A program made the position numbers and the translations under genes. A stretch of DNA of 64,000 nt from Trypanosoma brucei. Taxonomy: Eukaryota. Under the pieces are notes generated by a model. The model saw nothing but the letters and a program-made list of their open reading frames with translations. It was not told the origin of the DNA and did not search any database. The stretch lies in the NCBI GenBank assembly GCA_000002445.1, contig CP000068.1:64001-128000 (forward strand), in the 5' to 3' direction. Of the stretch, positions 1 to 64,000 are shown piece by piece; positions within the stretch are counted from its first letter, which is position 1; every line of letters starts with the position of its first letter.

Positions 1-847
1 CGGAGCTCAATTTCTGTTCCAGGATGTTGACGTTCTTCTCTCTATTAATTTTCCTGCAGAGCTCGTCAACCTTGAGACGGAAATTCCTCCAGTCAGCTTT
101 TAGCCATGCGTACATGGGCTTTTGAAGCCGCGGGCAACTCAGTGCATCTGTGTCGTCTCCAACGATAACGTCGAAAAATATGTGATGGTGATCGCTATCG
201 GGAGAATACAGCGATGTCCACGTGCACACTGTACAATTCCTTGACAGTGTCACATCAGGGGTAGACTCCCCGTGGTGGCGCGCGTACCTGGTGCACTCAC
301 CTGTGTTGCAGACCAGAAACTGGTTGTCAATGCACCACTGTGTGAGGGTTTCATCCTTGGTATTTGGTGGGATCGCGCGATCCCATGCCAACACGTGTGC
401 GTTAGCGTCTGCACCGATGAGCTGGGCACCGTCAGTTGTCAGAAGCGTATCTAGGTCAGTTGCCGTGAAGGTGTGTTTCAGTGGGATGTATGCCGACGTG
501 ACAGTCAGCGCCGTTCCACGTGCAAGGTGAATTGGTGCATGCACTTGTTCAATGCGACCACCAACGGCTATACCGGTCTCGACTGGTAGGTCCTCCTTCA
601 CTAGTATTGATACACCACCTCCTTTGCAGTTACGAGCTATTCCGTGATGTTGGTAGCCAGCAACGCTAAAGCAAGCCGCCTCTCCAGGCGTCATCCTTGT
701 CTCGCTCAACAGACAAAAGTTAATCCGCTCATCAACAAGGGTTTTGTGGAGTGCTAATCTCTTTCCTTGAGATAGCCCGGCGCAGTTCCACTGCATCCCG
801 CACAACGACGGGCCGGGATTCTCTTCCACATCACCGGACAGCAGCAT
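1..847 (-). CDS. ingi ORF, N-terminal part (partial; runs off the window). Start ATG is at 847-845. My own translation: MLLSGDVEENPGPSLCGMQWNCAGLSQGKRLALHKTLVDERINFCLLSETRMTPGEAACFSVAGYQHHGIARNCKGGGVSILVKEDL...SPDSDHHHIFFDV... The region has a 2A-like peptide followed by an AP-endonuclease domain.
   Basis: I translated the minus strand from the ATG at 847 myself. There are no stops down to position 1, and the ORF is missing from the supplied track presumably because it has no in-window stop. The DxExNPGP 2A consensus is at aa 6-13. The WNCxGL, LxETR and SDH motifs are typical of LINE APE domains. Confidence 0.75.
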   Translation of the reverse strand, partial: MLLSGDVEENPGPSLCGMQWNCAGLSQGKRLALHKTLVDERINFCLLSETRMTPGEAACFSVAGYQHHGIARNCKGGGVSILVKEDLPVETGIAVGGRIEQVHAPIHLARGTALTVTSAYIPLKHTFTATDLDTLLTTDGAQLIGADANAHVLAWDRAIPPNTKDETLTQWCIDNQFLVCNTGECTRYARHHGESTPDVTLSRNCTVCTWTSLYSPDSDHHHIFFDVIVGDDTDALSCPRLQKPMYAWLKADWRNFRLKVDELCRKINREKNVNILEQKLSS

Positions 848-1071
848 CTTAGTGCGGATGATACTGCTCATGGCACGCTGGCACGTGCACAAGGACCGAC
901 AAATGAAAAACGGTGTCCCAGCAAGACGCTGCTGATCCCTGTGCTGTATGATGCCGTAGCCGGAGCACAGCAGTGTTCCCCATGAAAGGAACGCTGCTGG
1001 CTCTTGGCTTCCCCCGATGATACGGGGTACTGGACCCTGGAACCACGTTGAGGCGGCCGGCATCACCAGGG
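1..1071 (-). mobile_element. ingi-type non-LTR (LINE-like) retrotransposon, 5' portion; the element continues past the window start. Its 5' terminus is at about 1071: the reverse complement of 1020-1071 reads CCCTGGTGATGCCGGCCGCCTCAACGTGGTTCCAGGGTCCAGTACCCCGTA.
   Basis: The reverse complement of 1000-1071 matches the conserved 5' end of trypanosome ingi/RIME (and L1Tc Pr77-like) elements as I recall them (CCCTGG...CCTCAACGTGG...CCAGGGTCCAGTACCCCGTATCATCGGGGG). An ORF with a 2A-like motif and AP-endonuclease motifs follows. Because coding sequence continues far beyond 250 bp, this is ingi rather than the 500-bp RIME. Confidence 0.8.
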
Positions 1072-1100
1072 AATGAAGTAAAAAATAATCCAAGACCATA

Positions 1101-1898
1101 TCATTTACCTATACCAGGTGTGCCAATAACAATATGTATCGGTGGTCTGTGAGCTGTCATTTCTACCCACCATGCTCTCAGCCTTTTTTCGACTTTATAC
1201 CACACGCGCATGATTTCACGACGGATATATACATGCTGAGATACTGCTTTGCGCCCCGTAGTGTAGTCCAATGCAAACCTGTTGTATGGCCAACCCTTCT
1301 CCGAAGTGAGAACAAAAATCTCCAAACCATTGGGTCTCTCCGGCACTTGTGCATCAACATTCGCAGGAAGAGGAGTTATATCCACCTCTTCTTCGGTCCA
1401 TATGCGCTGTGGTCTTCCGCAGAATACCTTCATTCCAAGTGGCTCTGCATCATAACCCGACATCACATAACTCCATTTCGCATCATAAATGGAATCGTAA
1501 GGACCTTCAACTTTGACATCACAAGCTGTTTGGGCAGCTCGTATCCTTGCTTCTTTGGCGGCCATCAATGCTGCATCCAGTTTTCCTCTCACTACGGGAC
1601 CAACAAATTCCCCGATTTGAGCAGTTGCATTCTCTTCCCATTGTTGCATGCCTCCAATTCCATTACGAGGCAGATAAATAACTGCCCTCAGTAATTGAAA
1701 CTCATCGATATCCCGTATTTCTTCAAGAATCCCTGTATAAACAACATATTCTTCCGGATCCATAACAAACTCAACCATTGACACGTTAGGGGTGCCTAGG
1801 GTTTCACCGATGTGTTGATTCAAAAATTCATGAAGTTTCATATCCTTCAAACCCGCATATTCTTCCAGCAACACATCTTTGACATTGCTTCCCAACAC
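1101..1898 (-). pseudogene. Truncated ORF (265 aa) ending ...HIVIGTPGIGK followed by a stop, immediately before the ingi 5' end. I interpret it as the N-terminal fragment of a retrotransposon hot spot (RHS)-family gene interrupted by the ingi insertion.
   Basis: The ORF terminates in the middle of a Walker-A (GxxGxGK[ST]) motif 29 bp from the ingi terminus. RHS genes are a trypanosome multigene family known for a P-loop motif and for a conserved retroelement insertion hot spot. I recognise only the architecture; I have not confirmed the family by alignment. Confidence 0.45.
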
Positions 1899-4800
1899 CC
1901 ATTTGGGACAATTGGTTTCCTTCCCCGAAAATTACAATGTGGGACTGTAACGGAAGATATTCCGATGAGCACTCCAGAGAGGCAGAGTGACGGAGAGAGG
2001 AGAAAAGAAATATGGTCTTGTACTGTACCGTCTCAGCGATCCACAAAGTGGGAGTGCAAAACAGCGTTTGAAAAACATTAACAACAGAATTGATAACCTT
2101 AAACTTAAAAAAATAGTAAATAGAAACAAGAGTTGTATAAGGTATAATAATAATATGATACTGCGTCGTCAAGTATCATTTGAAGAGATGTATGCACATG
2201 ACTAAACTTTGAAAGCCAACAACACAGTTCATCCACAGTGCTAATAGATTTCACTCACTACACCAAATAAAGATACAAACAGTTGAATCAAAGTAACAAG
2301 AACACATTATATATCATATCAACATAGGATTAAATGTGTAAGGGCGTCCAACCGCATACGCGATACGTAAATGTGACAGCAACCACTATATATACCGTAA
2401 CTAAACTGCCGCACAAGAATATACTTTATTCTTAATGAATATCCAGTCATTTACGACAGTTACTCGACATACGTGTAAACAATTTCTTGTAAATAGAATC
2501 CACATATGATAAATGGATACAATCCCCTTGAGGAGTGTTGGACATGTATTAATGGTAACATGACTCAAAGGGAACCCAGTACAATAACGGGCAGCGCACT
2601 TTCCATGGGATTCACATATCATACCCTGTTTAATTATAATGAAATCCAACACACATACACTACAGTACATAGAGCATTAATAGGAGTTTAACTCAATCAC
2701 AAGTTACGATAAATCGAAACAGTAAGCACAACGTGAAACTCAGTGAAGAATCTGTGAGGAAAGGAAAATACATAAATCAGTGACAATAATATACAAATAT
2801 GAAATATGAGTAAAACAATTCATGTAAATATACAGCAAAATCAACAACAGCATAGCTTACGGTATTACAATAATCGTTGTATTTTCATTGTCGTTTGAAT
2901 GAAGTAACTAACTGCAGAAACCCCTCCACCTACGTTGCTGTGAGGAGCAACTGTGGTAAAGGTCTGGTAAGAACTGTTGGTAGATCACTACTGCGCCCCA
3001 CATGTGCAGAATAATGTTGCTACAGCTTTCTACTATTATTAATGCATTTGCTCTCACCTCCATACGTGTCAACAAGCTCTGAGGTTGAAAATAAACTGCG
3101 GTGTATAAATGGTTCGTGTTTTCTCTTTGCCCAAATATTCATGGTAGAAAAATGAATAATACTGTGAGTGATATTAAATACAAACAAAATTGCGTTACTC
3201 TCCTTGTTAATATCAACGGTACACAAGGACATACCCTGTTACTCTCATGACGATCCATGAAGTAAGCAAAGTGTCTTTCATTATAACAAAGCGGAAAGAA
3301 AACTAAAAAAGAGAGATAAGTTCCCAAATATTTCCCACATGTTCGCCTTTCTTCCTATAGAAGAGCAACTAACTGAAGGAACACATGAATTTCTAAAATA
3401 AATAGAAGTATATATCTTTTTTTCTAGATGCAGCGTGAGTTTGCAGCACACACTCACTCACCATCACCGACATGTTTCTTACGCGCTCTCTACGCTCACA
3501 TTACACAACCAACTGAAAGCATTAATATACAAAAAAGGAAGCCTATCGCTATTGTATAAATTTTACGCCCTATGATGATGATAAGGAGAATTAACCGAGG
3601 CATATGTAATCCCAAGTCCCTTCCTCCACTCCGTTATTTAAGAAATTCTGATACTCTAAAATAACAAAACACAACAAAAATGTGCAACAGTACCAACGTA
3701 CGCACACCAGTCGAACACATTCCTTTAGAAGACCATATGCGCGTTCCCTCATAATTTCATTCTCATGGGATGCCGCATCCCATCTACAAAAGCAAACCAA
3801 AGAAATAAAACAGAAACATTACTATTTAGATTATTAATGTAAGTAGCAGTATCCATCCAATTTCGTTCATCAAGAAAAGACAGTATCTGGAGAACGTCAG
3901 TGCAAGTGTATCTTGTAAACCAAACAATTACTCATGATTTGCCTTGTCATTGAAACTTTGTGATATACAACGCCGATGGTAGAATAAAGGAGACACTATT
4001 AATGTGATGGAGTTATGCATGCGCCACTCCGACTGTTCACAAATAAATGCAAATATCACAGTCTCATTATTTTCCAAATATACCCAACAAATAGGAAGCA
4101 AGTATTTTCTAGAATATGTGAAATACACGTCACCGCATCCACAATATAATAAGCGAAAATGAGACTCCATTTTCAAAAGCAAACATACAATCATGACAAT
4201 ACCGAGCACCATTTCCCTCGTGTATCCAAAAGACTCTGATACATAAGAGAGCAATTCGTAAAAGATGTCTAGAATAATATGAGGAAGGAGAAAATAATGC
4301 TCAGAATTTCTGGTACTCAGCCTAATGGAAATGAATATGATTGACAAAAATGATTTATTTTCTTTTTTACAGAAAGAGAGAGAGAACAAGCTGAAACGAG
4401 AGCAAACATGTACGATCGTAACTCTCAAACGGGTTGAGGCATAAGCTTCCTTTGTATCAACAATTTGTGCCCAACATTTTTTACTCAGTGCACTTTTTTT
4501 TTTTTTTACGTGCATGCTTTAGTGAGACTTCATTTAGTCATCCAGCTGAAAAAGGGGGAACACTCCCAATCCAATCGTCGAACATTTCTCTGATGTGCTT
4601 TTCCATTTCCTCTTGCCTAATTGCTAGAACTCAGCTTTCCGTGATTTCTATTGCAGTTACCACCTCAATCCTACTGTTTGAAACCGCAGTCACGTCACCA
4701 GAAAAAGAAATCTTTAGTTTTATTTCCAAGTCCCGCTATGACGCTTTCAGCTGAGGAAGGCGACCATCTCTTCCCCATCTGAATTCGCGTATTTTATGTG

Positions 4801-6508
4801 GTAAGAATCTTGCACTTTGGCATCTAGTTATGAAAGGCCAATTTTTAATCGGATGCTCGGTCAGCACATTCGGTTTCTGTAACATAACAGATCCACTGCC
4901 ACAGTCCCATACATCTCTCACTCCACACTTTGTACCCTCGACGTTATGTAGTAACAAAAGCGCTTCAGACCACTCCATCATCACACAATCCCCCTAAGAA
5001 GAGGATGCACGAGAGGTTATAAGCAAGTGGAAATTAAACGGTTCCCCATTTACATTCCGAGAACTTTCCAGAAATCAAAAGAAATTCACTGATGGAGATT
5101 CCGTAGCGTTTGTGGAGTCCTGTAAGCCCTACTTCACTTCTAACCAGTATTATCGTGATATCTTAATTTCCGAGCAGATCCGCGCACTGCAGTTTATTGA
5201 ATTATGTGGAGTGAACTGCAAATTCAGTCATGAAGAGCGTTTCTGAAGGGTCGGTGGGCTTTTGAATGCGACTCATCAGGGGCGACGTGACCTCCTTAAA
5301 ATATCCACTGAGGAACTTAACTTTATTCAACTGTTAACTGCGATGACGACGTTAGTGGCGGCCGCCTGATGGGCGGTGGCTTTGGTGGCTGTATTCTCCT
5401 CATTTAAAAAAAAAGCTGTGAACCGTGTAGCAAAAAGCGTTCAAAAGAAATTTAAGACTAAGTTTGGAACTACCTGCGAGACTTATCCAGTTGAGCTCGG
5501 TGACGGCACCTTCGCCCGTCCCCCATGGAATGGTGCGTGGGGAAAGCTGTGAAAATGGCTTATGATGTCTGATCTTTCATGTTGTTTTTGTTTGGGGGGA
5601 GGGGTGGTCTTATTTTGTTTCTTATTGATTTTCATTACTTCAATTATTCTTTGGTTTTTTTCTTTCTGCAGTTGTTGTTCCTCAGTTGGTGTATTTCCAG
5701 CCTCGTTTTTTTTTTGGTTTTGCCACATAGTTACACTTCCCTATGTGAGCTACTGGAAACAAGCAAGATTAAAAAAAAAAAATTATTATTATTATTATTT
5801 CCGCAACGCATCCCAACTTGGGTGTACAGGTAAGACGTCATGATGTTCTTTGTTACTATTAAATATGGTTGTAATGCATTTGAAAACTTTTTTTTCTTTT
5901 TCAGAGTCTTCTTGTTGTTTTTTTTGGTTATTTGTTTTTTAATTTGTTTTGCATTTCCCCTTCCCCCTCCTCCACAACGTCTTTTCCGCACTGAGACGAT
6001 GGCTTGCGAAAGGAGCGGTAATTGCTTCTGTGCTGTCATGTAGTAGAAACGCATTTCCATTATTTGTTATTTACTGTTAGTTATTATAAGTTGTTTGTTT
6101 ATTATATTTTTTGTTTGTATGGGAGTCCATGCAATTCATTAACTCTTCTCTCTTAGTGTTGGTGTTGGGTTGAAAAATGTTTTGGATATTTCCTTTTTTT
6201 TCTTTTTTTATCGGAACAAATCAGTGAAAATAAAATATAACAGAGTTAGCATACGAAAGGGGTCTTTTATTGCTTCGATGTGCAATCATTCTTTTATGAC
6301 ACGTGTGAATTTTAAAAATGAAAGAAAAGAAATGCAACACTTCCCTTCTCTTATTTTAATGAAGAAAAGTCAAAATTAGAAATTATTTTTTCATCATTTT
6401 TCATTATTTGTCCATTGCGTCAGCGGTTAGTTCTTTTATGGAATTATGTTTTTTTATGTTGCCGGGCTCCGGCACCATTATGATTTCTCGTCGTTATTTC
6501 TTTATATT

Positions 6509-6511
<3 letters not shown>

Positions 6512-6539
<28 letters not shown>
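6512..6539. repeat. (AT)n microsatellite
   Basis: Read directly from the sequence. Confidence 0.95.
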
Positions 6540-6542
<3 letters not shown>

Positions 6543-8588
6543 TAAATATATAAACCTACACGCACATCGACGCGAAAGAAGAGCCAACAATGGCATTGCA
6601 TTTATGATGATGTGAGGAGAAGTGTCGATGTTTATTTGTTGAGACATTCGGAATATTTTGCTTATGGGCGAATTGTTTTCTTTTTTTCCCTCCTCTTTTT
6701 CGTCAAAAACAAAAAGAAAAGCTTCACATGCCCTATGAAGTTTATTTGAGGAGTTGTTAACGACAGTCGGGTGGAATGACTCCGTAGGGCACATAAGGCA
6801 AAAAAAAAAAGGAGGTAGAGGATATAATCAAGTGCCTCATATTCGGGGCACCGAGATGTCAAACGTCTACATATTAAAGTTCGAAACTGAGAGAAACAAA
6901 TATCAAATAACAATAATAATAATATTGGAAAGATGGCCGTTAATAGTTGCAAAAGTGTGAGAAATGGAGGACTGCGTTCCGTTAGTTGTTGAAAGGCATC
7001 GGTGAAGTTACGGCATTTATGCATATGGCAGCCACCAACGGCCGAAGTTACGCGGGACTGGAGCATGGGGAACAGGTCGCCACCGCCCAATACATTTTTG
7101 CAACCCGGACCTCGTTATTCCATCGACGAGTTGGCGCAGCTGGTTTCCCTCTCCGGGATTGTTTTGGGGTCATTCCTGTGCGCACCAGAATTGAATCCCC
7201 TACCAAACTAATTCCACAATAAAGCAACTTTGACTCTTGGCATATCCAGTCCTTGCGGCTTCGACTCGCCATGCGACTGCCGCTTCTCCTTTCCGGCAAT
7301 GCATCCGACAACAACACGATAACGCGGACCATGCAAAAATGAGGGGTCTTATGGGGGAAAGATAAGCTCCGGAAGCACCAACCGACCCACTTCCCGAAGG
7401 CACTCAATTTCCTCGACGCCTTTATAAAGAGAGACGAGAACACTTTTCTGCCAGTCTCTTTTGAGGGGATGGAGCACATGGCCAAATCCAGAGTTTCAGG
7501 GCCTGAACTCGAAAGTACAAAAACGTGTGAAACACCACATGTTTCGCTACTCTTGTCCCATTTATCGCAGACGAGCTTTTTCGGCACCGCAACGAAACAT
7601 GATATGGAGAGGTACACAACCCTTTATTCAAGTCCGAGCACCGATTCCGCTATAAACACAACATGATGAAGATCGTTATTTAGTCCAAATTGCCAAACGA
7701 TGATGAGTCGCGCAAAAAAAAAAGGGGAGGAGCCTTAAAACCGCGACACCGATAATCGCGGTGTATATTCAACTGAAAAGTTTTCAACAGACACAATCGC
7801 TTATTCCCCTCAATATACACAACTATGCTTCAATCCGATTAGCTAATCAACGTTTGCGACAAATGAACCAATGATTATCCCTACGAGCCCATGAAACAGT
7901 GGTCATAAAAAAAAAAAAACTAAACCCAAGGAAATAAAAGAAAATAAAAAGAAAAACAAACAGAAAGAGGGGAAACTGAAAAGGAAGGAGTCTCAAGAAA
8001 TAACACTACACACACATGCATTAACTCCCATGATGGGCAGGGGTGTAATATTGCCAACGAGCCTCATCGATCAACAAAATTCATTTCCCCAGAAACTTTA
8101 AGCCCTGCATTACTGCCAGAATTTGCAAAAAGAAAAATGTTATTACGCAAAACGATAGACCTTACAGCCACGCATGCGGAAAATTAAATGTTAGGAAGGG
8201 TAAGAGGTTTAAAAAAAAACGCATAGGAGAGGCCTTGAGCTGATTTCAATCAAAGTTTAAATGGCTCCTTTATTCGTCCTCCTCCAAACGTTTTTTATGG
8301 GAGGGCGAACCGTACCGTCACGACACGTTACAGCTTCAAGGCTGTTTTACTGAATGCACCGGGTCACACGCACTCTTTTTCCATCAAACGCTACGTAGTC
8401 TCTCTGTCCCTCCTCTTTTTCATTTTCTTTTTGCTCTCGTTTTTTTTTATTTTTCCCGTGCTTTCAGGACAGATACGAGCAAAAGAAGGAAAAGAAAAAA
8501 AAAGAGTTTGAAGACACATTCATTCATTCATTGCCACCGCATCCGTACCGACGGGGGCCTAACGAAAAGATTACGTTCAGTTATTGAT

Positions 8589-9551
8589 TCACATCTTTGT
8601 TTTGCGATGGGCATATGTTTCCGCGAAACGCTTCAGCAACCAATCCACAGCACGGACTGGTGGATATTTGGGGGGATTGCTTGGCGAATGGCAATGATCA
8701 AGGCATTTAATAACAGTATAAGGATTAGGCTCACAGAAAAATGGCATGGAGTAGCGATCAGTTGTGGTTAAGCGAACGCGATGCGGTGTTGAGCGGTAAC
8801 GGCCATTACTCCACATATTCATCATGTCCCCAATATTCACAACAAAACTTCCTTCAAGGGGTTCCACATCCACCCACTCATCTGACAGATTGCGCACCTG
8901 CAGTCCTCCCACCGAATCTTGGTAGAGTAATGTAATAATACCATAATCCGTATGCTCACCACACACGATGGGATAACGGGTCCCTTGCTTTTGTGGAGGA
9001 TAATGTAGCATACGGAACACACTCAAAGGTTCATCAAATTTGGTATCGAAAAAGTCTTTCTTTAAACCAATAGCGAGTGCGAGGGCACGAAGAATAACGA
9101 GGGCAAATTCCTGCATTTCGCGATAATGTCTGTTCATCAACTCTACCCAACCTTTCACTTGCGTGGGGTGATTGTTCGGTCCACGCAATGGCTTTCCAGC
9201 TGCAACATCGGGGTGATCCTCAGGGAGATGACAGCCCATATTAAATGTTTCTTTACAATCAAATGGTTTCGTTGGGTCAACATTCTCCGCATCGAGGCAT
9301 CCGTAACCGCGATGATGTTTGCTCTTTCGAATATCAACCTTAAGTTTCTCTTCCAATGGAAGCGAAAAAAAAGCCTTGGCCATTTCCATCAACTTTTCCG
9401 TTCGCTCACGGGGAATGGGATGACCCACAACAAGAAAAACACCCCACGTCCTACAGGCATGATCAATCTGTTTCGCAACATCCATCATCCCCTTTTCTCC
9501 ATCACAGAACAGAGGGCCGACATCAATAACTGGAATCGAGCCGTGAGCCAT
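8589..9551 (-). CDS. 2-oxoglutarate/Fe(II)-dependent dioxygenase family protein (isopenicillin-N-synthase-like / iron-ascorbate oxidoreductase-like), 320 aa
   Basis: The N-terminus MAHGSIPVIDVGPLF... resembles the characteristic 2OG-oxygenase N-terminal region. It has HxD...H-type iron-binding context (HTDYG...H) and an RxS-like 2OG-binding tail (NGRYRSTPHRV). The ORF is clean at 320 aa. Confidence 0.75.
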   Translation of the reverse strand: MAHGSIPVIDVGPLFCDGEKGMMDVAKQIDHACRTWGVFLVVGHPIPRERTEKLMEMAKAFFSLPLEEKLKVDIRKSKHHRGYGCLDAENVDPTKPFDCKETFNMGCHLPEDHPDVAAGKPLRGPNNHPTQVKGWVELMNRHYREMQEFALVILRALALAIGLKKDFFDTKFDEPLSVFRMLHYPPQKQGTRYPIVCGEHTDYGIITLLYQDSVGGLQVRNLSDEWVDVEPLEGSFVVNIGDMMNMWSNGRYRSTPHRVRLTTTDRYSMPFFCEPNPYTVIKCLDHCHSPSNPPKYPPVRAVDWLLKRFAETYAHRKTKM

Positions 9552-12125
9552 CGGTTACGTTTATTTATTTGCTCGTGTTCGCTTTTCTTTTTTTTTAAAA
9601 AATTTTGCTGGGGAGTACACCTCGATGCAATATTAATGATGGAAATAATGGTTATAATAATAATGATAATTTGTATGCGCTATGTGCCTTTTTTTTTTCC
9701 TTTTGCTTTGGTTGGGAACCCGAAAGTTACCCTCACGCATACATGCACCAATAAATACAACGATATATATAAAGTGAAAAGAATGAAGGAAGAAGTTAGA
9801 TAACAAACAGATGCAACTTAAGATGAGGAGACCCTTTGAAAACAATGTCGCATGAACTGCAGCTCCTTTGGATCGTAAAATAATTCCTGGACATCACACC
9901 TTATATAATTCCAAAACAGAGGGGAATGCACTAATCAGATTCTCTTAATTATGATTACACTGTAACGAAATTATATGTGCGTGTACTGTTGCAGTGGGGA
10001 ACATCTGTACAACATGCTTCCATTATGTCCAGACGTTTCCACCAGGATCTTGTTAACGAGATTATTTTTTGTTTTTGCGCTGATCTGCGAGGTGAAACAA
10101 GTCCAAACACAACAAAAACAAGCCCGTACAAATTCAGTAAATGCAATTTTCGTCTATCCACATTTCCTCGTTGTTGTTGTTGCTGTTGTTTTTAAATTCC
10201 CGATTCTTCACCCGCCTGAATGTTGCTGCTCAGTTTGTTTTTAAAACCCATTGAAAACCTCCCCAAACCCCCCGCCCCCCGGGCCCGCCCGATAGGAATT
10301 TTTGGTTTATCATACCTGCGATATAAGTAAAGAAACGAACCAACTTGACATCACGCCATCATCATAACAACTTTTGTTGGTTTTTTTCTATTATTTTACT
10401 TTTCCACCTTTATTTTATTTTATTTCCTTTCCTTTGTTGATGTTATCATGATGGAGAGAAGTGAAGCGGTTGTCCCAAATTCCTCTACGGGAAAGTTAAG
10501 GTATTAAGAACGCATTTAGAGAGATGGAAACAATTCGGCAGCAACAACAACAGCAACAACAACACACGTGCATACAAACCAGTGAAAGAAGACGTATCCA
10601 TTCATTCCTTATTGCTTCTTTTCCCCTCTTCATGATTTATTTGTTTATTTCTTCGTGGTATGTTGTGGCTCACAAAATCCCTCCTCCAAAAATGTCTGAG
10701 AGTTTACCCAAGAAAACCAACACATATGTATTCATGCAAAGACTGAGGTGAAGCTAAAAAGAAAAAGAAGAGATAACGCGACTTCTCGCACCTTTTCTCT
10801 CATACCGTAAATGTGTAAGCATACATGCATTCATATGCGTATCTTCATACGCGTTGATTAATTTGAAAATGAAAAGCCGGTAATAAGAATTTTCTTTTAA
10901 AGTATTATTACCATTTGTATTAATCTGAAGAAAAAACAAATGGGGTTGAGGGAAGGATAAAGAAGATAGGGAGGAGCGAAATCAAGAAGCAAAAAGGTAA
11001 TTGGAAAAAGCTGAGGGTGTGGAAAGGATATATTGACACAAAATGTGTATATACACATATACGTGAACGTATATATGATACGTAAAGGAGGAAAGGTGAA
11101 CACAATAACAATAACAGAAACTGAAAAGAAATACCGAAACTTCTCATTTCATCTCTTCCCCTTCCTCTCTTTTTTTTTTATTCACACCATCACCATTATT
11201 ATTTTGCACAGTGCTTTATTCCACTCGCACTGAAACGTTTGTTAAGCGGAAGATGAAAAAAGGAAAAAAGGGGCCTTCAAAGTAAAAAAAAAAAGTGGCA
11301 ATTCTGTGTTGAATAAATGCATCATTATTTATTTTACCCTTTGATTAGATTGCTTCACTCTTTTTACTTTTTACCATTGTGGGTCCGCTTATATTTACCC
11401 ACAGTATTTATTCATTTTCTTTTTTTTTTCAGCTTTCCAACTCCTTCTGCCATCCCCTCTCGTATCCCCCCCCCCAAAAAAAAAAAAGCGAAGTCGGGTA
11501 TTTGCGCAAACAAAACAAAACAACGGGTAACATTAAAATGAGGGCAAACAAACAAACAAACTCGAAAAGGAGTAAATATAAAGAAGGCGGGCCCAAGAAG
11601 AGCATATTCTCACGTACACATATTTACGAACTTGCAAGAAAGAGAAGAACTCTTTCCATTTTCTTATTCTTCTCTATATTTACCCTCCTCTAAGGTAAAA
11701 CATAACGCAGGCGTTCATTTTGTTATCGGTTACTATCCCGAAATGGTGTTGCTTAAAATGGCAATCCCGTAGCAATGATAATAATAATTATTATTATTAT
11801 TCGATATGCGTCTTTCCCTATTCCACTAAATCATTTTCGGCCACTTGCCATTACATTTAATTTCACCTCACCTCACCTCACTTCATCCATTCAGCAATAT
11901 TCACTCTCCCTCTTAAGTATAATTCGGTAGTTCAATTCTATTATTTTGTTTTCCCACACGTACACAACATTTCTGTGCTCTTTTCTGCTACGAATTGCAC
12001 CACGAAATCACGCAATGCCCCGCGCAGTGAAGGAAAGAAGTGAAATGAAGCGAAGTGAAGTAAGCGTCTACAATACAGCAGTTCCAGAAACATTTTCATT
12101 TATCCACTCACCACATCCTATGGTA

Positions 12126-13349
12126 TTACATTTTCACGGAATGGTATGGATCCGCATGAACAGGCTGCGACAGTTTGGGCTGCGCAACGGCAGCTGCAGA
12201 AGCTTCCTCAGGGGCTGCCTTTCGCCGACTTCGTATTAAGAAGAACACCAACACAAGGATCAGTATTGCCACAATTGGGGCGAAAATATACAAGAGCAGT
12301 AACATTATCCATCTCCGTTTCTTAGCGAACAGAGTACGCGCCTCCTCCAGATCCTGAAGATCGGTATTATTCACTCCATCCTCGAGGGAAGACGACCGAT
12401 GACCGCCAGACATCTCAATCAAAACATCGAGTGTCCGATTACTTATCCGTTCCCCTTCACTAATAATTTCAGAATGATTTTTCTCCTCCTGCAACCCCTT
12501 GTGGATTTTGTATACCAGCAGCAGTTGATTTTCGCAGATGAGCATATCTTTGTAAGACTTGTCCAACTCCCCCACAATTCCTACTACGTGGGACTTCGTA
12601 TCGTTGTAATGCGTCCCCCACTGGTCTAGTGGTGTGCAAGGTGGTTCTCCAGCGGTGCTGCAGTTCACCACCTTTTTGGGTTTTGAAGTTGTCCAATTTG
12701 ACTCAGCCTCAACCATTAGGGTGGAAATCCATTTTTCTTTTTCGTCAAGTGTTACGTTGGTGCATGAAATTTCCCCCTCTGGAGGGTCCAATGTGCTTGA
12801 AACGACACCTTCTTCACACTTACGGCCTCCTCTACAGTATGAACTCATAACCTCCTTAAGCCCAACCACAGGGTTGCCTCCCTCAGATGCTTCCGTGCCT
12901 TCGAGTGTCTTTTTTCCCGACTCCTTCGCTTTAACAGCCTTTTCCTTTATCGAAGCTTCCCTAGTTGTGGCGTTTTCGGGCATGTCTTTGATTTTCGTCT
13001 TGGCTCCATCACACAACTCTTTTATGCGCTTCTTCGTTCCATCAGGGTCATCAGAGTCTTTCCCCAGCATGCCATCAATATCATCAACGTACGCATCCAC
13101 CAACTCAGCATCTCGAGTGATATTCGCCGTATCTTCGGCCGCCAGTTCTACAAGGCGATCCGCCAGTGGGTTCACTATGTTTTTGGTGAGGACTGTCATA
13201 GCACACAATACATCAGCAGCTGCTCTGCTAAGTTTGTCGTCAGCCTCATTCGTCTGAGTTTCCGATGCTCTTGCCTTCCCCACATGCGAAAACACTGAAG
13301 CTGAGGATGCGATCAATACAACCGCAAGGCAAAAGGTGACACGTGCCAT
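12126..13349 (-). CDS. Type-I membrane glycoprotein, 407 aa. It has a signal peptide (MARVTFCLAVVLIASSASVFS), a charged cysteine-containing ectodomain with at least 9 N-x-S/T sequons, one C-terminal transmembrane helix (IMLLLLYIFAPIVAILILVLVFFLI) and a 35-aa cytoplasmic tail. Family unassigned; the architecture is like trypanosome invariant or expression-site-associated surface proteins.
   Basis: A long clean ORF with recognisable signal peptide, transmembrane helix and basic stop-transfer (RSRRK). The composition is typical of trypanosome surface proteins. Confidence 0.6.
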   Translation of the reverse strand: MARVTFCLAVVLIASSASVFSHVGKARASETQTNEADDKLSRAAADVLCAMTVLTKNIVNPLADRLVELAAEDTANITRDAELVDAYVDDIDGMLGKDSDDPDGTKKRIKELCDGAKTKIKDMPENATTREASIKEKAVKAKESGKKTLEGTEASEGGNPVVGLKEVMSSYCRGGRKCEEGVVSSTLDPPEGEISCTNVTLDEKEKWISTLMVEAESNWTTSKPKKVVNCSTAGEPPCTPLDQWGTHYNDTKSHVVGIVGELDKSYKDMLICENQLLLVYKIHKGLQEEKNHSEIISEGERISNRTLDVLIEMSGGHRSSSLEDGVNNTDLQDLEEARTLFAKKRRWIMLLLLYIFAPIVAILILVLVFFLIRSRRKAAPEEASAAAVAQPKLSQPVHADPYHSVKM

Positions 13350-13648
13350 CTTTCCCTTGCTCCGTTTATTTCCCTTTCCTTGTCTCTTGGACTTTTATTG
13401 GTATCCCTCCCCCTTTTGATGTCCGACACGTTATTTTCACTGATACTATTCAGCAACCTGTAACAATAGCAGCAACAAAGAAAAGTTATGCAGCAAGGGC
13501 TGATAGAATAGGGAAGAAAAGACATGTGGGAAACAGGGAAACGGAGCTAAAGAAATTATAGCGATGCTTCAACGTTAAACAGCATTGGGGGATAACCCGT
13601 TAACGAGGAAGAAGAAGGTAGTAGAAGTTTATTCCCAGAATAGTGGAA

Positions 13649-13669
13649 TATATATATATATATATATAT
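13649..13669. repeat. (TA)n microsatellite
   Basis: Read directly from the sequence. Confidence 0.95.
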
Positions 13670-15856
13670 GGACATATACCAAACAATCCAAGTCACTATT
13701 CACCCACATCAAGGGAATACATCCTTTTGAATAACGCTACGCAGAATCCTTAAGGGTTCCATGAAATTAATAGTCGGAGTGAAATGTAAGAAAGCATTTA
13801 TGCATCTGAAGGAATGAATCCAACAACTCATCAGCGATCATATACACAAACAAAGAACTAAAGTATTGACGGTAGTTTCATCATACTAGTGTGTAAGGAA
13901 CAGTAACATAGCGAAAGGAAGGCATTAGTATGATACTATCAAATTCTTTTATTGGCATGACGGGCATACACACGAGACACAACAGTTAATTTCCCCATGA
14001 ATGTGGTCAATGAAGCGGTTAAATCCCTCATCGTGAAATGTCACACCCAAAAATAGAAACTCGGCGACTACTTTAGATTCCCAACGCAAGATATCTTTCA
14101 ATAGGATTCACAGGTACACACAACAGCACTCAAACGACTGCAAAGGAATGCCATGAATAATCTCCCATACTCAATCAGCATTTCACTTATGATCCTTCAA
14201 TATGTTTTTACCATTCCAACACACACGCAAGCATATCACTTTCCCTTATGCGCTGTGTCTTGCACAACAGATGCTCGTCCCTAATAAATCAAGGGGGAGT
14301 ACAAATAGAAAATAAAAAGGGGGAGAGGAAGTGCTACACAGCTGAGACAGTTAGTCACTTGCACACGCCTGTTATATTGAATGTGCGATAAACAAATATG
14401 TGAATAAATGCATGGAGTTGAGTGCACATATTATGAAGATAGTAAATTCATAACAGAAAAAATTAAATAATAAAACAGAGTCGCACAAAGGAAAGCAACT
14501 GTTCTTTACTCTACAGCATCTACCGGCGATGTTGCTGTGCCGTAACGTGCGAATGTATGGAAACTAGTCGTTAGAACGGGAAATGCAGAAGAAACACGCA
14601 AATCTCCCGGAAGAAACAAAATCGATGAAACAAAATAAAAAGTTAAAAGGGTAAGAAAAAGGGCAGAAACCCAATAAAAATAGAAAAAAAAAGCCTAACG
14701 GAGAAAACTTAGAAGCCAAGAAAGGAAAACAAAATAGCTCACATTCGGCTCGTATGTACATGTGTCAGTAAAAGATATGCGTCATGCTAATAAAATGTTA
14801 AATACCTGAAGGGAGAAAAAAAAAGTCACCCAAAACTTGAAATCAACATACAAACGTCAAATAACAGCAACGGGAACGCCTCCACTCACAGTTCTTTTCA
14901 CTTGTTAATGTCTGTGGCTCATCATCATCACCATCTCATGAGTAGGGCGAGAAGGAAATTAATATCAAATAAATGGAATTATGTTTATGAATAAAAATAT
15001 AAATACATATATGTCATAATGATTAAAATCATATGCAGCGATGGGAAAAAGAGTGACATCGAGTATCATTAGGCACAAAACGTTAGGCATAATATTTAAA
15101 TATGTATGCACATTGTAAAGTGGAGAGGAGGAAAGTGAGAGAGAATTGTAAACACCATGGCGTCAACGCACCCACAAACAAATAACAGCAATAATTAAAA
15201 CAACAGAAGTGTGGACGAAATAGTCGGCAGTGTTACAACCGTTGAAAAAGGAGAGAAAAGAAGAAAAAAAATAAGAGCACAGAAAAAAAAACAGGAAAAA
15301 GTGAAGGGAAATGTTTCGTGCACACGTCCCATTACGTTCGAATCTTCTCTTTCCTTTTTGGCTATTTCTTAAACACAACATAAAAGTCTCAAGGGGGAAA
15401 CACAACATCAAATATATATATATATATGTATGCACATATGTTTATAAAGGAAATAATATTAATTCGTCAACATAACTCCTCATACCACAGAACTAGCATT
15501 AGTAATAACAATAATAACAGATCATATAAACACGCGTAAAAGAAAAAAAGAAAGCTGAACTGAGTGAGAGAAAATGAGACAGCGGCAGACCAAAGGGAGG
15601 AGCAAAAAAAAGAAAAAAAAACAAATATAAAATGTTTTTGTATCACATATTCCACAGTTCACATACCTCGCTGCCACCATTTCATTTCAGTAATACCACA
15701 CGCAGCAGTGGTTATTATACACACAACCAGAGGCGGAGAAATTTATATGGGTGACGAAACCAAAATAAAGACATAAGGCAGAAAAAATATAAACACCAAT
15801 GTCTGCCTCCGAAGCAACACCAAGAGGAAGTATCCAACTTCTTTACACTTATCACA

Positions 15857-18800
15857 TCAATTAGCATCATTTTCCGTCATTCCGTTATTTACTTCCCGCC
15901 CACTGGACACCGGCACACGAGAACATTGCTTTGGGGAGGCGTCGGAAAGGTACGGATTGCAGGAAATGATGATGAGGGAAGAGCCACTTTGGGTAGTAAC
16001 ACCTGACGATGCGGACATCCCGCGGGCTCCGTGTTCCGCAATGTGTCCAACCTTCACTGCAATACGGCGAATAACTTCTTCACAATACGCATCGTCCCAC
16101 ACACGCCCCTTCCGCCGTGGTAAAGAAACATTCCAACGCTCGCAGTATGGAACCAATAGTCGCTCTCGCTGTGGAGCTTTGAAGGTACTGAGTAAGGAAT
16201 GCAGGGCATCTGAAATAGTTTGTGCCGATCCACTCAGCTCCATGTGGGTGGAACTATGTTCACTAGCAGAGGTACTAGTAGGGTCCTCACTCTCTTCGAA
16301 AGAGAAATCACGATCCAAGCGGAGCCCAGCGAATGCACGGCCGGGAACGGCATTCAATTGGTACATTACAATAGGCTCAGGAACACCACGCAACGCAACA
16401 GGTCCAAGCGAGGTCGCATCAAGTTGGTCACGCTCCTCAGTGCTCAGTGACATGTACGCCGCATACGTCAGCAGCACTTGCCCACCATTTGTCACACTTT
16501 CTGTGCGCGCAGCCATGTTTGGTGTGCGTCCGTAGTAGTCGTATCCTTTTGTTACTTCATCATGTCGGATATCACATAACCCGGTGTGGATTCCGATTCT
16601 TACACGCAGCCCATTCCACAACTGGCGGTAAACCTCGGGATCCAGACGTGCACTTGGTGGAATATAGTGATCATCATCCTCAGCTTTCTGCATCTCGGAA
16701 TTGCGGTAGAAATCATCGAAAACAGTTGTCCCCCAACAGTGTTGCAGGAATGATCGCTGAATGTCACTCGCGAGTTCCACAGCGGTGGATGTACTGCGGC
16801 AGGCAATCATAAAGGAGTCCCCAACGGTCTTCACCTCGTAACAACCATACTGCATGATGAGTGAACGGATCATAGTGTGATGAGCCAACACGGCATCGGG
16901 CATCAGTTCCGGGTGAGTAGACCACTGCGCAGTGCTGCTTTCGATGTCCGTGAAGATGAGAGTTACAGGATCTGTTGGTTCCCTCGGTGCTCTGTTGTTG
17001 TCTCGAGAATTAAACACAAACAAGCACAGAAGCACACACAATGCAATAGCAAGTGCAACAAAGAAAACAGAACCAACAATTATACCGGCAAGTTGTGAAG
17101 GACTAAGGGAAGACCCATCCATTACAGCATACTCCAAAGATGGCGTCACGCCACGACTCAGTACAGGCACACGGGGGTCTAGTACCCGAGACATCGACCA
17201 CACAGAAATGTTTCCCGCCCCAAAATTAGTCTCGCAACGGTTAGCCGCCGTTACACGTCCCTTAACACACTCAACATCACTGTACGGTCCGTAGTGCATG
17301 TCATCCACACGAATGTTTGATTCTGTGTAAAAAAAATCAACTAACAACGAGGGGCTTATCCTCTTCATGCGTGGAACGATGCTTCGAAGCAGACGCGCAG
17401 TGGCAAAGCCCCGCAACCTCAGCGGTGTCCATGTAGATTCACGGGGGTTGTAGGCATGAAACATTGCAACTGTATCCGATTCCGTATTTTTATCGGCCCA
17501 GTGTGGTAGATTCGTCGCGAACACAAGTCGTGAGGCGCTTACAACTGCCGCAGGGGTCGCATTAAATGCTTCCACAAACTCATCATACAATTGAGCGACT
17601 TCGGAGAAGAGAACATACACGCGTCTATCATTTCGAGATTGGAGATACTGTGCAATCGCATGGGCATCTGGAGGTGTGAGGCCGATGGCCACAACATCCC
17701 CACTGCTTGGTAGATGGTCCACCAGAGTGTCACTCTCTTTAAGTAACAACATTGACTTAAGTGCCACATCAAATGTCATTAGCGATTTGTTGAGTACATC
17801 ACCAATTACTTCCGCCCTTTTACTTCGAATAGCGGCAGACACGGCACCGGTAGAGGCATTTGAGAGGTGCATAGCAATCACGTACAATTGTTGCCGAACC
17901 GTAGGCGAGAGCAGTAACACATTTCTACGGAACTTACCCACTATGGGGCTGGCCGCCAAAGGATTGATGAAGGTGACATTTGGAAGCCGGAGTGCATCCC
18001 TCGTCACTCCACCAAAGACAGCGGATACTATCCTGTTGTCCACCAATTGCGCGAGATCACCTGCCACTTCACTCAGCTTCCTCCTAAAGGGGTGAAAAAA
18101 GAGTCGATCATTCTCGAAACTGCCATCAGCGGGGACAGATGATGCACCTTCGTACCATCTCCTGGCGGAACGCTCGGTAATGTAACTATCCACAATCAGA
18201 ATGAAAACACCATATAGTGGGGCATACACCTTCACATTTGCACTCGAACACTGTGATACACCCCACATCAAGAAACCATTTATTACGGGGTACATACGAA
18301 ACCCATCCACGACTTCCTTCATGTAAACAGCGCTTCCACCCTGATTGCAGTTGCACATAGCACCCTGCATGGACGCAAACTCGCCGCACTCATTACCATA
18401 GTCACCCACGACAAGGTCATCTACAACGTAACGACGCTGGCGGTACAGAGAGTCCATAAAGGCCGTGCGGTCCGTCAACACATCAGTACTGTGTAGTGCC
18501 TGCGAAAGGATCTCACCAGTGAGCCATCCAGTCATCATCAGATCAGAAATGGCCTCGTCGGTACTAAAGTGTGGGGGTTTCGAAAAGCCACCCCATTCAC
18601 TATTGGATTTTAAATGGTTATCCATCTCCTCCCGAAACCGCCGGACAGACGCAAGGGTTAGTAAATTCGAAGGAGGAATTGTGCCCGTGATGATTAATTG
18701 ACCATCGTTCAGAGACACATTGGAAGCATACAAAGCGTCACGCCAAGTTCTTATTAGAGGGCCTTGTGATGTCGACGGAGCCAAAACATACATCTGTCTC

Positions 18801-19567
18801 GCCCGCTCATCCTTCACAATCCTCCCTATGAACCATTCGGTGGCGGGGTTGCGCACGGGGGCAAACAGGAGCACAGCCTGTGGACGTGTCTCAACAAACT
18901 GGTTCCATTCAGCTGCCAGGGCATCTTCATCTGCTCCAACTCCACCAGCTGCAGCAAATGCACCACAGAGTTCATGGCCCATCATGGATGATATATCCAG
19001 AGCGAATTCATACAATGCCTCACCGGATGGTGTTCCCTTCAAGTACGTTATTCCCACACGCGGGAGACCAAGGAAAACAACGGCATAACGGAAAAGTGCA
19101 AGTAACTCAGCATTCGGCTCCACACTTATGAAGTAAAGATGGGGATCCCACTCACGCACTTCAGTGGAGAAAGCGAGTGGGCCGAAACTAACTGCACCGT
19201 GTTTACTCAGCTCACCCTTCACCCACATAGTATTGGGTCCGCCAAAGGGACCAAATACAATCATCAGCTTGCCTTCGCTTTCCTTAACCACGGACTCGAA
19301 GAACTCAGCGACGGGAGTATCGTATGATGGTGGTCGAATGAAAGAAACCCTTGCCTTGGAGTTTGTTTTCCAACCGCGAGCTGTCAGGGATGCTTCAAAA
19401 CCAGCGTTAAGTGAATCCACCTCCACCTCCTGAACATCAGGGCTATACATCAGGGAGAGGACATTTATTGTTATATTGTCTTCAGCCCTTCCTGTAGTTG
19501 AGAAGGAAAGCAATAGAAATAGTAGCTGCAGAAGCGGTAGCGACAGCTTCGACAGCAGTGAGGTCAT
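15857..19567 (-). CDS. GRESAG4: Receptor-type adenylate cyclase, ESAG4/GRESAG4 family, copy 1 (1236 aa). It has a signal peptide, a large extracellular ligand-binding-like domain, a single transmembrane helix (LAGIIVGSVFFVALAIALCVLLCLFVF) and a cytosolic class-III cyclase catalytic domain (VTLIFTDIESSTAQW...YEVKTVGDSFMIACRS...).
   Basis: The catalytic-domain motifs (FTDIESST, KTVGDSFM) and overall architecture match the kinetoplastid receptor adenylate cyclases. Confidence 0.9.
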   Translation of the reverse strand: MTSLLSKLSLPLLQLLFLLLSFSTTGRAEDNITINVLSLMYSPDVQEVEVDSLNAGFEASLTARGWKTNSKARVSFIRPPSYDTPVAEFFESVVKESEGKLMIVFGPFGGPNTMWVKGELSKHGAVSFGPLAFSTEVREWDPHLYFISVEPNAELLALFRYAVVFLGLPRVGITYLKGTPSGEALYEFALDISSMMGHELCGAFAAAGGVGADEDALAAEWNQFVETRPQAVLLFAPVRNPATEWFIGRIVKDERARQMYVLAPSTSQGPLIRTWRDALYASNVSLNDGQLIITGTIPPSNLLTLASVRRFREEMDNHLKSNSEWGGFSKPPHFSTDEAISDLMMTGWLTGEILSQALHSTDVLTDRTAFMDSLYRQRRYVVDDLVVGDYGNECGEFASMQGAMCNCNQGGSAVYMKEVVDGFRMYPVINGFLMWGVSQCSSANVKVYAPLYGVFILIVDSYITERSARRWYEGASSVPADGSFENDRLFFHPFRRKLSEVAGDLAQLVDNRIVSAVFGGVTRDALRLPNVTFINPLAASPIVGKFRRNVLLLSPTVRQQLYVIAMHLSNASTGAVSAAIRSKRAEVIGDVLNKSLMTFDVALKSMLLLKESDTLVDHLPSSGDVVAIGLTPPDAHAIAQYLQSRNDRRVYVLFSEVAQLYDEFVEAFNATPAAVVSASRLVFATNLPHWADKNTESDTVAMFHAYNPRESTWTPLRLRGFATARLLRSIVPRMKRISPSLLVDFFYTESNIRVDDMHYGPYSDVECVKGRVTAANRCETNFGAGNISVWSMSRVLDPRVPVLSRGVTPSLEYAVMDGSSLSPSQLAGIIVGSVFFVALAIALCVLLCLFVFNSRDNNRAPREPTDPVTLIFTDIESSTAQWSTHPELMPDAVLAHHTMIRSLIMQYGCYEVKTVGDSFMIACRSTSTAVELASDIQRSFLQHCWGTTVFDDFYRNSEMQKAEDDDHYIPPSARLDPEVYRQLWNGLRVRIGIHTGLCDIRHDEVTKGYDYYGRTPNMAARTESVTNGGQVLLTYAAYMSLSTEERDQLDATSLGPVALRGVPEPIVMYQLNAVPGRAFAGLRLDRDFSFEESEDPTSTSASEHSSTHMELSGSAQTISDALHSLLSTFKAPQRERLLVPYCERWNVSLPRRKGRVWDDAYCEEVIRRIAVKVGHIAEHGARGMSASSGVTTQSGSSLIIISCNPYLSDASPKQCSRVPVSSGREVNNGMTENDAN

Positions 19568-19752
19568 GCGTACTTTTAACTTGTTCGTGTGATCTTAAAT
19601 ACTACGTGAGGAAATGGAAGGAATGAAACGATACAGAGGCAACTGATAGGTTTTGCGAAAGGAACACCAGGGAATCACATGCGCACAGAAACAAATCATC
19701 ACAAAGGGTGATACAACTGCATGGAATAAATGTTGAAACGAGTTCTTTTGAC
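16040..19752. repeat. Direct repeat unit 1 (~3.7 kb) of the GRESAG4 duplication. It is paired with 21293-25073, and the units are separated by ~1.5 kb of unique sequence.
   Basis: The sequence is near-identical across most of its length, for example 19568-19750 vs 24889-25070 and 16322-16560 vs 21566-21800. Three non-homologous blocks interrupt the match. Confidence 0.8.
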
Positions 19753-21264
19753 TATCTTGTCACAAAAAAAAAGGTGTTCGTGTGCCATGCTGCTCTCGGG
19801 CACCCTTACTTTTTGTCCTCCTTCGTTTTGGGTAATTTGTGGCACCCCATTTTTGATTTATTTCACCCACCTCCTTCCGCCACGGAACCCCTCCCCCTGG
19901 TTGCTACTACTAATACCAAAAACAAATATTATATACATGAATGGATAAATTAACGCAGATAGGCTGAGGCAGTTAAATAAAGGCAGAAGATCGTAAGATC
20001 CCACAAGAAACAAAACCCCCTCCATACCATCAGCTGTTAGAAAAGTGGAGGCGGTAATAAGAAACCTGTGTGGCTGGGTGTTTCTTAAATAATACCGTTA
20101 AAAAAAAATACGTACGTACGGATAATAAATAAATATAAAAGGCAAAAAAAATAAGAGAAAATGGATAAGAAGTTTGATGAGGATGAAATAAAAATAACTA
20201 AACGCGATGAATAAAACATGTACACATTTTGAGGGGGAATGCGCACACAAGAAACGAAGCGATTGCTTCCAGTCGCATCAGAAACTGCAGAACATAATAT
20301 TAACAATACTCAAATATAAATGTATATCCCAATTCGGCCCACAAAGCCCACGTGGGCTTTATCGAAGCACAGAAAAATTCCACTTACCAATGTCTATGTT
20401 TGAATACATTTTGTGTATATATTACACCTGCTTGTTTTGATTCGCACTTAAACAAAAAGAATGGAAAGAGTGTGCCCTTGGGTACTCAACATGATGAGTC
20501 AACAAAAAAACATGGGGAAAAAAGGATATCAAATAAGCAGCATCAAACTGCGCCCCTCCATGGGTGTATCTTTTTGTATGGGTATAAACTATTAGGCATA
20601 CATATTTACATGTATATGAGTAAACGTATGCGTGGGAACGTACGAACGAATATATGAACTTTAAATTGACCAGTAAAAGGCTGTGCACACAAATATGTTT
20701 TTTTTAAGCAAACACAAACCACCATCATGACAACTGTTTCGGCCGCCACTGTTACGCAGGATACCACACAGTGCTCATAATCATAAGAAAATGCATTCAT
20801 ATATGCCTGTGTGCGCGTACCTGTTTGTATTCCCATACAGAAGCGCAGCCGATACAGCACCTACTCCGTGTTCAGAAGGGCGTCCGCATTCCCCAAACAT
20901 AATCTCGACAACCCTTGGTTTGTTTTCCCTAATTTCTCGTGATGGTTAACCTCTTAACTCACCTTTCAGTCACCCCTCCCCATTATTTACACACACACAC
21001 CATACAAAGAAATACAATTAGAAAATACACCTCCACACAAAACGCTGCAACGACGAAAGGGACTAGTTAGCTTCCAATGAAGCAATTTTGGGGGGAAAGG
21101 GGGCAAAACAAATGAAAACAACAGCAAACAAGCAAAAGGAAAAAAAAAGGACTTATCCTCCTGAAGGTGCCCACACACATCCGGCCGCGGTGGATGCGTG
21201 TAAATATGGCACGGACATCAGAAAGAAAAAAAACGATAATATTTTGGTTAAAATACGACGACGC

Positions 21265-24200
21265 TCAGGAAGCATAACGACCAACAAACGGCCCCACCTT
21301 CACTGCAATACGGCGAATAACTTCCTCACAATACGCATCGTCCCAAGCGTATGAACCACCCATTGGCAGGGGAACATTCCAACGCTCGCAATACAGTGCC
21401 AATAGTCGCTCTCGCTGTGGAGGTTTGAAGGTACTGAGTAAGGAATGCAGGGCATCTGAAATAGTTTGTGCCGATCCACTCAGCTTCAGGCTGTCAAAAC
21501 TTAAACTGTTCGAGGAAAAGCTGAAGTTCTCGACATCTTCATCAAAATAAAACCCACGATCCAAGCGGAGCCCAGTGAATGCACGGCCGGGAACGGCATT
21601 CAATTGGTACATTACAATAGGTTCAGGAACACCACGCAACGCAACAGGTCCAAGCGAGGTCGCATCAAGTTGGTCACGCTCCTCAGTGCTCAGTGACATG
21701 TACGCCGCATACGTCAGCAGCACTTGCCCACCATTTGTCACACTTTCTGTGCGCGCAGCCATGTTTGGTGTGCGTCCGTAGTAGTCGTATCCTTTTGTTA
21801 CTTCATCATGTCGGATATCACATAACCCGGTGTGGATTCCGATTCTTACACGCAGCCCATTCCACAACTGGCGGTAAACCTCGGGATCCAGACGTGCACT
21901 CGGTGGAATATAGTGATCATCATCCTCAGCTTTCTGCATCTCGGAATTGCGGTAGAAATCATCGAAAACAGTTGTCCCCCAACAGTGTTGCAGGAATGAT
22001 CGCTGAATGTCACTCGCGAGTTCCACAGCGGTGGATGTACTGCGGCAGGCAATCATAAAGGAGTCCCCAACGGTCTTCACCTCGTAACAACCATACTGCA
22101 TGATGAGTGAACGGATCATAGTGTGATGAGCCAACACGGCATCGGGCATCAGTTCCGGGTGAGTAGACCACTGCGCAGTGCTGCTTTCGATGTCCGTACA
22201 AACAATGGTTACAACGCCACATTCACCACCCCGTAGCATCTCAAACATTGGAACACACACTTCACTGTCGTTGATAAATGTAACTAGGTCACTTGACGAC
22301 TTGGGCACAGTATCCCGTTGTCCACGGACGCGCACAAACAAGCACAGAAGCACACACAATGCAATAGCAAGTGCAACAAAGAAAACAGAACCAACAATTA
22401 TACCGGCAAGTTGTGAAGGACTAAGGGAAGACTCATCCATTACAGCATACTCCAAAGATGGCGTCACACCCCGACTCAGTACAGGCACACGGGGGTCTAG
22501 TACCCGAGACATCGACCACACAGAAATGTTTCCCGCCCCAAAATTAGTCTCGCAACGGTTAGCCGCCGTTACACGTCCCTTAACACACTCAACATCACTG
22601 TACGGTCCGTAGTGCATGTCATCCACACGAATGTTTGATTCTGTGTAAAAAAAATCAACTAACAACGAGGGGCTTATCCTCTTCATGCGTGGAACGATGC
22701 TTCGAAGCAGACGCGCAGTGGCAAAGCCCCGCAACCTCAGCGGTGTCCATGTAGATTCACGGGGGTTGTAGGCATGAAACATTGCAACTGTATCCGATTC
22801 CGTATTTTTATCGGCCCAGTGTGGTAGATTCGTCGCGAACACAAGTCGTGAGGCGCTTACAACTGCCGCAGGGGTCGCATTAAATGCTTCCACAAACTCA
22901 TCATACAATTGAGCGACTTCGGAGAAGAGAACATACACGCGTCTATCATTTCGAGATTGGAGATACTGTGCAATCGCATGGGCATCTGGAGGTGTGAGGC
23001 CGATGGCCACAACATCCCCACTGCTTGGTAGATGGTCCACCAGAGTGTCACTCTCTTTAAGCAACAACATTGACTTAAGTGCCACATCAAATGTCATTAG
23101 CGATTTGTTGAGTACATCACCAATTACTTCCGCCCTTTTACTTCGAATAGCGGCAGACACGGCACCGGTAGAGGCATTTGAGAGGTGCATAGCAAGCACG
23201 TACAATTGTTGCCGAACCGTAGGCGAGAGCAGTAACACATTTCTATTGAAACGATTGATCCGAGGATAAAGCAGCAGTGGATCGACGAATACAGGGCCTG
23301 GAAGTTCCAGAATATCTTCATCAACAGCACCATAGATAATGACTATCTCCCTCATATTGAGCAAAGCCTCTAGAGCTATGACCCCCATCTGCGTGCTTAG
23401 TGGAAGCACATCAAAGTGTAAAATATCTTCTCCGAAATCATCACGAATGACAGGAGCTGAAGACACACCTTCGTACCATCTCTTGGCGGAACGATAAGAA
23501 AAGAAATAATCACTCAAGTGCATGACAAAACCACTCAATGGAATACTGATCTTCACGTCCCTACTCGAACACTGTGATGCACCCCAGGCTAGGAATCCTC
23601 TCTGAAGCGGCTCTATACGAAACCCATCCACGACTTCCTTCATGTAAACAGCGCTTCCACCCTGATTGCAGTTGCACATAGCACCCTGCATGGACGCAAA
23701 CTCGCCGCACTCATTACCATAGTCACCCACGACAAGGTCATCTACAACGTAACGACGCTGGCGGTACAGAGAGTCCATAAAGGCCGTGCGGTCCGTCAAC
23801 ACATCAGTACTGTGTAGTGCCTGCGAAAGGATCTCACCAGTGAGCCATCCAGTCATCATCAGATCAGAAATAGCCTCGTCGGTACTAAAGTGTGGGGGTT
23901 TCGAAAAGCCACCCCATTCACTATTGGATTTTAAATGGTTATCCATCTCCTCCCGAAACCGCCGGACAGACGCAAGGGTTAGTAAATTCGAAGGAGGAAT
24001 TGTGCCCGTGATGATTAATTGACCATCGTTCAGAGACACATTGGAAGCATACAAAGCGTCACGCCAAGTTCTTATTAGAGGGCCTTGTGATGTCGACGGA
24101 GCCAAAACATACATCTGTCTCGTCCGCTCATCCTTCACAATCCTCCCTATGAACCATTCGGTGGCGGGGTTGCGCACGGGGGCAAACAGGAGCACAGCCT

Positions 24201-24888
24201 GTGGACGTGTCTCAACAAACTGGTTCCATTCAGCTGCCAGGGCATCTTCATCTGCTCCAACTCCACCAGCTGCAGCAAATGCACCACAGAGTTCATGGCC
24301 CATCATGGATGATATCTCCAGAGCGAATTCATACAATGCCTCACCGGATGGTGTTCCCTTCAAGTACGTTATTCCCACACGCGGGAGACCAAGGAAAACA
24401 ACGGCATAACGGAAAAGTGCAAGTAACTCAGCATTCGGCTCCACACTTATGAAGTAAAGATGGGGATCCCACTCACGCACTTCAGTGGAGAAAGCGAGTG
24501 GGCCGAAACTAACTGCACCGTGTTTACTCAGCTCACCCTTCACCCACATAGTATTGGGTCCGCCAAAGGGACCAAATACAATCATCAGCTTGCCTTCGCT
24601 TTCCTTAACCACGGACTCGAAGAACTCAGCGACGGGAGTATCGTATGATGGTGGTCGAATGAAAGAAACCCTTGCCTTGGAGTTTGTTTTCCAACCGCGA
24701 GCTGTCAGGGATGCGTCAAAACCAGCGTTAAGTGAATCCACCTCCACCTCCTGAACATCAGGGCTATACATCAGGGAGAGGACATTTATTGTTGTATTGT
24801 CTTCAGCCCTTCCTGTAGTTGAGAAGGAAAGCAATAGAAATAGTAGCTGCAGAAGCGGTAGCGACAGCTTCGACAGCAGTGAGGTCAT
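21265..24888 (-). CDS. GRESAG4: Receptor-type adenylate cyclase, ESAG4/GRESAG4 family, copy 2 (1207 aa). It is a direct-repeat paralogue of copy 1 with three diverged blocks and a shorter, different C-terminal tail.
   Basis: The first ~420 aa are nearly identical to copy 1, and it has the same catalytic motifs. The flanking 5' sequence (24889-25073) duplicates 19568-19752. Confidence 0.9.
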   Translation of the reverse strand: MTSLLSKLSLPLLQLLFLLLSFSTTGRAEDNTTINVLSLMYSPDVQEVEVDSLNAGFDASLTARGWKTNSKARVSFIRPPSYDTPVAEFFESVVKESEGKLMIVFGPFGGPNTMWVKGELSKHGAVSFGPLAFSTEVREWDPHLYFISVEPNAELLALFRYAVVFLGLPRVGITYLKGTPSGEALYEFALEISSMMGHELCGAFAAAGGVGADEDALAAEWNQFVETRPQAVLLFAPVRNPATEWFIGRIVKDERTRQMYVLAPSTSQGPLIRTWRDALYASNVSLNDGQLIITGTIPPSNLLTLASVRRFREEMDNHLKSNSEWGGFSKPPHFSTDEAISDLMMTGWLTGEILSQALHSTDVLTDRTAFMDSLYRQRRYVVDDLVVGDYGNECGEFASMQGAMCNCNQGGSAVYMKEVVDGFRIEPLQRGFLAWGASQCSSRDVKISIPLSGFVMHLSDYFFSYRSAKRWYEGVSSAPVIRDDFGEDILHFDVLPLSTQMGVIALEALLNMREIVIIYGAVDEDILELPGPVFVDPLLLYPRINRFNRNVLLLSPTVRQQLYVLAMHLSNASTGAVSAAIRSKRAEVIGDVLNKSLMTFDVALKSMLLLKESDTLVDHLPSSGDVVAIGLTPPDAHAIAQYLQSRNDRRVYVLFSEVAQLYDEFVEAFNATPAAVVSASRLVFATNLPHWADKNTESDTVAMFHAYNPRESTWTPLRLRGFATARLLRSIVPRMKRISPSLLVDFFYTESNIRVDDMHYGPYSDVECVKGRVTAANRCETNFGAGNISVWSMSRVLDPRVPVLSRGVTPSLEYAVMDESSLSPSQLAGIIVGSVFFVALAIALCVLLCLFVRVRGQRDTVPKSSSDLVTFINDSEVCVPMFEMLRGGECGVVTIVCTDIESSTAQWSTHPELMPDAVLAHHTMIRSLIMQYGCYEVKTVGDSFMIACRSTSTAVELASDIQRSFLQHCWGTTVFDDFYRNSEMQKAEDDDHYIPPSARLDPEVYRQLWNGLRVRIGIHTGLCDIRHDEVTKGYDYYGRTPNMAARTESVTNGGQVLLTYAAYMSLSTEERDQLDATSLGPVALRGVPEPIVMYQLNAVPGRAFTGLRLDRGFYFDEDVENFSFSSNSLSFDSLKLSGSAQTISDALHSLLSTFKPPQRERLLALYCERWNVPLPMGGSYAWDDAYCEEVIRRIAVKVGPFVGRYAS

Positions 24889-25073
24889 GCGTACTTTTAA
24901 CTTGTTCGTGTGATCTTAAATACTACGTGAGGAAATGAAGGAATGAAACGATACAGAGGCAACTGATAGGTTTTGCGAAAGGAACACCAGGGAATCACAT
25001 GCGCACAGAAACAAATCATCACAAAGGGTGATACAACTGCATGGAATAAATGTTGAAACGAGTCCGTATAAAC
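21293..25073. repeat. Direct repeat unit 2 of the GRESAG4 duplication
   Basis: See unit 1. Homology ends at about 21293 (3' side) and about 25073 (5' side). Confidence 0.8.
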
Positions 25074-28000
25074 TTATTCTGCGAATTTTTTTCAATCCAT
25101 GAGCGATGTGAGCCCTAATTTAAGAACACCGCAAATAATGAGGAAAAGAAAGCAAAAATTGAGCTATAGGCCCATTGATATCCAATGAGACCTGTTCCTG
25201 TTTGCAAAATCGTGATAAATTCTAAAGGGGGAGGCACTTTTGCTTGAGGCAGTTTATCCAAACATTACAGCGTGAGTTAGTCGTTGTCAGACGCTCAGTG
25301 GGTTAATATCCAATTAGGTAAACAATTGGGTTCACCCTATTTAAAGGTTCTCCAGTGGCAAGTATTGTATTGTACCTCGACCATATTTGTGGTTTTCTGA
25401 GTTTGCCATTTCGCATGGAAGGCACAGCGTAACCGCAAAGAATGATAGCGTCCCCCAGTTCCTTTTCTGCTGTTATTCCTGCCCAGCTGCTTCACCAGAC
25501 CATTCATGTTTCTACTCTCACATACATGCTTGTTTCTCTGTCTTGTGCTACAGCCTCAAACAGTGGATGGGGCCTTAGTGCGGTGAAACATTACGGCACA
25601 TATTCTCGTATTCACTCACACAAATACACAGATGCAAGCGCCGGTAACTGCGCTCCCCAATACGTAAACCTTCCAACCAACTGGAATGTGGGCCACTCGA
25701 AAGAACCACAATACATTCTTCTCAGAAAGTTCTTTATTAAATAATGTGACAAATCCCACTGGCGCAGTCACATCTCTCGTCCTCCACAAACTCAAGTACT
25801 GCCTGCATTCAGTTGAAGCGGTGTCCCTACTTTCAAAAAGTTATCGTGGAACTGCAAATTCCATGTGAGTTATTGCGCCGGCCGTAACCACTTTTGGTGA
25901 GTTTCATGATGTTTGGTACGTAAAGCCCCGATGTTTCCATGGTTTGAAAATCCATCAAGAAACAAACAAAAGAAACATTCCCCCCCCCCCCATCAGCACA
26001 TTCCATTAAATGAAAAACAAATACATATACAAGGTTTCAACACATATGCAAACACGTGCATACACCCAGCCAGACTGCTTCCTCTGTTGCACCCATGCCG
26101 TCTCGCAAACTCTCCGACAGGTCAACGGAGAAACACAAAACTTAGAGTCCTGCCGGTTTCACACACTTATGTGTGACAAAAAATATTTACAGTAAAAAAA
26201 CGTATTTTGAGGGGGAGAGTTTCAGAAAACAGTTCCACAAAAACATACATAACAAACAAGAAAATCCTCAGCACATCACAATCCAAATCAAACAAATGAG
26301 CGAACGTCTTTTTATTCTTTAGCATCGATAAAGGGGACAAACAAGGGAAACAGAATAATACCACCTATCCTTTGTCCCTCCCATCTACCGTTGTAACTAT
26401 GTAAGAGATAATAAACGCTTCAATGCAAGAAAAAAGGAATCCATTACACGGTACGTTACTCCGATGCACAATAACAAAGTATTTTATCCTTCTTAACCCC
26501 CTCTACATAGCACCGCTGCCTCTTATGTTTTTGAGCATCTGCTTTGCAAAATAAGTCCAACTGAACTCAGTAACTTGTACGTTCCGCTACAGCGCCTTCA
26601 AATAAGGACAGTGGAAACGTAGATGGAATCAAAAAATGGGTTTAAATTGTTTGTTTTTGCTCTCGCTTGATGGGATTGATCTATATTGTTTGCATATGCC
26701 GTCGTTTGACGACATGTTATGCAAATTTGGATGAATTTGTACAACCCCCTCCCACATGTTTCTCATATCTCCGTAAAAACCGTTCTATTGCGAATTCTAG
26801 TTAGTGAGTAGTAGACAAAAAAATCTGTACGTTTCTTTCTTACTTCTTTTATTGCACAGAGTGGACACTGTTTTGCTTAATGGCACCGAGTTGAAAGTGG
26901 AACAGTATCCAATACTGTACCAAATAAGATAGTTGTCGGACCGCTACAACAGCAACAACACGTGCCTTACCTATGCACCTTTTACGATCATTTTCTAATA
27001 TTGTGAGTGTGAACACGTCGTCGCTCGCTGGCGGTTAGAGGGTAATCCAGCAGAAAATGCAGAACGTTCTCCCCACAACAATTCCCTGCCGAACGAAACG
27101 GCCAAATGCATGAAGGCAAATGTTAGCGAAAGTCCATCGTAATTTCATTAAGCGACATTGTGGTAATCAAAGAACACGCAAGTGAAAAAATGGTTGCTCG
27201 TACAAGGTAGTGCGACGGCAAAGAAAAAAATGTCGTTTGATAGCGATAATGATAACCCCCTTTTGATAATTTCAAGGACGACTATGTGTCATAACACTCG
27301 ACGATGCACAAAACAGGAACGCAGCCGCAGAAAATTAAAATGAATATCACTCCACAAAACATACTGTGGGTATGAAGAGAGGAACGCAGACCGCCGTTGG
27401 CTCATATTTCGGCACCTTTGGACATAGATTTCCGAGTCATGATAACGCGTAGGATAACTGACAGCGGTCCCAACTCTACGAAGACGGCCTTTAACGACCG
27501 TGTGGCTCCTACGGAATTTGTCACAACGCGAGCGGTGCACACGGCACATAAAAAGGAAAGCGTGGTAAAGCCGTCCGGAGGAACATGAGAAAAAAAACTG
27601 CGGAATGAAAAGGATGTTGTTCCAACGAGGGGATCTACGGGCACACATTATGTGAAATGAAGCGGATATCTGGGACCGTTCAGCCTACAATCTCCTATCG
27701 CAGCAACATACGGTTATTAGGGCCCTGGTCCACGTGTGACTACAGCTTGACTTGCACATAAGAAATATAATTCTGAACTGCTGTTGTCACTACCTAAACC
27801 CCTTCTTTATTCTCACCAAAAATTTAAAAAAAGAGAGATGATAGGGGCTTAATTGCATACAGAGAGCGCACACATAGTCGAAGAACCTTATAACCACACC
27901 GCGATAAAGGAAGGTTAACTGGATTCTTCCCCTCCTCGGAGGAAGTCCCGATCCCGCAAATACAGCAACTGAACGCTCGGCTTTACGCGGGCTCGAAGCC

Positions 28001-31000
28001 TGATGCACCGTTACGGTAAGTCCACAACACAGCCACAAAAATATAAGAAACATGATGATCGCGCTCTGTGAAGTAAGATCTATTTAAATGCAATACGGGA
28101 TTGCGCAAACGCAAGCAAAGATTTGAAAGAAAGAAAGAAGTGGAAGGGTAGAGATGTCTAGCAGTTATAATCACTACACGTGTCTTATCCTCAGTATGTC
28201 CTCTTCTCCCCGCACTAACCGAAACAGAACGGACAAATAAATATCCAAATGTTTATGCTACTGCTTCAAATGGCAAAAGCACTTGGTTGTCAAAGTTAAA
28301 CACAAGCCTTCCTCACCTTACCTCTGCTCCTTACTCGTTATGTTACACACCGAGCCAAGCAGCAGCAGAAACTGCCACTGACGTTAGATCCAAACAAACG
28401 GCTCCCCCAACAACAAAAATATATACGTCACAACACTCCATGTTTAGTTCCCCCAAACCCCTACGTAACTAGAAAAAAACGCGAAGCAACAATAATGTGG
28501 ATACCTTCAGCCAATCATGTTGAATTTCCTTCAACGAATAAATTTGTCGACACCTCCTTTTTTTTTTTTCAAAGTGCCGCGCGCGAAAGGGCGGAGACAG
28601 CACACATAATGAGGAATGGGTCGCTAATACATTCACGCTAGTTTTCGCCGCTGCTGCTGCGTCCTAACGAGTGGAGATTGTTTGATTTCCCTTTCCTGTT
28701 CCTACCTTTCCATGGTAACCTACGCCGACGCATCCCCGACCTTGAAACAAGTGAACGTATACGAAACCAACAGATTGGCGAATAAACAAAAGCATTTGTT
28801 AGATTCTCCTCCCCCCCCCCCGCCCGCCGCCGCCGACGACGACTCAACAAGTCTGGTCACATTTATAATAGTGAACTACCCACATACACAAACGGACCAC
28901 CACCACATCCAACATGACATGACATGACCGTAAGTAGACAGAAATTTCACCAAACTTGCCATGAGTATTATCGTAAATATGTACAAGCAAGGGCAGTACT
29001 TTTGGTTTGTAGGTGAGCAAATGAGCTGAAGCATTCAACAAAGGGAGAAAAGAAAAAAGAAAAGGAACGACCCTAGTCGAGGGGTCAACATACCCGTCGA
29101 AAGGTCTCATGCAGCGAAGATCCCGAGTGAATAGAGAACATCCACCCCAGCGGGCAGCAGTAGGTGCAGCCATCACAGGGGGACGGCGATACTTTGCTGA
29201 TAACATTTATGCGCTCATGAACCACACAACGCGCATGTAGTCATTTCACTTCGACAAAGTTGTGCATTTATTCTTTCTGGTTGCCACTCTTTGGTTAACG
29301 GCACCTGAACCCAGTCCGTTCTAATGGCACAATCCAGGTACTCACGACCCACAATACCCCAGCTCCTCCACATGCTGATACCTAAAGACCGAAAAGAGAA
29401 AAAAGACCGCCAACCCCCCTGCGTTGGGACTCGACCCCGCAGTCCGACCATCTAGGGGGAAATTAGACGAAGAGGACCCGCCACCGCACCCCGAGCCCAG
29501 ATTCGAGGGTCAGCAGCTACAGGGGCTCCCTAAACCACAGCAAACCCCCAGAACACGGCACCCTCGAATGGGAAAAATACGTTTCTGTGACCTCGAGAGG
29601 ACGGAAAGCACCGGCAATGGGACTGGAGGGTGAAGCGAAGGAGCGGCCACAACCACCACCCACGGGGCCGGCAAGCGGACGGCGCCATGTGTGAGAAAAT
29701 TGGGCCCTACACCACGCATAAAGAATGCGCAAAAAATTAAGGCAACACTCAAAATCACAAGCCAATGCAATGACTTCGATGAAACGTTACCACACTTAAT
29801 GAGTTGCCAGTGGTTAAAATTTTTTCATGGACAGTGTGTTTCAAAAGGAGTGACCATACGGGCGTATAGAGTTTCGGAGACGATTTGCGTAGTTTCTCCC
29901 AGCAGTGTAATGGCACCGCCAAGTGCGCGTACTCTCGTGAGTGAGACAAGATATCTCATCCATCCTTCCCTCGTACCATCCCTTCCTAACCCCACCGAAT
30001 GACCCGACAACACACGCAGCACACGCAGCGATCACTAGCAGGGATCAACTGTCACACGCGGAAAAGGGAAGGAGAAAAAGAAAAAGAAGGTGGGGTCGAT
30101 ATCATCGAAAAGAGAATTTGTGGCAGAAAGGACGGTTGCCTGGTATCCCTAGAATGAGCGCAGTGCGGGGAAGTTCGTGGTTCCGTTTGCTGCGTACTGC
30201 AATGTTAAAGGGCTAAAAGAGTAAAAGAAAACATCGGAAACAGAGGGAGCCATGCGATGTATAAAGAAAAGGCGGCCCCTACAAATGTACTGAGGAATTT
30301 AAACAGAAAAGGCGGTAACGTCAATGCTACCCGGTTCATATGGACAACAAATCTTGAATTCCCGGAGGAATTGCTGCGGAGTGCGGGTTTTCTGGAATCC
30401 TGCGAAAGGGATGATCCAAGCTTACCTTGCATGGTCATGTGTGAAAGATGAGCCAACGTGTGCCCGTCTCGGTGTTCAGGCGATAAGTGCAATTATATTG
30501 GGCTATTTTAACTTTGCCCGGGAAAGGTCAGGGGCGAAGCATGGATTTGAGGACACTCACCCGGCCCAACCGTCCCCGGTTCAGCGCCCGGAAGAGGCTG
30601 AAAGCGCACTAACCTTTCCCCTTTGAGAGACCCGGTTAGTTGGAAAAGCGAATGCAAGCACACTCGAGACTCGCGTTAACAAGCGTACGGCATGTAGGAT
30701 ATAGTTGCGCTCTGGTGCGCCCATCTGGAACTTCTCTCCGTTTTGTTTGTTTTATTCAGAAAGGGAAAGACACGCGCCGCTCTGAGTTGACTTCTGCGTC
30801 CCTACTTTTTCACCCCGATGAAAACGCTGGACGTTGACGGCACTGGTGAGGCGGTGTGCAGCGAGTTCCACCGGCGCGCGGCTGAGTGCGCTGTGGTGTG
30901 CTTATGTGCCTTTAATGGCCGCTACCCCTCCCCCCGCCTTACCTGTGCACATTACGCTACGTCGACGTGCTTGGAGCGCCGGAGTGCCTTACAGAATTTT

Positions 31001-33652
31001 TTTTGGCACACAGTATAAGTTGGCCGCTCAGTATATTAAACCTCTAAATGAAGCGTGCCGTGTAGTAACTCAGTGGTACGCAGCATTTCTATTTATTACG
31101 CCTTAAATAATCAGGGTTTCTCGTGCGGATGCAACTATCCGATTCTACCGATGTATATCGTTTTCGTACTTCCCTAACGTCGAACGTACATTTACTGCGA
31201 ACGGAGGTGGGTGATGGTCAAGTTCCTTTGCGCTCAGCAGCGCGCATAATTTGCCTGACGTTGGGCGCAAAAAGTGAGGGAATATTCGCTTTCCCTCATA
31301 TTCTATCCTCTCTCGGATCGGAATGTCGACAATCAGCAGGACGGATAGCCGCAAACAGTAGTGCTAAACTCCTGCTAGTACCGTCGCATGGACAAGATAT
31401 AATAAGGGAGTGCAAGCTCTTATTTGAACGCGGATGCAATACAGCCTGTTACCAGTACATTTGGATCACTCAGCCGCCGTGCGCACGGCGTACAGGGAAT
31501 TTTTGTGACGTCCCCTTCATATTAGTTGGTCCATTTGGAAGCACCGCGATGTGTTGCGAATTATTGGCGGTGCAGTGGTGCTGATCGGTGTAAAATTAAT
31601 TTCCGTTCCTCGGCTACCTCCGTTTCCTCGTCCGGCAACTATCATGTCAATGCTTGCGGTCTAATTAGTAGCATGCTGGCCATACAAAAGCATAGTTGCC
31701 ATTTCCATGATGTCGGGGATAGTTTACTTTTGTTCGGTGAAGCCTTGTATTGCCATTTTGAAGTGGTTTACCGTGTACGACGGAGAGGCTCGTTTTTGTG
31801 TACGGTGTGTTTGTGGGTGGGTGCTCCCATTGCAAACAAACTTCAACGCAGCCTCAATTTGCAGAGAAAGCGTCCCAATTCTAACGAGAGTGAGAAGAAA
31901 AAGTATTCAGTTGTGCGTAATAATGAACGTGAATCATTGGTTACTAGTTAGCAAAAGACTTGGTTTGGAAAGTATGAATTAGGGAAAGTTCCAAAACAAT
32001 GAATGTATAATTCTCAGCTGCAGAGCAATGCCAACTCCGCGTAAATATTACCGTATTTTTTTTTCCACGCAATCGCGTGTCATGTTTTCAAATAACGACT
32101 CTGCTGATCGCCGTACACTGTCGTGAATCGTAAAGTGTGGTGGGCCTCTTACTGGCATAGAAGGAGGGGGCATCTACTGAATACAATGTATAGCTTTCTG
32201 TACTTCTACCCGTAAGGATTTTGCGGAATTTCGTCAGGTGGAAGGGCGCGCTCAGTTGGTGGGTTTGTGACTTCCAAGTGTTCTGTCGAGCAGCAAAGAA
32301 AAAATGAACGGGCCGTGATGAGGTTGTCGAAGTAAACGAAGTTCATACTATGAATTGTTTCCTTTCCAAAAAGATAGAAAAGGACGAAAACATAGAAGAT
32401 GAAGGAGGATGAGACCTCATTCATGATATGTGCAACCCTTCCGCTTCTTCAGTAATTGCATGCATAGTGTGGTTCGATTAATCAAGCCGATCTGACCGTA
32501 AGATTCCATACTTAACTTGGACCGTGTAGCACGGGAAAAACACAACTGACGGAGCATTTGCCATCTCTGCAGATAGGAATAAGGTGAGTGTTTGATTAAC
32601 CTTCATTTGTTGCAGGCATGAGGCACTTGAGTGTATGCACCGTCGTCAAATAATTGTTGTGTCGTATTTTTCGGAGCAGAGGCTGGTCTTTTTCTGGTGG
32701 AAAAAGTCACGTCCGTTAGGCATGTTGGATACGGGAAAAGACTGCTAGCACAAGATTGTTCACGGGCGTTAGACTTCACTGACCGGTTTGCTTGCAAGCT
32801 CCTGGAGTGGATCGAACCGAAGTGCGCAATAATAAAAGATACTGTTAAGATGCGTTTCACATATGAACTCATCGAGTCGGTACGTTATAATCATCTGACC
32901 ACATAGGTCCTCTTAAATGATGCATCGATGAGGGGTGGTCCACTTGAAAAATCGTGTTGAAGTGAAAGTTTGTTCATCCACTTCAGCTAACTGGTGTTAC
33001 TGTCAGACAAAGTCTTGCCAGTGCAAAACCTGGACAGAAAAGGAAAACTCGATGAGTATAAGCTGGTCGTGTATATCAAAGTGCATTTGCGTTGCTTGTG
33101 ACGTGGTGATTTCGATCATTGCAACAACCATCCTAGTGGCGCCACCGTTGGCGTTGCTCGTTTGTTGTGGGTCAATCGTCAGCTTCAGTTGTTGAGAACC
33201 CTCCGAAGTCGATCCTCGATCTTCTTCCTCAGACTGTCACTGCCAAGTCGCAACGGATTGGTTAATTGCTTTATTTGCAAGGAGAGGAATTTGGCAGGAC
33301 CCGGTTGGCACCGCCCACACCACTCTGGAGCATATGCTGTCTGAGTTTCGGGAGACTGAGGCAATGGGGAAGTTAAAAGTGGTTGGGATCCCACATATAT
33401 ACGTGTATGTATATCAAGCTATTAGTCCGCTTTCCTTGTTCAGTTAACCTCTCCAATGGACTCTTCCATTGAAACTCTTTTTATCGACGTTTGTCGTTCT
33501 CTTGCTGGCAGTTGTTTTTGTGGTAGCCGCTTGTTGTCATCCCAAGTTGTTTGTTTTTGTTTTGAACCAGCTCAAAGTGCCGCACATTTTTCTCTTTCGA
33601 TAGCATTAGTTTGAAAACAGTACAGAAACGAGCACGACATCCTTTCTAGCAA
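25074..33652. other. Region with no convincing coding sequence between the minus-strand GRESAG4 block and the lone plus-strand gene. I infer a second divergent strand switch here. It contains a poly-C run (25979-25991) and a C/CG-rich tract (28806-28843), which are G-tracts on the minus (leftward sense) strand.
   Basis: Orientation changes, and there is no ORF over 153 aa with coding-like composition. Confidence 0.3.
33440..33600 (+). promoter_or_regulatory. Polypyrimidine tract plus AG dinucleotides: a putative trans-splice acceptor region and 5'UTR for the 33653 gene
   Basis: The sequence is pyrimidine-rich (cttgttcagttaacctctcc...ctctttttatcgacgtttgtcgttctcttgctggcagttgtttttgtgg...ttgtttgtttttgttttgaaccag). 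In trypanosomes such tracts upstream of an AG direct SL trans-splicing. Confidence 0.5.
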
Positions 33653-35116
33653 ATGCCACGAAGATTTGCCTTTGCACGCTCAGCAACCCTGTGCGTTTTC
33701 ATACTGTTGTCTCTCCTCACGGAGGCATTCCCTGAGTATGTAGGTGGGAAGATTGGACAAACACCACCCAGTGATTTCCCTCCAGGAAACGTTAGGTTCG
33801 GCATAGACGATGCGGCAATCGCCCCGGTGGTGCCCCTAATCCTCAAAACACTGAAGAGCTTCATTGGAAGTGTCACAGTCCCTGAGCAAAGGTTACACGG
33901 AGTGAGTTTGGAAACGATGCAAGTGCAAGACATAAACATTGGAAATATGTCGCTACACATGAATAGTACGAACAGGGTTGATGTATCGGTATGGAACATG
34001 ACGGCTAATGTCCCAGAAACCAACTTCAGCTACAATCTGGTGTTTGTGTCGTGCAGTGGAACGGCGAAAACCGATGTTCGCAATGCCAACGTGTCGTTTG
34101 CAATGCGTTTGTCCATCGGAGTGGGTGGCATCCTCGATGTATCGGTGGAGGACATGGCAATCCAACTTTTAGACCTGGTCATTACACCTTCACTGAATGG
34201 TTGGTGCAAGTCTATGGATTTTGTTGTTGGGACCCTTATGAATATTTTTAAGCGAAGCATAGCGGATTATCTGCAGCAGTATGTGCCGGCTATGGTCCAG
34301 CCGATCGTAAGAGCAAAGACGGTGGACATACTTCAGAAACTTCCCATCTCATTTGTGAGCCCTCCAAACATCACGGACGGACGGATGGAACTTACGCTGG
34401 CCATTCACTCTGAAATACCAATAAACCGAACGACAAAGGCGGGGATGTTTACCGAAATTGGGGGCCCGCTCCCCGAGCGGGACATTTCCATGATCTGCTC
34501 CTTTGCAGCTGCAAATAATGTACTGCGCCTTCTTCATTTATTCGGTAACCAGAGTCTTCTGAATATGACAATTCCCATTCCAGGAATATACAATTCCTCT
34601 CTCGCGGAGTCGATATACCCCGATGTGGTCGAACTTTGTCCCAACTGTCCTTTAAAGTTTGTCACTGGATGGACAGCAGCGCCGTGGCTTGAGCCCGTAA
34701 GCGACAAAGCGTTTATCACAAATGCCCAAGGCCCTACCCTTTCCATGGATATGGTAATGGATGACAACACGTCGGTAACTGTGCTTGGTGCTCATCTAAA
34801 CGCGACCGCCAACGTGACTCATCTTTCCACCGACAACAGTGGCCGTATCACCATAAAGTTGGCCTCCGTGAATGCTGCGGTGGCACTATATGCTCCGTTG
34901 GGGCGAAAAATAAATTCAACATCACTCAATACAGATGTTCAGGTCTTATTGAATGAGATCGTGGTGCCGCTTGTTAATGCGCAAACGGGAGGATTCGCAC
35001 TTCCGTTCGATGTAACAGATCTTTTGCTGAAGGTGTCAAATGCCACCATCAGTGTGGGACTTAATGCGATGGAAGCATATCCGCTTATCGGCTCATGCAT
35101 TGATCGTATATGGTGA
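33653..35116 (+). CDS. Secreted N-glycosylated protein, 487 aa. It has a signal peptide (MPRRFAFARSATLCVFILLSLLTEAFP), at least 15 N-x-S/T sequons, and no transmembrane or obvious GPI signal. It may have a BPI/LBP/CETP-like (tubular lipid-binding) fold, but that is speculative.
   Basis: A long clean ORF preceded by a strong polypyrimidine tract and AG acceptors at 33440-33600. The alternating hydrophobic pattern (VSVWNMTANV...NLVFVSCSG...VSFAMRLSIGVGGILDVSVEDMAIQLLDLV) is reminiscent of BPI-fold beta strands. I made that fold assignment by eye only. Confidence 0.6.
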   Translation: MPRRFAFARSATLCVFILLSLLTEAFPEYVGGKIGQTPPSDFPPGNVRFGIDDAAIAPVVPLILKTLKSFIGSVTVPEQRLHGVSLETMQVQDINIGNMSLHMNSTNRVDVSVWNMTANVPETNFSYNLVFVSCSGTAKTDVRNANVSFAMRLSIGVGGILDVSVEDMAIQLLDLVITPSLNGWCKSMDFVVGTLMNIFKRSIADYLQQYVPAMVQPIVRAKTVDILQKLPISFVSPPNITDGRMELTLAIHSEIPINRTTKAGMFTEIGGPLPERDISMICSFAAANNVLRLLHLFGNQSLLNMTIPIPGIYNSSLAESIYPDVVELCPNCPLKFVTGWTAAPWLEPVSDKAFITNAQGPTLSMDMVMDDNTSVTVLGAHLNATANVTHLSTDNSGRITIKLASVNAAVALYAPLGRKINSTSLNTDVQVLLNEIVVPLVNAQTGGFALPFDVTDLLLKVSNATISVGLNAMEAYPLIGSCIDRIW

Positions 35117-38100
35117 ATGGTTCGTTTTGTGAAATCGCATCCTTTTGGGCGAAAGAATAGCCAAGGTTGTTTACTTACCAGTGAAGGGTTAGTTATACGT
35201 GGTGTATGTGCTCATTTACTTTTATCGATCGTTTTTTGTTGTTGTTCGTTCGTTTTAATTTGTTGATTTCATTTCTAAGGGAATGTTGTTTTGCGAGGTC
35301 CAACCACAATTATGGTTACTATGCTTTTTAAATAAAGTTATCGGGGTACGCATACATACATACATGTGCGTGCGTGTGCAAAAATGGTCCTTCCCTTGGG
35401 GAAAATATCACAGGGCGCATCAGCTTCCTACGAAGGGAGGGGCACCGTCCTCGCAGGCGCGTGATTTGGGTACTATGCTTGGTTTAAGGGGGAAGATATG
35501 TGAAAGCGCGCTTGTACATATGTCTGTATGTTTAACAGCTCAGCGGAGGTCAGGAGGGAGGTTGTTGGTTGCCTTTTAAACGTAACGATAGGAAATGAAA
35601 TGCAAGGCGCACCACCCATGGGCACGGAACTCACATTCAGCAGGTTTCTTCCGACCTCCGTGTTTGTTGTCTTGTGCGCGCATGATTCCTGCAATCATAT
35701 GCGCACGGTGCCCACATTTCTGTCAGAACTGTCTTGTGACTTTCTCACACCCTATACGTCGCAGGTGTGTCCCATTAAGTGAAGTTTCTTTTATATATTT
35801 TTTTTTTTTTAAAAAGCTAAAAGTACGTTGAGATGGCAGTTACCCTCATGTATCGGCAGCAAATGCCTCAGATGTCGACGGCCACCATCACCGCGGCCAC
35901 TGAGGGAGGCATTATCGGCTACGGCACCCATCAGAGCCAAGACGGAGATATGTGTGACCACCTCTGGGGTCCCTGAAGCTCTGAAAAGCGGGAAATAAAG
36001 GGCCTCCATGGGCTGAAGGGTGACAATCGCCTCAATTTTGAGTTGCAGCAACTGTACAGAAATATCACAGTGCCGCGGGCGTCTGTCGGAAGCCAAGCGA
36101 AGGACGGTGACAAGGGCCCACAAATGGGGAAACGGTGGCGCCCACTCCCGTGTTTATGCCAAAAACAGCGACAGCAGCAGCAGCAACTGTAGCGCTGTTA
36201 TCGCTGACGAGTGGCGGACGTAACGAAAGTTACCTTTCACTTTAACAAGGGTGAAGGCGATTCATTAGAGCTTAGCTGCCGGTTTTGAACACGAGGAAAA
36301 TGTGTAGTTGGACCGACTGAACGGGTAAAGGGGCGACTGCGCTGTGTTAAGCACCTGAGGACCATTGTCTGTTTAAGGGCGTGGAGCCGTGTTCGGGAGC
36401 GCCGGGTGTGGCTATCTTAGTGGGAGTTTTCAAAAAAAAAAAAAAGAGCGTTGGTCTTGTGAAGATAGCGGGCCATGTAGAGTGCGACTTGAACGGCGAG
36501 CGCGGTGGGGAAATAGGTAGCAACTGCAAACCACGCGCGGAGCCACGTTTTGCGCCCTGTGGACCCGCCTACAATTAAGGCAGTAGCGAACGGACACGCG
36601 GAGTTACGCCTGGCACGCAAATGAGTTGTGCGGCACAAGCCTCATGAGCTGAAGCGGCGCCCCACAGAAAGAAAATGGGAGCTGAAGGAACGAGAAGTGA
36701 CCGCACCGGCGCGCAACGGAACTGCTTGAGGCACCGGTGGAGAATTCCCTTTTCAGACATTACCCCCGCGGGTTTTGCTGTGGAGGTGGAAGCGAGACGC
36801 TATTCAAAGAGGGCCGCTGCCGCCATCGGCTGCAGCACCCCCTCGTCCGTATTGAAAATGGGAACGGTGGAATCGTTTCCCAAAATGGGGTGAGCAAACT
36901 CAAGTAATTTCTTTTGTGCACCACGGCTAAAAAAAAAATGTGGGAATAGCGCAGCTTGCGTTCTGCAGACGAAGCCTCGGTAGAATTCGCCTTTGCCGCT
37001 ACACTCGGAACACGCCCAACGTAGCGGCTAGAAAGGATAGGCCGGGGTGCAATTCACCTCTTGTCTCGTTGCAAACGCAAATTTTATGCATCCACCGAAC
37101 GATTTTGCCATCTGCCAGAGTTGAGAAGGCAGCAGGCCCCCGTCCCTTCCTCGACTAAGCAAACATAAGGGCAGTATGGAATGTTACCCCTCTTGTGACG
37201 CGTTGGGACTGGCAATTCCATAAATTCCTTTTTCCCTCACCACACGAAGTAGTTCGCAACTTTTGGACCAGTAGGGTGTAATGCATTTGGGCCGCTTCCG
37301 CACCATGGATATTCGGGAAGCGCAGCTATGAACAGTTTTGCTGCGGCGCAAGTGCGGATGTCCCTCTTTAACGACGCACGACCCCAACCCACCATAAATA
37401 TCAAAACCCCGTCGATCGACAACCCCAAAGTTCTCAACATTAGGTATGAGCAACTTCCCTCAATCACCGAACGCGACAGCATCACGAGATGGAAACGTTT
37501 CGTTGTGGCACGTCTCCTTCCTTTTTGACAATTACCAAGCAACCAAACGGCCAAATGCAAGGGATAAACCGGCGACGGTTGTTGAGTGTGTCTGCCGTTA
37601 TTGTTGTTATCTTTTTTGTTCCGACCTTGCACTGAATTGAGTTGTGTGGCAAAGCTCCCTCCGGCACTCTCCTGCACATTTGCGGCTCCTAAGACTTAGA
37701 AGCCCCATTAAGGGAAGGGGAAAACTCCAGAGACTGTTCAGTGGAAATGAAGGCGCTCCTCTTCCTTTCATCGAGGTGTGATTGAGGAAAATATTGGTTT
37801 CAGGAGTTATAACTTTCTGGTGGGTTTAAAAACTGCACCATTTTCCCAGTGATGTCAATGCTACACTTTCCAGAGAGTATCAACTCCCGCCCCATCTAAA
37901 GGAGAAAAGAAAAAAGAAGGGCACAAGCGCCTCCGTTGCGTTTGTGATGGTGTGTAAAATTCCAGGGGCCCATTTTATTAACTCATGTGGAGTCGATTCA
38001 AATTCAATAGTTCCCCATTTTCGCTAAGGCATCGGAGCCCTACCCGAATATTCTCAGGCAATTTCACTTGGGAGAGGAATGACTTTAGATCAAACAATTC

Positions 38101-40474
38101 CACCGACTGGTCATGGAGAGTATTTAAATACTGGGAAAAGTGACCCAATGGGAAATATGCCTCATAATCATCCCTGCTCTTTTTAGCCTTTGGTCATGCA
38201 ATAAACCAACGCCCTCTTACAATTCTATGTTTCCTCAATCACAAAGAGTGGCACACAACCCATCCTGTCATATGTCTCTTTGAAACTGTGCTAATGATAC
38301 GCGGCTGCTTCATTATTTGGGCATCCTTTTCTACAATGGGCAATTCAGATTTCCCTGTTTGATACTTTCTCTCTTTCCACATCATCTGTGCTATTCATAA
38401 TGCTCCAAACCTCATCAAATCGCTTACTCGCTGCTTGCATCATCCTCTGTCGTATCCACGAAAAGGAAATCATTCTCACATTCATTTCCTATTGGAGAGG
38501 TGAAGTCTTTTCCTCATCCCGTGAGGTCACCTTTGTTTTCCCTTGTGAGTGTCAAGGAATGCTGTGCCATCGATAATTTGGAAAGGTATTCCCTGTTATA
38601 AATCTCGTCTTCCCTCACACTGAGGCTGCACATTCCTCCCAATTGTATCTTACATCAAAGACAACAAAAAGAATCGACTTGCTTACGGAAGCTGTCACAC
38701 ATCTGAGATACCACACTGTGCTTCGTTGGAGTTCCATTGTGTAGATGTGCTTTCCCAATTGTATTAATAATATGTTGTCAATGTCGTGCTTCCATTGCAA
38801 CTACTGCCGCTGCGCGTGTCAGAAGTGATCTTCTCTTTATGGGATGTTCTATCATTACGTATGGTCTTTTCAGTATGGTGTCATTTTCCGCTTTGTGGTA
38901 ATGGCTATGAACTTCTTCCCCTTTCCTCCAGAGGTTCCTCCCTATGACTTTTCTCACACTGGTAATATCCTTTTCCCAGTTGATAATTATGCATCGTGCG
39001 ACTCTGTGGGTATCGCTTTTGAATTTCTTTGGAAGGTTCCCTCCAAAAAAATTCCACTATTGAGGCTTGCTTTTCGTATGAGTGTGGTATAACATTTTCC
39101 TTTTTTGGGAGCTGTATAATTTCTTTTCCTCCAATGCTGGCTAATTCAGTCCATTGATATTGCAACTGGATACCACTCTGGACGGAGCTTCCCGCAAGAT
39201 ATTATCGAATCCCCATTACAACATGTGTTGTGTTTGTTTGATGGGTTCATCTGTTACCGCATTGTAAAGACGGACCCAAAAACAACATCCGCGTCGGTGT
39301 GTCCAATAGAAATGATGGAAGAGCTCTCCTGTACTGAAATGGCAATGCTTTTTGCGAGTCGTAAACTTACAACAACAAATAAAAGTGCAGTTACATCCTA
39401 TGCTGGCATGCGGTAACGATTTTCCGCCAATGCATAAAAACTCCACATGACGAATTCCCTATTGCCCACATGTTTTAGTCCTCAGTCACACTCACTTTGC
39501 TATTCTATTGGCTCCTAAAACCAATGCCATGATGTACGGATGGCTTTGTGTGTGGTAACTGCAATAATGATAATAATAACTCCTTTCACCAATGAGTATA
39601 TTTTTTGGTTGTAAAAGTGCTCTTGGTGTCACTCCATTTTTCTTTTTTTTAATCCTCAGCTACTGAGGGGCTGTTGTATTTTTTATTAAAGAGTGATGCA
39701 CCGTTTTATTCCCCATCCCTTTTAGGTGACTTCCTCCTGCACAGTTTTTAATTTTTCATTGTAGAATGTTTCTCAAGGTGTTTCCTTTGTGAAGCTTTGG
39801 TCATGCTATTATTAAAGACCACTCAACTCCCTGCTTTCGGGACCTGCTGTTGCATTTATTCCCCTTTAGTTGCTGCAAATTTGTTTATTTGACAAATTGT
39901 ACTGCAATACTTCACTTGAACATATGTGTAACAACGTGTCTCGTTGCTTTGTAAAAATTCAAAAAGAACACATCAGGTGATATTCTTCTGTTCCTACTTC
40001 GTACATTCACATCTCTTCCCGTCAGTTCGGAAACTCCCACACAAACTCACCACTCTGTGAAGATTTGTAGTTTCCGTTAGTGATGGACGTACTCAAGTGG
40101 ACATGTTTGGCGCCTAAAAACTTACTTTCGAAGTTTACACTTTCTTGCAGACAGCTTCAGTCCGAGAGCAAAATGATAGTTAAACATCAACACAAAACGT
40201 AAATCCAAACTCCCATTGACGAGAGCCTTTAAAATAAATACAAAAATGTTCACCCTGCACGTTACGCCCGAAAGTACCTTATAAAAATAACATTAAGCAA
40301 GCATCAACAATTTGAATGGAGCCACAAGGACAATTAATGGCGTATAATATTTCCACTAAACCTTGCGTGGAAACCGTTAAATTGCATCAAGCACCTAATT
40401 TCAATTCCAGTTCCAAAATCATACACACATGTATCTATGTCTGTTCCTTCGTGTTCGGGCACCTGTGATAGTGT
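35117..40474. other. Convergent intergenic gap between the plus-strand gene (ends 35116) and ISG75 copy A (minus strand, 3' end at 40475). It is a candidate transcription-termination / convergent strand-switch region.
   Basis: Orientation converges, and there are no convincing ORFs. Confidence 0.3.
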
Positions 40475-42043
40475 TTAAATATCACTGTCGAAACCTGCTG
40501 CGGTCTTCGTATTTTTGCTTTTAGCATTAGCCTCCTCTATGTTTATATCATCCTTCACCTCAGCCTTCCTACGGCCCCTAATAACAAAGAACACAAGCAA
40601 CCCAAGCAACAGCAAAAGCAAAGGAATTAAAAATATTAACACTTTCGTTGTCCCAATCCAGCCACTCTTGGCCTCGCTGCCCTCATCATCATGGTCAGCG
40701 TTTACGTCGTCCTCTTCACCACTTTCTTTCGACTCCTCTTTCAATTCCTCAGCCAATTTTTCTACATCCTTCTTCAGTTTCTCTTCAGATTCCTCGGCGC
40801 CCTCCTTGTCCCACCGCGCAACTTCTGCATCTTCGGTGGCTTTGACGCGCTCCTCCTCCGCTTCCTCAAATGCCTTTCTCGAATCTTTCACCTGCTTTTC
40901 TGCAGCCTTTTCAGTTGCCTCAGCTTCCTCAACAGCCTCCAGCAACATCTTTTTCTTTTCTTCACTCACCGGCTGACCCGCCTCCTTTGCCTTCTCAGCC
41001 TTCTCAGCTTCCAAGCGCCTGGCCTCCGCCTGTTCCTCAGCAGCCACTCGTCTCGCCTCAGCCTCCTCCAAAGCCTTTCTCGCTTCCTCAGCAGCCTTCT
41101 CAGCAGCCTGGCGTTTCGCCTCCTCCTCCGCCGCCCGCGCCTCTGCTGCTTTTTTCCATTCCAGATACTGTGCAAGAGACTCCCTTCCAATCTGTTGAAA
41201 TCTCTGAGCATAGTGAGTCACCCCCAAGGAATTGCGGACTAGAGTTTCAAGTTTGAGTATCGCATACCTTGCTGCATCGTAGTCCCACCGCCAACTTTCA
41301 AGCAGCGTGCATGGTTTATCGGAGGAGGACGCACTTCTTGACGAATGGCCGCTGCTGCACTCAACAGCATCCCTTGCATCAGCCTTGGGCTTTGCTCGAT
41401 TCCATGCCTCGACTGCCCCCTCCATGTTGGAGAAGGTCACATCAGTTTTTGCAGCCGGAATAGACTTGTACTCGCAATATATAACGTATGCGCGAGCGTC
41501 ATCATGTCCAAAATTTCGATGATAGTCATGTTTATACGCACTGGGATCGCAGTTTGCGTTAGCCATATGGTCAAACGAATCACGGATTGCTTCCTTGTTT
41601 ATACAGTGCCATTTTAGCAACTCCTTGAGAACTTTGCTCGAGTTCGCTGCAGCCCTCTTCGCCTTCTCCCATGCCTCCTCAACGCTCCTTTTCGTTCGGT
41701 TCGCTACACGTTGGACACCACGCATCTGATCCAACATCTTTTGTCCCAGCGCCGCCCTCATATCATCATGCTCTGACACTTTCTGAAAAATTTCTCTCGC
41801 GACCTTCAAATATTTCCAGGATTGCCTCTCTAGAAAGTCTGCTCTATCAGCAACACCGTCAAGCAACTTTTTCATGGTACACAGTGTCAACACAGCTTCA
41901 CCATCAAGTTTCCGCCCATTTATTGTTACATACTGCTTATATGCGACAGGTAAGTTGCTTGCCTTGGACACATCGAGCGCACATATGCCGCAGAGGAGAA
42001 ATACTGTTGCAGTAGTGCGTAATGTAACAGGCATCGTTGACAT
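40475..42043 (-). CDS. ISG75: Invariant surface glycoprotein ISG75-type, copy A (522 aa). It has a signal peptide, a cysteine-containing variable ectodomain, an E/A/K/R-rich coiled-coil stalk, a transmembrane helix and a lysine-containing cytoplasmic tail (RGRRKAEVKDDINIEEANAKSKNTKTAAGFDSDI).
   Basis: I base the family call on length (~523 aa), type-I topology, the coiled-coil stalk and the Lys-containing tail, all of which match my recollection of ISG75. The gene occurs in a multicopy array. Confidence 0.8.
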   Translation of the reverse strand: MSTMPVTLRTTATVFLLCGICALDVSKASNLPVAYKQYVTINGRKLDGEAVLTLCTMKKLLDGVADRADFLERQSWKYLKVAREIFQKVSEHDDMRAALGQKMLDQMRGVQRVANRTKRSVEEAWEKAKRAAANSSKVLKELLKWHCINKEAIRDSFDHMANANCDPSAYKHDYHRNFGHDDARAYVIYCEYKSIPAAKTDVTFSNMEGAVEAWNRAKPKADARDAVECSSGHSSRSASSSDKPCTLLESWRWDYDAARYAILKLETLVRNSLGVTHYAQRFQQIGRESLAQYLEWKKAAEARAAEEEAKRQAAEKAAEEARKALEEAEARRVAAEEQAEARRLEAEKAEKAKEAGQPVSEEKKKMLLEAVEEAEATEKAAEKQVKDSRKAFEEAEEERVKATEDAEVARWDKEGAEESEEKLKKDVEKLAEELKEESKESGEEDDVNADHDDEGSEAKSGWIGTTKVLIFLIPLLLLLLGLLVFFVIRGRRKAEVKDDINIEEANAKSKNTKTAAGFDSDI

Positions 42044-42633
42044 CCGTTAAAACTTATCTGTCACCCTCCTCTGATCACCACTTCCTCAGCTTGTCAGTCT
42101 CAACCTCACGTTACCTTGGCCGTAGAAATATGCAATCAACTACAGTCAAATATCCAAGAGAAAATAAGAAAGGGAAGGGAATCGATAGAAACGACCAAAG
42201 AGTAAAAATATGCGCGATTGAGCAAAGGAAATAATATGCGTATCCAATAGCGGATTTGTTGCAGTTCACCCGAACATGGACAACCTCCACGGCAGTCTTT
42301 CATTACACCCTTCATAGTAGCGCAAGGAATGTATGAATACCCTTAACACATGAAATAAGCAATACGTATGAAAAAAGGCATCAGCACTGGTATCCGCAGC
42401 TACCAATGCGGCCCTACCTCAAACCGGTAGTATGTGGGAAAAGGGTAATAACCTTGAGATGAGCTGCAAGGAACTGGTCAGACCGAAACATTACAAGCAA
42501 CGGTATAAAAAGCAAGAAACGAAAACATATAAAAAGCACCCTTATATCACTTATAGCAACCGATTTCAATTCCAAAATCATACACACAAATGCCTATACC
42601 TGTTCCTTCGTGTTCGGGCACCTGTGATAGTGT
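42044..42633 (-). repeat. Conserved ISG75 intergenic/5'-flank repeat (~590 bp) carrying the polypyrimidine tract and 5'UTR. Copies lie at 42044-42633, 44206-44801, 46374-46790, 48562-48850 (partial), 57149-57423 (partial, plus orientation) and 58993-59582 (plus orientation).
   Basis: The copies are near-identical. For example 42037-42240 vs 44199-44400 vs 46367-46570 vs 48561-48760 match the reverse complement of 57230-57430 and 59390-59590. Confidence 0.85.
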
Positions 42634-44205
42634 TTAAATATCACTGTCAAGACCTGCTGCGGTCTTCGTATTTTTGCTTTTAGCATTAGCTTCCCCTATG
42701 TTTATATCATCCTTCACCTCAGCCTTCCTACGGCCCCTAATAACAAAGAACACAAGCAACCCAAGCAACAGCAAAAGCAAAGGAATTAAAAATATTAACA
42801 CTTTCGTTGTCCCAATCCAGCCACTTTTGGCCTCGCTGCCCTCATCATCATGGTCAGCATTTACGTCGTCCCCTTCACCACTTTCTTTCGACTCCTCTTT
42901 CAATTCCTCAGCCAATTTTTCTACATCCTTCTTCAGTTTCTCTTCAGATTCCTCGGCGTCCTTCTTTTCCTCTTTTGCAGCCTCTGCATCTTCGGTGGCT
43001 TTGACGCGCTCCTCCTCCGCTTCCTCAAATGCCTTTCTCGAATCTTTTGCCTGCTTTTCTGCGGCCTTTTCAGTTGCCTCAGCTTCCTCAACAGCCTCCA
43101 GCAACATCTTTTTCTTTTCTTCACTCACCGGCTGACCCGCCTCCTTTGCCTTCTCAGCCTTCTCAGCTTCCAAGCGCCTGGCCTCCGCCTGTTCCTCAGC
43201 GGCCACTCGTCTCGCCTCAGCCTCCTCCAAAGCCTTTCTCGCTTCCTCAGCAGCCTTCTCAGCAGCCTGGCGTTTCGCCTCCTCCTCCGCCGCCCGCGCC
43301 TCTGCTGCTTTCCTTCTCTCCTCATGCTGTGCAAGAGACTCTTTGTAACCCTCTAGCACTTTCTTAGAGTAGTGAAAAACCCTTAAAGCTAGGGTCGCAT
43401 CCTTCTCGACCTTCGATATTAAATGTGCCGTTACTCTGTAGTTCCAAAGCCAGTTCTCCAGCACTGTGCATGGTCGTCCAGCGGGAGCTGCTTGGTGAGC
43501 GGGTGCGCCTGCTCCACATATCATAACACGAGCGGAGTACGGTTTGGGTTTTACCTGGTTCCATATTTCGAGTGCCCTCTCCATGTTGGAGAACGTCGTT
43601 TGTGTAATGACGCTGTCCACTACTTTGTAGTTGCATAAAATGCTGTATTTATGGGGATCAAGCCTCGAATGTTCATAGTAGTAGTCTCGCTTGTACGCGT
43701 TGGGTAAGCAGTTCTCATTTCGACCGTAGCCAGGAAGGACGTCATGACTCGCCGTCCTGTCAACACAATGCCACGTCAGCACTTGGTCGAGAGCTGCACT
43801 TGCATTTGCCGCCGCTGCCTTAGCCCGCTCTCCTGTGCCCCCCATGTACTTGATTATGCCATTGCCCAGCGATTTCATGTACTGTATTTCCCGAAGCTTA
43901 TTTGAAGGGAATGATAACTCCATTCCCTTGTCATCCGATATTTTACGAAAATTCGCATTCGCATTGTTGACATACATATACGCCTGCTGTTCAAACATGT
44001 CAACCCTGGAGTTCACGCCGTCAAGCATCTTCTTCATTTCGCACAGTGTCGTAGCCCCTTGTCCATCAAGTTGCCGAGCACCTGCTGTTACATATTGTTT
44101 TTGTGCAACAGAGAGCTCCTCCGCCCAAGTCACATCGAGCGCACATATGCCGCAGAGGAGAAATACTGTTGCAGTAGTGCGTAATGTAACAGGCATCGTT
44201 GACAT
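42634..44205 (-). CDS. ISG75: ISG75-type, copy B (523 aa). Its N-terminal domain differs in type from copy A; its C-terminal half is near-identical.
   Basis: As for copy A. Confidence 0.8.
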   Translation of the reverse strand: MSTMPVTLRTTATVFLLCGICALDVTWAEELSVAQKQYVTAGARQLDGQGATTLCEMKKMLDGVNSRVDMFEQQAYMYVNNANANFRKISDDKGMELSFPSNKLREIQYMKSLGNGIIKYMGGTGERAKAAAANASAALDQVLTWHCVDRTASHDVLPGYGRNENCLPNAYKRDYYYEHSRLDPHKYSILCNYKVVDSVITQTTFSNMERALEIWNQVKPKPYSARVMICGAGAPAHQAAPAGRPCTVLENWLWNYRVTAHLISKVEKDATLALRVFHYSKKVLEGYKESLAQHEERRKAAEARAAEEEAKRQAAEKAAEEARKALEEAEARRVAAEEQAEARRLEAEKAEKAKEAGQPVSEEKKKMLLEAVEEAEATEKAAEKQAKDSRKAFEEAEEERVKATEDAEAAKEEKKDAEESEEKLKKDVEKLAEELKEESKESGEGDDVNADHDDEGSEAKSGWIGTTKVLIFLIPLLLLLLGLLVFFVIRGRRKAEVKDDINIGEANAKSKNTKTAAGLDSDI

Positions 44206-44801
44206 CCGTTAAAACTTATCTGTCACCCTCCTCTGATCACCACTTCCTCAGCTTGTCAGTCTCAACCTCACGTTACCTTGGCCGTAGAAATATGCAATCA
44301 ACTACAGTCAAATATCCAAGAGAAAATAAGAAAGGGAAGGGAATCGATAGAAACGACCAAAGAGTAAAAATATGCGCAATTGAGCAAAGGAAATAATATG
44401 CGTATCCAATAGCGGATTTGTTGCAGTTCACCCGAACATGGACAACCTCCACGGCAGTCTTTCATTACACCCTTCATAGTAGCGCAAGGAATGTATGAAT
44501 ACCCTTAACACATGAAATAAGCAATACGTATGAAAAAAGGCATCAGCACTGGTATCCGCAGCTACCAATGCGGCCCTACCTCAAACCGGTAGTATGTGGG
44601 AAAAGGGTAATAACCTTGAGATGAGCTGCAAGGAACTGGTCAGACCGAAACATTACAAGCAACGGTATAAAAAGCAAGAAACGAAAACATATAAAAAGCA
44701 CCCTTATATCACTTATAGCAACCGATTTCAATTCCAGTTCCAAAATCATACACACAAATGCCTATGTCTGTTCCTTCGTGTTCGGGCACAAGAGAAGGTG
44801 G

Positions 44802-46373
44802 TTAAATATCACTGTCAAGACCTGCTGCGGTCTTCGTATTTTTGCTTTTAGCACCGCCTTCCTCTATGTTTATATCATCCTTCACCTCAGCCTTCCTACG
44901 GCCCCTAATAACAAAGAACACAAGCAACCCAAGCAACAGCAAAAGCAAAGGAATTAAAAATACTAACACTTTCGTTGTCCCAATCCAGCCACTCTTGGCC
45001 TCGCTGCCCTCATCATCATGGTCAGCATTTACGTCGTCCTCTTCACCACTTTCTTTCGACTCCTCTTTCAATTCCTCCGCCAATTTTTCTACATCCTTCT
45101 TCAGTTCCTCTTCGGACCGTCCGATGGTATCCCTGTTCTGCTTTGCAGCCTCTGCATCTTCGGTGGCTTTGACGCGCTCCTCCTCCGCTTCCTCAAATGC
45201 CTTTCTCGAATCTTTTGCCTGCTTTTCTGCAGCCTTTTCAGTTGCCTCAGCTTTCTCAACAGCCTCCAGCAACATCTTTTTCTTTTCTTCACTCACCGGC
45301 TGACCCGCCTCCTTTGCCTTCTCAGCCTTCTCAGCTTCCAAGCGCCTGGCCTCCGCCTGTTCCTCAGCGGCCACTCGTCTCGCCTCAGCCTCCTCAAATG
45401 CCTTTCTCGCTTCCTCAGCAGCCTTCTCAGCAGCCTGGCGTTTCGCCTCCTCCTCCGCCGCCCGCGCCTCTGCTGCTTTCCTTCTCTCCTCATGCTGTGC
45501 AAGAGACTCCTTCGAACTTTCTAGGATTTTCTCAGAGTAGCGGTATACGAATAGAGCAACATCCAAATCCCTGTGGAGCCGCGCTATCAAGTGGGTTGCC
45601 ACTTCGTAGCTCCGCATCCAGTTCTCCAGCACTGTGCATGGTCGCCCTGGTGGAGCTGCTTGGTGAACGGGTGCGCCCGCTCCACATATCATAACACGCA
45701 TATGGTACGGCTTGGGCTTTACCTGGTTCCATATTTCGAGTGCCCTCTCCATGTTGGAGAACGTCGTTTGAGTAGTGGTGCTACTGACCACTTTGTAGTT
45801 GCATAAAATGCTGTATTTATGGGGATCAAGCCTCGAATGTTCATAGTAGTAGTCTCGCTTATACGCGTTAGGTTCACAATTTGCATTTGGAGTAGAACTG
45901 TATGAGGACTCGCGACTCTCCGTCCTGTCAACACAATGCCATTTTAGCACCTCATCGAGAGCTGCGCTTGCATTTGCCGCCGCCTTTTTAGCCCTTCCTT
46001 CGGTTGCATTCATGAGATATGCGATGTCGTCAAGCCTCGTCTTCATGTACTGCATTTGCTGATGTTGATCTCCAGATAGCGATGCTGCCATTACCTTGTC
46101 ATCCGATATTTTACGAAAATTCGCATTCGCATTGTTGACATACATATAGATTTGTTGTTCAAATGTGTCAACCCTGGAGTTCACACCGTCAAGCAACTTT
46201 TTCATGGTACACAGTGTCGCCGCAGCTTCACCATCAAGTTGCCGCCCATGTGCTGTCACATACTGTTTTTGCGCAACAGAGAGCTCCTCCGCCCAAGTCA
46301 CATCGAGCGCACATATGCCGCAGAGGAGAAATACTGTTGCAGTAGTGCATAATGTAACAGGCATCGTTGACAT
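44802..46373 (-). CDS. ISG75: ISG75-type, copy C (523 aa)
   Basis: As for copy A. Confidence 0.8.
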   Translation of the reverse strand: MSTMPVTLCTTATVFLLCGICALDVTWAEELSVAQKQYVTAHGRQLDGEAAATLCTMKKLLDGVNSRVDTFEQQIYMYVNNANANFRKISDDKVMAASLSGDQHQQMQYMKTRLDDIAYLMNATEGRAKKAAANASAALDEVLKWHCVDRTESRESSYSSTPNANCEPNAYKRDYYYEHSRLDPHKYSILCNYKVVSSTTTQTTFSNMERALEIWNQVKPKPYHMRVMICGAGAPVHQAAPPGRPCTVLENWMRSYEVATHLIARLHRDLDVALFVYRYSEKILESSKESLAQHEERRKAAEARAAEEEAKRQAAEKAAEEARKAFEEAEARRVAAEEQAEARRLEAEKAEKAKEAGQPVSEEKKKMLLEAVEKAEATEKAAEKQAKDSRKAFEEAEEERVKATEDAEAAKQNRDTIGRSEEELKKDVEKLAEELKEESKESGEEDDVNADHDDEGSEAKSGWIGTTKVLVFLIPLLLLLLGLLVFFVIRGRRKAEVKDDINIEEGGAKSKNTKTAAGLDSDI

Positions 46374-46902
46374 CCGTTAAAACTTATCTGTCACCCTCCT
46401 CTGATCACCACTTCCTCAGCTTGTCAGTCTCAACCTCACGTTACCTTGGCCGTAGAAATATGCAATCAACTACAGTCAAATATCCAAGAGAAAATAAGAA
46501 AGGGAAGGGAATCGATAGAAACGACCAAAGAGTAAAAATATGCGCGATTGAGCAAAGGAAATAATATGCGTATCCAATAGCGGATTTGTTGCAGTTCACC
46601 CGAACATGGACAACCTCCACGGCGGTCTTTCATTACACCCTTCATAGTAGCGCAAGGAATGTATGAATACCCTTAACACATGAAATAAGCAATACGTATG
46701 AAAAAAGGCATCAGCACTGGTATCCGCAGCTACCAATGCGGCCCTACCTCAAACCGGTAGTATGTGGGAAAAGGGTTGTAGTTGTAAAGTTTTCTGTAAA
46801 ATTCCTGAAATGTGACAAAAGATTGTGAAAAGACGAAACCGGCAGCAGATGGGGGAAGGGGGAAGGGAGCGGCGTTGTCAAGTGCGACGAAGATTTTTTA
46901 CG

Positions 46903-48561
46903 CTATATTGACTGCTCCTTTTCATGCTTCACGGTGGGAGTAATGCGAGGCAACTCCACAAAGGCGTCAATGGCCGGCGTATCCTTAACCGCTCTTTCCT
47001 CGCTAAAAAGGCCGTCGTTGTGGATGTTGTGATACAACTGCATTTCTCTCCGCCCACGGATGACAAAGAAGAGAAACGACCCGAGCAGCAAGAGTAAGAT
47101 AATGAAACGCACTAATAATCGCGTGATTCTATGGTTGTCACGTTGATGGGCATCAAACACTTCATCACCTTTGTCGTATTTGCTGACTCTCGCGAGGCTC
47201 TGGTACACCTCCTTTTTCAAGTCTGCACACGATCGCAAGGTGTCCTCTGCCTCCCACTGTGCAATAATCGCCGCATCATCAGCCTTCATCATCTCTGTTT
47301 CGGCTCCTTCCAGTGCCTTCTTTGATATTTCTGCCTCTTTCTCGACTTCCCTCAACCTAGACTTTGCATCCTTCTCTGCCTGTATTTTTTTCCTGCTCTC
47401 CCCAGCCATCAGAAGGGCGGCCGCCTCAAGCTTCTCCTTGTTAGCCTTCGCCTCCTCCAGTGCCTTGCTCAATTCTTCGATTTTCGTCGTCACTTCCCGC
47501 AGTTTGCTCTCAGCTTCCCTCACGGCATCGGCATCCCGGCTCCTGGCTTCCGCATCCCTTTTAAGTAATAGCCACCTCTTTTCAACATCTTCGAAGACAT
47601 TTCTCGCCTCATTGACAACTCTACCGGCTGCCTGATGTTTCGACCTTTCCTCTACGGCACGTTCGTTTGCGGCCTTATCCTCCTCATGGACGCCCTCGGC
47701 CGACGTCCCTTCGCCCAGCGAGAGCATTTCTGCATATTTTCGGATTCTGACAGCAACGTGGGTTAAATCGTAGAGCCTCCTCATAGAATACCTTGATGCG
47801 TTGTAATCCTCTAGCCAAGATTCACGCAGCATGCATGGCACCAGCGTTTCAGTGGCTTCGTCCCTCCACTGACCGTTCCAACATTCAGATAGACGCGTTA
47901 GGTTGGGTTTGGGCTTCACAAAATTCCACTTGTCAAGTGCCCTCCCCATCGTTTCAAACGATGCAACAGTATCTCCGCTGCGGATAACCTTGTAGTCACA
48001 CAGAATACTGTTGTTCCTGCGATCATTCACGTGATAATAGTGGAACCGCTCCCTTGAAAACGCGTCAGGATCACAGTTAGCGCCAGTGCTATAATTATAA
48101 GGAGACCCTCTCATCTTTTCAACATCGATGCAGTGCCATTTAAGTATATCCGAAAGAAGTCTGCTAGCATCCAAAGCTGCCTCTTTAGTTCGCTTATAAG
48201 CCGCCTCGATGTGCTTTCTAACGGCCTCAACAAGCTCTCTGGTCATAAGTATCTCCTCCTGTTTTTTCTTCGTGAGAGATGTTCTTATGTTATCGCTAAT
48301 TGTTACATTCGAGAGTACGGTCTTCGCTTTACTCAGCTGCGACAACGCCTCACTCTCAAGGAAAAACGCCCTTTCGGAAACGAGGTCAACAATTGCTTTG
48401 ATAACACATATCGACCGTGCACCCTCACCATCAACTTTTTTTCCTCCGCTGGTGACATACGATTTCCACCATACTAGCTCCTCCGCCCAAGTCACATCGA
48501 GCGCACATATGCCGCAGAGGAGAAATACTGTTGCAGTAATGCGTAATGTAACAGGCATCAT
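46903..48561 (-). CDS. Divergent ISG75-like paralogue, copy D (552 aa). It shares the signal peptide and 5' flank with the array, but has a distinct ectodomain, a distinct coiled-coil, and a different cytoplasmic tail (RGRREMQLYHNIHNDGLFSEERAVKDTPAIDAFVELPRITPTVKHEKEQSI).
   Basis: The first ~30 codons and the upstream repeat are shared with copies A-C. The body is less than 40% similar to the other copies by eye, but the topology is the same. Confidence 0.7.
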   Translation of the reverse strand: MMPVTLRITATVFLLCGICALDVTWAEELVWWKSYVTSGGKKVDGEGARSICVIKAIVDLVSERAFFLESEALSQLSKAKTVLSNVTISDNIRTSLTKKKQEEILMTRELVEAVRKHIEAAYKRTKEAALDASRLLSDILKWHCIDVEKMRGSPYNYSTGANCDPDAFSRERFHYYHVNDRRNNSILCDYKVIRSGDTVASFETMGRALDKWNFVKPKPNLTRLSECWNGQWRDEATETLVPCMLRESWLEDYNASRYSMRRLYDLTHVAVRIRKYAEMLSLGEGTSAEGVHEEDKAANERAVEERSKHQAAGRVVNEARNVFEDVEKRWLLLKRDAEARSRDADAVREAESKLREVTTKIEELSKALEEAKANKEKLEAAALLMAGESRKKIQAEKDAKSRLREVEKEAEISKKALEGAETEMMKADDAAIIAQWEAEDTLRSCADLKKEVYQSLARVSKYDKGDEVFDAHQRDNHRITRLLVRFIILLLLLGSFLFFVIRGRREMQLYHNIHNDGLFSEERAVKDTPAIDAFVELPRITPTVKHEKEQSI

Positions 48562-49215
48562 TGGAAACCATCAAAACTTATCTGTCACCCTCCTCTGATC
48601 ACCACTTCCTCAGCTTGTCAGTCTCAACCCCACGTTACCTTGGCCGTAGAAATATGCAATCAACTACAGTCAAATATCCAAGAGAAAATAAGAAAGGGAA
48701 GGGAATCGATAGAAACGACCAAAGAGTAAAAATATGCGCGATTGAGCAAAGGAAATAATATGCGTATCCAATAGCGGATTTGTTGCAGTTCACCCGAACA
48801 TGGACAACCTCCACGGCAGTCTTTCATTACACCCCTCGTAGTAGCTGCAAACCTCGGCATGCTATGAGCCATCCGGCCACCGCAGCTCCCCTTGGTGATG
48901 GTGTTGAGTGCGTTGAGCTAAAGTGCCTTTACAAATAAAGGCCAAAGTGACCATTTCAGAAGATAGCACAAGGCCTGTCAAATCATAAAAAAGAGCAGGA
49001 GCACGGGAAATGGCTGCTGAGAAAAAAGACAAAGAGGTGTATAGATAAAAGGGGGAAGCAGCTAGATGGTGGAACGCTTTACGACTGTGGCAGCCGCAAG
49101 GGTGCAGCAAAGTCTATGATGTTTGAAAAACGGTTGCGGCACATACCACGAAGCATCAACAACAGTGCTGGGTGGCGAAACACAAAGTGACAGAGTCGCT
49201 CGCGGTTTACTGTAT

Positions 49216-49238
49216 CACACACACACACACACACACAC
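49216..49238. repeat. (CA)n microsatellite
   Basis: Read directly from the sequence. Confidence 0.95.
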
Positions 49239-52200
49239 TGACAATGCGCGGTAGGCACGGAAGTACGTGAGTCTTGTACAACCGGTCACTCGGCCAAAAA
49301 TGCTTCCACCTCAGTGAGACACTTTGCTGTTTCCGTGTACCGATCACGGAAACGAGTTTTGCCTAGCGGACGGGGCCGCGGCAATTTTACGTTACCCACC
49401 TCTGTGACCTAACTAGTTTTGCATAACCACCACACTGAGCGGTTGAATTTTTTTTCGAAAAGGTTTCTTGATTTCTCAGTACAGCTTGCTATGGCATACC
49501 CTCCCCACAAGATAATTTTTTTTCTTCGAATTATATTCTCTGAAAATTATGGCAAACGTCGTGCTACGAAAACATACGTGCATATATGGCAAAATAAGGA
49601 TGAAAGCGAATCAATGGTAATCGACGTGGTCGCCATTTACGCACCTAAACGAAAAACAGTAGGAATATCTTTGCGCAACCTTTTTTAGAAGGTAAATAAT
49701 GGGAAACAAAAACAAAACAGCGGTGACTCAACGCCACAATCATAAAAGCTAATGATAATAATATATCGGGGTCAACAGCCCGAAGCTGCAGGCCGCAGTG
49801 AATCCCCCAATGCGGAAGGCATCCAAACATAAGCAGTAAAGTGTTGTTTACCTCCCAGTAATTTTAATCAAACCGAGCCGTCGACTAAGTATCTTACCAC
49901 GCCAAAGGCAAGACGTTTGCTGTACGGAATTCAACGAAAATAATGGGCTCCTTCACTGCTGTCTCACAACCTCCCGTATACCTCAACTTCAGGAACGTTG
50001 AAGTGCAAAACGAATGTTTAGCAAATAACCGAGGAACTAGTAAGTATCGCGTCTCTGTTTGAATCAGCTAAAAGTTTTTTTATGTGCTGCTGACGGGGAA
50101 AAAGGGAAGGAAATCAAAATCGATCCATTGCTTCATGCGCACTTGAATGTGTATAAAGATTCAGACAGGTTTACAACAATGTGTCAACGATATGCTGAAC
50201 AAGCTATTCCCTTTTTACTAACGTATATTGCTGCTGGGGGATGTTCGCTATCCAACAAGGAAGCATCCAAATTCACCGCCAGAAAGTAGTGTCTATGCTT
50301 TTGAGCGAGCAAAAACATTCAACAGTAGTGAACAAATACATGCGACCCTGCGGAACACATCACATGTCCCGCCTCCCGACGCACGAAACTAAAGGCAAAA
50401 CCATCACATGATGGTTCTTATGACCGTCTGCTACGCAACCACTCTGTATAGCAAAAGCCATGTGGGAGAAACAACCGCACATCACCGAACGTCATCGCCG
50501 AAACCGCACCCCATGCCCACGTGTCGATACATGAATTTGTGTTCTCTTCGTTAGTTTGTGGTAAGAAATCAAATGGTAATTTTTTTTCCTCCAACAAGTA
50601 GAAATTTATGGGACCTGCATAGGATTCGCAGCGCACGCTTCCTTAGCATTGTGTCTTCCCTTCCTCCTATAAGCGCTTAGAGACCCGCTAAACCAACTCG
50701 CTGAGCGACATATACAAATGCTTTGATGTGTATAGTCCAGACTAGGAAGATACGGGCCTTATGCAAACCTGCTACGGGTCAAGAAATACCGAGCAGTCAA
50801 GACGATTATGCCCCCTGGTGATGAAAGGCGGCTAGCACTAACATGTGGATCGACAGCCCAGGAGGGGGAAAGGTGTTTAACATACAGAACTCACCCCCTT
50901 TTAGGTCAGAAACGCAAAGGTCAATTGATTCAATTAGTTCCTTCCCGTAGGAAGAAACTATGTAAAGTCATTGTAATGCTGTGACGGTCCAGGGGAAAAA
51001 ATAATCTTACGAGAAAGGAGGAGGATCTACTCCTTCCGCAGTGCCTTGTGTACGTTACTTTATTGTTTCCTTTACTTCATATTAGCTTCTCTAGTGAATA
51101 CGTTGCGGTGACCATGCCAAATAAATAGTCACGCAGCTGTAAACCCACTACCTCAATCAAAAATTGGGCAAGTTAAAACGGAAACAGAAGGAAAGCAAAT
51201 AAAGCAGAGAGTAATGCAAAATTCACGACTACCCACCTTTAAAATGTTAGCAACCTAATCTGGGCTTCATCACAGCACCAACCAGCGCCGGACACAGCCT
51301 CGTTGCCATTTTGCATAAACCTCTGCAGCCAAAAAAAAAAAATCTACCGCAAATAAAACATGGAGCAGGCAACAGTGCACGACCAATGCAGCCGCACAGA
51401 AGGTCAATCTCTCTCGAAAGATAATTAGTAAAAATACTTTTTCCCACAACAATTTCACGTAGCACAAACACACGTGCGTGCGTGCGTCCAAAGAGCAAAG
51501 GAGAAATAGAAACGAACAGGTATACTTGCCGGAATCCCAAAGTAACATGGGTCCATCAATCACCCTGACGGTGCGACCGCGGCCAGACCGTTCAACGTAC
51601 CAATAGAAAGCTCCATCCAGCTTTAGGGTAACGTACAAGTTCCACTCACACTAACAAAAGGATTGCCAACCACAACAATCGCACGGTACCATAAACTCTC
51701 CCACTATTATTGTTTGTTTTTGGCTTCTTTTTTTTTTTTTACGAAGCTCACAGAGCTCACCGTGCCGACAGGAGAACAAGAGGGAACGTCTGCCTCCCAT
51801 TCCGTGCACACAACAGATAGACACGTCCCTGTTAAGGTTACCACCAGAGCTAATCCTTCACATACGTAAACCCTCCACGCCACGAAGTTAGAGTCTGCCG
51901 TATGCTCTGAGTGAGATCCCCGGATGAGTTAACCTCCATGGTAAATGGTCCCTCCCCAAGTCCCTCGAGAGACCTCACCGCGGTGTCGAGAGCCAGTATC
52001 TCTGGGAAAAGGAAGAAAATACCTACCACTCGTGCCGAATGGTTAGATGCAAACTCCTTTGGACGGGGGGGAAGAAAGAAAAAACTTACCGGCGGTCATC
52101 AACGAAAGTTTTAAAAAAAAAAAATGAAATCGTGTCCCAAGCAACGGCCATCGTCGCGGCTTCCTTAGGCGGCAGAAGCTCAGAGATTTGGAGGGAACCC

Positions 52201-52391
52201 CGTCGTCCCCACCGCCCTTCACGCACGATAAGCAATGTTACGTCCCGCACCATCCTGTAAGAAAATTACGGAAGAAGAATCCAACTCCCTTTTAAGGCGT
52301 AGAACTCCGAAACGATCAGCCTTCAATGAGAGTAGAAGCCTCCACCACGCACGCCTGCACTGAAGTCGACATCTCGGCAGCGAAGAGCCGC

Positions 52392-52447
<56 letters not shown>
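52392..52447. repeat. Compound (CA)14(TA)14 microsatellite
   Basis: Read directly from the sequence. Confidence 0.95.
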
Positions 52448-55400
52448 CTACTTATTCATACCGCTGCCCCCCCTGTAGTCAGGCAGGCCACGCAGTGAAT
52501 CCCGCCGCGTGATAATAAATTTTTAAGAAGTGGAAACGGGAATGTGCCAGCACCGCCTTTTTAAGGGCCACATGGTCGGGGCCGCGACTCTGTTAGCTCA
52601 TACGCTCCGACAAGCGGATTTACGCCGTCGTGCTAATACCGTTCCGGGAAGGATTGCAGTGTGACTGCGGGCTGGGGGAGGTCATGCTGGGTTGAGCGGT
52701 GGGCTACGTGTCTAGACTGTCCGTTAAAGCTGAGGAAGCTGGGGGTCGTTTGCTTCCTACCGATAAGAATGTACTGTGGCGGAACGGAGTGGCTTGGGGG
52801 AAAGTGAGGGAAGGGGGAGGTTGCCCTTTTTTTTTTTTCTTGATTTGTCAGTACGCCAGGGGGGAGGGGTGATAAAACTCTACCGGCTTCGGTTGAACTC
52901 TACAGGAGAGGGAAGTCTGAAACAAATTCTGCCCCAAGGAGCCCGCGGCACCGACGCGCACGCGCTTGTTAATTTGTAAAAAGCCAAAAGAAGAATGAAG
53001 CCACGGGGGGGGAGGGACGCCGGTGACGCAGGTAGCGACATGCGCACCTCTATGAGTAGGTGTGCAAATGCGCGAATGCGTTACCTATCTGCTCCTCTCA
53101 TCGAAACACTTGTGTCATGACTCGGGCATTTGCTTACCTTGGGGTCTTTTTGGAAGTGTTTGAAAGTACACCTTTTCTCCGCTCCTAAGTTAAGCCCCTT
53201 CCCTCCTTCAACGGGATCCACTCCAAGTTTCAACGACGGCCCGGCATGCAGGTCTGCAGGTGATAGACAGGTAAGGGGAATTAGCCCTCACAACTGTGGC
53301 AATCTGGGCGGGGTTTAACGTCCACGAAGAGAGCTGAACTAATACATCTGCGGATATATGTATCAGGGGGCGCTTTCTCCTCCTTTACTGGTGCCACGAC
53401 TCCTCTAACCATGAAAAAAAAAGGAGAAAGGATGCCAGATTTCTGCCTTGCTTGTTGAACTAGTTGACCCTCCATTTGGCTGGATTCGGGAACTGGTGGT
53501 TGAAAATATATGCGTATCTGGATATCGAAAGAGCACAGTGGAGGATGAAAAGGGGGGCTTACCCAATGTTATTTTTTTAAACTTTAACACTATTCGGATC
53601 GAAAGGCCCTTGGGGGGAGAGGGGAAATGAAATGTAGGGGAACATGGAGGGAAAGTACATGCCTGTGGGAGTTGTTTCCCCTCTGCCTGATTCTTCTCGT
53701 TGAGTGAAAAAAGATGTAGTGGTGGTCGCTCCCACTAACAGCGGGAGAGCAGCGAAGAAAAAACTTATTTTGCTCCATTTCAATACTGCGGATTAGTTGT
53801 GAGAAATATATATATTTATATATGCATTACCTATTGACAGTGCGCTGGTGAGGTGCAGGGGTGACGACATGCTCGCTGAGAGTTGAAAGTAGCGCTCCTA
53901 CAGAGAACTTCTTTCCGTAAAAGTTAAAGTGTGGGGTGGGAAAAGGGACACAAGGAAATCAGCAGCAGTACTGGGGATAAACTTGCGGGTTTAAACCTTG
54001 GCGCTGTTTCAAGCGTCTAGAGACGCTGAACGATTTGCTCGTAGTTATGCGTATTATTTTTCTCTCATATGTGAAGGGTGTATGTTGTATGCAGTTCATT
54101 CCTCAGCTACACATGATGTTGGTTTGTGGCCGCGCCTGGACACCCCCACGCTCGTATACAAGGAAAGGGAAAGGAACCAATATGCCAGCACTTAGTTTGC
54201 TGCCAATATGTTTGAGTATTTCTGCCTCTGTATCGACACGAATAAAGGGCAGTGAAATGAACGCCATACACCACTTTCAGTAACGAAATTCCTCTAAATA
54301 GGGGGAAATACGTTGGGAGAGGTAGTTGTGAGGCTATAAATTAAATATTTCTGTGTCCTCTAGTTTTTATGCATCCCTCATATACAAAGCTACGTATTGT
54401 CACCAGCCTCCATGTAGCCCATGGTATTTGCCCCCGTTTCACGTTTTTTAAAGCGTTTCTCAATGCTTCTTCTAATTTTACAAATGTGTGTCTTTGCGTG
54501 TGAGCTGTTTCGGTGAGTGGTGCATACATGGGAAGGAAAATATATTAACGTCGGGGAAATGCAATGGGTTTTTTTTTTCTTGCTATACTGTTTGCTCATT
54601 TCTCCCTCCACATAATTTGTAAATGGGCACAGTCAGCTGGAAGCTGACTCTGACTTTTTTTTGCCATTGATTCCTCGAATTACGTATGGAGGTGACACCC
54701 CATTTTGTCAAAGTATTGTACCCAGAGGCTTTTTTTGTAAACATGCACATTGCCGTGAGCCTCATATCCCGCATCACAAAGGAACAAGGGGTGGACTGTT
54801 CACTTTGCCCTCACCGTGTTCTGTGTAGTTGAACGGACACACGATACTGAAACATTGGGGATAATTATAATGATAGTGATAATAACAACGAAACGTGCTC
54901 AGAAGCCTTTTTGTATGGGAGGGCTTCTGGAATTCTGTCAAGCGCATTGACTCATATCCTCTTGGTTGGATTGCTGCCTATTCTTGTACGTTAATTTCGT
55001 GTAATGCTAACCATTCTACTGGCTGCTGTCTTGATGTTGTTGGAGCTCCAAACCTCTGCAACATCATGACCTCCTCACGTCACCTGTCTGGATCGTGGGG
55101 CAGGCTGTTACTTGCAAAAAGAATATCAACAATTCGTCACGCAACTAACGGCTGGACAAAATAAGCCAAGAAAAAACGGTAAGGGAAGGTGCGAGTTCGG
55201 GAGTGACGTATGCTGATTGTCGTGAGACAATAACGTTTCTCAGCAATTCCGGAAAGTATGAATGTTGAGGGAATTCCTTAACACACAGATGGGGATGGAA
55301 GTTGGTTTTTATTATTATTATTATCATTACTATTTTGAAGGGGGAGAAAGACGTCCACAGTGATTTTGAATACAGTGGGATACATCTCCCATGCCTACTA

Positions 55401-57257
55401 AGTTGCAGTGGGGATGGGGAAATTGAGAGAGAGTACAGAAGACGCTGACGCTGGCGATGTTAAGTGTGGTGTCACCAACTGGAAAAGATTGGGGGGTTAG
55501 AAAAACTTTCAAAATGAAACGCAGTTACACAACCGAAAAGGGTGGGAGTGAGATGAAGAGGACGTGTGGAGGCGTGCCTTTAGTTGTCGCGGATGTAGGA
55601 GCCACCGTGACTCGTAAAAAGAGATGGTACAGTTACCTGTTCACGGCATTCTTACACTTGTAAGCAGTGGTGGAGGACGCAATAGAAGTGAGGATGAATA
55701 CGCCTCAAACTGCGTTAGTTAGCTCGTACAGATCATGTATTACGGGCATATCTGACTCCCAACCCCAGCATACAAGAGAGTTTTTCTTTTTGCTGACTTC
55801 ACATATCTGTTACTGTCTGAAGTTCCAAACTGTGTTTAATAACAGATAATCTGTTGTATTGACGCTAATATTGTTGCGCTAATTTTTTTTTTTTAAATCA
55901 TGTATCCGCGAGGGAATTTGACGTGGTTTTTTTGGTGTGAAGTGAAAAGAGCACCCGCAAAGCAGGTATCGTGCACATATCATTTATCTACCTTTTGTCT
56001 TTTCAACAAAAAATTACAGGGGTCGTCTTCGTCATGATGGGCTCCCTCATCCACGCCACGTGCCCATATGGAGTTTTATTGGCTGGTTGCGCCACGTTTC
56101 ACCCAGACGAATTCGCAAAACTAAAGGCACATGGTCAGAATTTAAAAAAAAAAAGGAAGCCGTATAAAGCAACGAAAAGGGGGAAAATGTGACAGACATC
56201 GCGCATTTGTCCACTGGAATCGAGGTAAATACATATAAAGGCAGGTAACCTTCTCACGCGTCTGTTTCCCTGCACACAAGTATTTGATGTATTGGTTGGC
56301 GTTACAGTTGCTTTCGCTGCTCGCTATCTCAACCTGAGGAGTTCTTAGAAGTATATAAAGTGAGGAATATAGGGCAGGTGCGGGCTAGATGTTCTTTCCG
56401 TGCGTTCAGCCAATAATGCAGTTGTGATTATTCGTCACGCATGTTCTTTTTTATATTTTACCCTCCCCACTGCTGAGATCAGTCCCCTTCTCGTGGGCTA
56501 CCGACTTATATTCTCCTGCTGCGTATCTGTGGTCGTGCAATTCGTTGTGGCAGTGACTGTTGCGATGTCAAAGGAACGATTTCATAACCGACGCGTGAGC
56601 ACAAATCGCTTGATCTCTAATAGCTCGTGGTCTACTAGCGCAAAAAATCAAGGTATTTCGTCTCCTAAACGCGAAACTGATTTTTTTTTTCAGTGATTTG
56701 CCTGTTGTCATGAGGAACTGCGCAGCCATCTGCCCACGATGGTGGCTCCAACAGCGGGGCTCCACCAGTAAGTGATGTAGCAACCAAAGCGCCAACAGTA
56801 CGCACCGTTATCGTCCACAGGCCACTGAACGCAAGCACCACCAACAATCCATAAGAGCATCGCCCTGACGGTCGCACACCGCGCGGTAATCCTGCACTAA
56901 CAAACAATAAGGACTCCATGAAACATTTACCGGAAACAACCATTGTGACCAGAAATTACAACTGCGGATATACAACAAGAAGTTAGTGTGAAGCATATGC
57001 ACTTCTACCTCAGTCATCTCAACTTCAAAATAACCAACATATATCCGTAACTAAACAACGTATGTCTTGACACACCCAAATTTTTTTTTTTTACTATCAC
57101 CCACACGATAAATATTTCCTCGACAAACCAAGGGTTACCTTTCTTACCTTGCGCAAAATAACACTGTTACTCGGAAATTTCACATCGTCAGTCCAACCCA
57201 CCTTTTGTATTATTACAAAACATTTACAAATACTATTTCCTTTGCTCAATTGCGCAT

Positions 57258-57330
57258 ATTTTTACTCTTTGGTCGTTTCTATCGATTCCCTTCCCTTTCT
57301 TATTTTCTCTTGGATATTTGACTGTAGTTG
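57258..57330 (+). promoter_or_regulatory. Polypyrimidine tract (cgattcccttccctttcttattttctctt) plus downstream AGs: a putative SL trans-splice acceptor for ISG75 copy E. The same element is present in every flank repeat.
   Basis: The pyrimidine run is followed by AG dinucleotides 95-100 bp upstream of the ATG. Such tracts direct SL trans-splicing in trypanosomes. Confidence 0.5.
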
Positions 57331-57423
57331 ATTGCATATTTCTACGGCCAAGGTAACGTGGGGTTGAGACTGACAAGCTGAGGAAGTGGTGATCAGAGGA
57401 GGGTGACAGATAAGTTTTAACGG

Positions 57424-58992
57424 ATGTCAACGATGCCTGTTACATTACGCACTACTGCAACAGTATTTCTCCTCTGCGGCATATGTGCGCTCGATGTGAC
57501 TCTGGCCGCAGACCTTCCACTTACAAGTAGGCAGTTCGTAACAAACGGACGTATGCTTGACGGGCGGGGTGCTTTGACACTGTGCGAAATGAAGAAGACG
57601 CTTGACGGTGTGAACTCCAGGGTTGACACATTTGAACAACAAATCCTTACGTTCGTCAACAATGCGAATGCGAATTTTCGTAAAATATCGGATGACAAGG
57701 TAATGGCAGCATCGCTCTCCGCGAGCAGGCTACAGGAAATGCAGTACATGAAATCGCTGGGCAATAGCATAATCAAGTACATGGGGGGCACAGGAGAGCG
57801 GGCTAAGGCAGCGGCGGCAAATGCAAGCGCAGCTCTCGACCAAGTGCTGACGTGGCATTGTGTTGACAGGACGGCGAGTCACGAGTCCTCATACAGTTCT
57901 ACTCCAAATGCAAATTGTGAACCTAACGCGTATAAGCGAGACTACTACTATGAACATTCGAGGCTTGATCCCCATAAATACAGCATTTTATGCAACTACA
58001 AAGTGGTCAGTAGTACCACTACTCAAACGACGTTCTCCAACATGGAGAGGGCACTCGAAATATGGAACCAGGTAAAACCCAAACCGTACTCCGCTCGTGT
58101 TATGATATGTGGAGCAGGCGCACCCGCTCACCAAGCAGCTCCCGCTGGACGACCATGCACAGTGCTGGAGAACTGGGTGCGAGACTACAGAGTAACGGCA
58201 CATTTGATAGCAAAGCTCGAGAAGGATGCGACCCTAGCTCTAAGGGTTATGCGCTACTCTGAGAAAGTGCTAGAGGGTGACAAAGAGTCTCTTGCACAGC
58301 ATGAGGAGAGAAGGAAAGCAGCAGAGGCGCGGGCGGCGGAGGAGGAGGCGAAACGCCAGGCTGCTGAGAAGGCTGCTGAGGAAGCGAGAAAGGCTTTGGA
58401 GGAGGCTGAGGCGAGACGAGTGGCCGCTGAGGAACAGGCGGAGGCCAGGCGCTTGGAAGCTGAGAAGGCTGAGAAGGCAAAGGAGGCGGGTCAGCCGGTG
58501 AGTGAAGAAAAGAAAAAGATGTTGCTGGAGGCTGTTGAGGAAGCTGAGGCAACTGAAAAGGCTGCAGAAAAGCAGGCAAAAGATTCGAGAAAGGCATTTG
58601 AGGAAGCGGAGGAGGAGCGCGTCAAAGCCACCGAAGATGCAGAGGCTGCAAAAGAGGAAAAGGAGGACGCCGGACGGTCCGAAGAGGAACTGAAGAAGAG
58701 TCTCGAAAAATTGGCGGAGGAATTGAAAGAGGAGTCGAAAGAAAGTGGTGAAGAGGACGACGTAAATGCTGACCATGATGATGAGGGCAGCGAGGCCAAA
58801 AGTGGCTGGATTGGGACAACGAAAGTGTTAATATTTTTAATTCCTTTGCTTTTGCTGTTGCTTGGGTTGCTTGTGTTCTTTGTTATTAGGGGCCGTAGGA
58901 AGGCTGAGGTGAAGGATGATATAAACATAGAGGAAGGCGGTGCTAAAAGCAAAAATACGAAGACAGCAGCAGGTCTTGACAGTGATATTTAA
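57424..58992 (+). CDS. ISG75: ISG75-type, copy E (522 aa). Its N-terminal domain is chimeric, with patches matching copies C and B.
   Basis: As for copy A. Confidence 0.8.
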   Translation: MSTMPVTLRTTATVFLLCGICALDVTLAADLPLTSRQFVTNGRMLDGRGALTLCEMKKTLDGVNSRVDTFEQQILTFVNNANANFRKISDDKVMAASLSASRLQEMQYMKSLGNSIIKYMGGTGERAKAAAANASAALDQVLTWHCVDRTASHESSYSSTPNANCEPNAYKRDYYYEHSRLDPHKYSILCNYKVVSSTTTQTTFSNMERALEIWNQVKPKPYSARVMICGAGAPAHQAAPAGRPCTVLENWVRDYRVTAHLIAKLEKDATLALRVMRYSEKVLEGDKESLAQHEERRKAAEARAAEEEAKRQAAEKAAEEARKALEEAEARRVAAEEQAEARRLEAEKAEKAKEAGQPVSEEKKKMLLEAVEEAEATEKAAEKQAKDSRKAFEEAEEERVKATEDAEAAKEEKEDAGRSEEELKKSLEKLAEELKEESKESGEEDDVNADHDDEGSEAKSGWIGTTKVLIFLIPLLLLLLGLLVFFVIRGRRKAEVKDDINIEEGGAKSKNTKTAAGLDSDI

Positions 58993-59582
58993 CCACCTTC
59001 TCTTGTGCCCGAACACGAAGGTACAGATATAGGCATTTGTGTGTATGATTTTGGAATTGAAATCGGTTGCTATAAGTGATATAAGGGTGCTTTTTATATG
59101 TTTTCGTTTCTTGCTTTTTATACCGTTGCTTGTAATGTTTCGGTCTGACCAGTTCCTTGCAGCTCATCTCAAGGTTATTACCCTTTTCCCACATACTACC
59201 GGTTTGAGGTAGGGCCGCATTGGTAGCTGCGGATACCAGTGCTGATGCCTTTTTTCATACGTATTGCTTATTTCATGTGTTAAGGGTATTCATACATTCC
59301 TTGCGCTACTATGAAGGGTGTAATGAAAGACTGCCGTGGAGGTTGTCCATGTTCGGGTGAACTGCAACAAATCCGCTATTGGATACGCATATTATTTCCT
59401 TTGCTCAATCGCGCATATTTTTACTCTTTGGTCGTTTCTATCGATTCCCTTCCCTTTCTTATTTTCTCTTGGATATTTGACTGTAGTTGATTGCATATTT
59501 CTACGGCCAAGGTAACGTGAGGTTGAGACTGACAAGCTGAGGAAGTGGTGATCAGAGGAGGGTGACAGATAAGTTTTAACGG

Positions 59583-61151
59583 ATGTCAACGATGCCTGTT
59601 ACATTACGCACTACTGCAACAGTATTTCTCCTCTGCGGCATATGTGCGCTCGATGTGTCCAAGGCAAGCAACTTACCTGTCGCATATAAGCAGTATGTAA
59701 CAATAAATGGGCGGAAACTTGACGGGCGGGGTGCTTTGACACTGTGTACCATGAAAAAGTTGCTTGACGGTGTTGCTGATAGAGCAGACTTTCTAGAGAG
59801 GCAATCCTGGAAATATTTGAAGACAGTGCAGGAAATTTTTCAGAAAGTGTCAGAGCATGATGATATGAAGGCGGCCCTTGGCGAAAAGAAGCTGCAGGAA
59901 ATGCATAATGTAATGGCCATATCAGCAACCACTGGAACGTACGTTGGTGAAGCGTGGGGAAAGGCGAAGAGGGCTGCAGCGAACTCGAGCAAAGTTCTCA
60001 AGGAGTTGCTAAAATGGCACTGTATAAACAAGGAAGCAATCCGTGATTCGTTTGACCATATGGCTAACGCAAACTGCGATCCCAGTGCGTATAAACATGA
60101 CTATCATCGAAATTTTGGACATGATGACGCTCGCGCATACGTTATATATTGCGAGTACAAGTCTATTCCGGCTGCAAAAACTGATGTGACCTTCTCCAAC
60201 ATGGAGGGGGCAGTCGAGGCATGGAATCGAGCAAAGCCCAAGGCTGATGCAAGGGATGCTGTTGAGTGCAGCAGCGGCCATTCGTCAAGAAGTGCGTCCT
60301 CCTCCGATAAACCATGCACGCTGCTTGAAAGTTGGCGGTGGGACTACGACTTGGCAGCACATTGCATTGAAAAACTTGAAAGATACACCAGAAATGCATT
60401 ACAAACAGTTCATTACGCTCAAAAATTCCTACATAAAGGAAAGGAGTCTCTTGCACAGTATCTGGAATGGAAAAAAGCAGCAGAGGCGCGGGCGGCGGAG
60501 GAGGAGGCGAAACGCCAGGCTGCTGAGAAGGCTGCTGAGGAAGCGAGAAAGGCTTTGGAGGAGGCTGAGGCGAGACGAGTGGCTGCTGAGGAACAGGCGG
60601 AGGCCAGGCGCTTGGAAGCTGAGAAGGCTGAGAAGGCAAAGGAGGCGGGTCAGCCGGTGAGTGAAGAAAAGAAAAAGATGTTGCTGGAGGCTGTTGAGGA
60701 AGCTGAGGCAACTGAAAAGGCTGCAGAAAAGCAGGTGAAAGATTCGAGAAAGGCATTTGAGGAAGCGGAGGAGGAGCGCGTCAAAGCCACCGAAGATGCA
60801 GAAGTTGCGCGGTGGGACAAGGAGGGCGCCGAGGAATCTGAAGAGGAACTGAAGAAGGATGTAGAAAAATTGGCTGAGGAATTGAAAGAGGAGTCGAAAG
60901 AAAGTGGTGAAGAGGACGACGTAAACGCTGACCATGATGATGAGGGCAGCGAGGCCAAGAGTGGCTGGATTGGGACAACGAAAGTGTTAATATTTTTAAT
61001 TCCTTTGCTTTTGCTGTTGCTTGGGTTGCTTGTGTTCTTTGTTATTAGGGGCCGTAGGAAGGCTGAGGTGAAGGATGATATAAACATAGAGGAGGCTAAT
61101 GCTAAAAGCAAAAATACGAAGACCGCAGCAGGTTTCGACAGTGATATTTAA
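59583..61151 (+). CDS. ISG75: ISG75-type, copy F (522 aa). It is the closest relative of copy A, in inverted orientation.
   Basis: As for copy A. Confidence 0.8.
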   Translation: MSTMPVTLRTTATVFLLCGICALDVSKASNLPVAYKQYVTINGRKLDGRGALTLCTMKKLLDGVADRADFLERQSWKYLKTVQEIFQKVSEHDDMKAALGEKKLQEMHNVMAISATTGTYVGEAWGKAKRAAANSSKVLKELLKWHCINKEAIRDSFDHMANANCDPSAYKHDYHRNFGHDDARAYVIYCEYKSIPAAKTDVTFSNMEGAVEAWNRAKPKADARDAVECSSGHSSRSASSSDKPCTLLESWRWDYDLAAHCIEKLERYTRNALQTVHYAQKFLHKGKESLAQYLEWKKAAEARAAEEEAKRQAAEKAAEEARKALEEAEARRVAAEEQAEARRLEAEKAEKAKEAGQPVSEEKKKMLLEAVEEAEATEKAAEKQVKDSRKAFEEAEEERVKATEDAEVARWDKEGAEESEEELKKDVEKLAEELKEESKESGEEDDVNADHDDEGSEAKSGWIGTTKVLIFLIPLLLLLLGLLVFFVIRGRRKAEVKDDINIEEANAKSKNTKTAAGFDSDI

Positions 61152-64000
61152 ACACTATCACAGGTGCCCGAACACGAAGGAACAGACATAGGCATTTGTG
61201 TGTATGATTTTGGAACTGGAATTGAAATTAGGTGCTTGATGCAATTTAACGGTTTCCACGCAAGGTTTAGTGGAAATATTATACGCCATTAATTGTCCTT
61301 GTGGCTCCATTCAAATTGTTGATGCTTGCTTAATGTTATTTTTATAAGGTACTTTCGGGTGTAACGGTGCAGGGTGAACGTTCCTTTTGGCGTTAGTTAA
61401 CTGTTCCGCCCATCCCCTCTTTTTGCTCTTCACCCTTTTTCTGTTGCTTGTGTGAATTGTTTGTGGTTACCGCAGGGAATTATTACCTTCTTTTATTGAG
61501 AGTGGTGGTTCAATGTTTGGAAAGGGACGGTTACTACTGTACGCACTTGCAATGCTGTTGTTGTTTGCTTCCTGACGTGTACGAAGGAAGGGAAGTTAGA
61601 GTTTTATGGGTAGCTTAGCTTGAGGGCGCGTGCATGCGTAAAGCTGCTTAATTTTATTCGTGTACTTTTATAAAGATGTGTATTGGTGAGGTACGTGCAA
61701 ACACGCAGTTGGCTGACTGAGTTGAATCAACTGCAATTGCATGTGTTTGGCCGGTGAGGCGCAGCACGTAAAGGGCAATAGGGACGATTAAAATGACTTG
61801 AGTACATTTGTTGGGGGTCGGTTAACAAGATGGTAACTACAGGAAAGAGCGTTTGGACGGAGTTGAATGTTCGCTTTGATGGTTCGTTATTGCTGATATT
61901 CTCCTTCAGTCCCCCGTAAGAACATTAATGGGCTAGACATATAGGGAGACAAGTATAATTGCGGATCCATGCGAATACGTAAGTACTTGCTGAATTGAGA
62001 GGGTATTGGTAAACGAATAAGTTGTGCGGCATCGTACCACCTTCATGGTTACCGCTGGTGCAGGCCGTTTCGACACTCTTTAAGGAATCAGCAACGATAT
62101 GCATTGGAGGAACGGGGTAACATGTGAATGTGAATGTGAATGAAGGAAATTGTGAGGAGCAGTTGGGTCAAACGCACGCAAATGAGGCGCCTTGAAGCGC
62201 CAAAATAAACGTTCCGCGGGGCGGATGGCCCTTTTGATGACGGTCGGAAAAGGAAAGGGATGCCCCTGGGCCCATTCCATACCCCACAAGTGCACAAGTG
62301 AGTTTGCGCTGACCGACGCCGGTGGGTTCAGTGCCTGCCGAAACCCCTGCAGCCAACCACGGCACTGAGGAAGATATTGGCAAATCGCATTTGTTGGCGT
62401 AGCCGCTGAACTCCGTGTGGTGTGGAAACCCCGATGCTTTTGCTATTGTAATTACCGCGCGGTCTCAACAGCTGGCGCATAATTGTGGGAGGGCAGGTGG
62501 CATCAGTACTGTCGCCCGCCTAAGGGCGTAGCTTGCCAACACTTAATGTGTGACGGGGGGAAATGGTGTGCATTTGGATCCCCGTAAACGAGGAAGATAA
62601 CCAAAGGCTGGGAATATGTTTCAAATGCCATTGTTAAGGCGACTTCACTCGAATGGAAGCGAGGCGACATGTGTGGGTTTAGGCGCATGAAAGGAACAAA
62701 AGAGGCGCCACCATCCGGGCGCTTGAGAGACGTAGAGAAGACGCGGGTGTTATTTGCCTCTCGAACTGTTTGGATGCCCAACGGAGTGGACGGGACGTCA
62801 TCGGTGAGACTTGATTATTTCAACGAAACCCTCCTTTACCATTGCTTGGAATTTAGTGCGAAGGCGTATGTTTTGTTCCCCGCGAATGCCGTCAAATAAA
62901 TGGGCGTATCTATTTATTTTTTTGGAGACCCCCGGGCAGCTGTTGGGGCTCAGATATCTGTGACAAAGCACACCACTAGCTGAGGAAGCAAAGAGCCCTT
63001 TGTATTACACCGTGCGAATGCGACAGAAACTGGGGGAATGTAACAATGCACTTTCGGTAGATGTACGACATTAATAGCGCCATTGGCGCGTCGCAGTTAG
63101 GAGGGGCACTGGGCAGGCAATGGAAGCGATAATTACAAACACGCGACACCATCGCATCTCAATTAAACGGCGAAATAAATGGATCAACTGATCGAATTTT
63201 GGGAAACCCACACAACGATAGCGCCATCACCACCGCACATCTATCGGGTTTGCATGTGGTTTGCAGTTCCCTCTTGTAGTGAACACACTGCATTTTCATT
63301 CGTATCGCATGCGCGAAGGAAGTTCACACACAACTCGGTGACGATTTTAAAATTGGGTTGCCTCGCCCCCTCCCTCTTCCCTCACCATCGCGACCCTTCG
63401 TCTTCCTTTTTATGCTCTTCAGAGGTTGCAATTGATGATGACAGTAAAGACACGCCTTGTCCCTTACCGAATCTCTCGTTCTCCACCTCCTGAGTTATTT
63501 TCGAAGGAACCATTCCCTGACGTGATTCTCTTCTGTTCCTAATTGGTGCTACTGAAGAAGGGTCGTTTGGTTTAGCCTTTCTATTATTCTTTTACGCAAG
63601 CTATTCCCCGCCTTGAAATTGAGTAAGGTTGCGTTTCGTTTCAGAGAGGGGAAGTAACCGCTGGCGCTGCGATGCGAGCTAACACACGTGGTACTCACAA
63701 GCTCCACTCTAAATTTAATGCATTCCATATTTTCTCCTGTAATGGTTCCTATACTCACCACCAGGGGATATCATACAAACTGAGCATAAACTTAATTGTT
63801 CCAGAACAAAACTACGAGCAACATTCGGGGATGTTAAATGTCCACTTCTCCGATACAAATGAGCGCTAGTCGTCATCAACGCCCCAACCCCATTAATGTT
63901 TGCCATTTTGTTCCACTTCACACACACACAAACGCAACGAAGGCGCTTGTGCCCTTCTTTTTTCTTTTCTCCTTTAGATGGGGCGGGAGTTGATACTCTC

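What the first reader, a model, noticed from the sequence alone, without database searches (positions are those of the whole stretch)
1..1900. ingi retroelement inserted exactly at the Walker-A motif of a truncated RHS-like gene
The minus-strand ORF 1898-1101 ends ...GTPGIGK then TGA, and 29 bp later comes the 5' terminus of an ingi element (CCCTGG... at about 1071). The ingi 5' UTR stays in the same reading frame as the host ORF (the 849-1046 ORF is in frame with 1101-1898). This is the signature described for retrotransposon-hot-spot (RHS) pseudogenes in T. brucei, where retroelements insert in frame at one conserved position. Here the junction, a possible target-site duplication, and the N-terminal RHS fragment can all be read directly.
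Basis: partly seen in the sequence, partly recalled or inferred. Interest (0 to 1): 0.55.

Follow-up and report, generated by a model that had tools for sequence, protein, structure and literature searches.

The report
RHS pseudogene split by ingi retrotransposon
This is an ordinary, already well-described feature of African trypanosome genomes: a decayed copy of a "retrotransposon hot spot" (RHS) gene interrupted by an ingi mobile element at the family's usual insertion point, a few codons after its nucleotide-binding motif.

Summary
The minus-strand ORF 1898-1101 is the N-terminal part of an RHS protein (Pfam RHS_N 2e-35, DUF7578 8e-15). It ends GTPGIGK-TGA. The 5' end of an ingi non-LTR retrotransposon (CCCTGG) starts at 1071, 29 nt after the stop.

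The orthologous T. equiperdum locus (98.2% identical over 11.85 kb) extends past the window's left edge. It shows a 5255-bp ingi, a poly(A) tail, a short direct repeat and the collinear RHS P-loop/C-terminal half.

Four corrections:
1. The element lies about 10 codons downstream of the Walker-A motif, at the same homologous nucleotide as a canonical RIME-bearing RHS pseudogene, not exactly at the motif.
2. The TGA is a point mutation private to the window. All relatives have TCA or TCG (Ser).
3. The original RHS frame runs into the ingi coding frame itself.
4. The flanking repeat is 9 nt (8/9), or an exact 12 nt if 5 nt of microhomology are counted.

The copy is a divergent lone RHS, at most 60% identical to intact paralogs. 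The phenomenon is already known and interest is low.

The parts
1072..1919 (-). 5' half of an RHS pseudogene. It comprises the N-terminal domains, the Walker-A motif and about 9 further codons, up to the retroelement junction.
   Evidence: Pfam RHS_N at 2.1e-35 and DUF7578 at 7.7e-15 on ORF 1898-1101. tblastn places RHS proteins P0002 and P0003 on 1907-1089 and 1919-1041. The product is 99% identical to the T. equiperdum protein named 'Retrotransposon hot spot protein', P0001.
1680..1850 (-). DUF7578 domain, the N-terminal module found in many RHS proteins.
   Evidence: Pfam PF24466, residues 17-73 of the 265-aa ORF, E=7.7e-15.
1164..1499 (-). RHS_N domain.
   Evidence: Pfam PF20445, residues 134-245, E=2.1e-35. 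This part is 78% identical to T. brucei RHS P0035.
1101..1124 (-). Walker-A (P-loop) motif GTPGIGK, with the final Ser codon mutated to TGA (1103-1101).
   Evidence: Sequence read. The ortholog and four paralogs have TCA or TCG (Ser) at this codon.
1080..1085 (-). T6 run carrying one extra T relative to intact paralogs (T5), giving a +1 frameshift just upstream of the junction.
   Evidence: Alignment A1 shows GGATTATTTTTTACTTCATT here against GGATCA-TTTTTACTTCATT in intact RHS genes of T. b. gambiense and T. equiperdum. The extra T is present in both the window and L001.
1072..1080 (-). Upstream copy of the target-site duplication, TACTTCATT. The exact 12-nt repeat CTTCATTCCCTG spans 1078-1067 if the first 5 nt of ingi are counted.
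   Evidence: In the ortholog the poly(A) tail is followed by TGCTTCATTCCCTG. The 12-nt repeat was reached in 2 of 20000 shuffles, and the flank-only exact match is 7 nt.
1..1071 (-). First 1071 nt of an ingi non-LTR retrotransposon. The rest lies beyond the window's left edge.
   Evidence: 99.0% identical to nt 1-1071 of the 5255-bp element in the T. equiperdum ortholog. That element has RIME-like 247-bp ends, AP endonuclease, reverse transcriptase and RNase H domains, and a poly(A) tail.
825..1071 (-). RIME-A-equivalent 5' segment of ingi. Its first ~77 nt (995-1071) correspond to the Pr77 hallmark.
   Evidence: 97.2% identical to nt 1-247 of a 502-bp RIME in T. b. gambiense locus L002. The Pr77 hallmark is described in PMC4035085 and PMC1874656. 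It has no Rfam family match.
1..871 (-). Start of the ingi ORF: ATG at 871-869, 2A-like motif DVEENPGP at 832-809, and the AP-endonuclease domain. The frame is open upstream to 1108, across the junction.
   Evidence: Pfam Exo_endo_phos_2 at 1e-10 and Exo_endo_phos at 1.3e-6. The frame has 369 codons and no stop, reading VNDMVLDYFLLHSLVMPAASTW...MSSIIRTKMLLSGDVEENPGP.
849..1046 (-). It is in phase with ORF 1898-1101 but is not the ingi coding frame.
   Evidence: In T. equiperdum, where the TGA is TCA, this frame is annotated as part of a 330-aa chimeric protein, P0001.

Best explanation
The left end of the window holds the 5' half of a decayed member of the trypanosome RHS (retrotransposon hot spot) gene family. 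A full-length ingi non-LTR retrotransposon interrupts it in sense orientation at the family's conserved hot spot.

Mechanism. These steps are inferred from the anatomy and from established knowledge of ingi/L1Tc-clade elements.
- The ingi-encoded AP-type endonuclease nicked the bottom strand of the RHS coding sequence a few codons after the P-loop.
- Reverse transcription was primed from that nick (target-primed reverse transcription).
- A second nick 9-14 nt away on the other strand produced the short flanking duplication.
- At the 5' junction, the first 5 nt of ingi (CCCTG) coincide with the target's own Ser-Leu codons (TCC CTG). The exact joint is therefore ambiguous over 5 nt (microhomology).

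As first inserted, the RHS reading frame ran straight into the ingi coding frame, as it does in a canonical RIME-bearing RHS pseudogene.

The copy then decayed further:
- an extra T in a T-run just before the junction, shared with T. equiperdum;
- a 1-nt deletion about 100 nt after the junction, seen in T. equiperdum;
- in the window's genome only, a TCA-to-TGA nonsense change in the Walker-A Ser codon.

The insertion is shared by two T. brucei-group genomes, so it is old and inherited, not a recent event. The copy is a non-functional RHS relic.
For: Shown directly:
- RHS identity of the ORF.
- ingi identity of 1-1071: RIME-A match, 2A-like motif and AP endonuclease.
- An orthologous locus, L001 from T. 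equiperdum CM010676.1, collinear with window 1-11853 at 98.2%.
- In L001 the element is 5255 bp, its ends match the two halves of a 502-bp RIME, and it carries reverse transcriptase, RNase H and a poly(A) tail.
- Right after the poly(A) tail comes TGCTTCATTCCCTG..., followed by a 461-aa ORF with the Pfam RHSP P-loop domain at 3e-48.
- Removing ingi and one repeat copy gives DNA collinear with intact T. brucei RHS proteins over residues 48-665 of 685.
- With two single-base repairs, that DNA encodes an open 778-aa protein with DUF7578, RHS_N and a complete RHSP domain.
- Alignment A1 places the junction at the same homologous nucleotide (codon Y/H plus 1 nt) as the RIME junction in a canonical T. 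b. gambiense RHS pseudogene. Intact paralogs show the empty site ...TTTTTACTTCATT|CCCTACTTCAC.
- The ingi coding frame is open across the junction and includes the RHS codons LDYFLLHSL.

From the literature:
- RHS genes carry a retroelement hot spot just downstream of the ATP/GTP-binding motif, and most copies are pseudogenes (PMC6393297, and PMC7563717 citing Bringaud 2002).
- ingi is 5.25 kb, made of 4.75 kb flanked by RIME halves (PMC3447711).
Against: - The 3' junction and the RHS 3' half were read in the T. equiperdum ortholog, not in the window's own genome, because the window ends inside ingi.
- The flanking repeat is imperfect under the simplest reading: TACTTCATT against TGCTTCATT, 8 of 9. 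It is shorter than the 12 nt seen at the canonical comparator. The flank-only 7-nt exact match is not rare when positions are left free (1233 of 20000 shuffles), although it abuts both element ends exactly.
- The TG variant of the downstream copy occurs in a different RHS paralog. This leaves room for recombination between copies.
- The endonuclease and TPRT steps are inferred, not shown.
- The original description of the hot spot (Bringaud et al. 2002) could not be read here. The comparison with the canonical site therefore rests on one comparator locus that I read myself, plus secondary citations.
Confidence: 0.93

Rival explanations
1. The locus is a recombinant. Its 5' RHS half and 3' RHS half come from two different ingi-bearing RHS pseudogenes, joined by homologous recombination or gene conversion within or near the retroelement. 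It would then not be a single gene hit once by ingi.
For: The two copies of the flanking repeat differ (TA against TG), and the TG variant is the state of another RHS paralog at that position. Secondary literature reports that RHS pseudogenes can arise by crossing-over upstream of the insertion site (PMC7563717, citing Bringaud 2002).
Against: Both halves have the same nearest relatives: the T. b. gambiense chr11 857-aa RHS and P0035. After excision they form one continuous gene, collinear with those proteins, needing only two single-base repairs. One point mutation in an old duplication explains the mismatch equally well.
Confidence: 0.08
2. This is the same event with a different joint. The second-strand nick lay 5 nt further downstream, and the ingi copy lacks its first 5 nt. 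The 5' end was joined through CCCTG microhomology with the target, giving a 12-nt exact duplication (14-nt with one mismatch) instead of a 9-nt duplication with a full-length element.
For: The exact 12-nt direct repeat CTTCATTCCCTG spans the flank/element boundary (2 of 20000 shuffles). 12 nt is the duplication length seen at the canonical comparator. Intact paralogs show that CCCT at this position belongs to the target.
Against: With a full-length element, the junction falls on exactly the same homologous nucleotide as the canonical RIME junction, which is the simpler reading. The canonical target has AAACT at this position, so microhomology is not a general feature of the hot spot. The sequence alone cannot separate the two readings.
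Confidence: 0.3
3. The chimeric ORF, an RHS N-terminal region fused to the ingi 5' region, is a functional truncated RHS-like protein and not debris. In T. equiperdum it is annotated as a 330-aa protein.
For: The ORF is continuous in T. equiperdum and was called as a protein, P0001.
Against: In the window the same ORF is cut by a TGA inside the P-loop. The frame continuity depends on a frameshift. The tail is translated ingi 5' sequence in a non-coding frame. No ATG precedes the DUF7578 region. Two closely related genomes differ by a nonsense change, which is the pattern of neutral decay.
Confidence: 0.03

Closest known systems
RHS (retrotransposon hot spot) pseudogenes of Trypanosoma brucei (Bringaud et al. 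2002; Florini et al. 2019, PMC6393297)
   Same: - The domain set is DUF7578, RHS_N and the RHSP P-loop.
- The retroelement lies in sense orientation just downstream of the ATP/GTP-binding motif.
- The junction is at the same homologous nucleotide as in a canonical RIME-bearing copy.
- The original RHS frame is continuous with the retroelement coding frame.
- The RHS 3' half is collinear beyond the element.
   Different: - The copy is divergent: 60% identical to the nearest intact paralog found, and 48-55% to the ~690-aa RHS proteins. It could not be assigned to RHS1-6.
- It is the only RHS piece in the 64-kb window. It sits next to 2OG-oxygenase, ISG-like and adenylate cyclase genes, not within an RHS cluster.
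- It carries extra private lesions: +1 T, a nonsense codon in the P-loop, and a -1 deletion in the ortholog.
ingi / RIME non-LTR retrotransposons (ingi/L1Tc clade)
   Same: - The CCCTGG... 5' end (Pr77 hallmark region) is present.
- The 247-bp ends are shared with RIME.
- The element is 5255 bp long.
[quoted passage not shown]
- It is flanked by a short target-site duplication.
   Different: - Only the first 1071 nt lie in the window.
- The orthologous copy has its coding region split into two ORFs (780 and 910 codons) instead of the single 1657-aa ORF reported for potentially active copies (PMC3447711).
- The first 80 nt differ from the RIME comparator at three positions.
LINE-1-type 5' junction microhomology (general non-LTR retrotransposon biology; from my own knowledge)
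   Same: 5 nt (CCCTG) are shared between the element's 5' end and the target DNA at the joint.
   Different: Here the shared bases are simply the Ser-Leu codons of this RHS lineage. The canonical RHS target lacks them, so this may be coincidence and not a mechanism.

Membership tests
RHS protein family (Pfam RHS_N PF20445, RHSP PF07999, DUF7578 PF24466) | RHS_N domain | tested here: met
   E=2.1e-35, residues 134-245 of ORF 1898-1101.
RHS protein family (Pfam RHS_N PF20445, RHSP PF07999, DUF7578 PF24466) | ATP/GTP-binding (Walker-A) motif GxxxxGK[ST] in the conserved central region | tested here: met
   GTPGIGK at 1124-1104. The Ser codon is TGA in the window but TCA or TCG in the ortholog and paralogs, so the motif is present but mutated.
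RHS protein family (Pfam RHS_N PF20445, RHSP PF07999, DUF7578 PF24466) | RHSP P-loop/C-terminal domain collinear with the N-terminal part | tested here: met
   This lies outside the window. In the ortholog L001, the ORF 16153-17538 matches RHSP at 3e-48, and the repaired gene covers RHSP positions 1-311 of 312 at 1e-69.
RHS protein family (Pfam RHS_N PF20445, RHSP PF07999, DUF7578 PF24466) | Retroelement inserted at the family's conserved hot spot, downstream of the P-loop | tested here: met
   Alignment A1 with a canonical RIME-bearing RHS pseudogene and three intact RHS genes puts the junction at the same homologous nucleotide.
RHS protein family (Pfam RHS_N PF20445, RHSP PF07999, DUF7578 PF24466) | Assignment to a subfamily (RHS1-RHS7) by the C-terminal domain | tested here: inconclusive
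   The nearest relatives are the T. b. gambiense chr11 857-aa RHS (60%), P0035, named RHS4 by one source (55%), and ~690-aa RHS proteins (48-49%). No curated RHS1-7 reference set was available.
ingi non-LTR retrotransposon | Conserved 5' end shared with RIME (Pr77 hallmark region) | tested here: met
   Window 1071-825 is 97.2% identical to nt 1-247 of a RIME. No Rfam model exists or matches for the ribozyme, and an MFE fold was uninformative.
ingi non-LTR retrotransposon | About 5.2 kb long, made of a ~4.7-kb core flanked by the two halves of RIME | tested here: met
   The ortholog element is 5255 bp, and RIME nt 1-247 and 255-501 match its first and last 247 bp. In the window only the 5' 1071 nt can be seen.
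ingi non-LTR retrotransposon | ORF encoding AP endonuclease, reverse transcriptase and RNase H | tested here: met
   The AP endonuclease is in the window. RVT_1 (1e-35) and RNase_H (2.7e-10) are in the ortholog.
ingi non-LTR retrotransposon | Poly(A) tail and target-site duplication | tested here: met
   In the ortholog an A9 tail is followed by TGCTTCATT, against TACTTCATT upstream. There is an exact 12-nt repeat if CCCTG is included. The duplication is imperfect or ambiguous in length.
ingi non-LTR retrotransposon | Retrotransposition competence (a single intact 1657-aa ORF) | tested here: not met
   In the ortholog the coding region is split into 780- and 910-codon ORFs. This cannot be tested in the window beyond the first 290 codons, which are open.

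The most novel reading that the evidence does not exclude
In this RHS lineage (...FLLHSLLHF), the codons right after the nick site (TCC CTN) mimic the ingi 5' terminus (CCCTG). The hot spot might then be defined partly by microhomology-assisted joining of the element's 5' end, and not only by the endonuclease's nick preference. If so, retention of the site to the nucleotide in RHS genes as little as ~50% identical would reflect a selected or self-reinforcing landing pad.
Probability: 0.07. Interest if true: 0.3.

Novelty: already known. Interest (0 to 1): 0.1.

Why it matters
It matters little beyond annotation. RHS pseudogenes carrying ingi or RIME at a fixed position have been described since 2002 and are annotated routinely in T. 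brucei-group genomes.

The locus is a clean teaching example. It shows how an old insertion can be dissected into separate events: the insertion itself, shared lesions and strain-private lesions. It also shows that an annotated 'Retrotransposon hot spot protein' of 330 aa in T. equiperdum is a frameshift-generated chimera of RHS and ingi 5' sequence.

It adds one data point that the hot spot is used at the same nucleotide in a divergent RHS lineage.

Tried and rejected
- **Original paper.** Bringaud et al. 2002 could not be read under its DOI or two PMC ids. Statements about it rest on secondary citations (PMC6393297, PMC7563717) and on my own reading of a canonical comparator locus. A literature search for an explicit 'in frame' statement found nothing useful.
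- **Ribozyme.** An Rfam search of 1-2500 at E<=1 and of the whole window at gathering thresholds found no HDV-like ribozyme or any other RNA family. An MFE fold of the first 80 nt of ingi was no better than shuffles (z=-0.49). This says nothing about a pseudoknotted ribozyme.
- **Source genome.** Exact-sequence look-ups of three window ORFs and of two TREU927 RHS proteins found nothing. The window's own left flank and strain could therefore not be obtained.
- **Element type.** I considered that the element might be a RIME or a degenerate DIRE. I rejected this because the window sequence continues past nt 247 into an open endonuclease-coding frame, and the ortholog element is 5255 bp with reverse transcriptase and RNase H.
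- **Assembly artefact.** I rejected this because the same structure, including the extra T, is present in an independent T. equiperdum assembly.
- **Other copies.** tRNA and tandem-repeat scans of the window were empty. No second RHS, ingi or RIME copy exists in the window.


Full report
**1. The observation**

On the minus strand, ORF 1898-1101 (265 codons, GTG as first codon) ends ...RPPIHIVIGTPGIGK, followed by TGA at 1103-1101. Twenty-nine bases later, at 1071, the sequence CCCTGGTGATGCCGGCCGCCTCAACGTGG... begins.

Translating straight through from 1898 shows that the TGA is the only stop before the TAA at 851-849.

**2. What the two pieces are**

The 265-aa product matches Pfam RHS_N (PF20445, E=2.1e-35) and DUF7578 (PF24466, 7.7e-15).

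- Its best database match is a T. equiperdum protein named 'Retrotransposon hot spot protein' (99% identity).
- The other hits are RHS proteins of T. b. gambiense, T. vivax, T. congolense, T. cruzi and others at 50% identity and below.

The sequence from 1071 leftwards is ingi.

- It is 97.2% identical to the first 247 nt of a 502-bp RIME found in a T. b. gambiense locus. Beyond that point, where a RIME would switch to its 3' half, it continues.
- From an ATG at 871-869 it encodes MSSIIRTKMLLSGDVEENPGP..., with a 2A-like motif at 832-809, followed by an AP-endonuclease domain (Pfam Exo_endo_phos_2 at 1e-10).
- This matches published descriptions of ingi as a 5.25-kb element whose 4.75-kb core is flanked by RIME halves (PMC3447711), with a conserved 77-nt 5' hallmark (PMC4035085, PMC1874656).

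**3. Beyond the window: the orthologous locus**

The window stops inside ingi, so I used the T. equiperdum contig that encodes the 99% match (L001, CM010676.1). L001 positions 1-11841 align to window 11853-1 at 98.2%. L001 then continues about 9 kb past the window's left edge.

In L001:
- The element runs from 10771 to 16025 (5255 bp).
- Its first and last 247 bp match the two halves of the RIME.
- It encodes AP endonuclease plus reverse transcriptase, and RNase H. The coding region is split into two ORFs.
- It ends in A9.
- Immediately after the poly(A) comes TGCTTCATTCCCTGCTTCACTTCAATGATGG..., then a 461-codon ORF that matches the Pfam RHSP P-loop domain at 3.2e-48.

I removed ingi and one copy of the flanking repeat. 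The resulting DNA is collinear with intact T. brucei RHS proteins, covering P0035 residues 48-665 of 685 and P0037 residues 48-682 of 691. After two single-base repairs it encodes an open 778-aa protein with DUF7578, RHS_N and a complete RHSP domain (positions 1-311 of 312, E=1e-69).

**4. Where exactly the element sits**

I read a canonical comparator, a T. b. gambiense chr11 RHS pseudogene carrying a RIME (L002).

- Its 5' junction is ...GGT AAA TCG TTT TCA GTG GGA TCC CTA CTG TTA TAC A|CCCTGGCG...
- The flanking duplication is TACTGTTATACA upstream and TTCTGTTATACA downstream.
- The RHS frame continues into the retroelement's own coding frame (...LLLY-T-LAMPATSTWCQGPVPRIIGG...SSIIRAKMLLSGDV).

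Three intact RHS genes give the empty site: GGA TCA TTT TTA CTT CAT T|CC CTA CTT CAC, encoding GSFLLHSLLHF.

In the alignment of all of these (A1), the window's junction (...GGA TTA TTT TTT ACT TCA TT|CCCTGG) falls on the same homologous nucleotide as the canonical one. That position is the first base after the Tyr/His codon, nine codons past the Walker-A Ser.

Secondary literature places the hot spot a few codons downstream of the ATP/GTP-binding motif (PMC7563717, citing Bringaud 2002). 'Exactly at the Walker-A motif' overstates this. The element is in the known hot spot about 10 codons downstream.

**5. The stop codon and the frame**

The TGA is not a product of the insertion. The ortholog has TCA, and the four paralogous copies read here have TCA or TCG (Ser, the last residue of GxxxxGK[ST]). 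It is a C-to-G change private to the window's genome.

Relative to all intact paralogs, the window and L001 share one extra T in the T-run at 1085-1080 (T6 versus T5). That +1 frameshift is what puts the upstream RHS frame in phase with the 65-codon ORF 1046-849, which is not the ingi coding frame.

The original RHS frame survives in the few codons between the extra T and the junction. It is the frame that continues into the ingi ORF. That frame is open for 369 codons, from 1108 to position 1, and reads VNDMVLDYFLLHSL-VMPAASTW...MSSIIRTKMLLSGDVEENPGP. This is the same arrangement as at the canonical comparator.

In T. equiperdum the absence of the TGA lets the frameshifted chimera be annotated as a 330-aa protein. 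In L001 a second, compensating 1-nt deletion lies about 100 nt downstream of the junction.

**6. The flanking duplication**

Upstream of CCCTGG the flank ends TACTTCATT. Downstream of the poly(A) it starts TGCTTCATT, an 8-of-9 match with 7 exact bases abutting both ends.

The target itself continues CCCTG, the Ser-Leu codons, which read CCCTA in intact paralogs. The exact direct repeat is therefore 12 nt (CTTCATTCCCTG). It was reached in 2 of 20000 shuffles.

The joint is thus ambiguous over 5 nt. Either there is a 9-nt duplication with a complete ingi at the canonical nucleotide, or a 12-14-nt duplication with 5 nt of microhomology. The sequence cannot decide between these. The canonical target lacks this homology, so I treat it as coincidental.

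The TA/TG mismatch also leaves a small chance that the two halves were brought together by recombination between RHS pseudogenes. Both halves nevertheless share the same nearest relatives.

**7. Relationship to known RHS genes**

The repaired protein has these identities:

| Relative | Identity |
|---|---|
| T. b. gambiense chr11 857-aa RHS | 60% |
| P0035 (TREU927 chr1, called RHS4 by one source) | 55% |
| ~690-aa RHS proteins of chr7 | 48-49% |

It is a divergent lone copy and I could not assign it to RHS1-6 or RHS7.

It is the only RHS, ingi or RIME sequence in the 64-kb window. The neighbouring genes are a 2OG-Fe(II) oxygenase, an ISG65/75-family gene, two receptor-type adenylate cyclases and arrays of ISG-like genes.

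**8. Verdict**

The mechanism is inferred from the anatomy and from the known biology of the clade. It is target-primed reverse transcription by the ingi endonuclease and reverse transcriptase at a preferred site in RHS coding sequence, followed by neutral decay.

The insertion is inherited, since two T. brucei-group genomes share it. The phenomenon has been known since 2002, and about two thirds of T. brucei RHS genes are such pseudogenes (PMC6393297). Novelty: already known. Interest: low.

Noticed in passing
L001 10001-10993 (ortholog of window ~1841-849, minus strand): The T. equiperdum assembly annotates a 330-aa 'Retrotransposon hot spot protein' (P0001). It is in fact a chimera of the RHS N-terminal region and ingi 5' sequence read in a non-coding frame, made possible by the +1 T frameshift. 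This is probably an annotation artefact, not a real protein.
   Followed up: yes
L001 ~13020-13055: The orthologous ingi has its coding region split into two overlapping ORFs (10710-13052 and 13022-15754) instead of one 1657-aa ORF. This is either a real frameshift, making it a dead copy, or an assembly error.
   Followed up: no
window 40475-48561 (-) and 57424-61151 (+): Six ISG65/75-family genes of ~522-552 aa form two arrays in opposite orientation: four on the minus strand and two on the plus strand. Copies are 80-96% identical in a mosaic pattern, with 5' parts 95-96% and 3' ends ~80%, which suggests gene conversion. The 48.6-57.4 kb gap between the arrays looks like a divergent strand-switch region.
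   Followed up: partly
window 15857-19567 (-) and 21265-24888 (-): Two tandem receptor-type adenylate cyclase genes (1236 and 1207 aa) have segmental identity ranging from 93% to 99.5%, again a mosaic suggestive of gene conversion.
   Followed up: partly
window 33653-35116 (+): A 487-aa ORF has an N-terminal hydrophobic signal-like sequence and many N-x-S/T sites. It has no Pfam match and lies on the opposite strand to its neighbours.
   Followed up: no
window 1932-1934 (minus strand): A TAA in the window corresponds to a Tyr codon in T. equiperdum just upstream of the RHS-homologous region. In both genomes no ATG precedes the DUF7578 region, so the pseudogene also seems to lack its original start.
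   Followed up: partly
window 8589-9551 (-) and 12126-13349 (-): A 2OG-Fe(II) oxygenase gene (DIOX_N plus 2OG-FeII_Oxy) and a shorter 407-aa ISG65/75-family gene lie between the RHS pseudogene and the adenylate cyclases. The RHS/ingi relic therefore sits at the distal end of a run of minus-strand genes, not within an RHS cluster.
   Followed up: no

What the first reader, a model, noticed from the sequence alone, without database searches (positions are those of the whole stretch)
12126..13349. Unassigned 407-aa type-I surface glycoprotein adjacent to the adenylate-cyclase block
It has the architecture of a trypanosome invariant or expression-site-associated surface protein, but I cannot place it in ISG65/75, ESAG or another named family from the sequence. 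It sits in a region dominated by surface-protein families (GRESAG4, ISG75), so it is a candidate novel or little-studied surface antigen.
Basis: inference. Interest (0 to 1): 0.5.

Follow-up and report, generated by a model that had tools for sequence, protein, structure and literature searches.

The report
Known trypanosome surface glycoprotein ISG43
This gene is not an unassigned novelty: it is Trypanosoma brucei Tb927.5.310, a divergent but clear member of the invariant surface glycoprotein (ISG65/75) family. Its sleeping-sickness-parasite counterpart has already been made and studied as "ISG43", though what it binds in the host is still unknown.

Summary
The ORF is real: window 12126..13349, minus strand, 407 aa. 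It has a signal peptide, one transmembrane helix, a 34-aa tail and 9 N-glycosylation sequons. It matches Tb927.5.310 (T. brucei TREU927, chromosome 5) exactly.

Pfam PF11727 (ISG65-75) hits at E = 7.5e-29, four times the gathering score. Solved ISG65 chains hit at E = 1.5e-9. An AlphaFold model built on a 15-sequence alignment finds ISG65 structures first (TM 0.74–0.78).

Public sources (UniProt; the TriTrypDB header quoted in PMC11732084's supplement) already name it "invariant surface glycoprotein". Its T. b. gambiense orthologue, Tbg972.5.200, was published as TbgISG43 with recombinant protein, HDX-MS and SAXS.

Expression evidence also exists:
- The mRNA is up-regulated in bloodstream forms in two studies.
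- Surface-labelling proteomics recorded 311 spectra and 53% coverage.

It is a divergent subfamily (about 20% identical to ISG65) with a syntenic T. congolense counterpart. Unlike ISG75, its abundance is unchanged by Usp7 or SkpZ knockdown.

The ligand is unknown. The most likely role is a bloodstream-stage receptor for a host serum factor.

Verdict: already known, low interest.

The parts
12126..13349 (-). Complete CDS of Tb927.5.310 (407 aa plus stop), an ISG43-type invariant surface glycoprotein
   Evidence: ORF list and translation. Exact-sequence match to AAZ11146.1 / XP_844705.1 / UniProt Q57XH5.
13287..13349 (-). Signal peptide, aa 1-21
   Evidence: Hydrophobic N-terminus. The published recombinant ectodomain of the orthologue starts at aa 22 (PMC11065263).
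12585..13283 (-). Match to Pfam PF11727 ISG65-75, aa 23-255
   Evidence: E = 7.5e-29, 101.3 bits against a gathering score of 25.1; profile positions 13-267 of 281.
12411..13226 (-). Folded ectodomain, aa 42-313. Three long helices (42-95, 105-150, 241-287) form the bundle. Low-confidence membrane-distal 'head' loops lie at about 151-240, including a short helix with W207. Short helices lie at 292-313.
   Evidence: AlphaFold2 with a 15-sequence alignment: pTM 0.65, helix blocks at pLDDT 78-96. Foldseek top hits are ISG65 structures 9a3g, 7pi6_A and 8ovb_C. Invariant C49, C172, C178, C196, C238, W219, P224, W244 and Y248 across the family.
12309..12410 (-). Membrane-proximal linker, aa 314-347. 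Part is low-confidence or disordered; aa 328-347 is predicted helical and runs into the transmembrane helix.
   Evidence: pLDDT below 50 at aa 317-326. HDX-MS and SAXS on the orthologue show a disordered C-terminal region with a helix at Val328-Arg348 in construct numbering, which is native 326-346 (PMC11065263).
12231..12308 (-). Single transmembrane helix, about aa 348-373
   Evidence: Kyte-Doolittle 19-residue window up to 3.19, centred on aa 354-369.
12129..12230 (-). Cytoplasmic tail, aa 374-407, with lysines K377, K392 and K406
12168..12170 (-). Codon 394, TCG (Ser) here and TAG (stop) in T. b. gambiense. This one base accounts for the 407-aa versus 393-aa forms.
   Evidence: DNA alignment of the window with the T. 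b. gambiense locus L001.
12144..12155 (-). 'ADPY' motif (aa 399-402) inside the 14-aa tail extension, followed by YHSV (YxxPhi-like)
   Evidence: The same ADPY lies near the C-terminus of a T. congolense ISG-like gene next to the orthologue. Gapped BLAST aligns HADPYH with YADPYN. The chance of this 4-mer in a 30-aa tail is about 2e-4.

Best explanation
The ORF is Tb927.5.310, the T. b. brucei copy of the protein published for T. b. gambiense as ISG43. It is a divergent member of the ISG65/ISG75 invariant surface glycoprotein superfamily.

Shown here or in published work:
- It is a type-I membrane glycoprotein.
- Its ectodomain is an ISG65-like three-helix bundle with disordered membrane-distal head loops.
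- The ectodomain is joined to one transmembrane helix and a short lysine-containing tail by a partly disordered linker.
- Its mRNA is up-regulated in the mammalian bloodstream stage.
- The protein is abundant there and can be reached by a membrane-impermeant label on live cells.

Inferred: like its relative ISG65 (receptor for complement C3/C3b) and other trypanosome three-helix-bundle receptors, it most likely acts as a receptor for a host serum macromolecule. It would sit within the VSG coat, reach out through its flexible linker, and cycle between the surface/flagellar pocket and an internal endosomal pool. The ligand is unknown.

Its steady-state level is not controlled by the Usp7/SkpZ (TUSK) deubiquitinase pathway that controls ISG75, so its turnover rules differ.
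For: Identity:
- Exact match to Tb927.5.310.
- The neighbouring genes have consecutive accessions AAZ11145-11155.

Family:
- PF11727 at E = 7.5e-29.
- ISG65 PDB chains at E = 1.5e-9 over aa 35-312.
- Family-invariant cysteines and aromatic residues.
- AF2 model with pTM 0.65.
- Foldseek: ISG65 takes ranks 1-4 (TMt 0.74-0.78 for the three experimental chains), followed by ISG75, HpHbR, GARP, VSG and the factor H receptor.

Orthologue equals TbgISG43:
- The T. b. gambiense protein is 374/393 identical and syntenic.
- Four residue landmarks in PMC11065263 fit only a +2 construct offset.
- That paper reports a three-helix bundle, disordered head loops and a disordered C-terminal linker by HDX-MS, CD and SAXS.

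Expression:
- Bloodstream/procyclic ratio of 3.3 by microarray, listed as 'ISG-like' (PMC2443814).
- Up-regulated in bloodstream T. b. gambiense (PMC2837033).
- 311 PSMs, 27 peptides, 53% coverage and a detected fluorescein tag; present in all 4 live-labelled samples at ISG65-like intensity and absent from unlabelled controls (PMC4587319 Table S1).

Receptor analogy:
- ISG65 binds C3/C3b (PMC9424271, PMC10140031).
- The authors state that at least six further ISG families have unknown function.

Age of the subfamily: a T. congolense reciprocal best hit lies directly downstream of an adenylate cyclase, as in T. brucei.
Against: - No ligand has been found. The receptor role rests on analogy only.
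- The protein is not in the high-confidence surface proteome list (TbBSP). Its signal in lysed-cell controls equals or exceeds that in live-labelled samples, so a large part may be internal.
- No microscopy localisation was found in the searchable literature.
- Abundance is unchanged on TbUsp7 RNAi (0.90 against 0.43 for ISG75) and on SkpZ RNAi (0.92, q = 0.999, against 0.49-0.56). The ubiquitin-dependent control described for ISG75 (and, via Usp7, ISG65) is therefore not evident.
- A 2026 screen of 37 T. brucei surface proteins against complement components reported no new ISG binders, but its panel list could not be read.
Confidence: 0.6

Rival explanations
1. It is a second complement C3/C3b-binding receptor that works like ISG65.
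For: Three of the five named TbgISG65 contact residues have identical counterparts: Tyr293 to Y280, Trp211 to W207 and Glu302 to E289. The predicted fold superposes on ISG65 bound to C3d/C3b.
Against: - Only about 20% identical to ISG65.
- Arg77 becomes L83 and Lys97 falls in a gap.
- The tyrosine is near-invariant across the family (His in two ISG65 variants), including the 'acidic phosphatase' paralogue, so it is probably structural.
- Residues flanking the conserved positions differ.
- The complement screen in 10.64898/2026.08.17.745214 found only ISG65 as a validated C3 binder, though whether this protein was in the panel is unknown.
Confidence: 0.1
2. It is mainly an intracellular (endosomal or ER) ISG-like glycoprotein with a role in trafficking or quality control, rather than a surface receptor.
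For: - Signal in lysed-cell ('Dead') controls is at least as high as in live-labelled samples, and the protein is absent from the 5x-enriched TbBSP list.
- It is insensitive to the Usp7/SkpZ pathway that regulates surface ISG75.
Against: - A fluorescein tag was detected on the protein, and it appeared in all four live-labelled samples and in no unlabelled control.
- ISG65, a proven surface protein, also gives signal in the Dead controls.
- The SAXS-based model for the orthologue fits a surface protein embedded in the VSG coat.
Confidence: 0.2
3. It is an ecto-phosphatase like AcP115. That is a chromosome-5 ISG65-like type-I glycoprotein whose recombinant form was reported to dephosphorylate peptides and ATP.
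For: - A paralogue found by HMMER carries the source name 'acidic phosphatase, putative' and is a strong PF11727 member.
- Tb927.5.630 is called 'ISG65-like' in PMC2443814 and 'AcP115 acidic phosphatase' in PMC4003530.
Against: - Only 25% identity to that paralogue.
- No phosphatase domain in Pfam for either protein.
- No catalytic motif is defined for AcP115, so nothing can be checked for conservation.
- I could not confirm that P0010 is the exact AcP115 sequence.
Confidence: 0.05
4. It has no specific ligand and acts as an immunodominant decoy or a passive component of the coat.
For: - Disordered head loops are proposed as decoys in ISGs (PMC10140031 and PMC11065263).
- Ectodomain dN/dS between subspecies alleles is relaxed, at 0.71.
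- The alleles and paralogues are mosaic.
Against: - The subfamily is retained, with synteny, since before the T. brucei / T. congolense split.
- dN/dS is below 1.
- The protein is abundant and stage-regulated.
Confidence: 0.08
5. One reading: a member of a new, unnamed surface-protein family.
For: - Low identity (about 20%) to ISG65 and no meaningful BLAST similarity to ISG75.
- The older GenBank name is 'hypothetical protein'.
Against: PF11727 at four times the gathering score, PDB sequence hits, fold match, existing ISG annotation and the published ISG43 name.
Confidence: 0.01

Closest known systems
TbgISG43 (Tbg972.5.200), T. b. gambiense; Sulzen et al. 2024, PLoS Pathog, PMC11065263
   Same: Positional orthologue. 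It is 374/393 residues identical, with the same flanking genes (adenylate cyclase on one side, 2OG-Fe(II) oxygenase on the other) and the same cysteines. Eight of this protein's nine sequons are shared; N126 (NAT) is absent from the T. b. gambiense form. Recombinant ectodomain aa 22-349 was shown to have a three-helix bundle, disordered head loops and a disordered membrane-proximal region.
   Different: The T. b. gambiense protein stops at codon 394 (TAG instead of TCG), so it lacks the last 14 residues, including ADPYHSV and K406. There are 19 substitutions, clustered in helix 1 (aa 50-67) and at aa 85-86, 120-129, 216-217 and 257-264.
ISG65 (complement C3/C3b receptor; PDB 7PI6, 8OVB, 7ZGJ)
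   Same: Same Pfam family, the same type-I topology, and the same predicted three-helix bundle with unresolved head loops and a flexible linker. Conserved cysteines, and conserved Y280, W207 and E289 counterparts of C3-contact residues.
   Different: - About 20% identity.
- 101 bits on PF11727, against about 327 bits for ISG65.
- A shorter membrane-proximal linker: about 35 residues between the last ectodomain helix and the TM, against 73 in ISG65.
- No ligand known.
ISG75 (six family members in the same window, 40475-61151)
   Same: Same Pfam family and topology, and bloodstream-stage expression. Encoded 27 kb away on the same chromosome arm.
   Different: - No significant BLASTP similarity in the ectodomain (E = 0.02-5).
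- ISG75 is about 115 residues longer.
- ISG75 drops to about 0.43-0.56 on Usp7 or SkpZ knockdown, while this protein stays at 0.90-0.92.
T. congolense IL3000 F9W783 (CCD13048.1, 423 aa, unnamed)
   Same: Reciprocal best hit within the compared set (BLASTP 2e-25, 26% identity over 366 aa). A similarly divergent PF11727 score (105 bits). Lies directly downstream of a receptor adenylate cyclase with an RHS gene further on, as in T. brucei.
   Different: It has a 30-residue insertion after the signal peptide and a different cytoplasmic tail without ADPY. It is followed by a second, weaker ISG-like gene that does carry ADPY.
Chromosome-5 'ISG65-like' / 'acidic phosphatase' paralogues (Q57VF0, Q57VE9; AcP115 = Tb927.5.630 in PMC4003530)
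   Same: PF11727 members and type-I glycoproteins of 421-428 aa. The 'ISG65-like' genes on chromosome 5 listed in PMC2443814, including Tb927.5.630, are bloodstream-up-regulated.
   Different: 24-25% identity. They are core family members (324-337 bits). One of them is credited with in-vitro phosphatase activity, which has not been tested for this protein.

Membership tests
ISG65-75 superfamily (Pfam PF11727) | Significant match to the family profile, above the curated gathering score | tested here: met
   E = 7.5e-29, 101.3 bits against 25.1, covering profile positions 13-267 of 281.
ISG65-75 superfamily (Pfam PF11727) | Type-I topology: N-terminal signal peptide, large ectodomain, one TM helix and a short cytoplasmic tail | tested here: met
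   Hydropathy peaks at aa 10-15 and 354-369 only; 34-aa tail. No dedicated signal-peptide predictor was available.
ISG65-75 superfamily (Pfam PF11727) | Three-helix-bundle ectodomain with disordered membrane-distal loops | tested here: met
   AF2 with MSA: helices 42-95, 105-150 and 241-287 with block-mean pLDDT 78-96; loops 154-192 and 231-237 below 50. Foldseek ranks 1-4 are ISG65. Published HDX-MS on the orthologue agrees.
ISG65-75 superfamily (Pfam PF11727) | Conserved ectodomain cysteine framework | tested here: met
   C49, C172, C178, C196 and C238 (plus C230 in the 15-sequence alignment) are invariant across ISG43, ISG65, the chromosome-5 paralogues and the T. congolense protein.
ISG65-75 superfamily (Pfam PF11727) | Bloodstream-stage expression | tested here: met
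   From published data read here: bloodstream/procyclic ratio 3.3 and 3.2 (PMC2443814); up-regulated in T. b. gambiense bloodstream forms (PMC2837033); abundant peptides in bloodstream-form proteomes.
ISG65-75 superfamily (Pfam PF11727) | Presence at the cell surface or flagellar pocket | tested here: inconclusive
   Fluorescein-tagged and present in 4 of 4 live-labelled samples, but with equal or higher signal in lysed controls and not in the TbBSP list. No imaging data were found.
ISG65-75 superfamily (Pfam PF11727) | Abundance controlled through cytoplasmic-lysine ubiquitylation and the Usp7/TUSK deubiquitinase pathway (described for ISG65 and ISG75) | tested here: not met
   Tail lysines are present (K377, K392, K406). 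However, the ratio is 0.90 on Usp7 RNAi at 26 h and 0.92 on SkpZ RNAi, while ISG75 falls to 0.43-0.56. Ubiquitylation itself was not tested. This is a behavioural trait of ISG65/75, not a criterion for the Pfam family.
ISG65 sensu stricto (complement C3 receptor) | Close sequence relationship to ISG65 paralogues | tested here: not met
   18-21% identity to seven ISG65 cluster representatives; phmmer E = 2.2e-5 to TbgISG65.
ISG65 sensu stricto (complement C3 receptor) | Conservation of C3/TED contact residues (Tyr293, Arg77, Trp211, Lys97, Glu302) | tested here: inconclusive
   Y280, W207 and E289 are conserved; Arg77 becomes L83 and Lys97 falls in a gap. The Tyr is near-invariant family-wide.
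ISG65 sensu stricto (complement C3 receptor) | Binding to C3, C3b or C3d | not testable with these tools
   This needs SPR or pull-down. The panel of the 2026 complement screen could not be read.
ISG75 | Sequence similarity to ISG75 and a length of about 522 aa with a long helical C-terminal region | tested here: not met
   BLASTP E = 0.02-5 against the window's own ISG75 copies; 407 aa against 522-552 aa.
ESAG families (expression-site-associated genes) | Similarity to a named ESAG family, or location in a telomeric VSG expression site | tested here: not met
   No ESAG family in the Pfam scan. The locus is a chromosome-internal array flanked by housekeeping-type and GRESAG4 genes. ESAG11, said to be ISG-related (PMC3605285), was not compared directly.
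AcP115-type ecto-phosphatase | Phosphatase activity or a recognisable catalytic motif | not testable with these tools
   No phosphatase domain was detected in this protein or in the 'acidic phosphatase' paralogue. Activity needs an enzyme assay.

The most novel reading that the evidence does not exclude
The ISG43 subfamily is an old receptor lineage, predating the T. brucei / T. congolense split, for a still-unidentified host factor. Its trafficking does not depend on the Usp7/TUSK pathway used by ISG75. Instead it depends on a C-terminal tyrosine motif (ADPY-HSV), which a single TCG-to-TAG change has removed in T. b. gambiense and in the Tb927.5.309b copy. That would give natural long-tail and short-tail variants with different surface residence.
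Probability: 0.12. Interest if true: 0.45.

Novelty: already known. Interest (0 to 1): 0.15.

Why it matters
ISG65 turned out to be a complement C3 receptor. The authors of that work say at least six further ISG families still have unknown functions and may also counter host immunity. This gene belongs to one of those families. It is abundant in bloodstream forms, so finding its ligand would matter for understanding immune evasion and for diagnostics or vaccine thinking. The scan finding itself adds nothing new, because the gene, its family, its stage-regulated expression and its orthologue's solution structure are already published. The small additions made here are:
- a probable T. congolense orthologue, although the T. 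b. gambiense orthologue's record is labelled 'T. brucei spp.-specific'
- the protein's insensitivity to Usp7/SkpZ knockdown
- the one-base tail-length polymorphism that removes a conserved ADPY motif

Tried and rejected
- **Word-indexed homologue search** with the single protein found only its own cluster and a T. equiperdum variant. A profile of six family members returned only ISG65 clusters, so neither widened the subfamily.
- **Exhaustive HMMER search** of 1.84 billion representatives gave just five hits.
- **Single-sequence AlphaFold** was too poor to use (pLDDT 53) and was replaced by a 15-sequence alignment model.
- **Second copy in the window:** none found (tblastn). The paralogue Tb927.5.309b was not found in the window (tblastn); the v5.1 coordinates quoted in PMC4619645's supplement place it about 55 kb from Tb927.5.310.
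- **Diversifying selection between T. b. brucei and T. b. gambiense alleles:** dN/dS is 0.53 overall and 0.71 in the ectodomain, so there is no positive selection signal.
- **Antisense ORF 12634-13257 (+), 207 aa:** no family hit, so it is treated as an artefact of the coding strand.
- **Ten other small ORFs** in the large gaps have no Pfam match.
- **RNA genes:** no Rfam or tRNA hits in the window.
- **2026 complement screen:** I tried to learn whether the protein was in the panel, but the gene list is in a supplement that is not held.
- **AcP115:** I considered equating the 'acidic phosphatase, putative' paralogue (P0010) with it, but could not verify this. The published primer-encoded N-terminus (SSSDAQ) is not in P0010, so the link is stated only at the level of source names.
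- **Regional conservation against the T. congolense orthologue** gave no decisive binding-site signal.
Full report
**1. Observation**

The window holds an ATG-to-stop ORF of 407 codons at exactly 12126..13349, on the minus strand. The plus-strand reading of the same coordinates is broken by many stops.

Hydropathy analysis gives:
- a hydrophobic N-terminus at aa 1-21
- one strongly hydrophobic segment at about aa 348-373
- a 34-residue tail with three lysines
- nine NxS/T sequons and eight ectodomain cysteines

The description as a 407-aa type-I glycoprotein is therefore correct.

The stated context is also correct. Two receptor adenylate cyclases (GRESAG4) lie on the same strand at 15857-19567 and 21265-24888. 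Six ISG75-family genes lie at 40475-61151.

**2. Identity**

The protein is an exact match to Tb927.5.310 of T. brucei brucei TREU927, chromosome 5 (AAZ11146.1, XP_844705.1, UniProt Q57XH5). UniProt names it 'Invariant surface glycoprotein'. A TriTrypDB-derived header in a 2023 supplement gives 'invariant surface glycoprotein, putative'.

The other large ORFs of the window carry the consecutive accessions AAZ11145-11155. In order they are an iron/ascorbate oxidoreductase, this gene, two GRESAG4 genes, an ESAG5-related gene and six ISG75-family genes.

**3. Family placement**

- Pfam ISG65-75 (PF11727) matches at E = 7.5e-29, 101.3 bits against a gathering score of 25.1, over aa 23-255.
- phmmer against all PDB chains finds three ISG65 entries at E = 1.5e-9 to 4.6e-8, aligned over aa 35-312.
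- Alignments with ISG65, two chromosome-5 paralogues and a T. congolense protein show invariant C49, C172, C178, C196, C238, W219, P224, W244 and Y248.
- A single-sequence AlphaFold model was poor (pLDDT 53).
- With a 15-sequence alignment, pTM rose to 0.65. Three long helices (42-95, 105-150, 241-287) sit at block-mean pLDDT 78-96. Low-confidence loops lie at 154-192 and 231-237.
- Foldseek against the PDB puts ISG65 at ranks 1-4. The experimental chains 7pi6_A, 8ovb_C and 7pi6_C give a TM-score of 0.74-0.78 normalised to the target and an rmsd of about 4.5 A. ISG75, the haptoglobin-haemoglobin receptor, GARP, VSG and the factor H receptor follow.

**4. It is a divergent subfamily**

Identity to ISG65 is only about 20%. 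BLASTP against the window's own ISG75 copies is not significant.

On PF11727 this protein scores 101 bits. ISG65 and the chromosome-5 'ISG65-like' and 'acidic phosphatase' paralogues score 324-337 bits.

An exhaustive HMMER search of 1.84 billion representative proteins found five relatives:
- its own cluster
- a T. congolense protein (F9W783, E = 9.6e-21)
- the two chromosome-5 paralogues
- ISG65

The T. congolense protein is the reciprocal best hit in the compared set and scores a similar 105 bits on PF11727. It lies directly downstream of an adenylate cyclase on the same strand, with an RHS gene further on. This mirrors the T. brucei order of adenylate cyclase, this gene, oxidoreductase, and then an RHS fragment at 1101-1898. 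The subfamily therefore probably predates the T. brucei / T. congolense split. That is at odds with the 'T. brucei spp.-specific protein' label carried by the T. b. gambiense orthologue's UniProt record.

**5. What is already published**

- Koumandou et al. 2008 list Tb927.5.310 as 'ISG-like', with a bloodstream/procyclic ratio of 3.3 and 3.2. [quoted passage not shown]
- Veitch et al. 2010 found it up-regulated in T. b. gambiense bloodstream forms (PMC2837033).
- Sulzen et al. 2024 produced aa 22-349 of Tbg972.5.200 and named it TbgISG43. They reported an AlphaFold three-helix bundle consistent with ISG65, HDX-MS evidence for disordered head loops and a disordered C-terminal region, and SAXS ensembles ranging from compact to extended conformers (PMC11065263).

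I checked that TbgISG43 is the orthologue in two ways. First, the T. b. gambiense cluster-mate (393 aa, 374/393 identical) sits between the same adenylate cyclase and oxidoreductase on chromosome 5. Second, the paper's landmarks Val25, Glu39, Val328 and Arg348 fit that sequence at one offset only, +2.

**6. Protein-level evidence**

In the surface-labelling proteomics of Gadelha et al. 2015 (Table S1), Tb927.5.310 has 311 PSMs, 27 peptides and 53.3% coverage, with a detected fluorescein tag. Its signals are:
- all four live-labelled samples: 2.5e-7 to 2.7e-6, similar to ISG65
- the three unlabelled controls: no signal
- the two lysed-cell controls: 7.3e-7 and 6.8e-6

It is not in the 5x-enriched 'TbBSP' list. 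The protein is therefore abundant and reachable from outside, but much of it may be internal. The same is known for ISG65 and ISG75.

Whole-cell SILAC data sets detect unique peptides for both Tb927.5.310 and its paralogue Tb927.5.309b.

**7. Behaviour that differs from ISG75**

- TbUsp7 RNAi at 26 h leaves the protein at 0.90 +/- 0.01, while ISG75 falls to 0.43 (PMC4619645 S1).
- TbSkpZ RNAi leaves it at 0.92 (q = 0.999), while ISG75 falls to 0.49-0.56 (PMC11732084).

The deubiquitinase control described for ISG75 is not apparent here.

**8. Function**

No ligand is known.

ISG65 binds complement C3/C3b through the concave face of its bundle (PMC9424271, PMC10140031). The same authors note at least six further ISG families of unknown function.

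I mapped the named TbgISG65 contact residues through the alignment:
- Tyr293 aligns with Y280, Trp211 with W207 and Glu302 with E289.
- Arg77 aligns with L83, and Lys97 falls in a gap.
- The tyrosine is near-invariant across the family (His in two ISG65 variants), so it may be structural.

C3 binding is neither supported nor excluded.

A 2026 preprint screened 37 putative surface proteins, including ISGs found by iterative BLAST, against complement components. It validated only ISG65, the factor H receptor and Tb927.11.1470. The panel list is not available to me.

A paralogue is annotated 'acidic phosphatase', and AcP115 (Tb927.5.630) is called 'ISG65-like' elsewhere. No catalytic motif is defined, and identity is 25%.

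My best-supported reading is a bloodstream-stage, ISG-type receptor for a host serum macromolecule that cycles between the surface and endosomes. The architecture and expression are shown. The receptor role is inferred by analogy.

**9. Variation**

The 407-aa and 393-aa forms differ by one base, TCG against TAG at codon 394 (window 12168-12170).

The extra 14 residues (SQPVHADPYHSVKM) contain ADPY followed by a YxxPhi-like YHSV. The same ADPY lies near the C-terminus of a second, weaker ISG-like gene next to the T. congolense orthologue. A gapped BLAST alignment runs through the TM helix and ends by aligning HADPYH with YADPYN. The chance expectation for that 4-mer in a 30-residue tail is about 2e-4. 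The long tail is therefore probably ancestral.

Between T. b. brucei and T. b. gambiense, dN/dS is 0.53 overall and 0.71 in the ectodomain. This indicates relaxed constraint, not clear positive selection.

Tb927.5.309b differs mainly in the linker and TM module (aa about 286-372). A T. equiperdum entry carries both modules in tandem.

**10. Verdict**

Its central point is wrong, because the gene is readily placed in the ISG65/75 superfamily. It is already annotated as an ISG and has a published name (ISG43) for its orthologue. It is an already-known gene of unknown ligand, so interest is low.

Noticed in passing
window 12168-12170 and 12144-12155 (minus strand); L001:7180-7182; L002:12280-13515: A single-base difference, TCG here and TAG in T. 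b. gambiense, makes the tail 14 residues longer. Tb927.5.309b also ends at residue 393, but its DNA was not examined. The extension carries ADPY plus YHSV. ADPY also lies near the C-terminus of a T. congolense ISG-like gene next to the orthologue, which suggests a conserved cytoplasmic tyrosine motif that some T. brucei copies have lost.
   Followed up: partly
L002:4845-17918 (T. congolense contig CAEQ01000994.1): T. congolense has the gene order adenylate cyclase, ISG43-like gene (P0008), a second weak ISG-like type-I gene (411 aa; PF11727 below threshold at 15 bits), then RHS. This is partial synteny with the T. brucei window, and it contradicts the 'T. brucei spp.-specific' label on the T. 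b. gambiense orthologue's record.
   Followed up: partly
window 40475-48561 (-) and 57424-61151 (+): The ISG75 array is split. Three ISG75 copies of 522-523 aa and a divergent 552-aa ISG75-like gene (36% identical to the first copy) lie on the minus strand. After an ORF-poor gap of about 8.9 kb, two plus-strand copies follow; the one compared is only 65% identical to the first minus-strand copy. This looks like a divergent strand-switch region between two ISG75 subfamilies.
   Followed up: partly
window 33653-35116 (+): A 487-aa ORF with no Pfam match is annotated in public records as 'ESAG5-related protein' or 'ESAG protein, putative'. It lies on the opposite strand from the flanking adenylate cyclase and ISG75 genes.
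   Followed up: partly
outside the window (Tb927_05_v5.1:131102-132283, as given in the PMC4619645 supplement): The paralogue Tb927.5.309b (393 aa, 87% identical) belongs to a parallel 'b' block: CAQ55508 oxygenase, CAQ55509 ISG43-like, CAQ55515 ISG75. It differs from Tb927.5.310 mainly in the linker and TM module (aa about 286-372). A T. equiperdum entry (440 aa) carries both modules in tandem, which points to recombination or assembly chimerism.
   Followed up: partly
window 1101-1898 (-): A 265-aa ORF carries only the RHS N-terminal domain and DUF7578. It is probably a retrotransposon-hot-spot gene fragment or pseudogene at the edge of the array.
   Followed up: no
window 12634-13257 (+): A 207-aa GTG-initiated ORF lies antisense to the ISG gene and has no family match. 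It is most likely a by-product of the coding strand's composition.
   Followed up: yes
window 8589-9551 (-): The downstream neighbour is a 2OG-Fe(II) / iron-ascorbate oxidoreductase family protein (AAZ11145; the gene immediately preceding Tb927.5.310). Its 90%-identity cluster also includes proteins with other accessions encoded on a different, 2.2-Mb T. brucei contig, so this gene is also part of a duplicated set.
   Followed up: no

What the first reader, a model, noticed from the sequence alone, without database searches (positions are those of the whole stretch)
17925..18300. ~380-bp non-homologous cassette inside otherwise near-identical GRESAG4 ectodomains
Copy 1 (17925-18300) and copy 2 (23240-23622) are near-identical on both sides but differ almost completely within this block. 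The proteins read ...GFRMYPVINGFLMWGVSQCSSANVKVYAPLYGVFILIVDSY... vs ...GFRIEPLQRGFLAWGASQCSSRDVKISIPLSGFVMHLSDYFF.... A short conserved island (accttcgtaccatctc) sits in the middle. This is the signature of segmental gene conversion from a third paralogue into the putative ligand-binding domain, i.e. diversification of the sensor domain.
Basis: seen in the sequence. Interest (0 to 1): 0.55.

Follow-up and report, generated by a model that had tools for sequence, protein, structure and literature searches.

The report
Old divergent block in homogenised cyclases
Two neighbouring Trypanosoma brucei receptor adenylate cyclase genes (Tb927.5.320 and Tb927.5.330) are kept almost identical by ongoing gene conversion, except for a few anciently diverged blocks, of which the flagged sensor-domain block is the largest; this is a real but fairly ordinary case of patchy concerted evolution.

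Summary
The two minus-strand genes (15857-19567 and 21265-24888; T. b. brucei TREU927 chr 5, AC320 and AC330) differ at 12 of 2869 nt outside the blocks. They differ at 183 of 369 aligned columns in 17928-18293 / 23246-23614, with sharp edges.

The block is homologous and in frame (about 40% aa identity), so "non-homologous" is wrong. It is also not unique. There are at least three more blocks: a juxtamembrane block with a 24-aa indel, a post-catalytic block, and the C-terminal tail with its 3'UTR.

Synonymous divergence is dS 1.26 inside the block and 0.009 outside, so the block is old sequence. Both versions are kept at orthologous loci in T. b. gambiense. In the near-identical parts, the informative sites group paralogues by genome (4 against 1). 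Sub-blocks swap between local copies at two short identity islands inside the block.

None of about 185 other family members carries either version, so no third-paralogue donor was found; the paralogue sample was incomplete.

Best reading: two old, reciprocally regulated paralogues that gene conversion homogenises in patches, with the blocks left as unconverted relics. Partial gene conversion in T. brucei tandem arrays is already documented (Jackson 2007).

The parts
15857..19567 (-). Copy 1: receptor-type adenylate cyclase GRESAG4, 1236 aa, XP_844706.1 (Tb927.5.320, AC320)
   Evidence: ORF; Pfam PF25495, PF25493 and PF00211; exact match to the TREU927 protein; matches the PDB 1FX2 catalytic domain at E 1.5e-114. 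The Tb927.5.320 name is assigned from gene order next to Tb927.5.310 and the literature.
21265..24888 (-). Copy 2: receptor-type adenylate cyclase GRESAG4, 1207 aa, XP_844707.1 (Tb927.5.330, AC330)
   Evidence: Reported to be regulated reciprocally to AC320 through its 3'UTR (PMC4214818; PMC5879877).
17928..18293 (-). Block B1, copy-1 (320-type) version; aa 425-547; the flagged finding
   Evidence: Against copy 2: dS 1.26, dN 0.60.
23246..23614 (-). Block B1, copy-2 (330-type) version; aa 425-549
   Evidence: 92% identical in protein to the T. b. gambiense orthologue over the whole block; the B1b part differs at 9/316 nt. At most 36% identical to any other family member sampled.
18258..18293 (-). 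Sub-block B1a, copy 1 (MYPVINGFLMWGV). It moves as an intact haplotype between local copies.
   Evidence: 17 variable sites swap together: Tbg330 carries the 320-type string and the T. b. equiperdum 285b-like gene carries the 330-type string.
18242..18257 (-). Identity island 1 (SQCSS; 16 identical nt; counterpart in copy 2 at 23563-23578). It is the recombination joint seen in the 285b-type and gambiense genes.
   Evidence: The L002 gene switches from 330-type to 320-type at this point.
18145..18172 (-). Identity island 2 (RSA(R/K)RWYEG; 28 nt with one mismatch; counterpart in copy 2 at 23466-23493).
   Evidence: The codons are identical between the copies, but the motif is absent from the three other paralogues with DNA in hand (RATMRWFLG, RASLRYLNG, RANVDWDVG). 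A run of 17 or more identical nt has p about 0.002 in simulation.
16952..17014 (-). Block B2, copy 1: cytosolic juxtamembrane segment directly after the TM helix (aa 852-872); the family-typical version
   Evidence: 71-86% identical to all but one of the other paralogues (57% to P0042).
22198..22332 (-). Block B2, copy 2: the same segment with a 24-aa insert, unique to the 330 lineage
   Evidence: Nothing in the sampled proteins or loci matches the insert.
16240..16330 (-). Block B3, copy 1: segment directly after the catalytic domain (aa 1080-1110)
   Evidence: dS 2.0.
21486..21576 (-). Block B3, copy 2
15857..16177 (-). Block B4 plus the C-terminal tail, copy 1. About 82% identical to copy 2 for 130 nt, then unrelated; the 3'UTR further downstream is also unrelated.
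   Evidence: B4 dS 0.62.
21265..21423 (-). Block B4 plus the short C-terminal tail, copy 2
19568..19743 (-). Shared 176 nt upstream of the copy-1 ATG (counterpart in copy 2 at 24889-25063). This is the 5' limit of the homogenised tract; sequence further upstream is unrelated.

Best explanation
Tb927.5.320 and Tb927.5.330 are two old, functionally differentiated neighbouring paralogues of the GRESAG4 receptor adenylate cyclase family. Recurrent gene conversion between them, and with the third local copy of the 285b type, keeps about 2.9 kb of coding sequence and 176 nt of 5' flank at about 99.6% identity. A few segments have escaped: B1 in the sensor ectodomain, B2 after the TM helix, B3 after the catalytic domain, and the C-terminal tail with the 3'UTR. 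These keep ancient divergence. The flagged block is therefore an unconverted relic, and the near-identity around it is the recent, derived state. Inside the block, two short patches (16 nt and 28 nt) have been homogenised. They serve as recombination joints, so sub-blocks re-assort between local copies and strains. Shown here: the block-wise divergence, the dS discontinuity, the orthologous conservation of both versions, the by-genome grouping of informative sites in the shared parts, and the chimaeric copies. Inferred: the direction of overwriting (320-like backbone into the 330 locus), and why the blocks persist (selection for isoform-specific function, divergence too high for heteroduplex extension, or both).
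For: (1) Sharp edges: 183 of 369 columns differ in the block against 12 of 2869 nt outside it. (2) dS is 1.26 in B1 and 2.0 in B3, against 0.009 in the shared regions; dN/dS is about 0.5 in B1, so both versions are old coding sequence under constraint. (3) Four-taxon site patterns with T. b. gambiense: B1b 152 by-locus and 0 by-genome, B2 35/0, B3 40/0, B4 24/0. The shared regions show 4 by-genome and 1 by-locus, and that one site lies 50 nt from the B1 edge. Paralogue differences (12 and 9 per 2869 nt) are no greater than orthologue differences (12 and 15). (4) Homology stops 176 nt upstream of the ATG, and the tails and 3'UTRs are unrelated, so this is not a simple recent tandem duplication. 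(5) Copy 2 carries the family-outlier version in B2 (24-29% against 57-86% for copy 1) and B3 (20-37% against 40-60%), and is lower in B1 (25-33% against 35-45%). One divergent ancestor at the 330 locus explains all blocks at once. (6) Chimaeras exist. The 285b-type genes (P0047, P0032, P0044) are 330-type in B1a and 320-type afterwards, and in L002 such a gene has the 330 upstream flank and the 320 downstream flank. Gambiense 330 (P0005) shows the reciprocal B1a pattern. T. equiperdum P0007, at the 320 locus, has 330-type B1 and B2. (7) Identity island 2 shares exact codons between the copies, but the motif is absent from the three other paralogues with DNA in hand, so it is a local homogenised patch and not a family-wide constraint. 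(8) The literature reports partial gene conversion and chimaeric copies in 21 of 47 T. brucei tandem arrays, including a GRESAG4 array (PMC1855330), and reciprocal early/late procyclic regulation of AC330 and AC320 through different 3'UTRs (PMC4214818; PMC5879877).
Against: The by-genome signal in the shared regions rests on only four sites. Homogenising a backbone that was originally about 50% identical in protein needs recombination between strongly diverged sequences. That is plausible in T. brucei but was not shown here. Copy 2 is not the outlier everywhere: at the 3' end of B1 its PRINRFN fits the family consensus better than copy 1's PIVGKFR. The paralogue sample was incomplete, so a donor carrying the 330-type blocks could still exist. 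P0007 comes from a 10.8-kb contig and could be an assembly chimaera.
Confidence: 0.62

Rival explanations
1. 320 and 330 are a recent duplicate pair, and the 330-type (or 320-type) block was imported by segmental gene conversion from a third, divergent GRESAG4 paralogue, as in VSG mosaic formation.
For: The edges are sharp and the block content is old. Segmental conversion between diverged genes is established in T. brucei (PMC1855330; PMC2854126). My paralogue sample was incomplete: only 14 proteins from the 90%-identity cluster search, plus representatives of 50%-identity clusters.
Against: No donor among about 185 other family proteins or five extra loci; the best outside matches are 36% and 45%. 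Four or more separate imports into the same gene would be needed, including the tail and 3'UTR. The flanks of the pair are unrelated, so a recent duplication is not visible. Both versions are already fixed at orthologous loci in T. b. gambiense and the T. equiperdum lineages.
Confidence: 0.22
2. The block diverged in place after a recent duplication, through positive selection or local hypermutation of the sensor domain.
For: Orthologue divergence between T. b. brucei and T. b. gambiense is about 5-fold higher inside B1b than in the shared regions, for both versions (7/313 and 9/316 against 12 and 15 per 2869 nt; Fisher p 0.0015 and 0.0003).
Against: Synonymous divergence between the two versions is near saturation (dS 1.26), against 0.009 in the flanks, and dN/dS is about 0.5. 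Selection on amino acids cannot produce that. The edges are abrupt, and there are indels.
Confidence: 0.03
3. Assembly artefact: a mis-joined or collapsed repeat in the reference sequence.
For: Near-identical tandem genes are prone to collapse. One related contig (L006, 10.8 kb) could be a chimaera.
Against: Both block versions recur with the same edges in independent assemblies of T. b. gambiense DAL972 and the T. equiperdum lineages. Both reading frames are intact.
Confidence: 0.01

Closest known systems
Partial (allelic/ectopic) gene conversion and concerted evolution in T. brucei tandem gene arrays (Jackson 2007, BMC Evol Biol 7:54; PMC1855330)
   Same: Neighbouring paralogues are homogenised over most of their length. 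Chimaeric copies have incompatible motifs and shifting breakpoints. GRESAG4 arrays are among the documented cases.
   Different: In the text passages I retrieved from that paper I found no mention of this two-gene locus. Here the homogenised tracts surround islands of near-saturated divergence (dS above 1) that are conserved across subspecies, and the two genes are reciprocally stage-regulated.
HK1/HK2 hexokinase pair of T. brucei
   Same: Neighbouring genes with virtually identical coding sequences and different 3'UTRs that give opposite early/late procyclic expression (PMC5879877).
   Different: As described, HK1 and HK2 differ mainly in their 3'UTRs. AC320 and AC330 also keep large diverged coding blocks in the ectodomain, the juxtamembrane region and the tail.
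VSG mosaic formation by segmental gene conversion
   Same: The same organism and recombination machinery; block-wise chimaeras with joints at short identity patches (PMC2854126).
   Different: VSG mosaics draw on many donors and create new variants during infection. Here only two states per block are seen, they are stable across subspecies, and no outside donor was found.
Type I periplasmic binding protein / Venus-flytrap sensor domains (LivJ/LivK, class C GPCR and iGluR amino-terminal domains)
   Same: The predicted ectodomain matches LivK/LivJ-type binding proteins (Foldseek E 1e-11, TM about 0.72 normalised to the target). Pfam assigns two PBP-like domains. B1 covers the first beta-alpha-beta units of the second domain.
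   Different: To my knowledge, no ligand has been identified for any trypanosome cyclase ectodomain. No solved ectodomain structure was found by sequence. Whether B1 residues line a cleft could not be measured with these tools.

Membership tests
Trypanosomatid receptor-type adenylate cyclase (ESAG4/GRESAG4) | Large extracellular region with two periplasmic-binding-protein-like domains | tested here: met
   PF25495 (aa 153-295, E 6e-46) and PF25493 (aa 448-814, E 1.5e-129) in both copies. The model matches LivK/LivJ folds.
Trypanosomatid receptor-type adenylate cyclase (ESAG4/GRESAG4) | N-terminal signal peptide and a single transmembrane helix between ectodomain and cyclase | tested here: met
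   Read from the translation: MTSLLSKLSLPLLQLLFLLLSFSTTGRA at the N-terminus, and a hydrophobic stretch LAGIIVGSVFFVALAIALCVLLCLFV at aa 826-851. No dedicated predictor was run.
Trypanosomatid receptor-type adenylate cyclase (ESAG4/GRESAG4) | Class III cyclase catalytic domain closely related to GRESAG4.1/4.3 | tested here: met
   PF00211; PDB 1FX2 at E 1.5e-114 and 1FX4 at E 6e-108 over aa 856-1088.
Trypanosomatid receptor-type adenylate cyclase (ESAG4/GRESAG4) | GRESAG rather than ESAG: located outside a telomeric VSG expression site | tested here: met
   Exact identity to TREU927 chr 5 proteins annotated GRESAG4. Neighbours are an ISG-like gene, an ESAG5-related gene and an ISG75 array; no VSG is present.
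Concerted evolution by gene conversion with unconverted islands | Abrupt, block-wise change in divergence, including at synonymous sites | tested here: met
   50% against 99.6% nucleotide identity; dS 1.26 against 0.009.
Concerted evolution by gene conversion with unconverted islands | In homogenised parts paralogues group by genome; in islands they group by locus | tested here: met
   Shared regions: 4 by-genome and 1 by-locus. Blocks: 251 by-locus and 0 by-genome. The shared-region count is small.
Concerted evolution by gene conversion with unconverted islands | Chimaeric copies with alternative breakpoints among local copies or strains | tested here: met
   B1a swaps in P0047, P0032, P0044 and P0005. 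P0007 has 330-type B1 and B2 at the 320 locus. L002 has the 330 upstream flank and the 320 downstream flank.
Segmental import from a third paralogue (VSG-like mosaic) | An identifiable donor elsewhere that carries the block at high identity | tested here: inconclusive
   None found among 14 + 150 family proteins and five loci; best matches are 36% and 45%. Only about 10 T. brucei paralogues were sampled at full resolution, and the TREU927 assembly itself could not be searched.
Ligand-binding (cleft-lining) segment of a VFT sensor | Block residues contact the inter-lobe cleft or a ligand | not testable with these tools
   Only secondary structure and pLDDT are returned. B1 maps to model residues 398-520 (beta1-alpha1-beta2-alpha2-beta3 of domain 2), which include two low-confidence loops. 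To my knowledge no ligand is known.

The most novel reading that the evidence does not exclude
The unconverted islands are held apart by selection because they encode the isoform-specific functions of an early-procyclic (AC330) and a late-procyclic (AC320) cyclase. On this reading B1 sets what the membrane-proximal flytrap domain senses, B2 (a 24-aa insert next to the membrane) sets coupling or dimerisation, and the tail sets flagellar sub-localisation. The pair would then be a natural four-block domain-swap experiment that marks the specificity determinants of an orphan receptor family. The 5-fold excess of between-subspecies change inside B1b would reflect continuing diversification of the sensor.
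Probability: 0.3. Interest if true: 0.55.

Novelty: new member of a known kind. Interest (0 to 1): 0.33.

Why it matters
To my knowledge, no ligand has been identified for any of the many T. brucei receptor adenylate cyclases, which have been linked to social motility and to manipulation of host immunity. AC320 and AC330 are described in the literature as having 'extremely similar' coding sequences that can be told apart only by their 3'UTRs (PMC5879877). This analysis shows that they differ in four discrete coding blocks, conserved across subspecies, against a background that gene conversion has made nearly identical. That gives a short, defined list of segments to swap when asking what makes an early-procyclic cyclase different from a late-procyclic one. 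It also warns that reads and peptides mapping to the shared 2.9 kb cannot be assigned to one gene. As evolutionary biology, it is a clean local example of a process already described for T. brucei tandem arrays.

Tried and rejected
(1) Protein searches with the block peptides alone returned nothing. This was a miss of the word index: the full proteins are in the collection. These two results are not evidence of absence, and they used two of the three searches. (2) An exact look-up of copy 1 in the contig collection failed, as did P0036; the TREU927 assembly is apparently not indexed, so the genome's own paralogues could not be scanned at the DNA level. (3) The loci for P0039, P0042 and P0035 turned out to be single-copy and added no further paralogues. 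(4) There is no third cyclase copy or fragment inside the window (tblastn and blastn). (5) I considered that the 24-aa B2 insert (LVTFINDSEVCVPMFEML) is a degenerate duplicate of the catalytic beta1 strand (PVTLIFTDIESS). It has no nucleotide self-similarity, so I dropped the idea for lack of support. (6) In-place accelerated divergence is rejected by the dS values. (7) Assembly artefact is rejected because both versions recur in independent assemblies. (8) The full-length query for the representative search exceeded 1200 aa and was rerun with aa 1-1150.
Full report
IDENTITY OF THE LOCUS. The window holds two long minus-strand ORFs, 15857-19567 (1236 aa) and 21265-24888 (1207 aa). Both have the architecture of trypanosome receptor adenylate cyclases: PF25495, PF25493 and PF00211. 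Their catalytic domains match PDB 1FX2 and 1FX4 (GRESAG4.1 and 4.3) at E 1e-114 and 6e-108. An exact look-up identifies them as XP_844706.1 and XP_844707.1 of T. brucei brucei TREU927 chromosome 5. They lie next to Tb927.5.310, an ESAG5-related gene and an ISG75 array. From gene order and the literature they are Tb927.5.320 (AC320) and Tb927.5.330 (AC330).

THE OBSERVATION. A base-by-base alignment of the genes with their flanks confirms a block with sharp edges. It runs 18293..17928 in copy 1 and 23614..23246 in copy 2, and 183 of 369 columns differ. The nearest outside differences are 258 nt away on the 5' side and 50 nt away on the 3' side. The shared regions differ at 12 of 2869 nt; Fisher p is 1e-176.

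Three corrections are needed.
- The block is homologous. It is collinear, in frame and about 40% identical in protein, with a conserved framework.
- It is one of at least four blocks. B2 (16952-17014 against 22198-22332) lies directly after the TM helix and carries a 24-aa insert in copy 2. B3 (16240-16330 against 21486-21576) lies directly after the catalytic domain. B4 plus the C-terminal tail starts at 16177 / 21423.
- Homology also stops 176 nt upstream of the ATG, and the 3' regions are unrelated.

AGE OF THE BLOCK. Nei-Gojobori estimates give dS 1.26 and dN 0.60 for B1, dS 2.0 for B3 and dS 0.62 for B4. The shared regions give dS 0.009 and dN 0.003. A more than 100-fold jump at synonymous sites excludes recent divergence in place. 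A dN/dS of about 0.5 says both versions are long-standing coding sequence.

SEARCH FOR A DONOR. The window contains no third copy or fragment. Block-only protein searches failed for technical reasons. A profile search returned 14 family members, and an exhaustive search of representatives of 50%-identity clusters returned 150. Against all of these, the best outside match is 36% for the copy-2 version of B1 and 45% for the copy-1 version. The B2 insert matches nothing, and the flanking shared segments reach 46-62%. Five further loci added no donor. The search is incomplete, because only about ten T. brucei paralogues were available at full resolution and the TREU927 assembly could not be scanned.

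COMPARISON ACROSS SUBSPECIES. The T. b. gambiense locus (L001) carries both genes in the same order. The informative sites among the four genes were classified:

| Region | By locus | By genome |
|---|---|---|
| B1b | 152 | 0 |
| B2 | 35 | 0 |
| B3 | 40 | 0 |
| B4 | 24 | 0 |
| Shared regions (2869 nt) | 1 | 4 |

The single by-locus site in the shared regions lies 50 nt from the B1 edge. Paralogue divergence in the shared regions (12 and 9 per 2869 nt) does not exceed orthologue divergence (12 and 15). So both block versions predate the split of the subspecies and stay at their loci, while the sequence around them has been homogenised at about the time of that split or later.

RE-ASSORTMENT. 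The block can be divided further.
- Its first 39 nt (B1a, 17 variable sites) move as an intact haplotype. Gambiense 330 carries the 320-type B1a.
- The 285b-type genes of TREU927 (P0047), T. b. gambiense (P0044) and T. b. equiperdum (P0032) carry the 330-type B1a followed by 320-type sequence.
- In L002 such a gene has the 330 upstream flank and the 320 downstream flank, with the switch at the SQCSS island.
- T. equiperdum OVI has a gene at the 320 locus with 330-type B1 and B2 but 320-type B3 and tail. The contig is short, so an assembly chimaera cannot be excluded.

IDENTITY ISLANDS. Two islands sit inside B1: 16 nt at 18242-18257, and 28 nt with one mismatch at 18145-18172. They share exact codons between the two copies. 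The second encodes RSA(R/K)RWYEG, which is absent from the three other paralogues with DNA in hand (RATMRWFLG, RASLRYLNG, RANVDWDVG). Runs of this length are unlikely at the block's mismatch density (p about 0.002-0.006). They are best read as micro-tracts homogenised between the two copies. The first of them is demonstrably a recombination joint.

WHICH MODEL. Two histories fit a mosaic made of old blocks.
- Relic model: an old divergent paralogue at the 330 locus was largely overwritten by 320-like sequence.
- Import model: a recent duplicate received foreign blocks.

I favour the relic model (about 0.6 against 0.2) for four reasons.
- The flanks of the two genes are unrelated, so no recent duplication is visible.
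- Copy 2 carries the family-outlier version in B2 and B3, and scores lower in B1. One divergent ancestor explains this, whereas the import model needs several separate imports.
- No donor was found.
- There is direct evidence of ongoing homogenisation.

The weak points are these. The by-genome signal rests on four sites. Overwriting a strongly diverged backbone is mechanistically demanding. Copy 2 is not the outlier at the 3' end of B1. The donor search was incomplete.

STRUCTURE AND FUNCTION. An AlphaFold2 model of the copy-1 ectodomain (13-sequence alignment, mean pLDDT 74) matches LivK/LivJ-type periplasmic binding proteins and flytrap modules (Foldseek E 1e-11, TM about 0.72 normalised to the target). 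B1 (aa 425-547, model residues 398-520) covers the inter-domain linker and beta1-alpha1-beta2-alpha2-beta3 of the second, membrane-proximal domain. Two low-confidence loops fall inside it, one of them at the indel site. In LIVBP-type proteins, loops after these strands contribute to the cleft; this is general knowledge and was not measured here. So a role for B1 in what the domain senses is plausible but untested.

[quoted passage not shown] The latter paper calls the coding sequences 'extremely similar', and I found no description of the coding blocks. Orthologue divergence inside B1b is about 5-fold higher than in the shared regions for both versions (p 0.0015 and 0.0003). The counts are small and the cause is open.

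NOVELTY. Partial gene conversion, chimaeric copies and concerted evolution alongside divergence are documented for T. brucei tandem arrays, including GRESAG4 arrays (PMC1855330; PMC2854126). This is a further, clean instance at a two-gene locus. Its practical value is that the differences between two reciprocally regulated cyclases reduce to four defined blocks.

Noticed in passing
window 22198-22332 (copy 2, aa 852-896): A 24-aa insert between the TM helix and the first catalytic strand, unique to the 330 lineage and conserved in T. b. gambiense. Its peptide LVTFINDSE loosely resembles the catalytic beta1 strand PVTLIFTDIES, but there is no nucleotide self-similarity. Its origin is unexplained.
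   Followed up: partly
window 17928-18241 / 23246-23562 (B1b) against L001: Divergence between the T. b. brucei and T. b. gambiense orthologues is about 5-fold higher inside B1b than in the shared regions, for both block versions (7/313 and 9/316 against 12 and 15 per 2869 nt). Both synonymous and non-synonymous sites are affected. The cause is unknown.
   Followed up: partly
L002 8265-23711 (T. b. equiperdum) and P0047 (TREU927, probably Tb927.5.285b): A third local cyclase copy is a 330(5')/320(3') hybrid. It lies in a segmental duplicate that has 1.7 kb of 330 upstream flank and 9.6 kb of 320 downstream flank (ISG-like gene and dioxygenase). L002 977-2985 also matches window 5001-7023 in inverted orientation.
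   Followed up: partly
P0045 (587 aa) and P0006 (143 aa), T. b. equiperdum: The 330 orthologue in this assembly appears only as fragments, with a frameshift inside B1b. This may be decay of an early-procyclic gene in a parasite that has no insect stage, or it may be sequencing error.
   Followed up: no
P0034 (1254 aa; 17.4-kb contig): A full-length GRESAG4-type cyclase, 54% identical to copy 1, is deposited as 'hypothetical protein Smp_112590 [Schistosoma mansoni]'. It is probably trypanosome contamination in that assembly.
   Followed up: no
window 40475-48561 (-) and 57424-61151 (+): Six ISG75-family genes (522-552 aa) lie in two arrays of opposite orientation, pointing away from each other. 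This is another tandem family in which the same kind of conversion analysis could be done.
   Followed up: no
window 1101-1898 (-): A 265-aa ORF with the retrotransposon hot spot protein N-terminal domain (RHS_N) and DUF7578. It is too short for a full RHS gene and is probably an RHS fragment or pseudogene.
   Followed up: no
window 19568-19743 / 24889-25063: The homogenised tract extends exactly 176 nt upstream of both start codons, with a single 1-nt indel, and then ends abruptly. It probably includes the 5'UTR and the splice-acceptor region, so the two genes may share 5' processing signals while differing in their 3'UTRs.
   Followed up: no

What the first reader, a model, noticed from the sequence alone, without database searches (positions are those of the whole stretch)
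40475..46373. Domain-specific concerted evolution in ISG75: homogenised stalk/TM/tail, mosaic ectodomains
Across copies A, B, C, E and F, the C-terminal ~250 aa are almost identical at the DNA level. This covers the E/A/K/R coiled-coil (...EARAAEEEAKRQAAEKAAEEARKALEEAEARRVAAEEQAEARRLEAEKAEKAKEAG...), the transmembrane helix and the Lys-bearing tail. The N-terminal ~270 aa fall into at least three types with patchwork sharing. Copy E's middle segment matches copy C (SYSSTPNANCEPNAYKRDYYYEHSRLDPHKYSILCNYKVVSSTTTQTTFSNMERALEIWNQVKPKPY), then switches to copy B (SARVMICGAGAPAHQAAPAGRPCTVLENW). Copies A and F are inverted twins but differ in two internal patches. This indicates frequent gene conversion with a boundary near the start of the coiled coil, so the host-exposed domain diversifies while the trafficking module is conserved.
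Basis: seen in the sequence. Interest (0 to 1): 0.6.

Follow-up and report, generated by a model that had tools for sequence, protein, structure and literature searches.

The report
ISG75 gene array: constant blocks, mosaic ectodomains
This is the Trypanosoma brucei ISG75 surface-receptor gene cluster. Recombination keeps the 3' halves and spacers of the genes almost identical while old, very different outer-domain versions persist and swap pieces; the pattern is real, but its core was published for this same locus in 2007.

Summary
The window is T. brucei TREU927 chromosome 5, locus Tb927.5.350-400, with six ISG75 genes: A-D on the minus strand and E-F on the plus strand.

In A, B, C, E and F, codons 1-25 and about 289/298 to the end are 98-100% identical in DNA. 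Codons 26-297 are 51-87% identical and clearly mosaic (PHI p<=0.001; run and MaxChi tests p<=5e-4).

Synonymous divergence between ectodomain types is saturated (pS 0.70-0.78) and falls to 0.015-0.045 from nt 892. Copy D is diverged throughout. The uniformity therefore comes from recombination, not protein constraint.

The interpretation needs three corrections:
- The homogenised tract is a continuous ~1.37 kb block: 3' half of the CDS, intergenic spacer, 5' UTR and signal peptide. It alternates with ~0.79 kb cassettes and is not a "trafficking module".
- The ectodomain types are ancient (38-43% amino-acid identity, dN/dS 0.13-0.43) and shared with T. b. gambiense and T. equiperdum. They are reshuffled, not newly diversified.
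- The C-terminus carries its own polymorphic patch.

Jackson (2007) already reported the inverted segmental duplication and the main conversion tracts. Novelty is low.

The parts
40475..42043 (-). ISG75 copy A (type Ia ectodomain), 522 aa; last gene of the minus-strand array
   Evidence: ORF. Pfam PF11727 E=1.8e-15. Exact match to TREU927 AAZ11150.
42634..44205 (-). ISG75 copy B (type IIa ectodomain), 523 aa
   Evidence: ORF. PF11727. E=8.8e-241 to the solved ISG75 ectodomain 8rd2. Ectodomain ~100% identical to gambiense g2/g4/g6 and equiperdum e1/e3/e4.
44802..46373 (-). ISG75 copy C (type II variant with unique hypervariable segments), 523 aa
   Evidence: ORF. Exact match to AAZ11152. 100% identical to type IIb at nt 462-603 but only 69-72% identical to every other copy at nt 301-461 and 761-891.
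46903..48561 (-). ISG75 copy D, the divergent 552-aa paralogue at the head of the minus-strand array. Its CDS is diverged throughout, but its 5' flank, signal peptide and distal 3' flank match the other copies.
   Evidence: PF11727. pS 0.6-1.0 against all copies along the whole CDS. Flanks 98-100% identical.
57424..58992 (+). ISG75 copy E (type IIb-like mosaic; inverted counterpart of B), 522 aa
   Evidence: ORF. Exact match to a TREU927 protein. B/C block mosaic. 92-100% identical to gambiense type IIb over nt 189-891, unique at nt 73-188.
59583..61151 (+). ISG75 copy F (type Ib ectodomain; inverted counterpart of A), 522 aa
   Evidence: ORF. Exact match to AAZ11155. A-F pS is 0 over nt 382-750 but ~0.6 in the patches at nt 241-381 and 751-873.
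41183..41968 (-). Variable ectodomain cassette of A (codons 26-~287)
   Evidence: Boundaries from MaxChi. Cassette identities 51-87%.
43342..44130 (-). Variable ectodomain cassette of B. It contains HV1 (aa ~95-127, window ~43825-43923) and HV2 (aa ~252-297, window ~43315-43452).
45510..46298 (-). Variable ectodomain cassette of C
57499..58284 (+). Variable ectodomain cassette of E
59658..60443 (+). Variable ectodomain cassette of F
41969..43341 (-). Constant block: 3' part of B (from ESLAQ: linker, TM, tail), 3' UTR and spacer, then 5' UTR and signal peptide of A
   Evidence: 1373 bp, 96.7-97.9% identical to the two other complete blocks. pS 0.015-0.045 over nt 892-1200.
44131..45509 (-). Constant block: 3' part of C, spacer, then 5' UTR and signal peptide of B
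   Evidence: 1379 bp, 96.7-97.9% identical.
58285..59657 (+). Constant block: 3' part of E, spacer, then 5' UTR and signal peptide of F
   Evidence: 1373 bp, 97.9% identical.
42946..42983 (-). Polymorphic patch inside the otherwise constant C-terminal region (alignment nt 1223-1260, aa ~408-420), shown here for B
   Evidence: At least three haplotypes, which reassort relative to ectodomain type across strains.
40248..44399 (.). Left arm (A+B) of the inverted segmental duplication
   Evidence: 94.3% identical over 4178 bp to 61379-57230. Described by Jackson 2007.
57230..61379 (.). Right arm (E+F) of the inverted segmental duplication
48562..57423 (.). ORF-poor 8.9 kb segment between the two divergently oriented arrays; inverted in the T. 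b. gambiense DAL972 assembly
   Evidence: No ORF >=130 aa that does not overlap a flanking ISG75 gene. Opposite alignment orientation in DAL972 relative to the A-C block.

Best explanation
The locus is an array of ISG75 genes (the T. brucei receptor for IgG Fc, also implicated in suramin uptake). It is built from two alternating kinds of DNA.

1. Constant blocks of ~1.37 kb. Each runs from the 'ESLAQ' codons (nt ~864) of one gene through its E/A/K/R-rich linker, TM helix, Lys-bearing tail, 3' UTR and spacer, and on through the 5' UTR and signal peptide (to nt 75) of the next gene.
2. Variable cassettes of ~0.79 kb that encode the helical-bundle ectodomain.

Homologous recombination between tandem and inverted copies (gene conversion or unequal exchange) keeps the constant blocks near-identical, including at synonymous and non-coding sites. 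Inference: conversion tracts that start in the constant blocks stop where homology collapses, because cassettes of different types are only ~51-56% identical. The boundary is therefore largely self-maintaining, probably reinforced by selection to keep functionally distinct ectodomains.

Within a type (78-87% identity) tracts can run into the cassette and produce the B/C/E mosaics. Between types only very short patches are exchanged (nt ~105-155).

The cassette types (Ia, Ib, IIa, IIb, C-type, D) are ancient lineages. Two helical segments, HV1 (aa ~95-127) and HV2 (aa ~252-297), remain as islands of old divergence even between copies that are otherwise identical.

Shown: the pattern, its statistical significance, the step in synonymous divergence, and the sharing of types between subspecies. 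Inferred: the recombination mechanism, homology-limited tract ends, and selection for ectodomain diversity.
For: Identity of the locus. Pfam PF11727 hits, a match to solved ISG75 8rd2 at E=8.8e-241, exact TREU927 protein matches and the locus description in PMC9896412.

Step in synonymous divergence.
- Inter-type pS is 0.70-0.78 in the ectodomain, 0.07-0.12 in the C-terminal part and 0 in the signal peptide.
- In 90-nt windows the A-B and A-C comparisons give pS of 0.5-1.1 in nine of the ten windows over nt 91-897 (A-C is 0.23 in the first) and 0-0.08 in the three windows from nt 898 to ~1142. From nt 1143 the windows reach 0.17-0.30 around the polymorphic patch and 0.15 in the tail.
- Over nt 892-1200, pS is 0.015-0.045 among the five copies but 0.74-0.77 against D, with pN 0.38. 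The C-terminus is therefore not intrinsically constrained.

Non-coding homogeneity. The 5' flank is identical for 531 nt (A, B, F), ~403 nt (C), ~190 nt (E) and ~250 nt (D). The 3' spacers are ~100% identical. Complete constant blocks are 96.7-97.9% identical, against 51-87% for cassettes.

Mosaic structure. Searches give the statistical tests. Nearest neighbours differ between segments.

Cross-genome evidence. Ectodomain types recur at 99-100% identity in DAL972 and T. equiperdum, while C-terminal patch and tail haplotypes reassort against ectodomain type. A genome-derived type I/type II chimera, P0003, exists.

Age of the types. Types I and II share 38-43% amino-acid identity, against 25-35% to T. 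congolense homologues.

Structure. The AF2 model has one continuous helix over aa 253-355 that crosses the boundary at aa ~298.

Independent prior analysis of the same array reached the same gene-conversion conclusions (PMC1855330).
Against: - No direct evidence of ongoing conversion. T. b. brucei, gambiense and equiperdum are too closely related to show genome-specific homogenisation, and C-terminal variants are shared between them.
- Direction and timing of individual events cannot be assigned. E's 'C-then-B' mosaic largely equals type IIb, which already exists in other subspecies.
- Donors for the A/F and C hypervariable patches are not in the window.
- The homology-barrier explanation for the boundary is inferred, not tested.
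- pS in saturated, hard-to-align patches is imprecise.
- Many cross-strain sequences (Q1W* accessions) appear to be cloned amplification products, to judge by their GenBank-only records (an inference). They could contain in-vitro chimeras.
- Repeats in the DAL972 and T. equiperdum assemblies could be misassembled.
Confidence: 0.8

Rival explanations
1. Frequent gene conversion actively diversifies the host-exposed ectodomain under immune or host pressure, while selection conserves the stalk/TM/tail because it is the trafficking module.
For: - The mosaic is significant.
- Emes & Yang 2008 reported 16 ectodomain codons with omega ~4.
- The TM and tail are similar in a T. congolense homologue, P0052. 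That is consistent with some protein-level constraint on that small part.
Against: - Average dN/dS is 0.13-0.43, and pN/pS is ~0.5 even in the hypervariable patches.
- The types are ancient and conserved across subspecies.
- The homogenised tract covers UTRs, spacer, signal peptide and ~170 aa of extracellular linker, with synonymous sites identical.
- D's C-terminus is free to diverge.
- The published site-model test did not partition for recombination.
Confidence: 0.25
2. A small number of old chimeric events, with no ongoing concerted evolution. A constant 3' module and spacer were joined once or a few times to pre-existing divergent ectodomains by unequal crossover or segmental duplication. 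The copies have simply not had time to diverge.
For: - C-terminal variants and ectodomain types are shared between subspecies, so no event can be dated as recent.
- The A+B / F+E inverted duplication is a discrete segmental event.
Against: - The same constant block flanks at least six very different cassettes, including D, whose flanks alone are identical. That needs several independent events.
- C-terminal patch and tail haplotypes reassort against ectodomain type in different strains.
- A-F has pS=0 across 369 nt lying between patches with pS~0.6.
- Array copy number and orientation differ between strains.
Confidence: 0.15
3. Purifying selection on the protein alone explains the identical C-terminal halves.
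For: The TM and cytoplasmic tail have a known role: ubiquitylation-dependent turnover (cited in PMC9896412 and PMC11065263).
Against: - Synonymous sites and non-coding flanks are also identical.
- D's C-terminus differs at pN 0.38-0.47.
Confidence: 0.02
4. Assembly artefact: collapsed or chimeric repeats in the reference sequence.
For: Tandem near-identical repeats are error-prone in assemblies. The DAL972 and T. equiperdum copies contain frameshifted ORFs.
Against: The same constant C-terminus and the same ectodomain types appear in three independent assemblies, in many independently cloned sequences from five taxa and in the crystallised construct.
Confidence: 0.02

Closest known systems
[quoted passage not shown]
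   Same: This is the same locus and the same sequence. That paper reports four things:
- a divergent copy at the 5' end of the array (= D);
- the opposite-strand pair as a segmental duplication of Tb32.3 and Tb32.4 (= B+A versus E+F);
- a significant conversion tract to Tb32.2 at 408-603 bp (p=1.2e-11), matching my C=E run at nt 408/462-603;
- a tract at 136-164 bp between the pair, matching my E=F run at nt 141-155.
   Different: In the passages I could read, it does not describe several points:
- the step in synonymous divergence at nt ~864-894;
- the contiguous constant-block / cassette layout;
- the coincident HV1/HV2 islands;
- that D shares its flanks with the other copies. The paper says divergent copies generally have remodelled spacers.
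ISG65 array mosaics in T. b. brucei / T. b. gambiense (Jackson et al. 2010, PMC2854126)
   Same: A sister family (same Pfam PF11727) in tandem arrays. PHI and GARD show recombinant mosaics and subspecies-specific recombinants; 31 of 35 arrays tested were mosaic.
   Different: A different chromosome and gene family. ISG75 is not listed in the part of the table I could search.
Two main ISG75 groups in Trypanozoon (Tran et al. 2006, Parasitology 133:613)
   Same: My types I and II probably correspond to the two groups. The Q1W* sequences used here probably come from that study, judging by dates and taxa (an inference).
   Different: The paper is not held in the library. Only its title was verified, through reference lists, so its treatment of domains could not be checked.
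VSG segmental gene conversion (mosaic VSG formation) in T. brucei
   Same: It works alike. A variable N-terminal helical-bundle domain is flanked by conserved upstream sequence and a conserved C-terminal/3' region that supply homology for recombination, and mosaics form between related donors (established knowledge; mentioned in PMC7015903).
   Different: ISG75 has no 70-bp repeats, no telomeric expression site and no monoallelic switching. All ISG75 copies sit in one or two polycistronic units, and most are expressed together (PMC9896412).

Membership tests
ISG75 (Pfam PF11727, ISG65-75) of Trypanosoma brucei | Significant match to the ISG65-75 family profile | tested here: met
   A, B and D score 52.9-57.4 bits against a cut-off of 25.1.
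ISG75 (Pfam PF11727, ISG65-75) of Trypanosoma brucei | Near-identity to characterised ISG75 proteins or the solved structure | tested here: met
   B against PDB 8rd2 'Invariant surface glycoprotein': E=8.8e-241 over aa 29-468. A, C, D, E and F are exact matches to annotated TREU927 75 kDa ISGs.
ISG75 (Pfam PF11727, ISG65-75) of Trypanosoma brucei | Type I membrane architecture: signal peptide, ectodomain, one TM helix, short Lys-containing cytoplasmic tail | tested here: met
   Read directly from the translations. The AF2 model has a helix at aa 467-497. The tail RGRRKAEVKDDINIEE.. contains 5 Lys. No dedicated signal-peptide or TM predictor was run.
Concerted evolution by gene conversion in a tandem array | Paralogues homogeneous at synonymous and non-coding sites in one region while diverged elsewhere | tested here: met
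   pS is 0.015-0.045 over nt 892-1200 against 0.70-0.78 in the ectodomain. Flanks are identical.
Concerted evolution by gene conversion in a tandem array | Statistically significant mosaic tracts or breakpoints | tested here: met
   Longest-run permutation p=2e-4. PHI p<=0.001. Triplet runs p=5e-5. MaxChi p=5e-4. GARD and RDP themselves were not available.
Concerted evolution by gene conversion in a tandem array | Paralogues within a genome closer to each other than to their orthologues in a related genome | tested here: inconclusive
   C-terminal variants are shared among TREU927, DAL972 and T. equiperdum rather than being genome-specific. The taxa are too closely related to decide.
Diversifying (positive) selection on a host-exposed domain | dN/dS > 1 in the ectodomain or in defined sites, after allowing for recombination | tested here: not met
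   Pairwise Nei-Gojobori dN/dS is 0.13-0.43. In the HV patches pN/pS is ~0.5. Site models were not run here. The published omega ~4 for 16 codons did not partition for recombination.
Coiled-coil stalk | Experimentally or computationally supported coiled-coil oligomer | not tested
   AF2 predicts long single helices at aa 253-355 and 362-438. SAXS and HDX-MS in PMC11065263 describe this region as an intrinsically disordered or conditionally folding linker. No coiled-coil predictor was run.

The most novel reading that the evidence does not exclude
The two helical segments HV1 (aa ~95-127, start of helix 2) and HV2 (aa ~252-297, bundle part of helix 3) stay as islands of ancient divergence (pS ~0.6) in both type I (A versus F) and type II (C versus B/E), while the DNA between them has been homogenised to pS=0. 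On this reading they would be co-adapted specificity determinants of the IgG-Fc receptor. The array would then encode a maintained panel of receptors tuned to different host immunoglobulins, with recombination constrained to preserve HV1-HV2 pairings.
Probability: 0.1. Interest if true: 0.6.

Novelty: already known. Interest (0 to 1): 0.2.

Why it matters
ISG75 is an abundant bloodstream-stage surface receptor. It binds IgG Fc and mediates suramin uptake. It has also been used as a diagnostic antigen and tested as a vaccine antigen.

Knowing that the array carries a few ancient, stably maintained ectodomain types on a recombinationally homogenised backbone has practical uses:
- Guide RNAs, RNAi triggers and antibodies directed at the constant block will hit all copies except D.
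- Reagents against the ectodomain will be type-specific.

For evolution, the locus is a clean, small example of homology-limited concerted evolution. It does not change current understanding, because mosaicism and gene conversion in this array and in other T. brucei arrays are already published.

Tried and rejected
- A MAFFT alignment of copies with 1.5 kb flanks mis-registered neighbouring tandem units. It was replaced by separate flank alignments and a codon alignment.
- Hudson-Kaplan Rm came to 35. It is inflated by saturation and homoplasy between types, so it was not used as an event count.
- PHI on the C-terminal part alone was not significant (p=0.49, 32 informative sites). Evidence for reassortment there comes from cross-strain haplotypes instead.
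- The second word-index homologue search, with an ectodomain profile, returned one protein and was useless. The exhaustive representative search supplied the T. congolense homologues.
- Tran et al. 2006 is not held in the library. No paper citing PDB 8rd2 was found.
- The Table 2 text of the T. b. gambiense genome paper has no ISG75 row that I could find.
- tRNA, Rfam and tandem-repeat scans of the window found nothing relevant.
- Purifying selection alone and assembly artefact were both considered as explanations and rejected; see the rival explanations.

Full report
WHAT THE WINDOW IS

The region holds six ORFs of 522-552 aa. A (40475-42043), B (42634-44205), C (44802-46373) and D (46903-48561) lie on the minus strand. 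E (57424-58992) and F (59583-61151) lie on the plus strand.

A, B and D (the copies scanned) match Pfam PF11727 (ISG65-75). B matches the solved ISG75 ectodomain 8rd2 at E=8.8e-241. A, C, D, E and F are exact matches to annotated 75 kDa invariant surface glycoproteins of T. brucei brucei TREU927, on a 1,608,198-bp contig. This is therefore the chromosome 5 ISG75 locus, Tb927.5.350-400, as described by Makarov et al. 2023 (PMC9896412). The finding's coordinates cover only A-C.

CHECKING THE OBSERVATION

The codon alignment of A, B, C, E and F has 530 variable columns out of 1569:
- 1 variable column in nt 1-72 (signal peptide);
- 16-53 per 60 nt across nt 73-890;
- almost none from nt 901 onwards, except a patch at nt ~1201-1260 (23 sites) and the tail at nt 1501-1560 (9 sites).

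The conserved C-terminal part is therefore about 225-234 aa rather than ~250, and it contains a polymorphic island.

Relative to B and C, E is a clean block mosaic (runs test p=5e-5):
- C-like at nt 189-295;
- B-like at nt 333-461;
- C-like at nt 462-603;
- B-like at nt 657-~1250;
- C-like at nt 1253-1520.

A and F belong to a 4.2 kb inverted segmental duplication: A+B at 40248-44399 against F+E at 61379-57230, 94.3% identical. They differ in three patches, at nt ~134-153, ~241-380 and ~751-870.

The pattern is well beyond chance:
- Longest-run permutation tests give p=2e-4 for 7 of 10 pairs.
- PHI gives p<=0.001 for the whole CDS and for the ectodomain alone.
- MaxChi places the boundaries at nt 75 and nt 861-894, p=5e-4.

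WHAT THE HOMOGENEITY MEANS

Nei-Gojobori estimates separate selection from recombination.

| Comparison | Region | pS | Other |
|---|---|---|---|
| Type I (A, F) vs type II (B, C, E) | ectodomain | 0.70-0.78 (saturated) | dN/dS 0.13-0.43 across all ectodomain pairs with finite dS |
| Same pairs | signal peptide | 0 | - |
| Among the five copies | nt 892-1200 | 0.015-0.045 | - |
| Five copies vs D | same 309 nt | 0.74-0.77 | pN 0.38 |
| Five copies vs D | whole CDS | diverged throughout | - |

The C-terminal region is therefore not intrinsically constrained. Its uniformity in five copies must come from sequence exchange.

The uniformity also extends into non-coding DNA. The 5' flank is identical for 531 nt in A, B and F, ~403 nt in C, ~190 nt in E and ~250 nt in D. 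The spacers downstream of B, C and E are ~100% identical, and D joins them about 200 nt after its stop codon.

In a tandem array these pieces are contiguous. Each block runs from 'ESLAQ' (nt ~864) of one gene to 'ALDV' (nt 75) of the next. The three complete blocks are 1373-1379 bp long and 96.7-97.9% identical. The intervening 786-789 bp cassettes are 51-87% identical.

The accurate description is therefore constant blocks alternating with variable cassettes. It is not a conserved trafficking module. Most of the conserved coding part (aa 298-466) is extracellular.

STRUCTURE

An AlphaFold2 model of B has moderate confidence (mean pLDDT 60.5). It predicts helices at aa 48-98 and 101-146, a low-confidence Cys-rich region at aa 147-252, and one continuous helix at aa 253-355. 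A further helix covers aa 362-438, and the TM helix lies at about aa 467-497.

The boundary at aa ~289-298 is about where helix 3 leaves the three-helix bundle. It is not a break in secondary structure.

AGE AND DISTRIBUTION OF THE ECTODOMAIN TYPES

I recovered the orthologous loci of T. b. gambiense DAL972 (L001, L003) and T. equiperdum (L002). The types found there are as follows:
- Type Ia (A) recurs at 98-99% identity (g1, e5).
- Type IIa (B) recurs at ~100% (g2, g4, g6, e1, e3, e4).
- A further type, IIb (g3, g5, g8, e2), is 100% identical among those copies.
- Type Ib (F) occurs in T. equiperdum clones P0002 and P0021.

E is 92-100% identical to IIb over nt 189-891 and is unique only at nt 73-188. 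C equals IIb at nt 462-603 but is only 69-72% identical to everything else at nt 301-461 and 761-891. The "E = C then B" mosaic is thus largely an existing, widely shared haplotype. Which copy is the recombinant cannot be told from this window.

An exhaustive profile search found T. congolense homologues. Types I and II share 38-43% amino-acid identity, against 25-35% for T. brucei versus T. congolense. Types I and II cluster together with 88% bootstrap support. D's position is unresolved.

The ectodomain diversity is old and retained. It is reshuffled, not freshly generated.

HYPERVARIABLE ISLANDS

The A-F patches at nt 241-381 and 751-873 have pS ~0.6 and pN ~0.3. The 369 nt between them has pS=0. 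Point mutation since the duplication cannot produce this. Either old divergence survived homogenisation there, or sequence was imported from donors absent from the window.

The same two regions are where C is unique. I call them HV1 (aa ~95-127) and HV2 (aa ~252-297). Their co-variation within TREU927 is suggestive. Some IIa/IIb sequences from other strains break it (P0028, P0036, P0038), although several of those may be in-vitro chimeras.

THE C-TERMINUS ALSO RECOMBINES

The patch at nt 1223-1260 has at least three haplotypes. In TREU927 and DAL972 one haplotype travels with type I. In contrast, e5, P0016 and P0002 combine a type I ectodomain with the type II patch, and P0037 does the reverse. 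Tail variants (EEANAKS / EEGGAKS / IGEANAKS; GFDSDI / GLDSDI) assort independently. P0003, a genome-derived T. equiperdum protein, is type I to aa ~62 and type II after that.

MECHANISM

Shown:
- the mosaic;
- the step in synonymous divergence;
- contiguous constant blocks;
- types shared across subspecies;
- reassortment.

Inferred:
- Homologous recombination between tandem and inverted copies homogenises the constant blocks.
- Tracts terminate where identity collapses to ~51-56% between types, and penetrate cassettes only within a type (78-87% identical). This fits the known dependence of T. brucei homologous recombination on substrate identity and its suppression by mismatch repair (my own knowledge, not tested here).
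- Selection for distinct receptor ectodomains plausibly helps maintain the cassettes. ISG75 is an IgG Fc receptor (Mikkelsen et al. 2024, as cited in PMC13186567).

COMPARISON WITH WHAT IS KNOWN

Jackson 2007 (PMC1855330) analysed this exact array as 'Tb32'. That paper reported:
- the divergent 5' copy;
- the opposite-strand pair as a segmental duplication of Tb32.3 and Tb32.4;
- a conversion tract to Tb32.2 at 408-603 bp (p=1.2e-11);
- a tract at 136-164 bp between the pair.

These correspond to my C=E run (nt 408/462-603) and my E=F run (nt 141-155).

Other prior work:
- Jackson et al. 2010 showed that mosaics are the rule in T. brucei arrays, using ISG65 as the example.
- Emes & Yang 2008 claimed 16 positively selected ectodomain codons, without partitioning for recombination.
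- Tran et al. 2006 defined two main ISG75 groups. Only the title was verified.

My additions are quantitative:
- the step in synonymous divergence;
- the constant-block / cassette layout, including D's shared flanks;
- the ancient age of the types;
- the coincident HV islands.

I therefore rate the finding as already known, with low interest.

SIDE OBSERVATION

Relative to the A-C block, the 8.9 kb ORF-poor segment between the arrays aligns in the opposite orientation in DAL972. Gene arrangements also differ:
- 4+2 here;
- 3+5 in DAL972;
- at least 5 on the A side in T. equiperdum, with a type IIa gene occupying D's position;
- 5+1 in Lister 427.

This is what recombination between inverted ISG75 copies would produce. 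Misassembly cannot be excluded.

Noticed in passing
window 48562-57423; L001 980-9705: The 8.9 kb ORF-poor segment between the two divergently oriented ISG75 arrays aligns in the opposite orientation in T. b. gambiense DAL972, relative to the A-C block. In T. equiperdum it has the TREU927 orientation. Gene arrangements differ between strains: 4+2 here, 3+5 in DAL972 and 5+1 reported for Lister 427. This is consistent with inversion by recombination between inverted ISG75 copies, or with misassembly.
   Followed up: partly
window 46903-48561 and flanks: Copy D is diverged from all other copies along its entire CDS (pS 0.6-1.0) and has a longer, unrelated cytoplasmic tail. Even so, its ~250 nt 5' flank, its signal peptide and its 3' flank from ~200 nt past the stop codon are 98-100% identical to the other units. 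In T. equiperdum a type IIa gene occupies D's position, with D's upstream flank. The homologous Lister 427 copy was reported to be barely expressed (PMC9896412).
   Followed up: partly
window 52392-52447: A (CA)14(AT)14 microsatellite lies in the middle of the ORF-free inter-array segment. It sits exactly where the alignment to DAL972 breaks into two blocks. The segment is probably a divergent strand-switch (transcription start) region.
   Followed up: no
window 15857-19567 and 21265-24888 (minus strand): Two receptor-type adenylate cyclase genes (GRESAG4-like) of 1236 and 1207 aa lie upstream of the ISG75 locus. Each has two periplasmic-binding-protein-like domains and a cyclase domain.
   Followed up: partly
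window 33653-35116 (plus strand): A 487-aa ORF with an N-terminal hydrophobic signal-like sequence and many N-X-S/T sites has no Pfam match. It is conserved next to the array in DAL972 (L001 21276-21572, partial).
   Followed up: partly
window 46349 (codon 9 of copy C): The only variable site in the first 72 nt of the five homogenised genes is an Arg-to-Cys change in C's signal peptide. A second TREU927-derived entry (P0006) has Arg at this position.
   Followed up: no
P0003 (T. equiperdum genome protein); P0014, P0037, P0040 (cloned sequences): Inter-type chimeras exist in other strains. P0003 has a type I N-terminus to aa ~62 and is type II after that. P0014 has a type II N-terminus on a type I body. 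P0040 is type IIb with the type I junction YLEWK. The cloned sequences could be in-vitro chimeras.
   Followed up: partly
window 40001-48000 and 58001-62000: Strong strand-specific GC skew tracks the ISG75 coding strand: -0.13 to -0.28 over the minus-strand genes and +0.23 to +0.27 over the plus-strand genes. It reflects the purine-rich E/A/K/R codons.
   Followed up: no

What the first reader, a model, noticed from the sequence alone, without database searches (positions are those of the whole stretch)
46903..48561. Divergent ISG75-like paralogue with an altered cytoplasmic tail
Copy D shares only the 5' flank and the first ~30 codons (signal peptide) with the array. That fits a gene-conversion boundary near the ATG, or a recruited promoter or splice site. 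The rest is highly diverged: a different ectodomain, a distinct coiled coil, a transmembrane segment (RLLVRFIILLLLLGSFLFFVI) and a 47-aa tail that lacks the clustered lysines of canonical ISG75 (which has RGRRKAEVKDDINIEE(A/G)NAKSKNTKTAAG). In ISG65/75 the tail lysines are ubiquitylation sites that drive endocytosis and turnover, so this paralogue may have different surface residency.
Basis: partly seen in the sequence, partly recalled or inferred. Interest (0 to 1): 0.6.

Follow-up and report, generated by a model that had tools for sequence, protein, structure and literature searches.

The report
Known divergent ISG75 paralogue, Tb927.5.380
This is the already annotated sixth gene of the Trypanosoma brucei ISG75 surface-glycoprotein locus (Tb927.5.380): an old, intact but apparently weakly expressed paralogue that shares only its splice-site, 5'UTR and signal-peptide module with its five neighbours and has a diverged cytoplasmic tail.

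Summary
The ORF at 46903-48561 (-) encodes a 552-aa type I membrane protein. Only a 375-nt block (289 nt of 5' flank plus 86 nt of CDS) is about 97% identical to the five ISG75 copies in the window. Beyond codon 29, synonymous sites are saturated.

The gene is not new. [quoted passage not shown] Its CDS is nucleotide-identical in T. equiperdum.

The ectodomain is homologous rather than "different". It passes the Pfam ISG65-75 threshold, keeps all six ectodomain cysteines, and matches the ISG75 structure 8RD2 at E=1e-53. It amounts to a third N-domain class, hardly more diverged than the two canonical classes are from each other. What sets D apart is that its stalk, transmembrane segment and tail escaped the homogenisation that keeps the other five 90-100% identical.

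The tail has lost four of the five canonical lysine positions but still carries three lysines. It also has a 17-aa extension.

D was absent from every bloodstream-form dataset I could check. It also has a private out-of-frame upstream ATG and its own proximal 3' flank.

The gene-conversion reading is supported. The claim of altered surface residency is untested and weakened. Low interest.

The parts
46903..48561 (-). CDS of copy D = Tb927.5.380, 552 aa plus stop. An ISG75-family type I membrane glycoprotein.
   Evidence: ORF list and translation. Exact match to XP_844712.1/AAZ11153.1. Chromosome coordinates 167998-169656 (-) match at an offset of 121095.
48476..48850 (-). Shared 5' module: 289 nt of 5' flank plus codons 1-29 (signal peptide). 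About 97% identical to the array copies, closest to the B/C type.
   Evidence: blastn; MAFFT alignment; dS 0.05.
48680..48705 (-). Polypyrimidine tract of the predicted trans-splicing signal, identical in all six copies.
48664..48665 (-). First AG after the polypyrimidine tract. This is the predicted splice acceptor and gives a predicted 5'UTR of 102 nt. Inference only, not mapped.
48431..48571 (-). D-specific out-of-frame upstream ATG at -10, opening a 46-codon uORF that overlaps the main start. It lies in a cluster of 6 substitutions within 13 nt that also removes the canonical first ATG.
   Evidence: Conserved in T. equiperdum.
47707..48474 (-). Ectodomain N-domain (aa 30-285), a third ISG75 N-domain class. 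It is 30-33% identical to both canonical classes, has 6 conserved Cys and 5 N-glycosylation sequons.
47122..47706 (-). Helical, charged stalk or coiled-coil region (aa 286-480). It is 37-38% identical to the canonical stalk, carries a 24-aa insertion, and lacks the acidic juxtamembrane stretch.
47059..47118 (-). Transmembrane segment (aa 482-501).
46906..47058 (-). Cytoplasmic tail (aa 502-552): RGRR, then a diverged 30-aa region, then a 17-aa C-terminal extension. It has 3 Lys and one YxxPhi-like match (YHNI, 510-513).
46777..46902 (-). D-specific proximal 3' flank (126 nt, C-rich), unrelated to the canonical ISG75 3' flank. From 46776 downstream it merges into the common intergenic unit that precedes copy C.
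44802..46373 (-). Comparator: copy C = Tb927.5.370.
42634..44205 (-). Comparator: copy B = Tb927.5.360.
40475..42043 (-). Comparator: copy A = Tb927.5.350.
57424..58992 (+). Comparator: copy E = Tb927.5.390 (522 aa).
59583..61151 (+). Comparator: copy F = Tb927.5.400 (522 aa).

Best explanation
Copy D is Tb927.5.380, the sixth and most divergent member of the T. brucei ISG75 locus. It encodes a complete type I membrane glycoprotein: an ISG75 signal peptide, a homologous helical-bundle ectodomain of a third sequence class, a helical stalk, one transmembrane helix and a 51-aa tail.

It is an old paralogue. Its ectodomain falls outside the clade formed by the five canonical copies, and synonymous sites are saturated. 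It was kept open by purifying selection for most of its history.

Concerted evolution (segmental gene conversion) has overwritten only its 5' module, meaning the splice-acceptor region, 5'UTR and signal peptide. The same process has homogenised the C-terminal half and 3' flank of the other five copies but not of D. D therefore keeps a private stalk, transmembrane segment, tail and proximal 3'UTR.

Inferred steps:
- The protein most likely enters the secretory and endocytic pathway like other ISGs.
- It is made at much lower levels in bloodstream forms. The reasons would be its different 3'UTR and a private out-of-frame upstream ATG that should divert scanning ribosomes.
- Its tail keeps three lysines, so it can in principle still be ubiquitylated. 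It has lost four of the five canonical sites, so its turnover kinetics may differ.
For: Identity:
- Exact protein match to XP_844712.1 on the 1,608,198-bp TREU927 chromosome 5.
- Coordinates match Tb927.5.380.
- The lengths of the other five copies match Tb927.5.350.360.370.390 and .400.

Family membership:
- Pfam ISG65-75 at 52.9 bits.
- phmmer E=1e-53 to the ISG75 structure 8rd2 over residues 30-429.
- Foldseek top hits are 8RD2, then ISG65.
- 6 of 6 ectodomain cysteines are aligned.

Mosaic structure.

Age and constraint:
- dS is above 2 or undefined, and dN is 0.62-0.73.
- The coding frame has 1 stop, against 25 and 48 in the other two frames. Shuffled sequence gives a mean longest open stretch of 69 codons.
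- The canonical five form a clade at 98% bootstrap that excludes D.
- The best ectodomain match outside D itself is T. congolense P0010 (E=5e-47), ahead of canonical T. brucei ISG75 (1.7e-38).

Tail:
- The T. congolense full-length protein P0015 has a canonical-type tail. The canonical tail is therefore ancestral and D's is derived.
- D's tail aligns to the canonical tail over 34 aa and then continues for a further 17 aa.

Low expression:
- The canonical five are quantified and D is not in Zoltner 2015.
- D is absent from the Gadelha 2015 bloodstream-form surface proteome supplementary files held as text.
- D is absent from the Jensen 2009 differential-expression lists.
- D is absent from the Naguleswaran 2018 RNA-seq supplementary files held as text, one of which was cut when stored.
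- Makarov 2023 report a 'more variant copy' with peptides in 1 of 5 replicates.

Upstream ATG.
Against: - No direct expression measurement for Tb927.5.380 was available. Absence from tables may reflect filtering of multi-copy genes or the truncation of stored files.
- I could not verify that Makarov's variant copy Tb427_050007700 (515 aa, 58.5 kDa) is the orthologue of the 552-aa D.
- The deep phylogeny is unresolved. D with T. congolense P0010 has only 45% bootstrap, and long-branch effects are possible.
- The splice site and the effect of the upstream ATG are predictions.
- The AlphaFold model is of low confidence (mean pLDDT 51.7).
- Nothing here tests ubiquitylation or trafficking.
Confidence: 0.75

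Rival explanations
1. One reading: the lysine-poor, longer tail reduces ubiquitin-dependent endocytosis and turnover. D would then stay longer on the surface than canonical ISG75.
For: - Four of the five canonical lysine positions are substituted, including the membrane-proximal RGRRK and the KSKNTK cluster.
- The ISG75 transmembrane segment plus tail is sufficient for TbUsp7-dependent stability control (Zoltner 2015).
Against: - D keeps three lysines, as many as some ISG65 isoforms.
- The protein is barely detected, if at all, in bloodstream forms. That is the opposite of what a stabilised, well-translated surface protein would show.
- No experiment exists on this tail.
Confidence: 0.2
2. D is a stage- or niche-specific ISG75 variant. 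Its private 3'UTR would direct expression in a life-cycle stage or tissue form not covered by culture bloodstream and procyclic datasets. Its distinct ectodomain would bind a different host ligand.
For: - The proximal 3' flank is unrelated to the canonical one.
- The ORF has been maintained for a long time.
- The ectodomain class is distinct and has 5 N-glycosylation sequons against 1-2.
- D is absent from bloodstream-form and procyclic-form lists.
Against: - No dataset showing such expression was found.
- The Savage 2016 tsetse-stage supplements held here contain neither D nor Tb927.5.370, so they say nothing either way.
- The upstream ATG would dampen translation in any stage.
Confidence: 0.2
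3. D is a relic on its way to becoming a pseudogene. It is still open but no longer expressed or needed, and the conserved 5' patch is only a by-product of conversion from its neighbour.
For: - Detection is low or absent.
- The canonical first ATG is lost and an out-of-frame upstream ATG has been gained.
- No D-type protein was found for T. b. gambiense DAL972 in the protein searches.
- ISG75-null cells are viable (Makarov 2023 abstract).
Against: - The 552-codon frame is intact with all structural cysteines.
- The CDS is identical in T. equiperdum, although that divergence is too small to be a test.
- Saturated dS with dN of about 0.65-0.7 implies past constraint.
Confidence: 0.2

Closest known systems
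Canonical T. brucei ISG75 (Tb927.5.350, .360, .370, .390, .400; structure PDB 8RD2)
   Same: - Same locus and the same signal peptide and 5' module.
- Same domain order: signal peptide, cysteine-containing helical N-domain, charged helical stalk, transmembrane segment, short tail.
- Pfam ISG65-75.
- RGRR after the transmembrane segment and a C-terminal isoleucine.
   Different: - 30-33% identity in the N-domain, 37-38% in the stalk with a 24-aa insertion, and 24% in the tail.
- 3 tail lysines rather than 5, and a tail 17 aa longer.
- 5 N-glycosylation sequons rather than 1-2.
- Its own proximal 3' flank and a private upstream ATG.
- It lies outside the canonical clade (98% bootstrap).
- It is not detected alongside the canonical copies in the proteomic tables checked.
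The two ISG75 groups of Trypanozoon (Tran et al. 2006, Parasitology 133:613; cited in PMC6518633)
   Same: The window shows the two groups: A/F against B/C/E, 37-42% identical in the N-domain. D behaves like a third N-domain class of comparable depth.
   Different: The two described groups share a homogenised C-terminal half, and D does not. I did not read the 2006 paper, so I cannot say whether it covers D. D's 3' end is unlike that of the other copies.
T. congolense ISG75-like proteins (CCD16619.1 = P0010; CCD13861.1 = P0015)
   Same: - P0010 is the best ectodomain match to D (37% identity, E=5e-47).
- T. congolense paralogues also share signal peptides despite divergent ectodomains: P0010 and P0013 match at 20 of 21 residues.
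   Different: - Orthology is not resolved (45% bootstrap).
- P0010 is truncated by telomere-type repeats, so its tail is unknown.
- P0015 carries a canonical-type tail, not a D-type tail.
ISG65 / ISG64 (the other branch of Pfam ISG65-75)
   Same: A type I helical-bundle surface receptor with a short lysine-bearing tail (3-4 Lys).
   Different: Only a distant structural match (Foldseek E about 2e-4, 17% identity). D is clearly on the ISG75 side.

Membership tests
ISG65-75 superfamily (Pfam PF11727) | Match to the family profile above the curated threshold | tested here: met
   52.9 bits against a cut-off of 25.1, residues 97-268.
ISG65-75 superfamily (Pfam PF11727) | Type I topology: N-terminal signal peptide, a single C-terminal transmembrane segment and a short cytoplasmic tail | tested here: met
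   Hydrophobic N-terminus 93-97% identical to the signal peptides of ISG75 copies B and C. Kyte-Doolittle peak at 482-501. 51-aa tail.
ISG75 family | Homology to the solved ISG75 ectodomain, including the conserved cysteines | tested here: met
   phmmer E=1e-53 to 8rd2_A over residues 30-429. 6 of 6 ectodomain Cys columns are invariant. Foldseek top hit is 8RD2, but from a low-confidence model with mean pLDDT 51.7.
ISG75 family | Location in the chromosome 5 ISG75 array and annotation as ISG75 | tested here: met
   Adjacent to Tb927.5.370. [quoted passage not shown]
Canonical ISG75 (the homogenised five-copy set) | Ectodomain groups within the canonical T. brucei clade | tested here: not met
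   NJ bootstrap of 98% for a clade of the five that excludes D.
Canonical ISG75 (the homogenised five-copy set) | Shared stalk, transmembrane segment and tail (90-100% identity) and the shared 3' flank | tested here: not met
   38%, about 60% and 24% identity respectively. No DNA match. 126 nt of private 3' flank.
Canonical ISG75 (the homogenised five-copy set) | Cluster of 4-5 cytoplasmic lysines | tested here: not met
   3 Lys, of which only K526 aligns with a canonical lysine.
ISG75 function | Ubiquitylation of tail lysines and TbUsp7/TbVdu1-dependent turnover | not testable with these tools
   Needs reporter or pulse-chase experiments. Only the presence of lysines could be scored.
ISG75 function | Abundant bloodstream-form surface and endosomal protein | tested here: inconclusive
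   Literature tables only. D is absent where the canonical copies are listed. A 'variant copy' is barely detected in Lister 427, but its orthology to D was not verified.
ISG75 function | Suramin binding by the ectodomain | not testable with these tools
   Binding was shown for a canonical ISG75 (Makarov 2023). It is unknown for D.

The most novel reading that the evidence does not exclude
D is a functional ISG75 lineage that predates the T. brucei / T. congolense split. Its own 3'UTR would restrict expression to a life-cycle stage or tissue niche that has not been sampled. It would have a different host ligand, and a tail that is sorted differently from the canonical ubiquitin-switch tail, for example less ubiquitin-dependent or using the YHNI motif.
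Probability: 0.12. Interest if true: 0.5.

Novelty: already known. Interest (0 to 1): 0.2.

Why it matters
ISG75 is a suramin entry route, and work on the locus treats it as six genes. It is useful to know that one of the six has a private ectodomain class, stalk, tail and 3'UTR, and that it shares the CRISPR guide site used to knock out the locus.

This has practical consequences for interpreting ISG75 knock-outs, antibody and peptide quantification, and ID mapping between strains. For example, Makarov 2023 Table S1 pairs Tb427 and Tb927 IDs in serial order.

The locus is also a clean example of segmental concerted evolution with sharp boundaries. None of this changes current understanding unless D turns out to be expressed somewhere with distinct trafficking or ligand specificity.

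Tried and rejected
- **Frameshift origin of the tail.** I translated all three frames of D's 3' end. No canonical-like tail appears in the other frames. I rejected this in favour of divergence plus a 17-aa extension.
- **D tail borrowed from another ISG-like gene in the window.** The 407-aa PF11727 protein at 12126-13349 has an unrelated tail. Rejected.
- **Recovering a D-type tail from T. congolense.**
  - The contig carrying the best match, P0010, was fetched, but the gene is cut off by (TAACCC)n repeats.
  - A homologue search with P0010 found only itself.
- **Orthologues in other Trypanozoon species.**
  - The word-indexed search and the exhaustive HMMER search returned only the TREU927 / T. 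equiperdum sequence for the D type.
  - The Lister 427, T. evansi and T. b. gambiense genomes could not be queried at the DNA level with these tools.
- **Non-coding RNAs.** An Rfam scan of 38-64 kb found nothing.
- **Structure prediction.** AlphaFold2 with the six-sequence alignment gave a low-confidence model (pLDDT 51.7), usable only for the three bundle helices.
- **Expression in supplementary tables.**
  - Tinti 2019 has no supplementary files held.
  - Savage 2016 has no ISG75 rows.
  - Leung 2011 is not held in the library.
- **YHNI as a sorting signal.** This is a single YxxPhi match in a 51-aa tail. It is compatible with chance and I did not pursue it.
Full report
**What the window is.** The exact protein look-up places the ORF at 46903-48561 (-) on the 1,608,198-bp chromosome 5 of Trypanosoma brucei brucei TREU927. 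[quoted passage not shown]

A supplementary table of PMC9241505 gives Tb927.5.380 at Tb927_05_v5.1:167998-169656 (-). With an offset of 121,095 this is exactly the finding's interval. Tb927.5.350.360 and .370 fall on the three ORFs downstream. The lengths of the remaining copies match the table in Zoltner 2015: 522/523 aa for .350.360.370.390 and .400.

The six copies are:

| Copy | Window coordinates | Strand | Gene |
|---|---|---|---|
| A | 40475-42043 | - | Tb927.5.350 |
| B | 42634-44205 | - | Tb927.5.360 |
| C | 44802-46373 | - | Tb927.5.370 |
| D | 46903-48561 | - | Tb927.5.380 |
| E | 57424-58992 | + | Tb927.5.390 |
| F | 59583-61151 | + | Tb927.5.400 |

D and E face away from each other across an 8.9-kb stretch with no ORF above 130 aa and no Rfam match.

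**Checking the observation.** I ran blastn of D with 1.2-kb flanks against every other copy.
- It finds one shared block at D's 5' end, window 48476-48850: 289 nt of flank plus 86 nt of CDS, at 96.5-96.9% identity.
- It finds nothing significant across the remaining 1.57 kb of CDS.
- Similarity resumes 127 nt after D's stop codon, where the common intergenic unit preceding copy C begins.

Codon-aligned nucleotide identity is 96.6% for codons 1-29 and 48-49% afterwards. dS jumps from 0.05 to above 2, or is undefined.

At the protein level, identity of D to the other copies is:

| Region | Identity |
|---|---|
| Signal peptide | 83-97% |
| N-domain | 30-33% |
| Stalk | 37-38% |
| Transmembrane segment | about 60% |
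| Tail | 24% |

**Corrections to the description.**
- The ectodomain is not a different domain.
  - It passes the Pfam ISG65-75 threshold at 52.9 bits against 25.1.
  - It matches the solved ISG75 structure 8RD2 at E=1e-53 over residues 30-429.
  - It keeps all six ectodomain cysteine columns.
  - A low-confidence AlphaFold model (mean pLDDT 51.7, but 70-89 on the helices at 45-88, 98-143 and 248-282) retrieves 8RD2 and then ISG65 as its top Foldseek hits.
- The five "canonical" copies themselves fall into two N-domain classes, A/F and B/C/E. These are only 37-42% identical, with dS about 2.2. They correspond to the two ISG75 groups named in the title of Tran et al. 2006, which I did not read and which is cited in PMC6518633. 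D is a third class of only slightly greater depth.
- What is unique to D is the C-terminal half. Stalk, transmembrane segment, tail and 3' flank are 90-100% identical among the five copies and unrelated at the DNA level in D.
- The tail is 51 aa after the transmembrane segment, or 47 aa after RGRR. It has three lysines (K526, K545, K548) against five in the 34-aa canonical tail. Only K526 aligns with a canonical lysine.
- The tail aligns with the canonical one over its full 34 residues (AIDAF against GLDSDI) and then runs on for 17 more residues. No alternative frame encodes a canonical tail.
- A full-length T. congolense relative, P0015, has a canonical-type tail (RGRRAAENKDDIDIG...LDSEI). 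The canonical tail is therefore the ancestral state and D's is derived.

**Age and constraint.** An exhaustive HMMER search of 1.84 billion representatives with D's ectodomain returned six proteins:
- D itself;
- a canonical ISG75 (33% identity, E=1.7e-38);
- four T. congolense proteins, the best of which (P0010) scores higher than the canonical T. brucei copies (37% identity, E=5e-47).

In a bootstrapped NJ tree of the N-domain, the five canonical copies form a clade at 98% that excludes D. D pairs with P0010 in only 45% of replicates, so the deep order is unresolved.

D's reading frame has no internal stop. The other two frames have 25 and 48 stops, and shuffled sequence gives a mean longest open stretch of 69 codons. 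Together with dN of 0.62-0.73 and saturated dS, this means the ORF was under purifying selection for most of its history.

The T. equiperdum contig is 99.9% identical over 2,101 nt, with no difference inside the CDS. That divergence is too small to test recent constraint.

**How the 5' patch is best explained.**
- The shared block contains the polypyrimidine tract (48680-48705), the first downstream AG (48664-48665; predicted 5'UTR of 102 nt), the 5'UTR and the signal peptide.
- Copy E, the first gene on the opposite strand, shares almost the same extent of upstream sequence, about 270 nt.
- Near-identity of non-coding and synonymous positions, ending abruptly at codon 29, points to recombination (gene conversion) and not to selection alone.
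- D's block is of the B/C type (TWAEEL), which is the type of its immediate neighbour.
- T. congolense shows the same habit. P0010 and P0013 share 20 of 21 signal-peptide residues although their ectodomains are 30% identical.

**Features that bear on expression.**
- Within the otherwise almost identical block there is a cluster of six substitutions in 13 nt at the start codon. The canonical first ATG is lost. A new in-frame ATG sits directly before the conserved one. An out-of-frame ATG appears at -10. It is the only upstream ATG in the predicted 5'UTR and opens a 46-codon uORF that overlaps the main start. It is conserved in T. equiperdum.
- D's first 126 nt of 3' flank are private. In trypanosomes mRNA abundance and stage regulation depend mainly on 3'UTRs, and upstream ATGs lower translation (established knowledge). 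The effect on D is an inference.

Literature tables agree with low expression in cultured bloodstream forms, none of them decisively:

| Source | Result for D |
|---|---|
| Zoltner 2015, Table 1 (selected protein groups) | Groups for the five canonical genes are listed. D is not. |
| Gadelha 2015, bloodstream surface proteome | Lists Tb427.05.350, .360, .370 and .400. No .380 in the supplementary files held as text. |
| Jensen 2009 | The five canonical mRNAs are up in bloodstream forms. D is in none of the lists. |
| Naguleswaran 2018, RNA-seq supplementary files (one cut when stored) | The canonical genes are listed. D is not. |
| Makarov 2023 | A "more variant copy" (Tb427_050007700, 515 aa) has peptides in 1 of 5 replicates. 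|

I could not confirm that Makarov's variant copy is D's orthologue. Their table pairs Tb427 and Tb927 IDs in serial order, not by orthology. Their guide RNA site (nt 34-53) is present in all six copies, including D.

The ISG75 transmembrane segment plus tail is sufficient for TbUsp7-dependent stability control (Zoltner 2015), so a changed tail could matter. However, D keeps three lysines, as many as two ISG65 isoforms in the same table. A protein that is hardly detected is also not obviously one with prolonged residency. The tail has one YxxPhi-type match (YHNI), which is compatible with chance. The idea remains untested.

**Verdict.**
- The sequence observation is confirmed.
- The gene-conversion interpretation is supported, with the boundary at codon 29.
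- The "different ectodomain" wording is wrong.
- The tail hypothesis is open but weakened.
- The gene is already annotated and is counted in the literature as part of the six-gene ISG75 locus. It is not a new element.
- The points I did not find stated in the papers I read are the precise mosaic anatomy, the derived and extended tail, the private upstream ATG and 3' flank, and the placement outside the canonical clade. These are refinements of a known gene family.

Noticed in passing
window 40475-46373 and 57424-61151: The five canonical ISG75 copies are themselves mosaics. There are two N-domain classes, A/F and B/C/E, at 37-42% amino-acid identity and dS about 2.2. They are joined to a homogenised 5' module and a homogenised C-terminal half with 3' flank (93-100% nucleotide identity).
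   Followed up: partly
window 48562-57423: An 8.9-kb gene-free divergent strand-switch region lies between D and E. It has no ORF above 130 aa and no Rfam match. A published Bdf3 chromatin peak (chromosome 5 171976-172376) maps to window 50881-51281. D and E would then be the first genes of two divergent transcription units.
   Followed up: partly
window 48431-48571 (-): A D-specific out-of-frame upstream ATG at -10 opens a 46-codon uORF that overlaps the main start. It was created by a cluster of 6 substitutions in 13 nt inside an otherwise about 99% identical block, and it is conserved in T. equiperdum.
   Followed up: partly
L002 (T. congolense CAEQ01002365.1), about 1180-1560: The T. congolense gene that best matches D's ectodomain (P0010) is cut off after 304 codons by a long (TAACCC)n telomere-type repeat. 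It is either a truncated subtelomeric copy or an assembly join.
   Followed up: no
P0010 and P0013 (T. congolense): These two T. congolense ISG75-like proteins have only 30% ectodomain identity but share 20 of 21 signal-peptide residues. This is the same 5'-module sharing seen in the T. brucei array.
   Followed up: no
PMC9896412 Table S1: The table pairs Tb427_0500077-82 with Tb927.5.350-400 in serial order. The label 'Tb927.5.380' therefore sits on a canonical copy, and the variant copy is labelled 'Tb927.05.350'. This is a trap for cross-strain comparisons.
   Followed up: partly
window 41988-42010, 44150-44172, 46318-46340, 48512-48534, 57457-57479, 59616-59638: The published ISG75 CRISPR guide plus PAM (GCAACAGTATTTCTCCTCTG CGG) matches all six copies perfectly, including D.
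   Followed up: yes
window 12126-13349 (-): A further ISG-like gene: 407 aa, Pfam ISG65-75 at 101 bits, with its own transmembrane segment and a tail unrelated to D's.
   Followed up: partly
window 15857-19567 (-) and 21265-24888 (-): Two receptor-type adenylate cyclase (GRESAG4) genes. The second matches the coordinates of Tb927.5.330.
   Followed up: no
window 33653-35116 (+): A 487-aa ORF with a hydrophobic N-terminus, many N-glycosylation sequons and no Pfam match at E<=0.001.
   Followed up: no
window 1101-1898 (-) and 8589-9551 (-): An N-terminal fragment of a retrotransposon hot spot (RHS) protein, and a 2OG-Fe(II) oxygenase gene.
   Followed up: no
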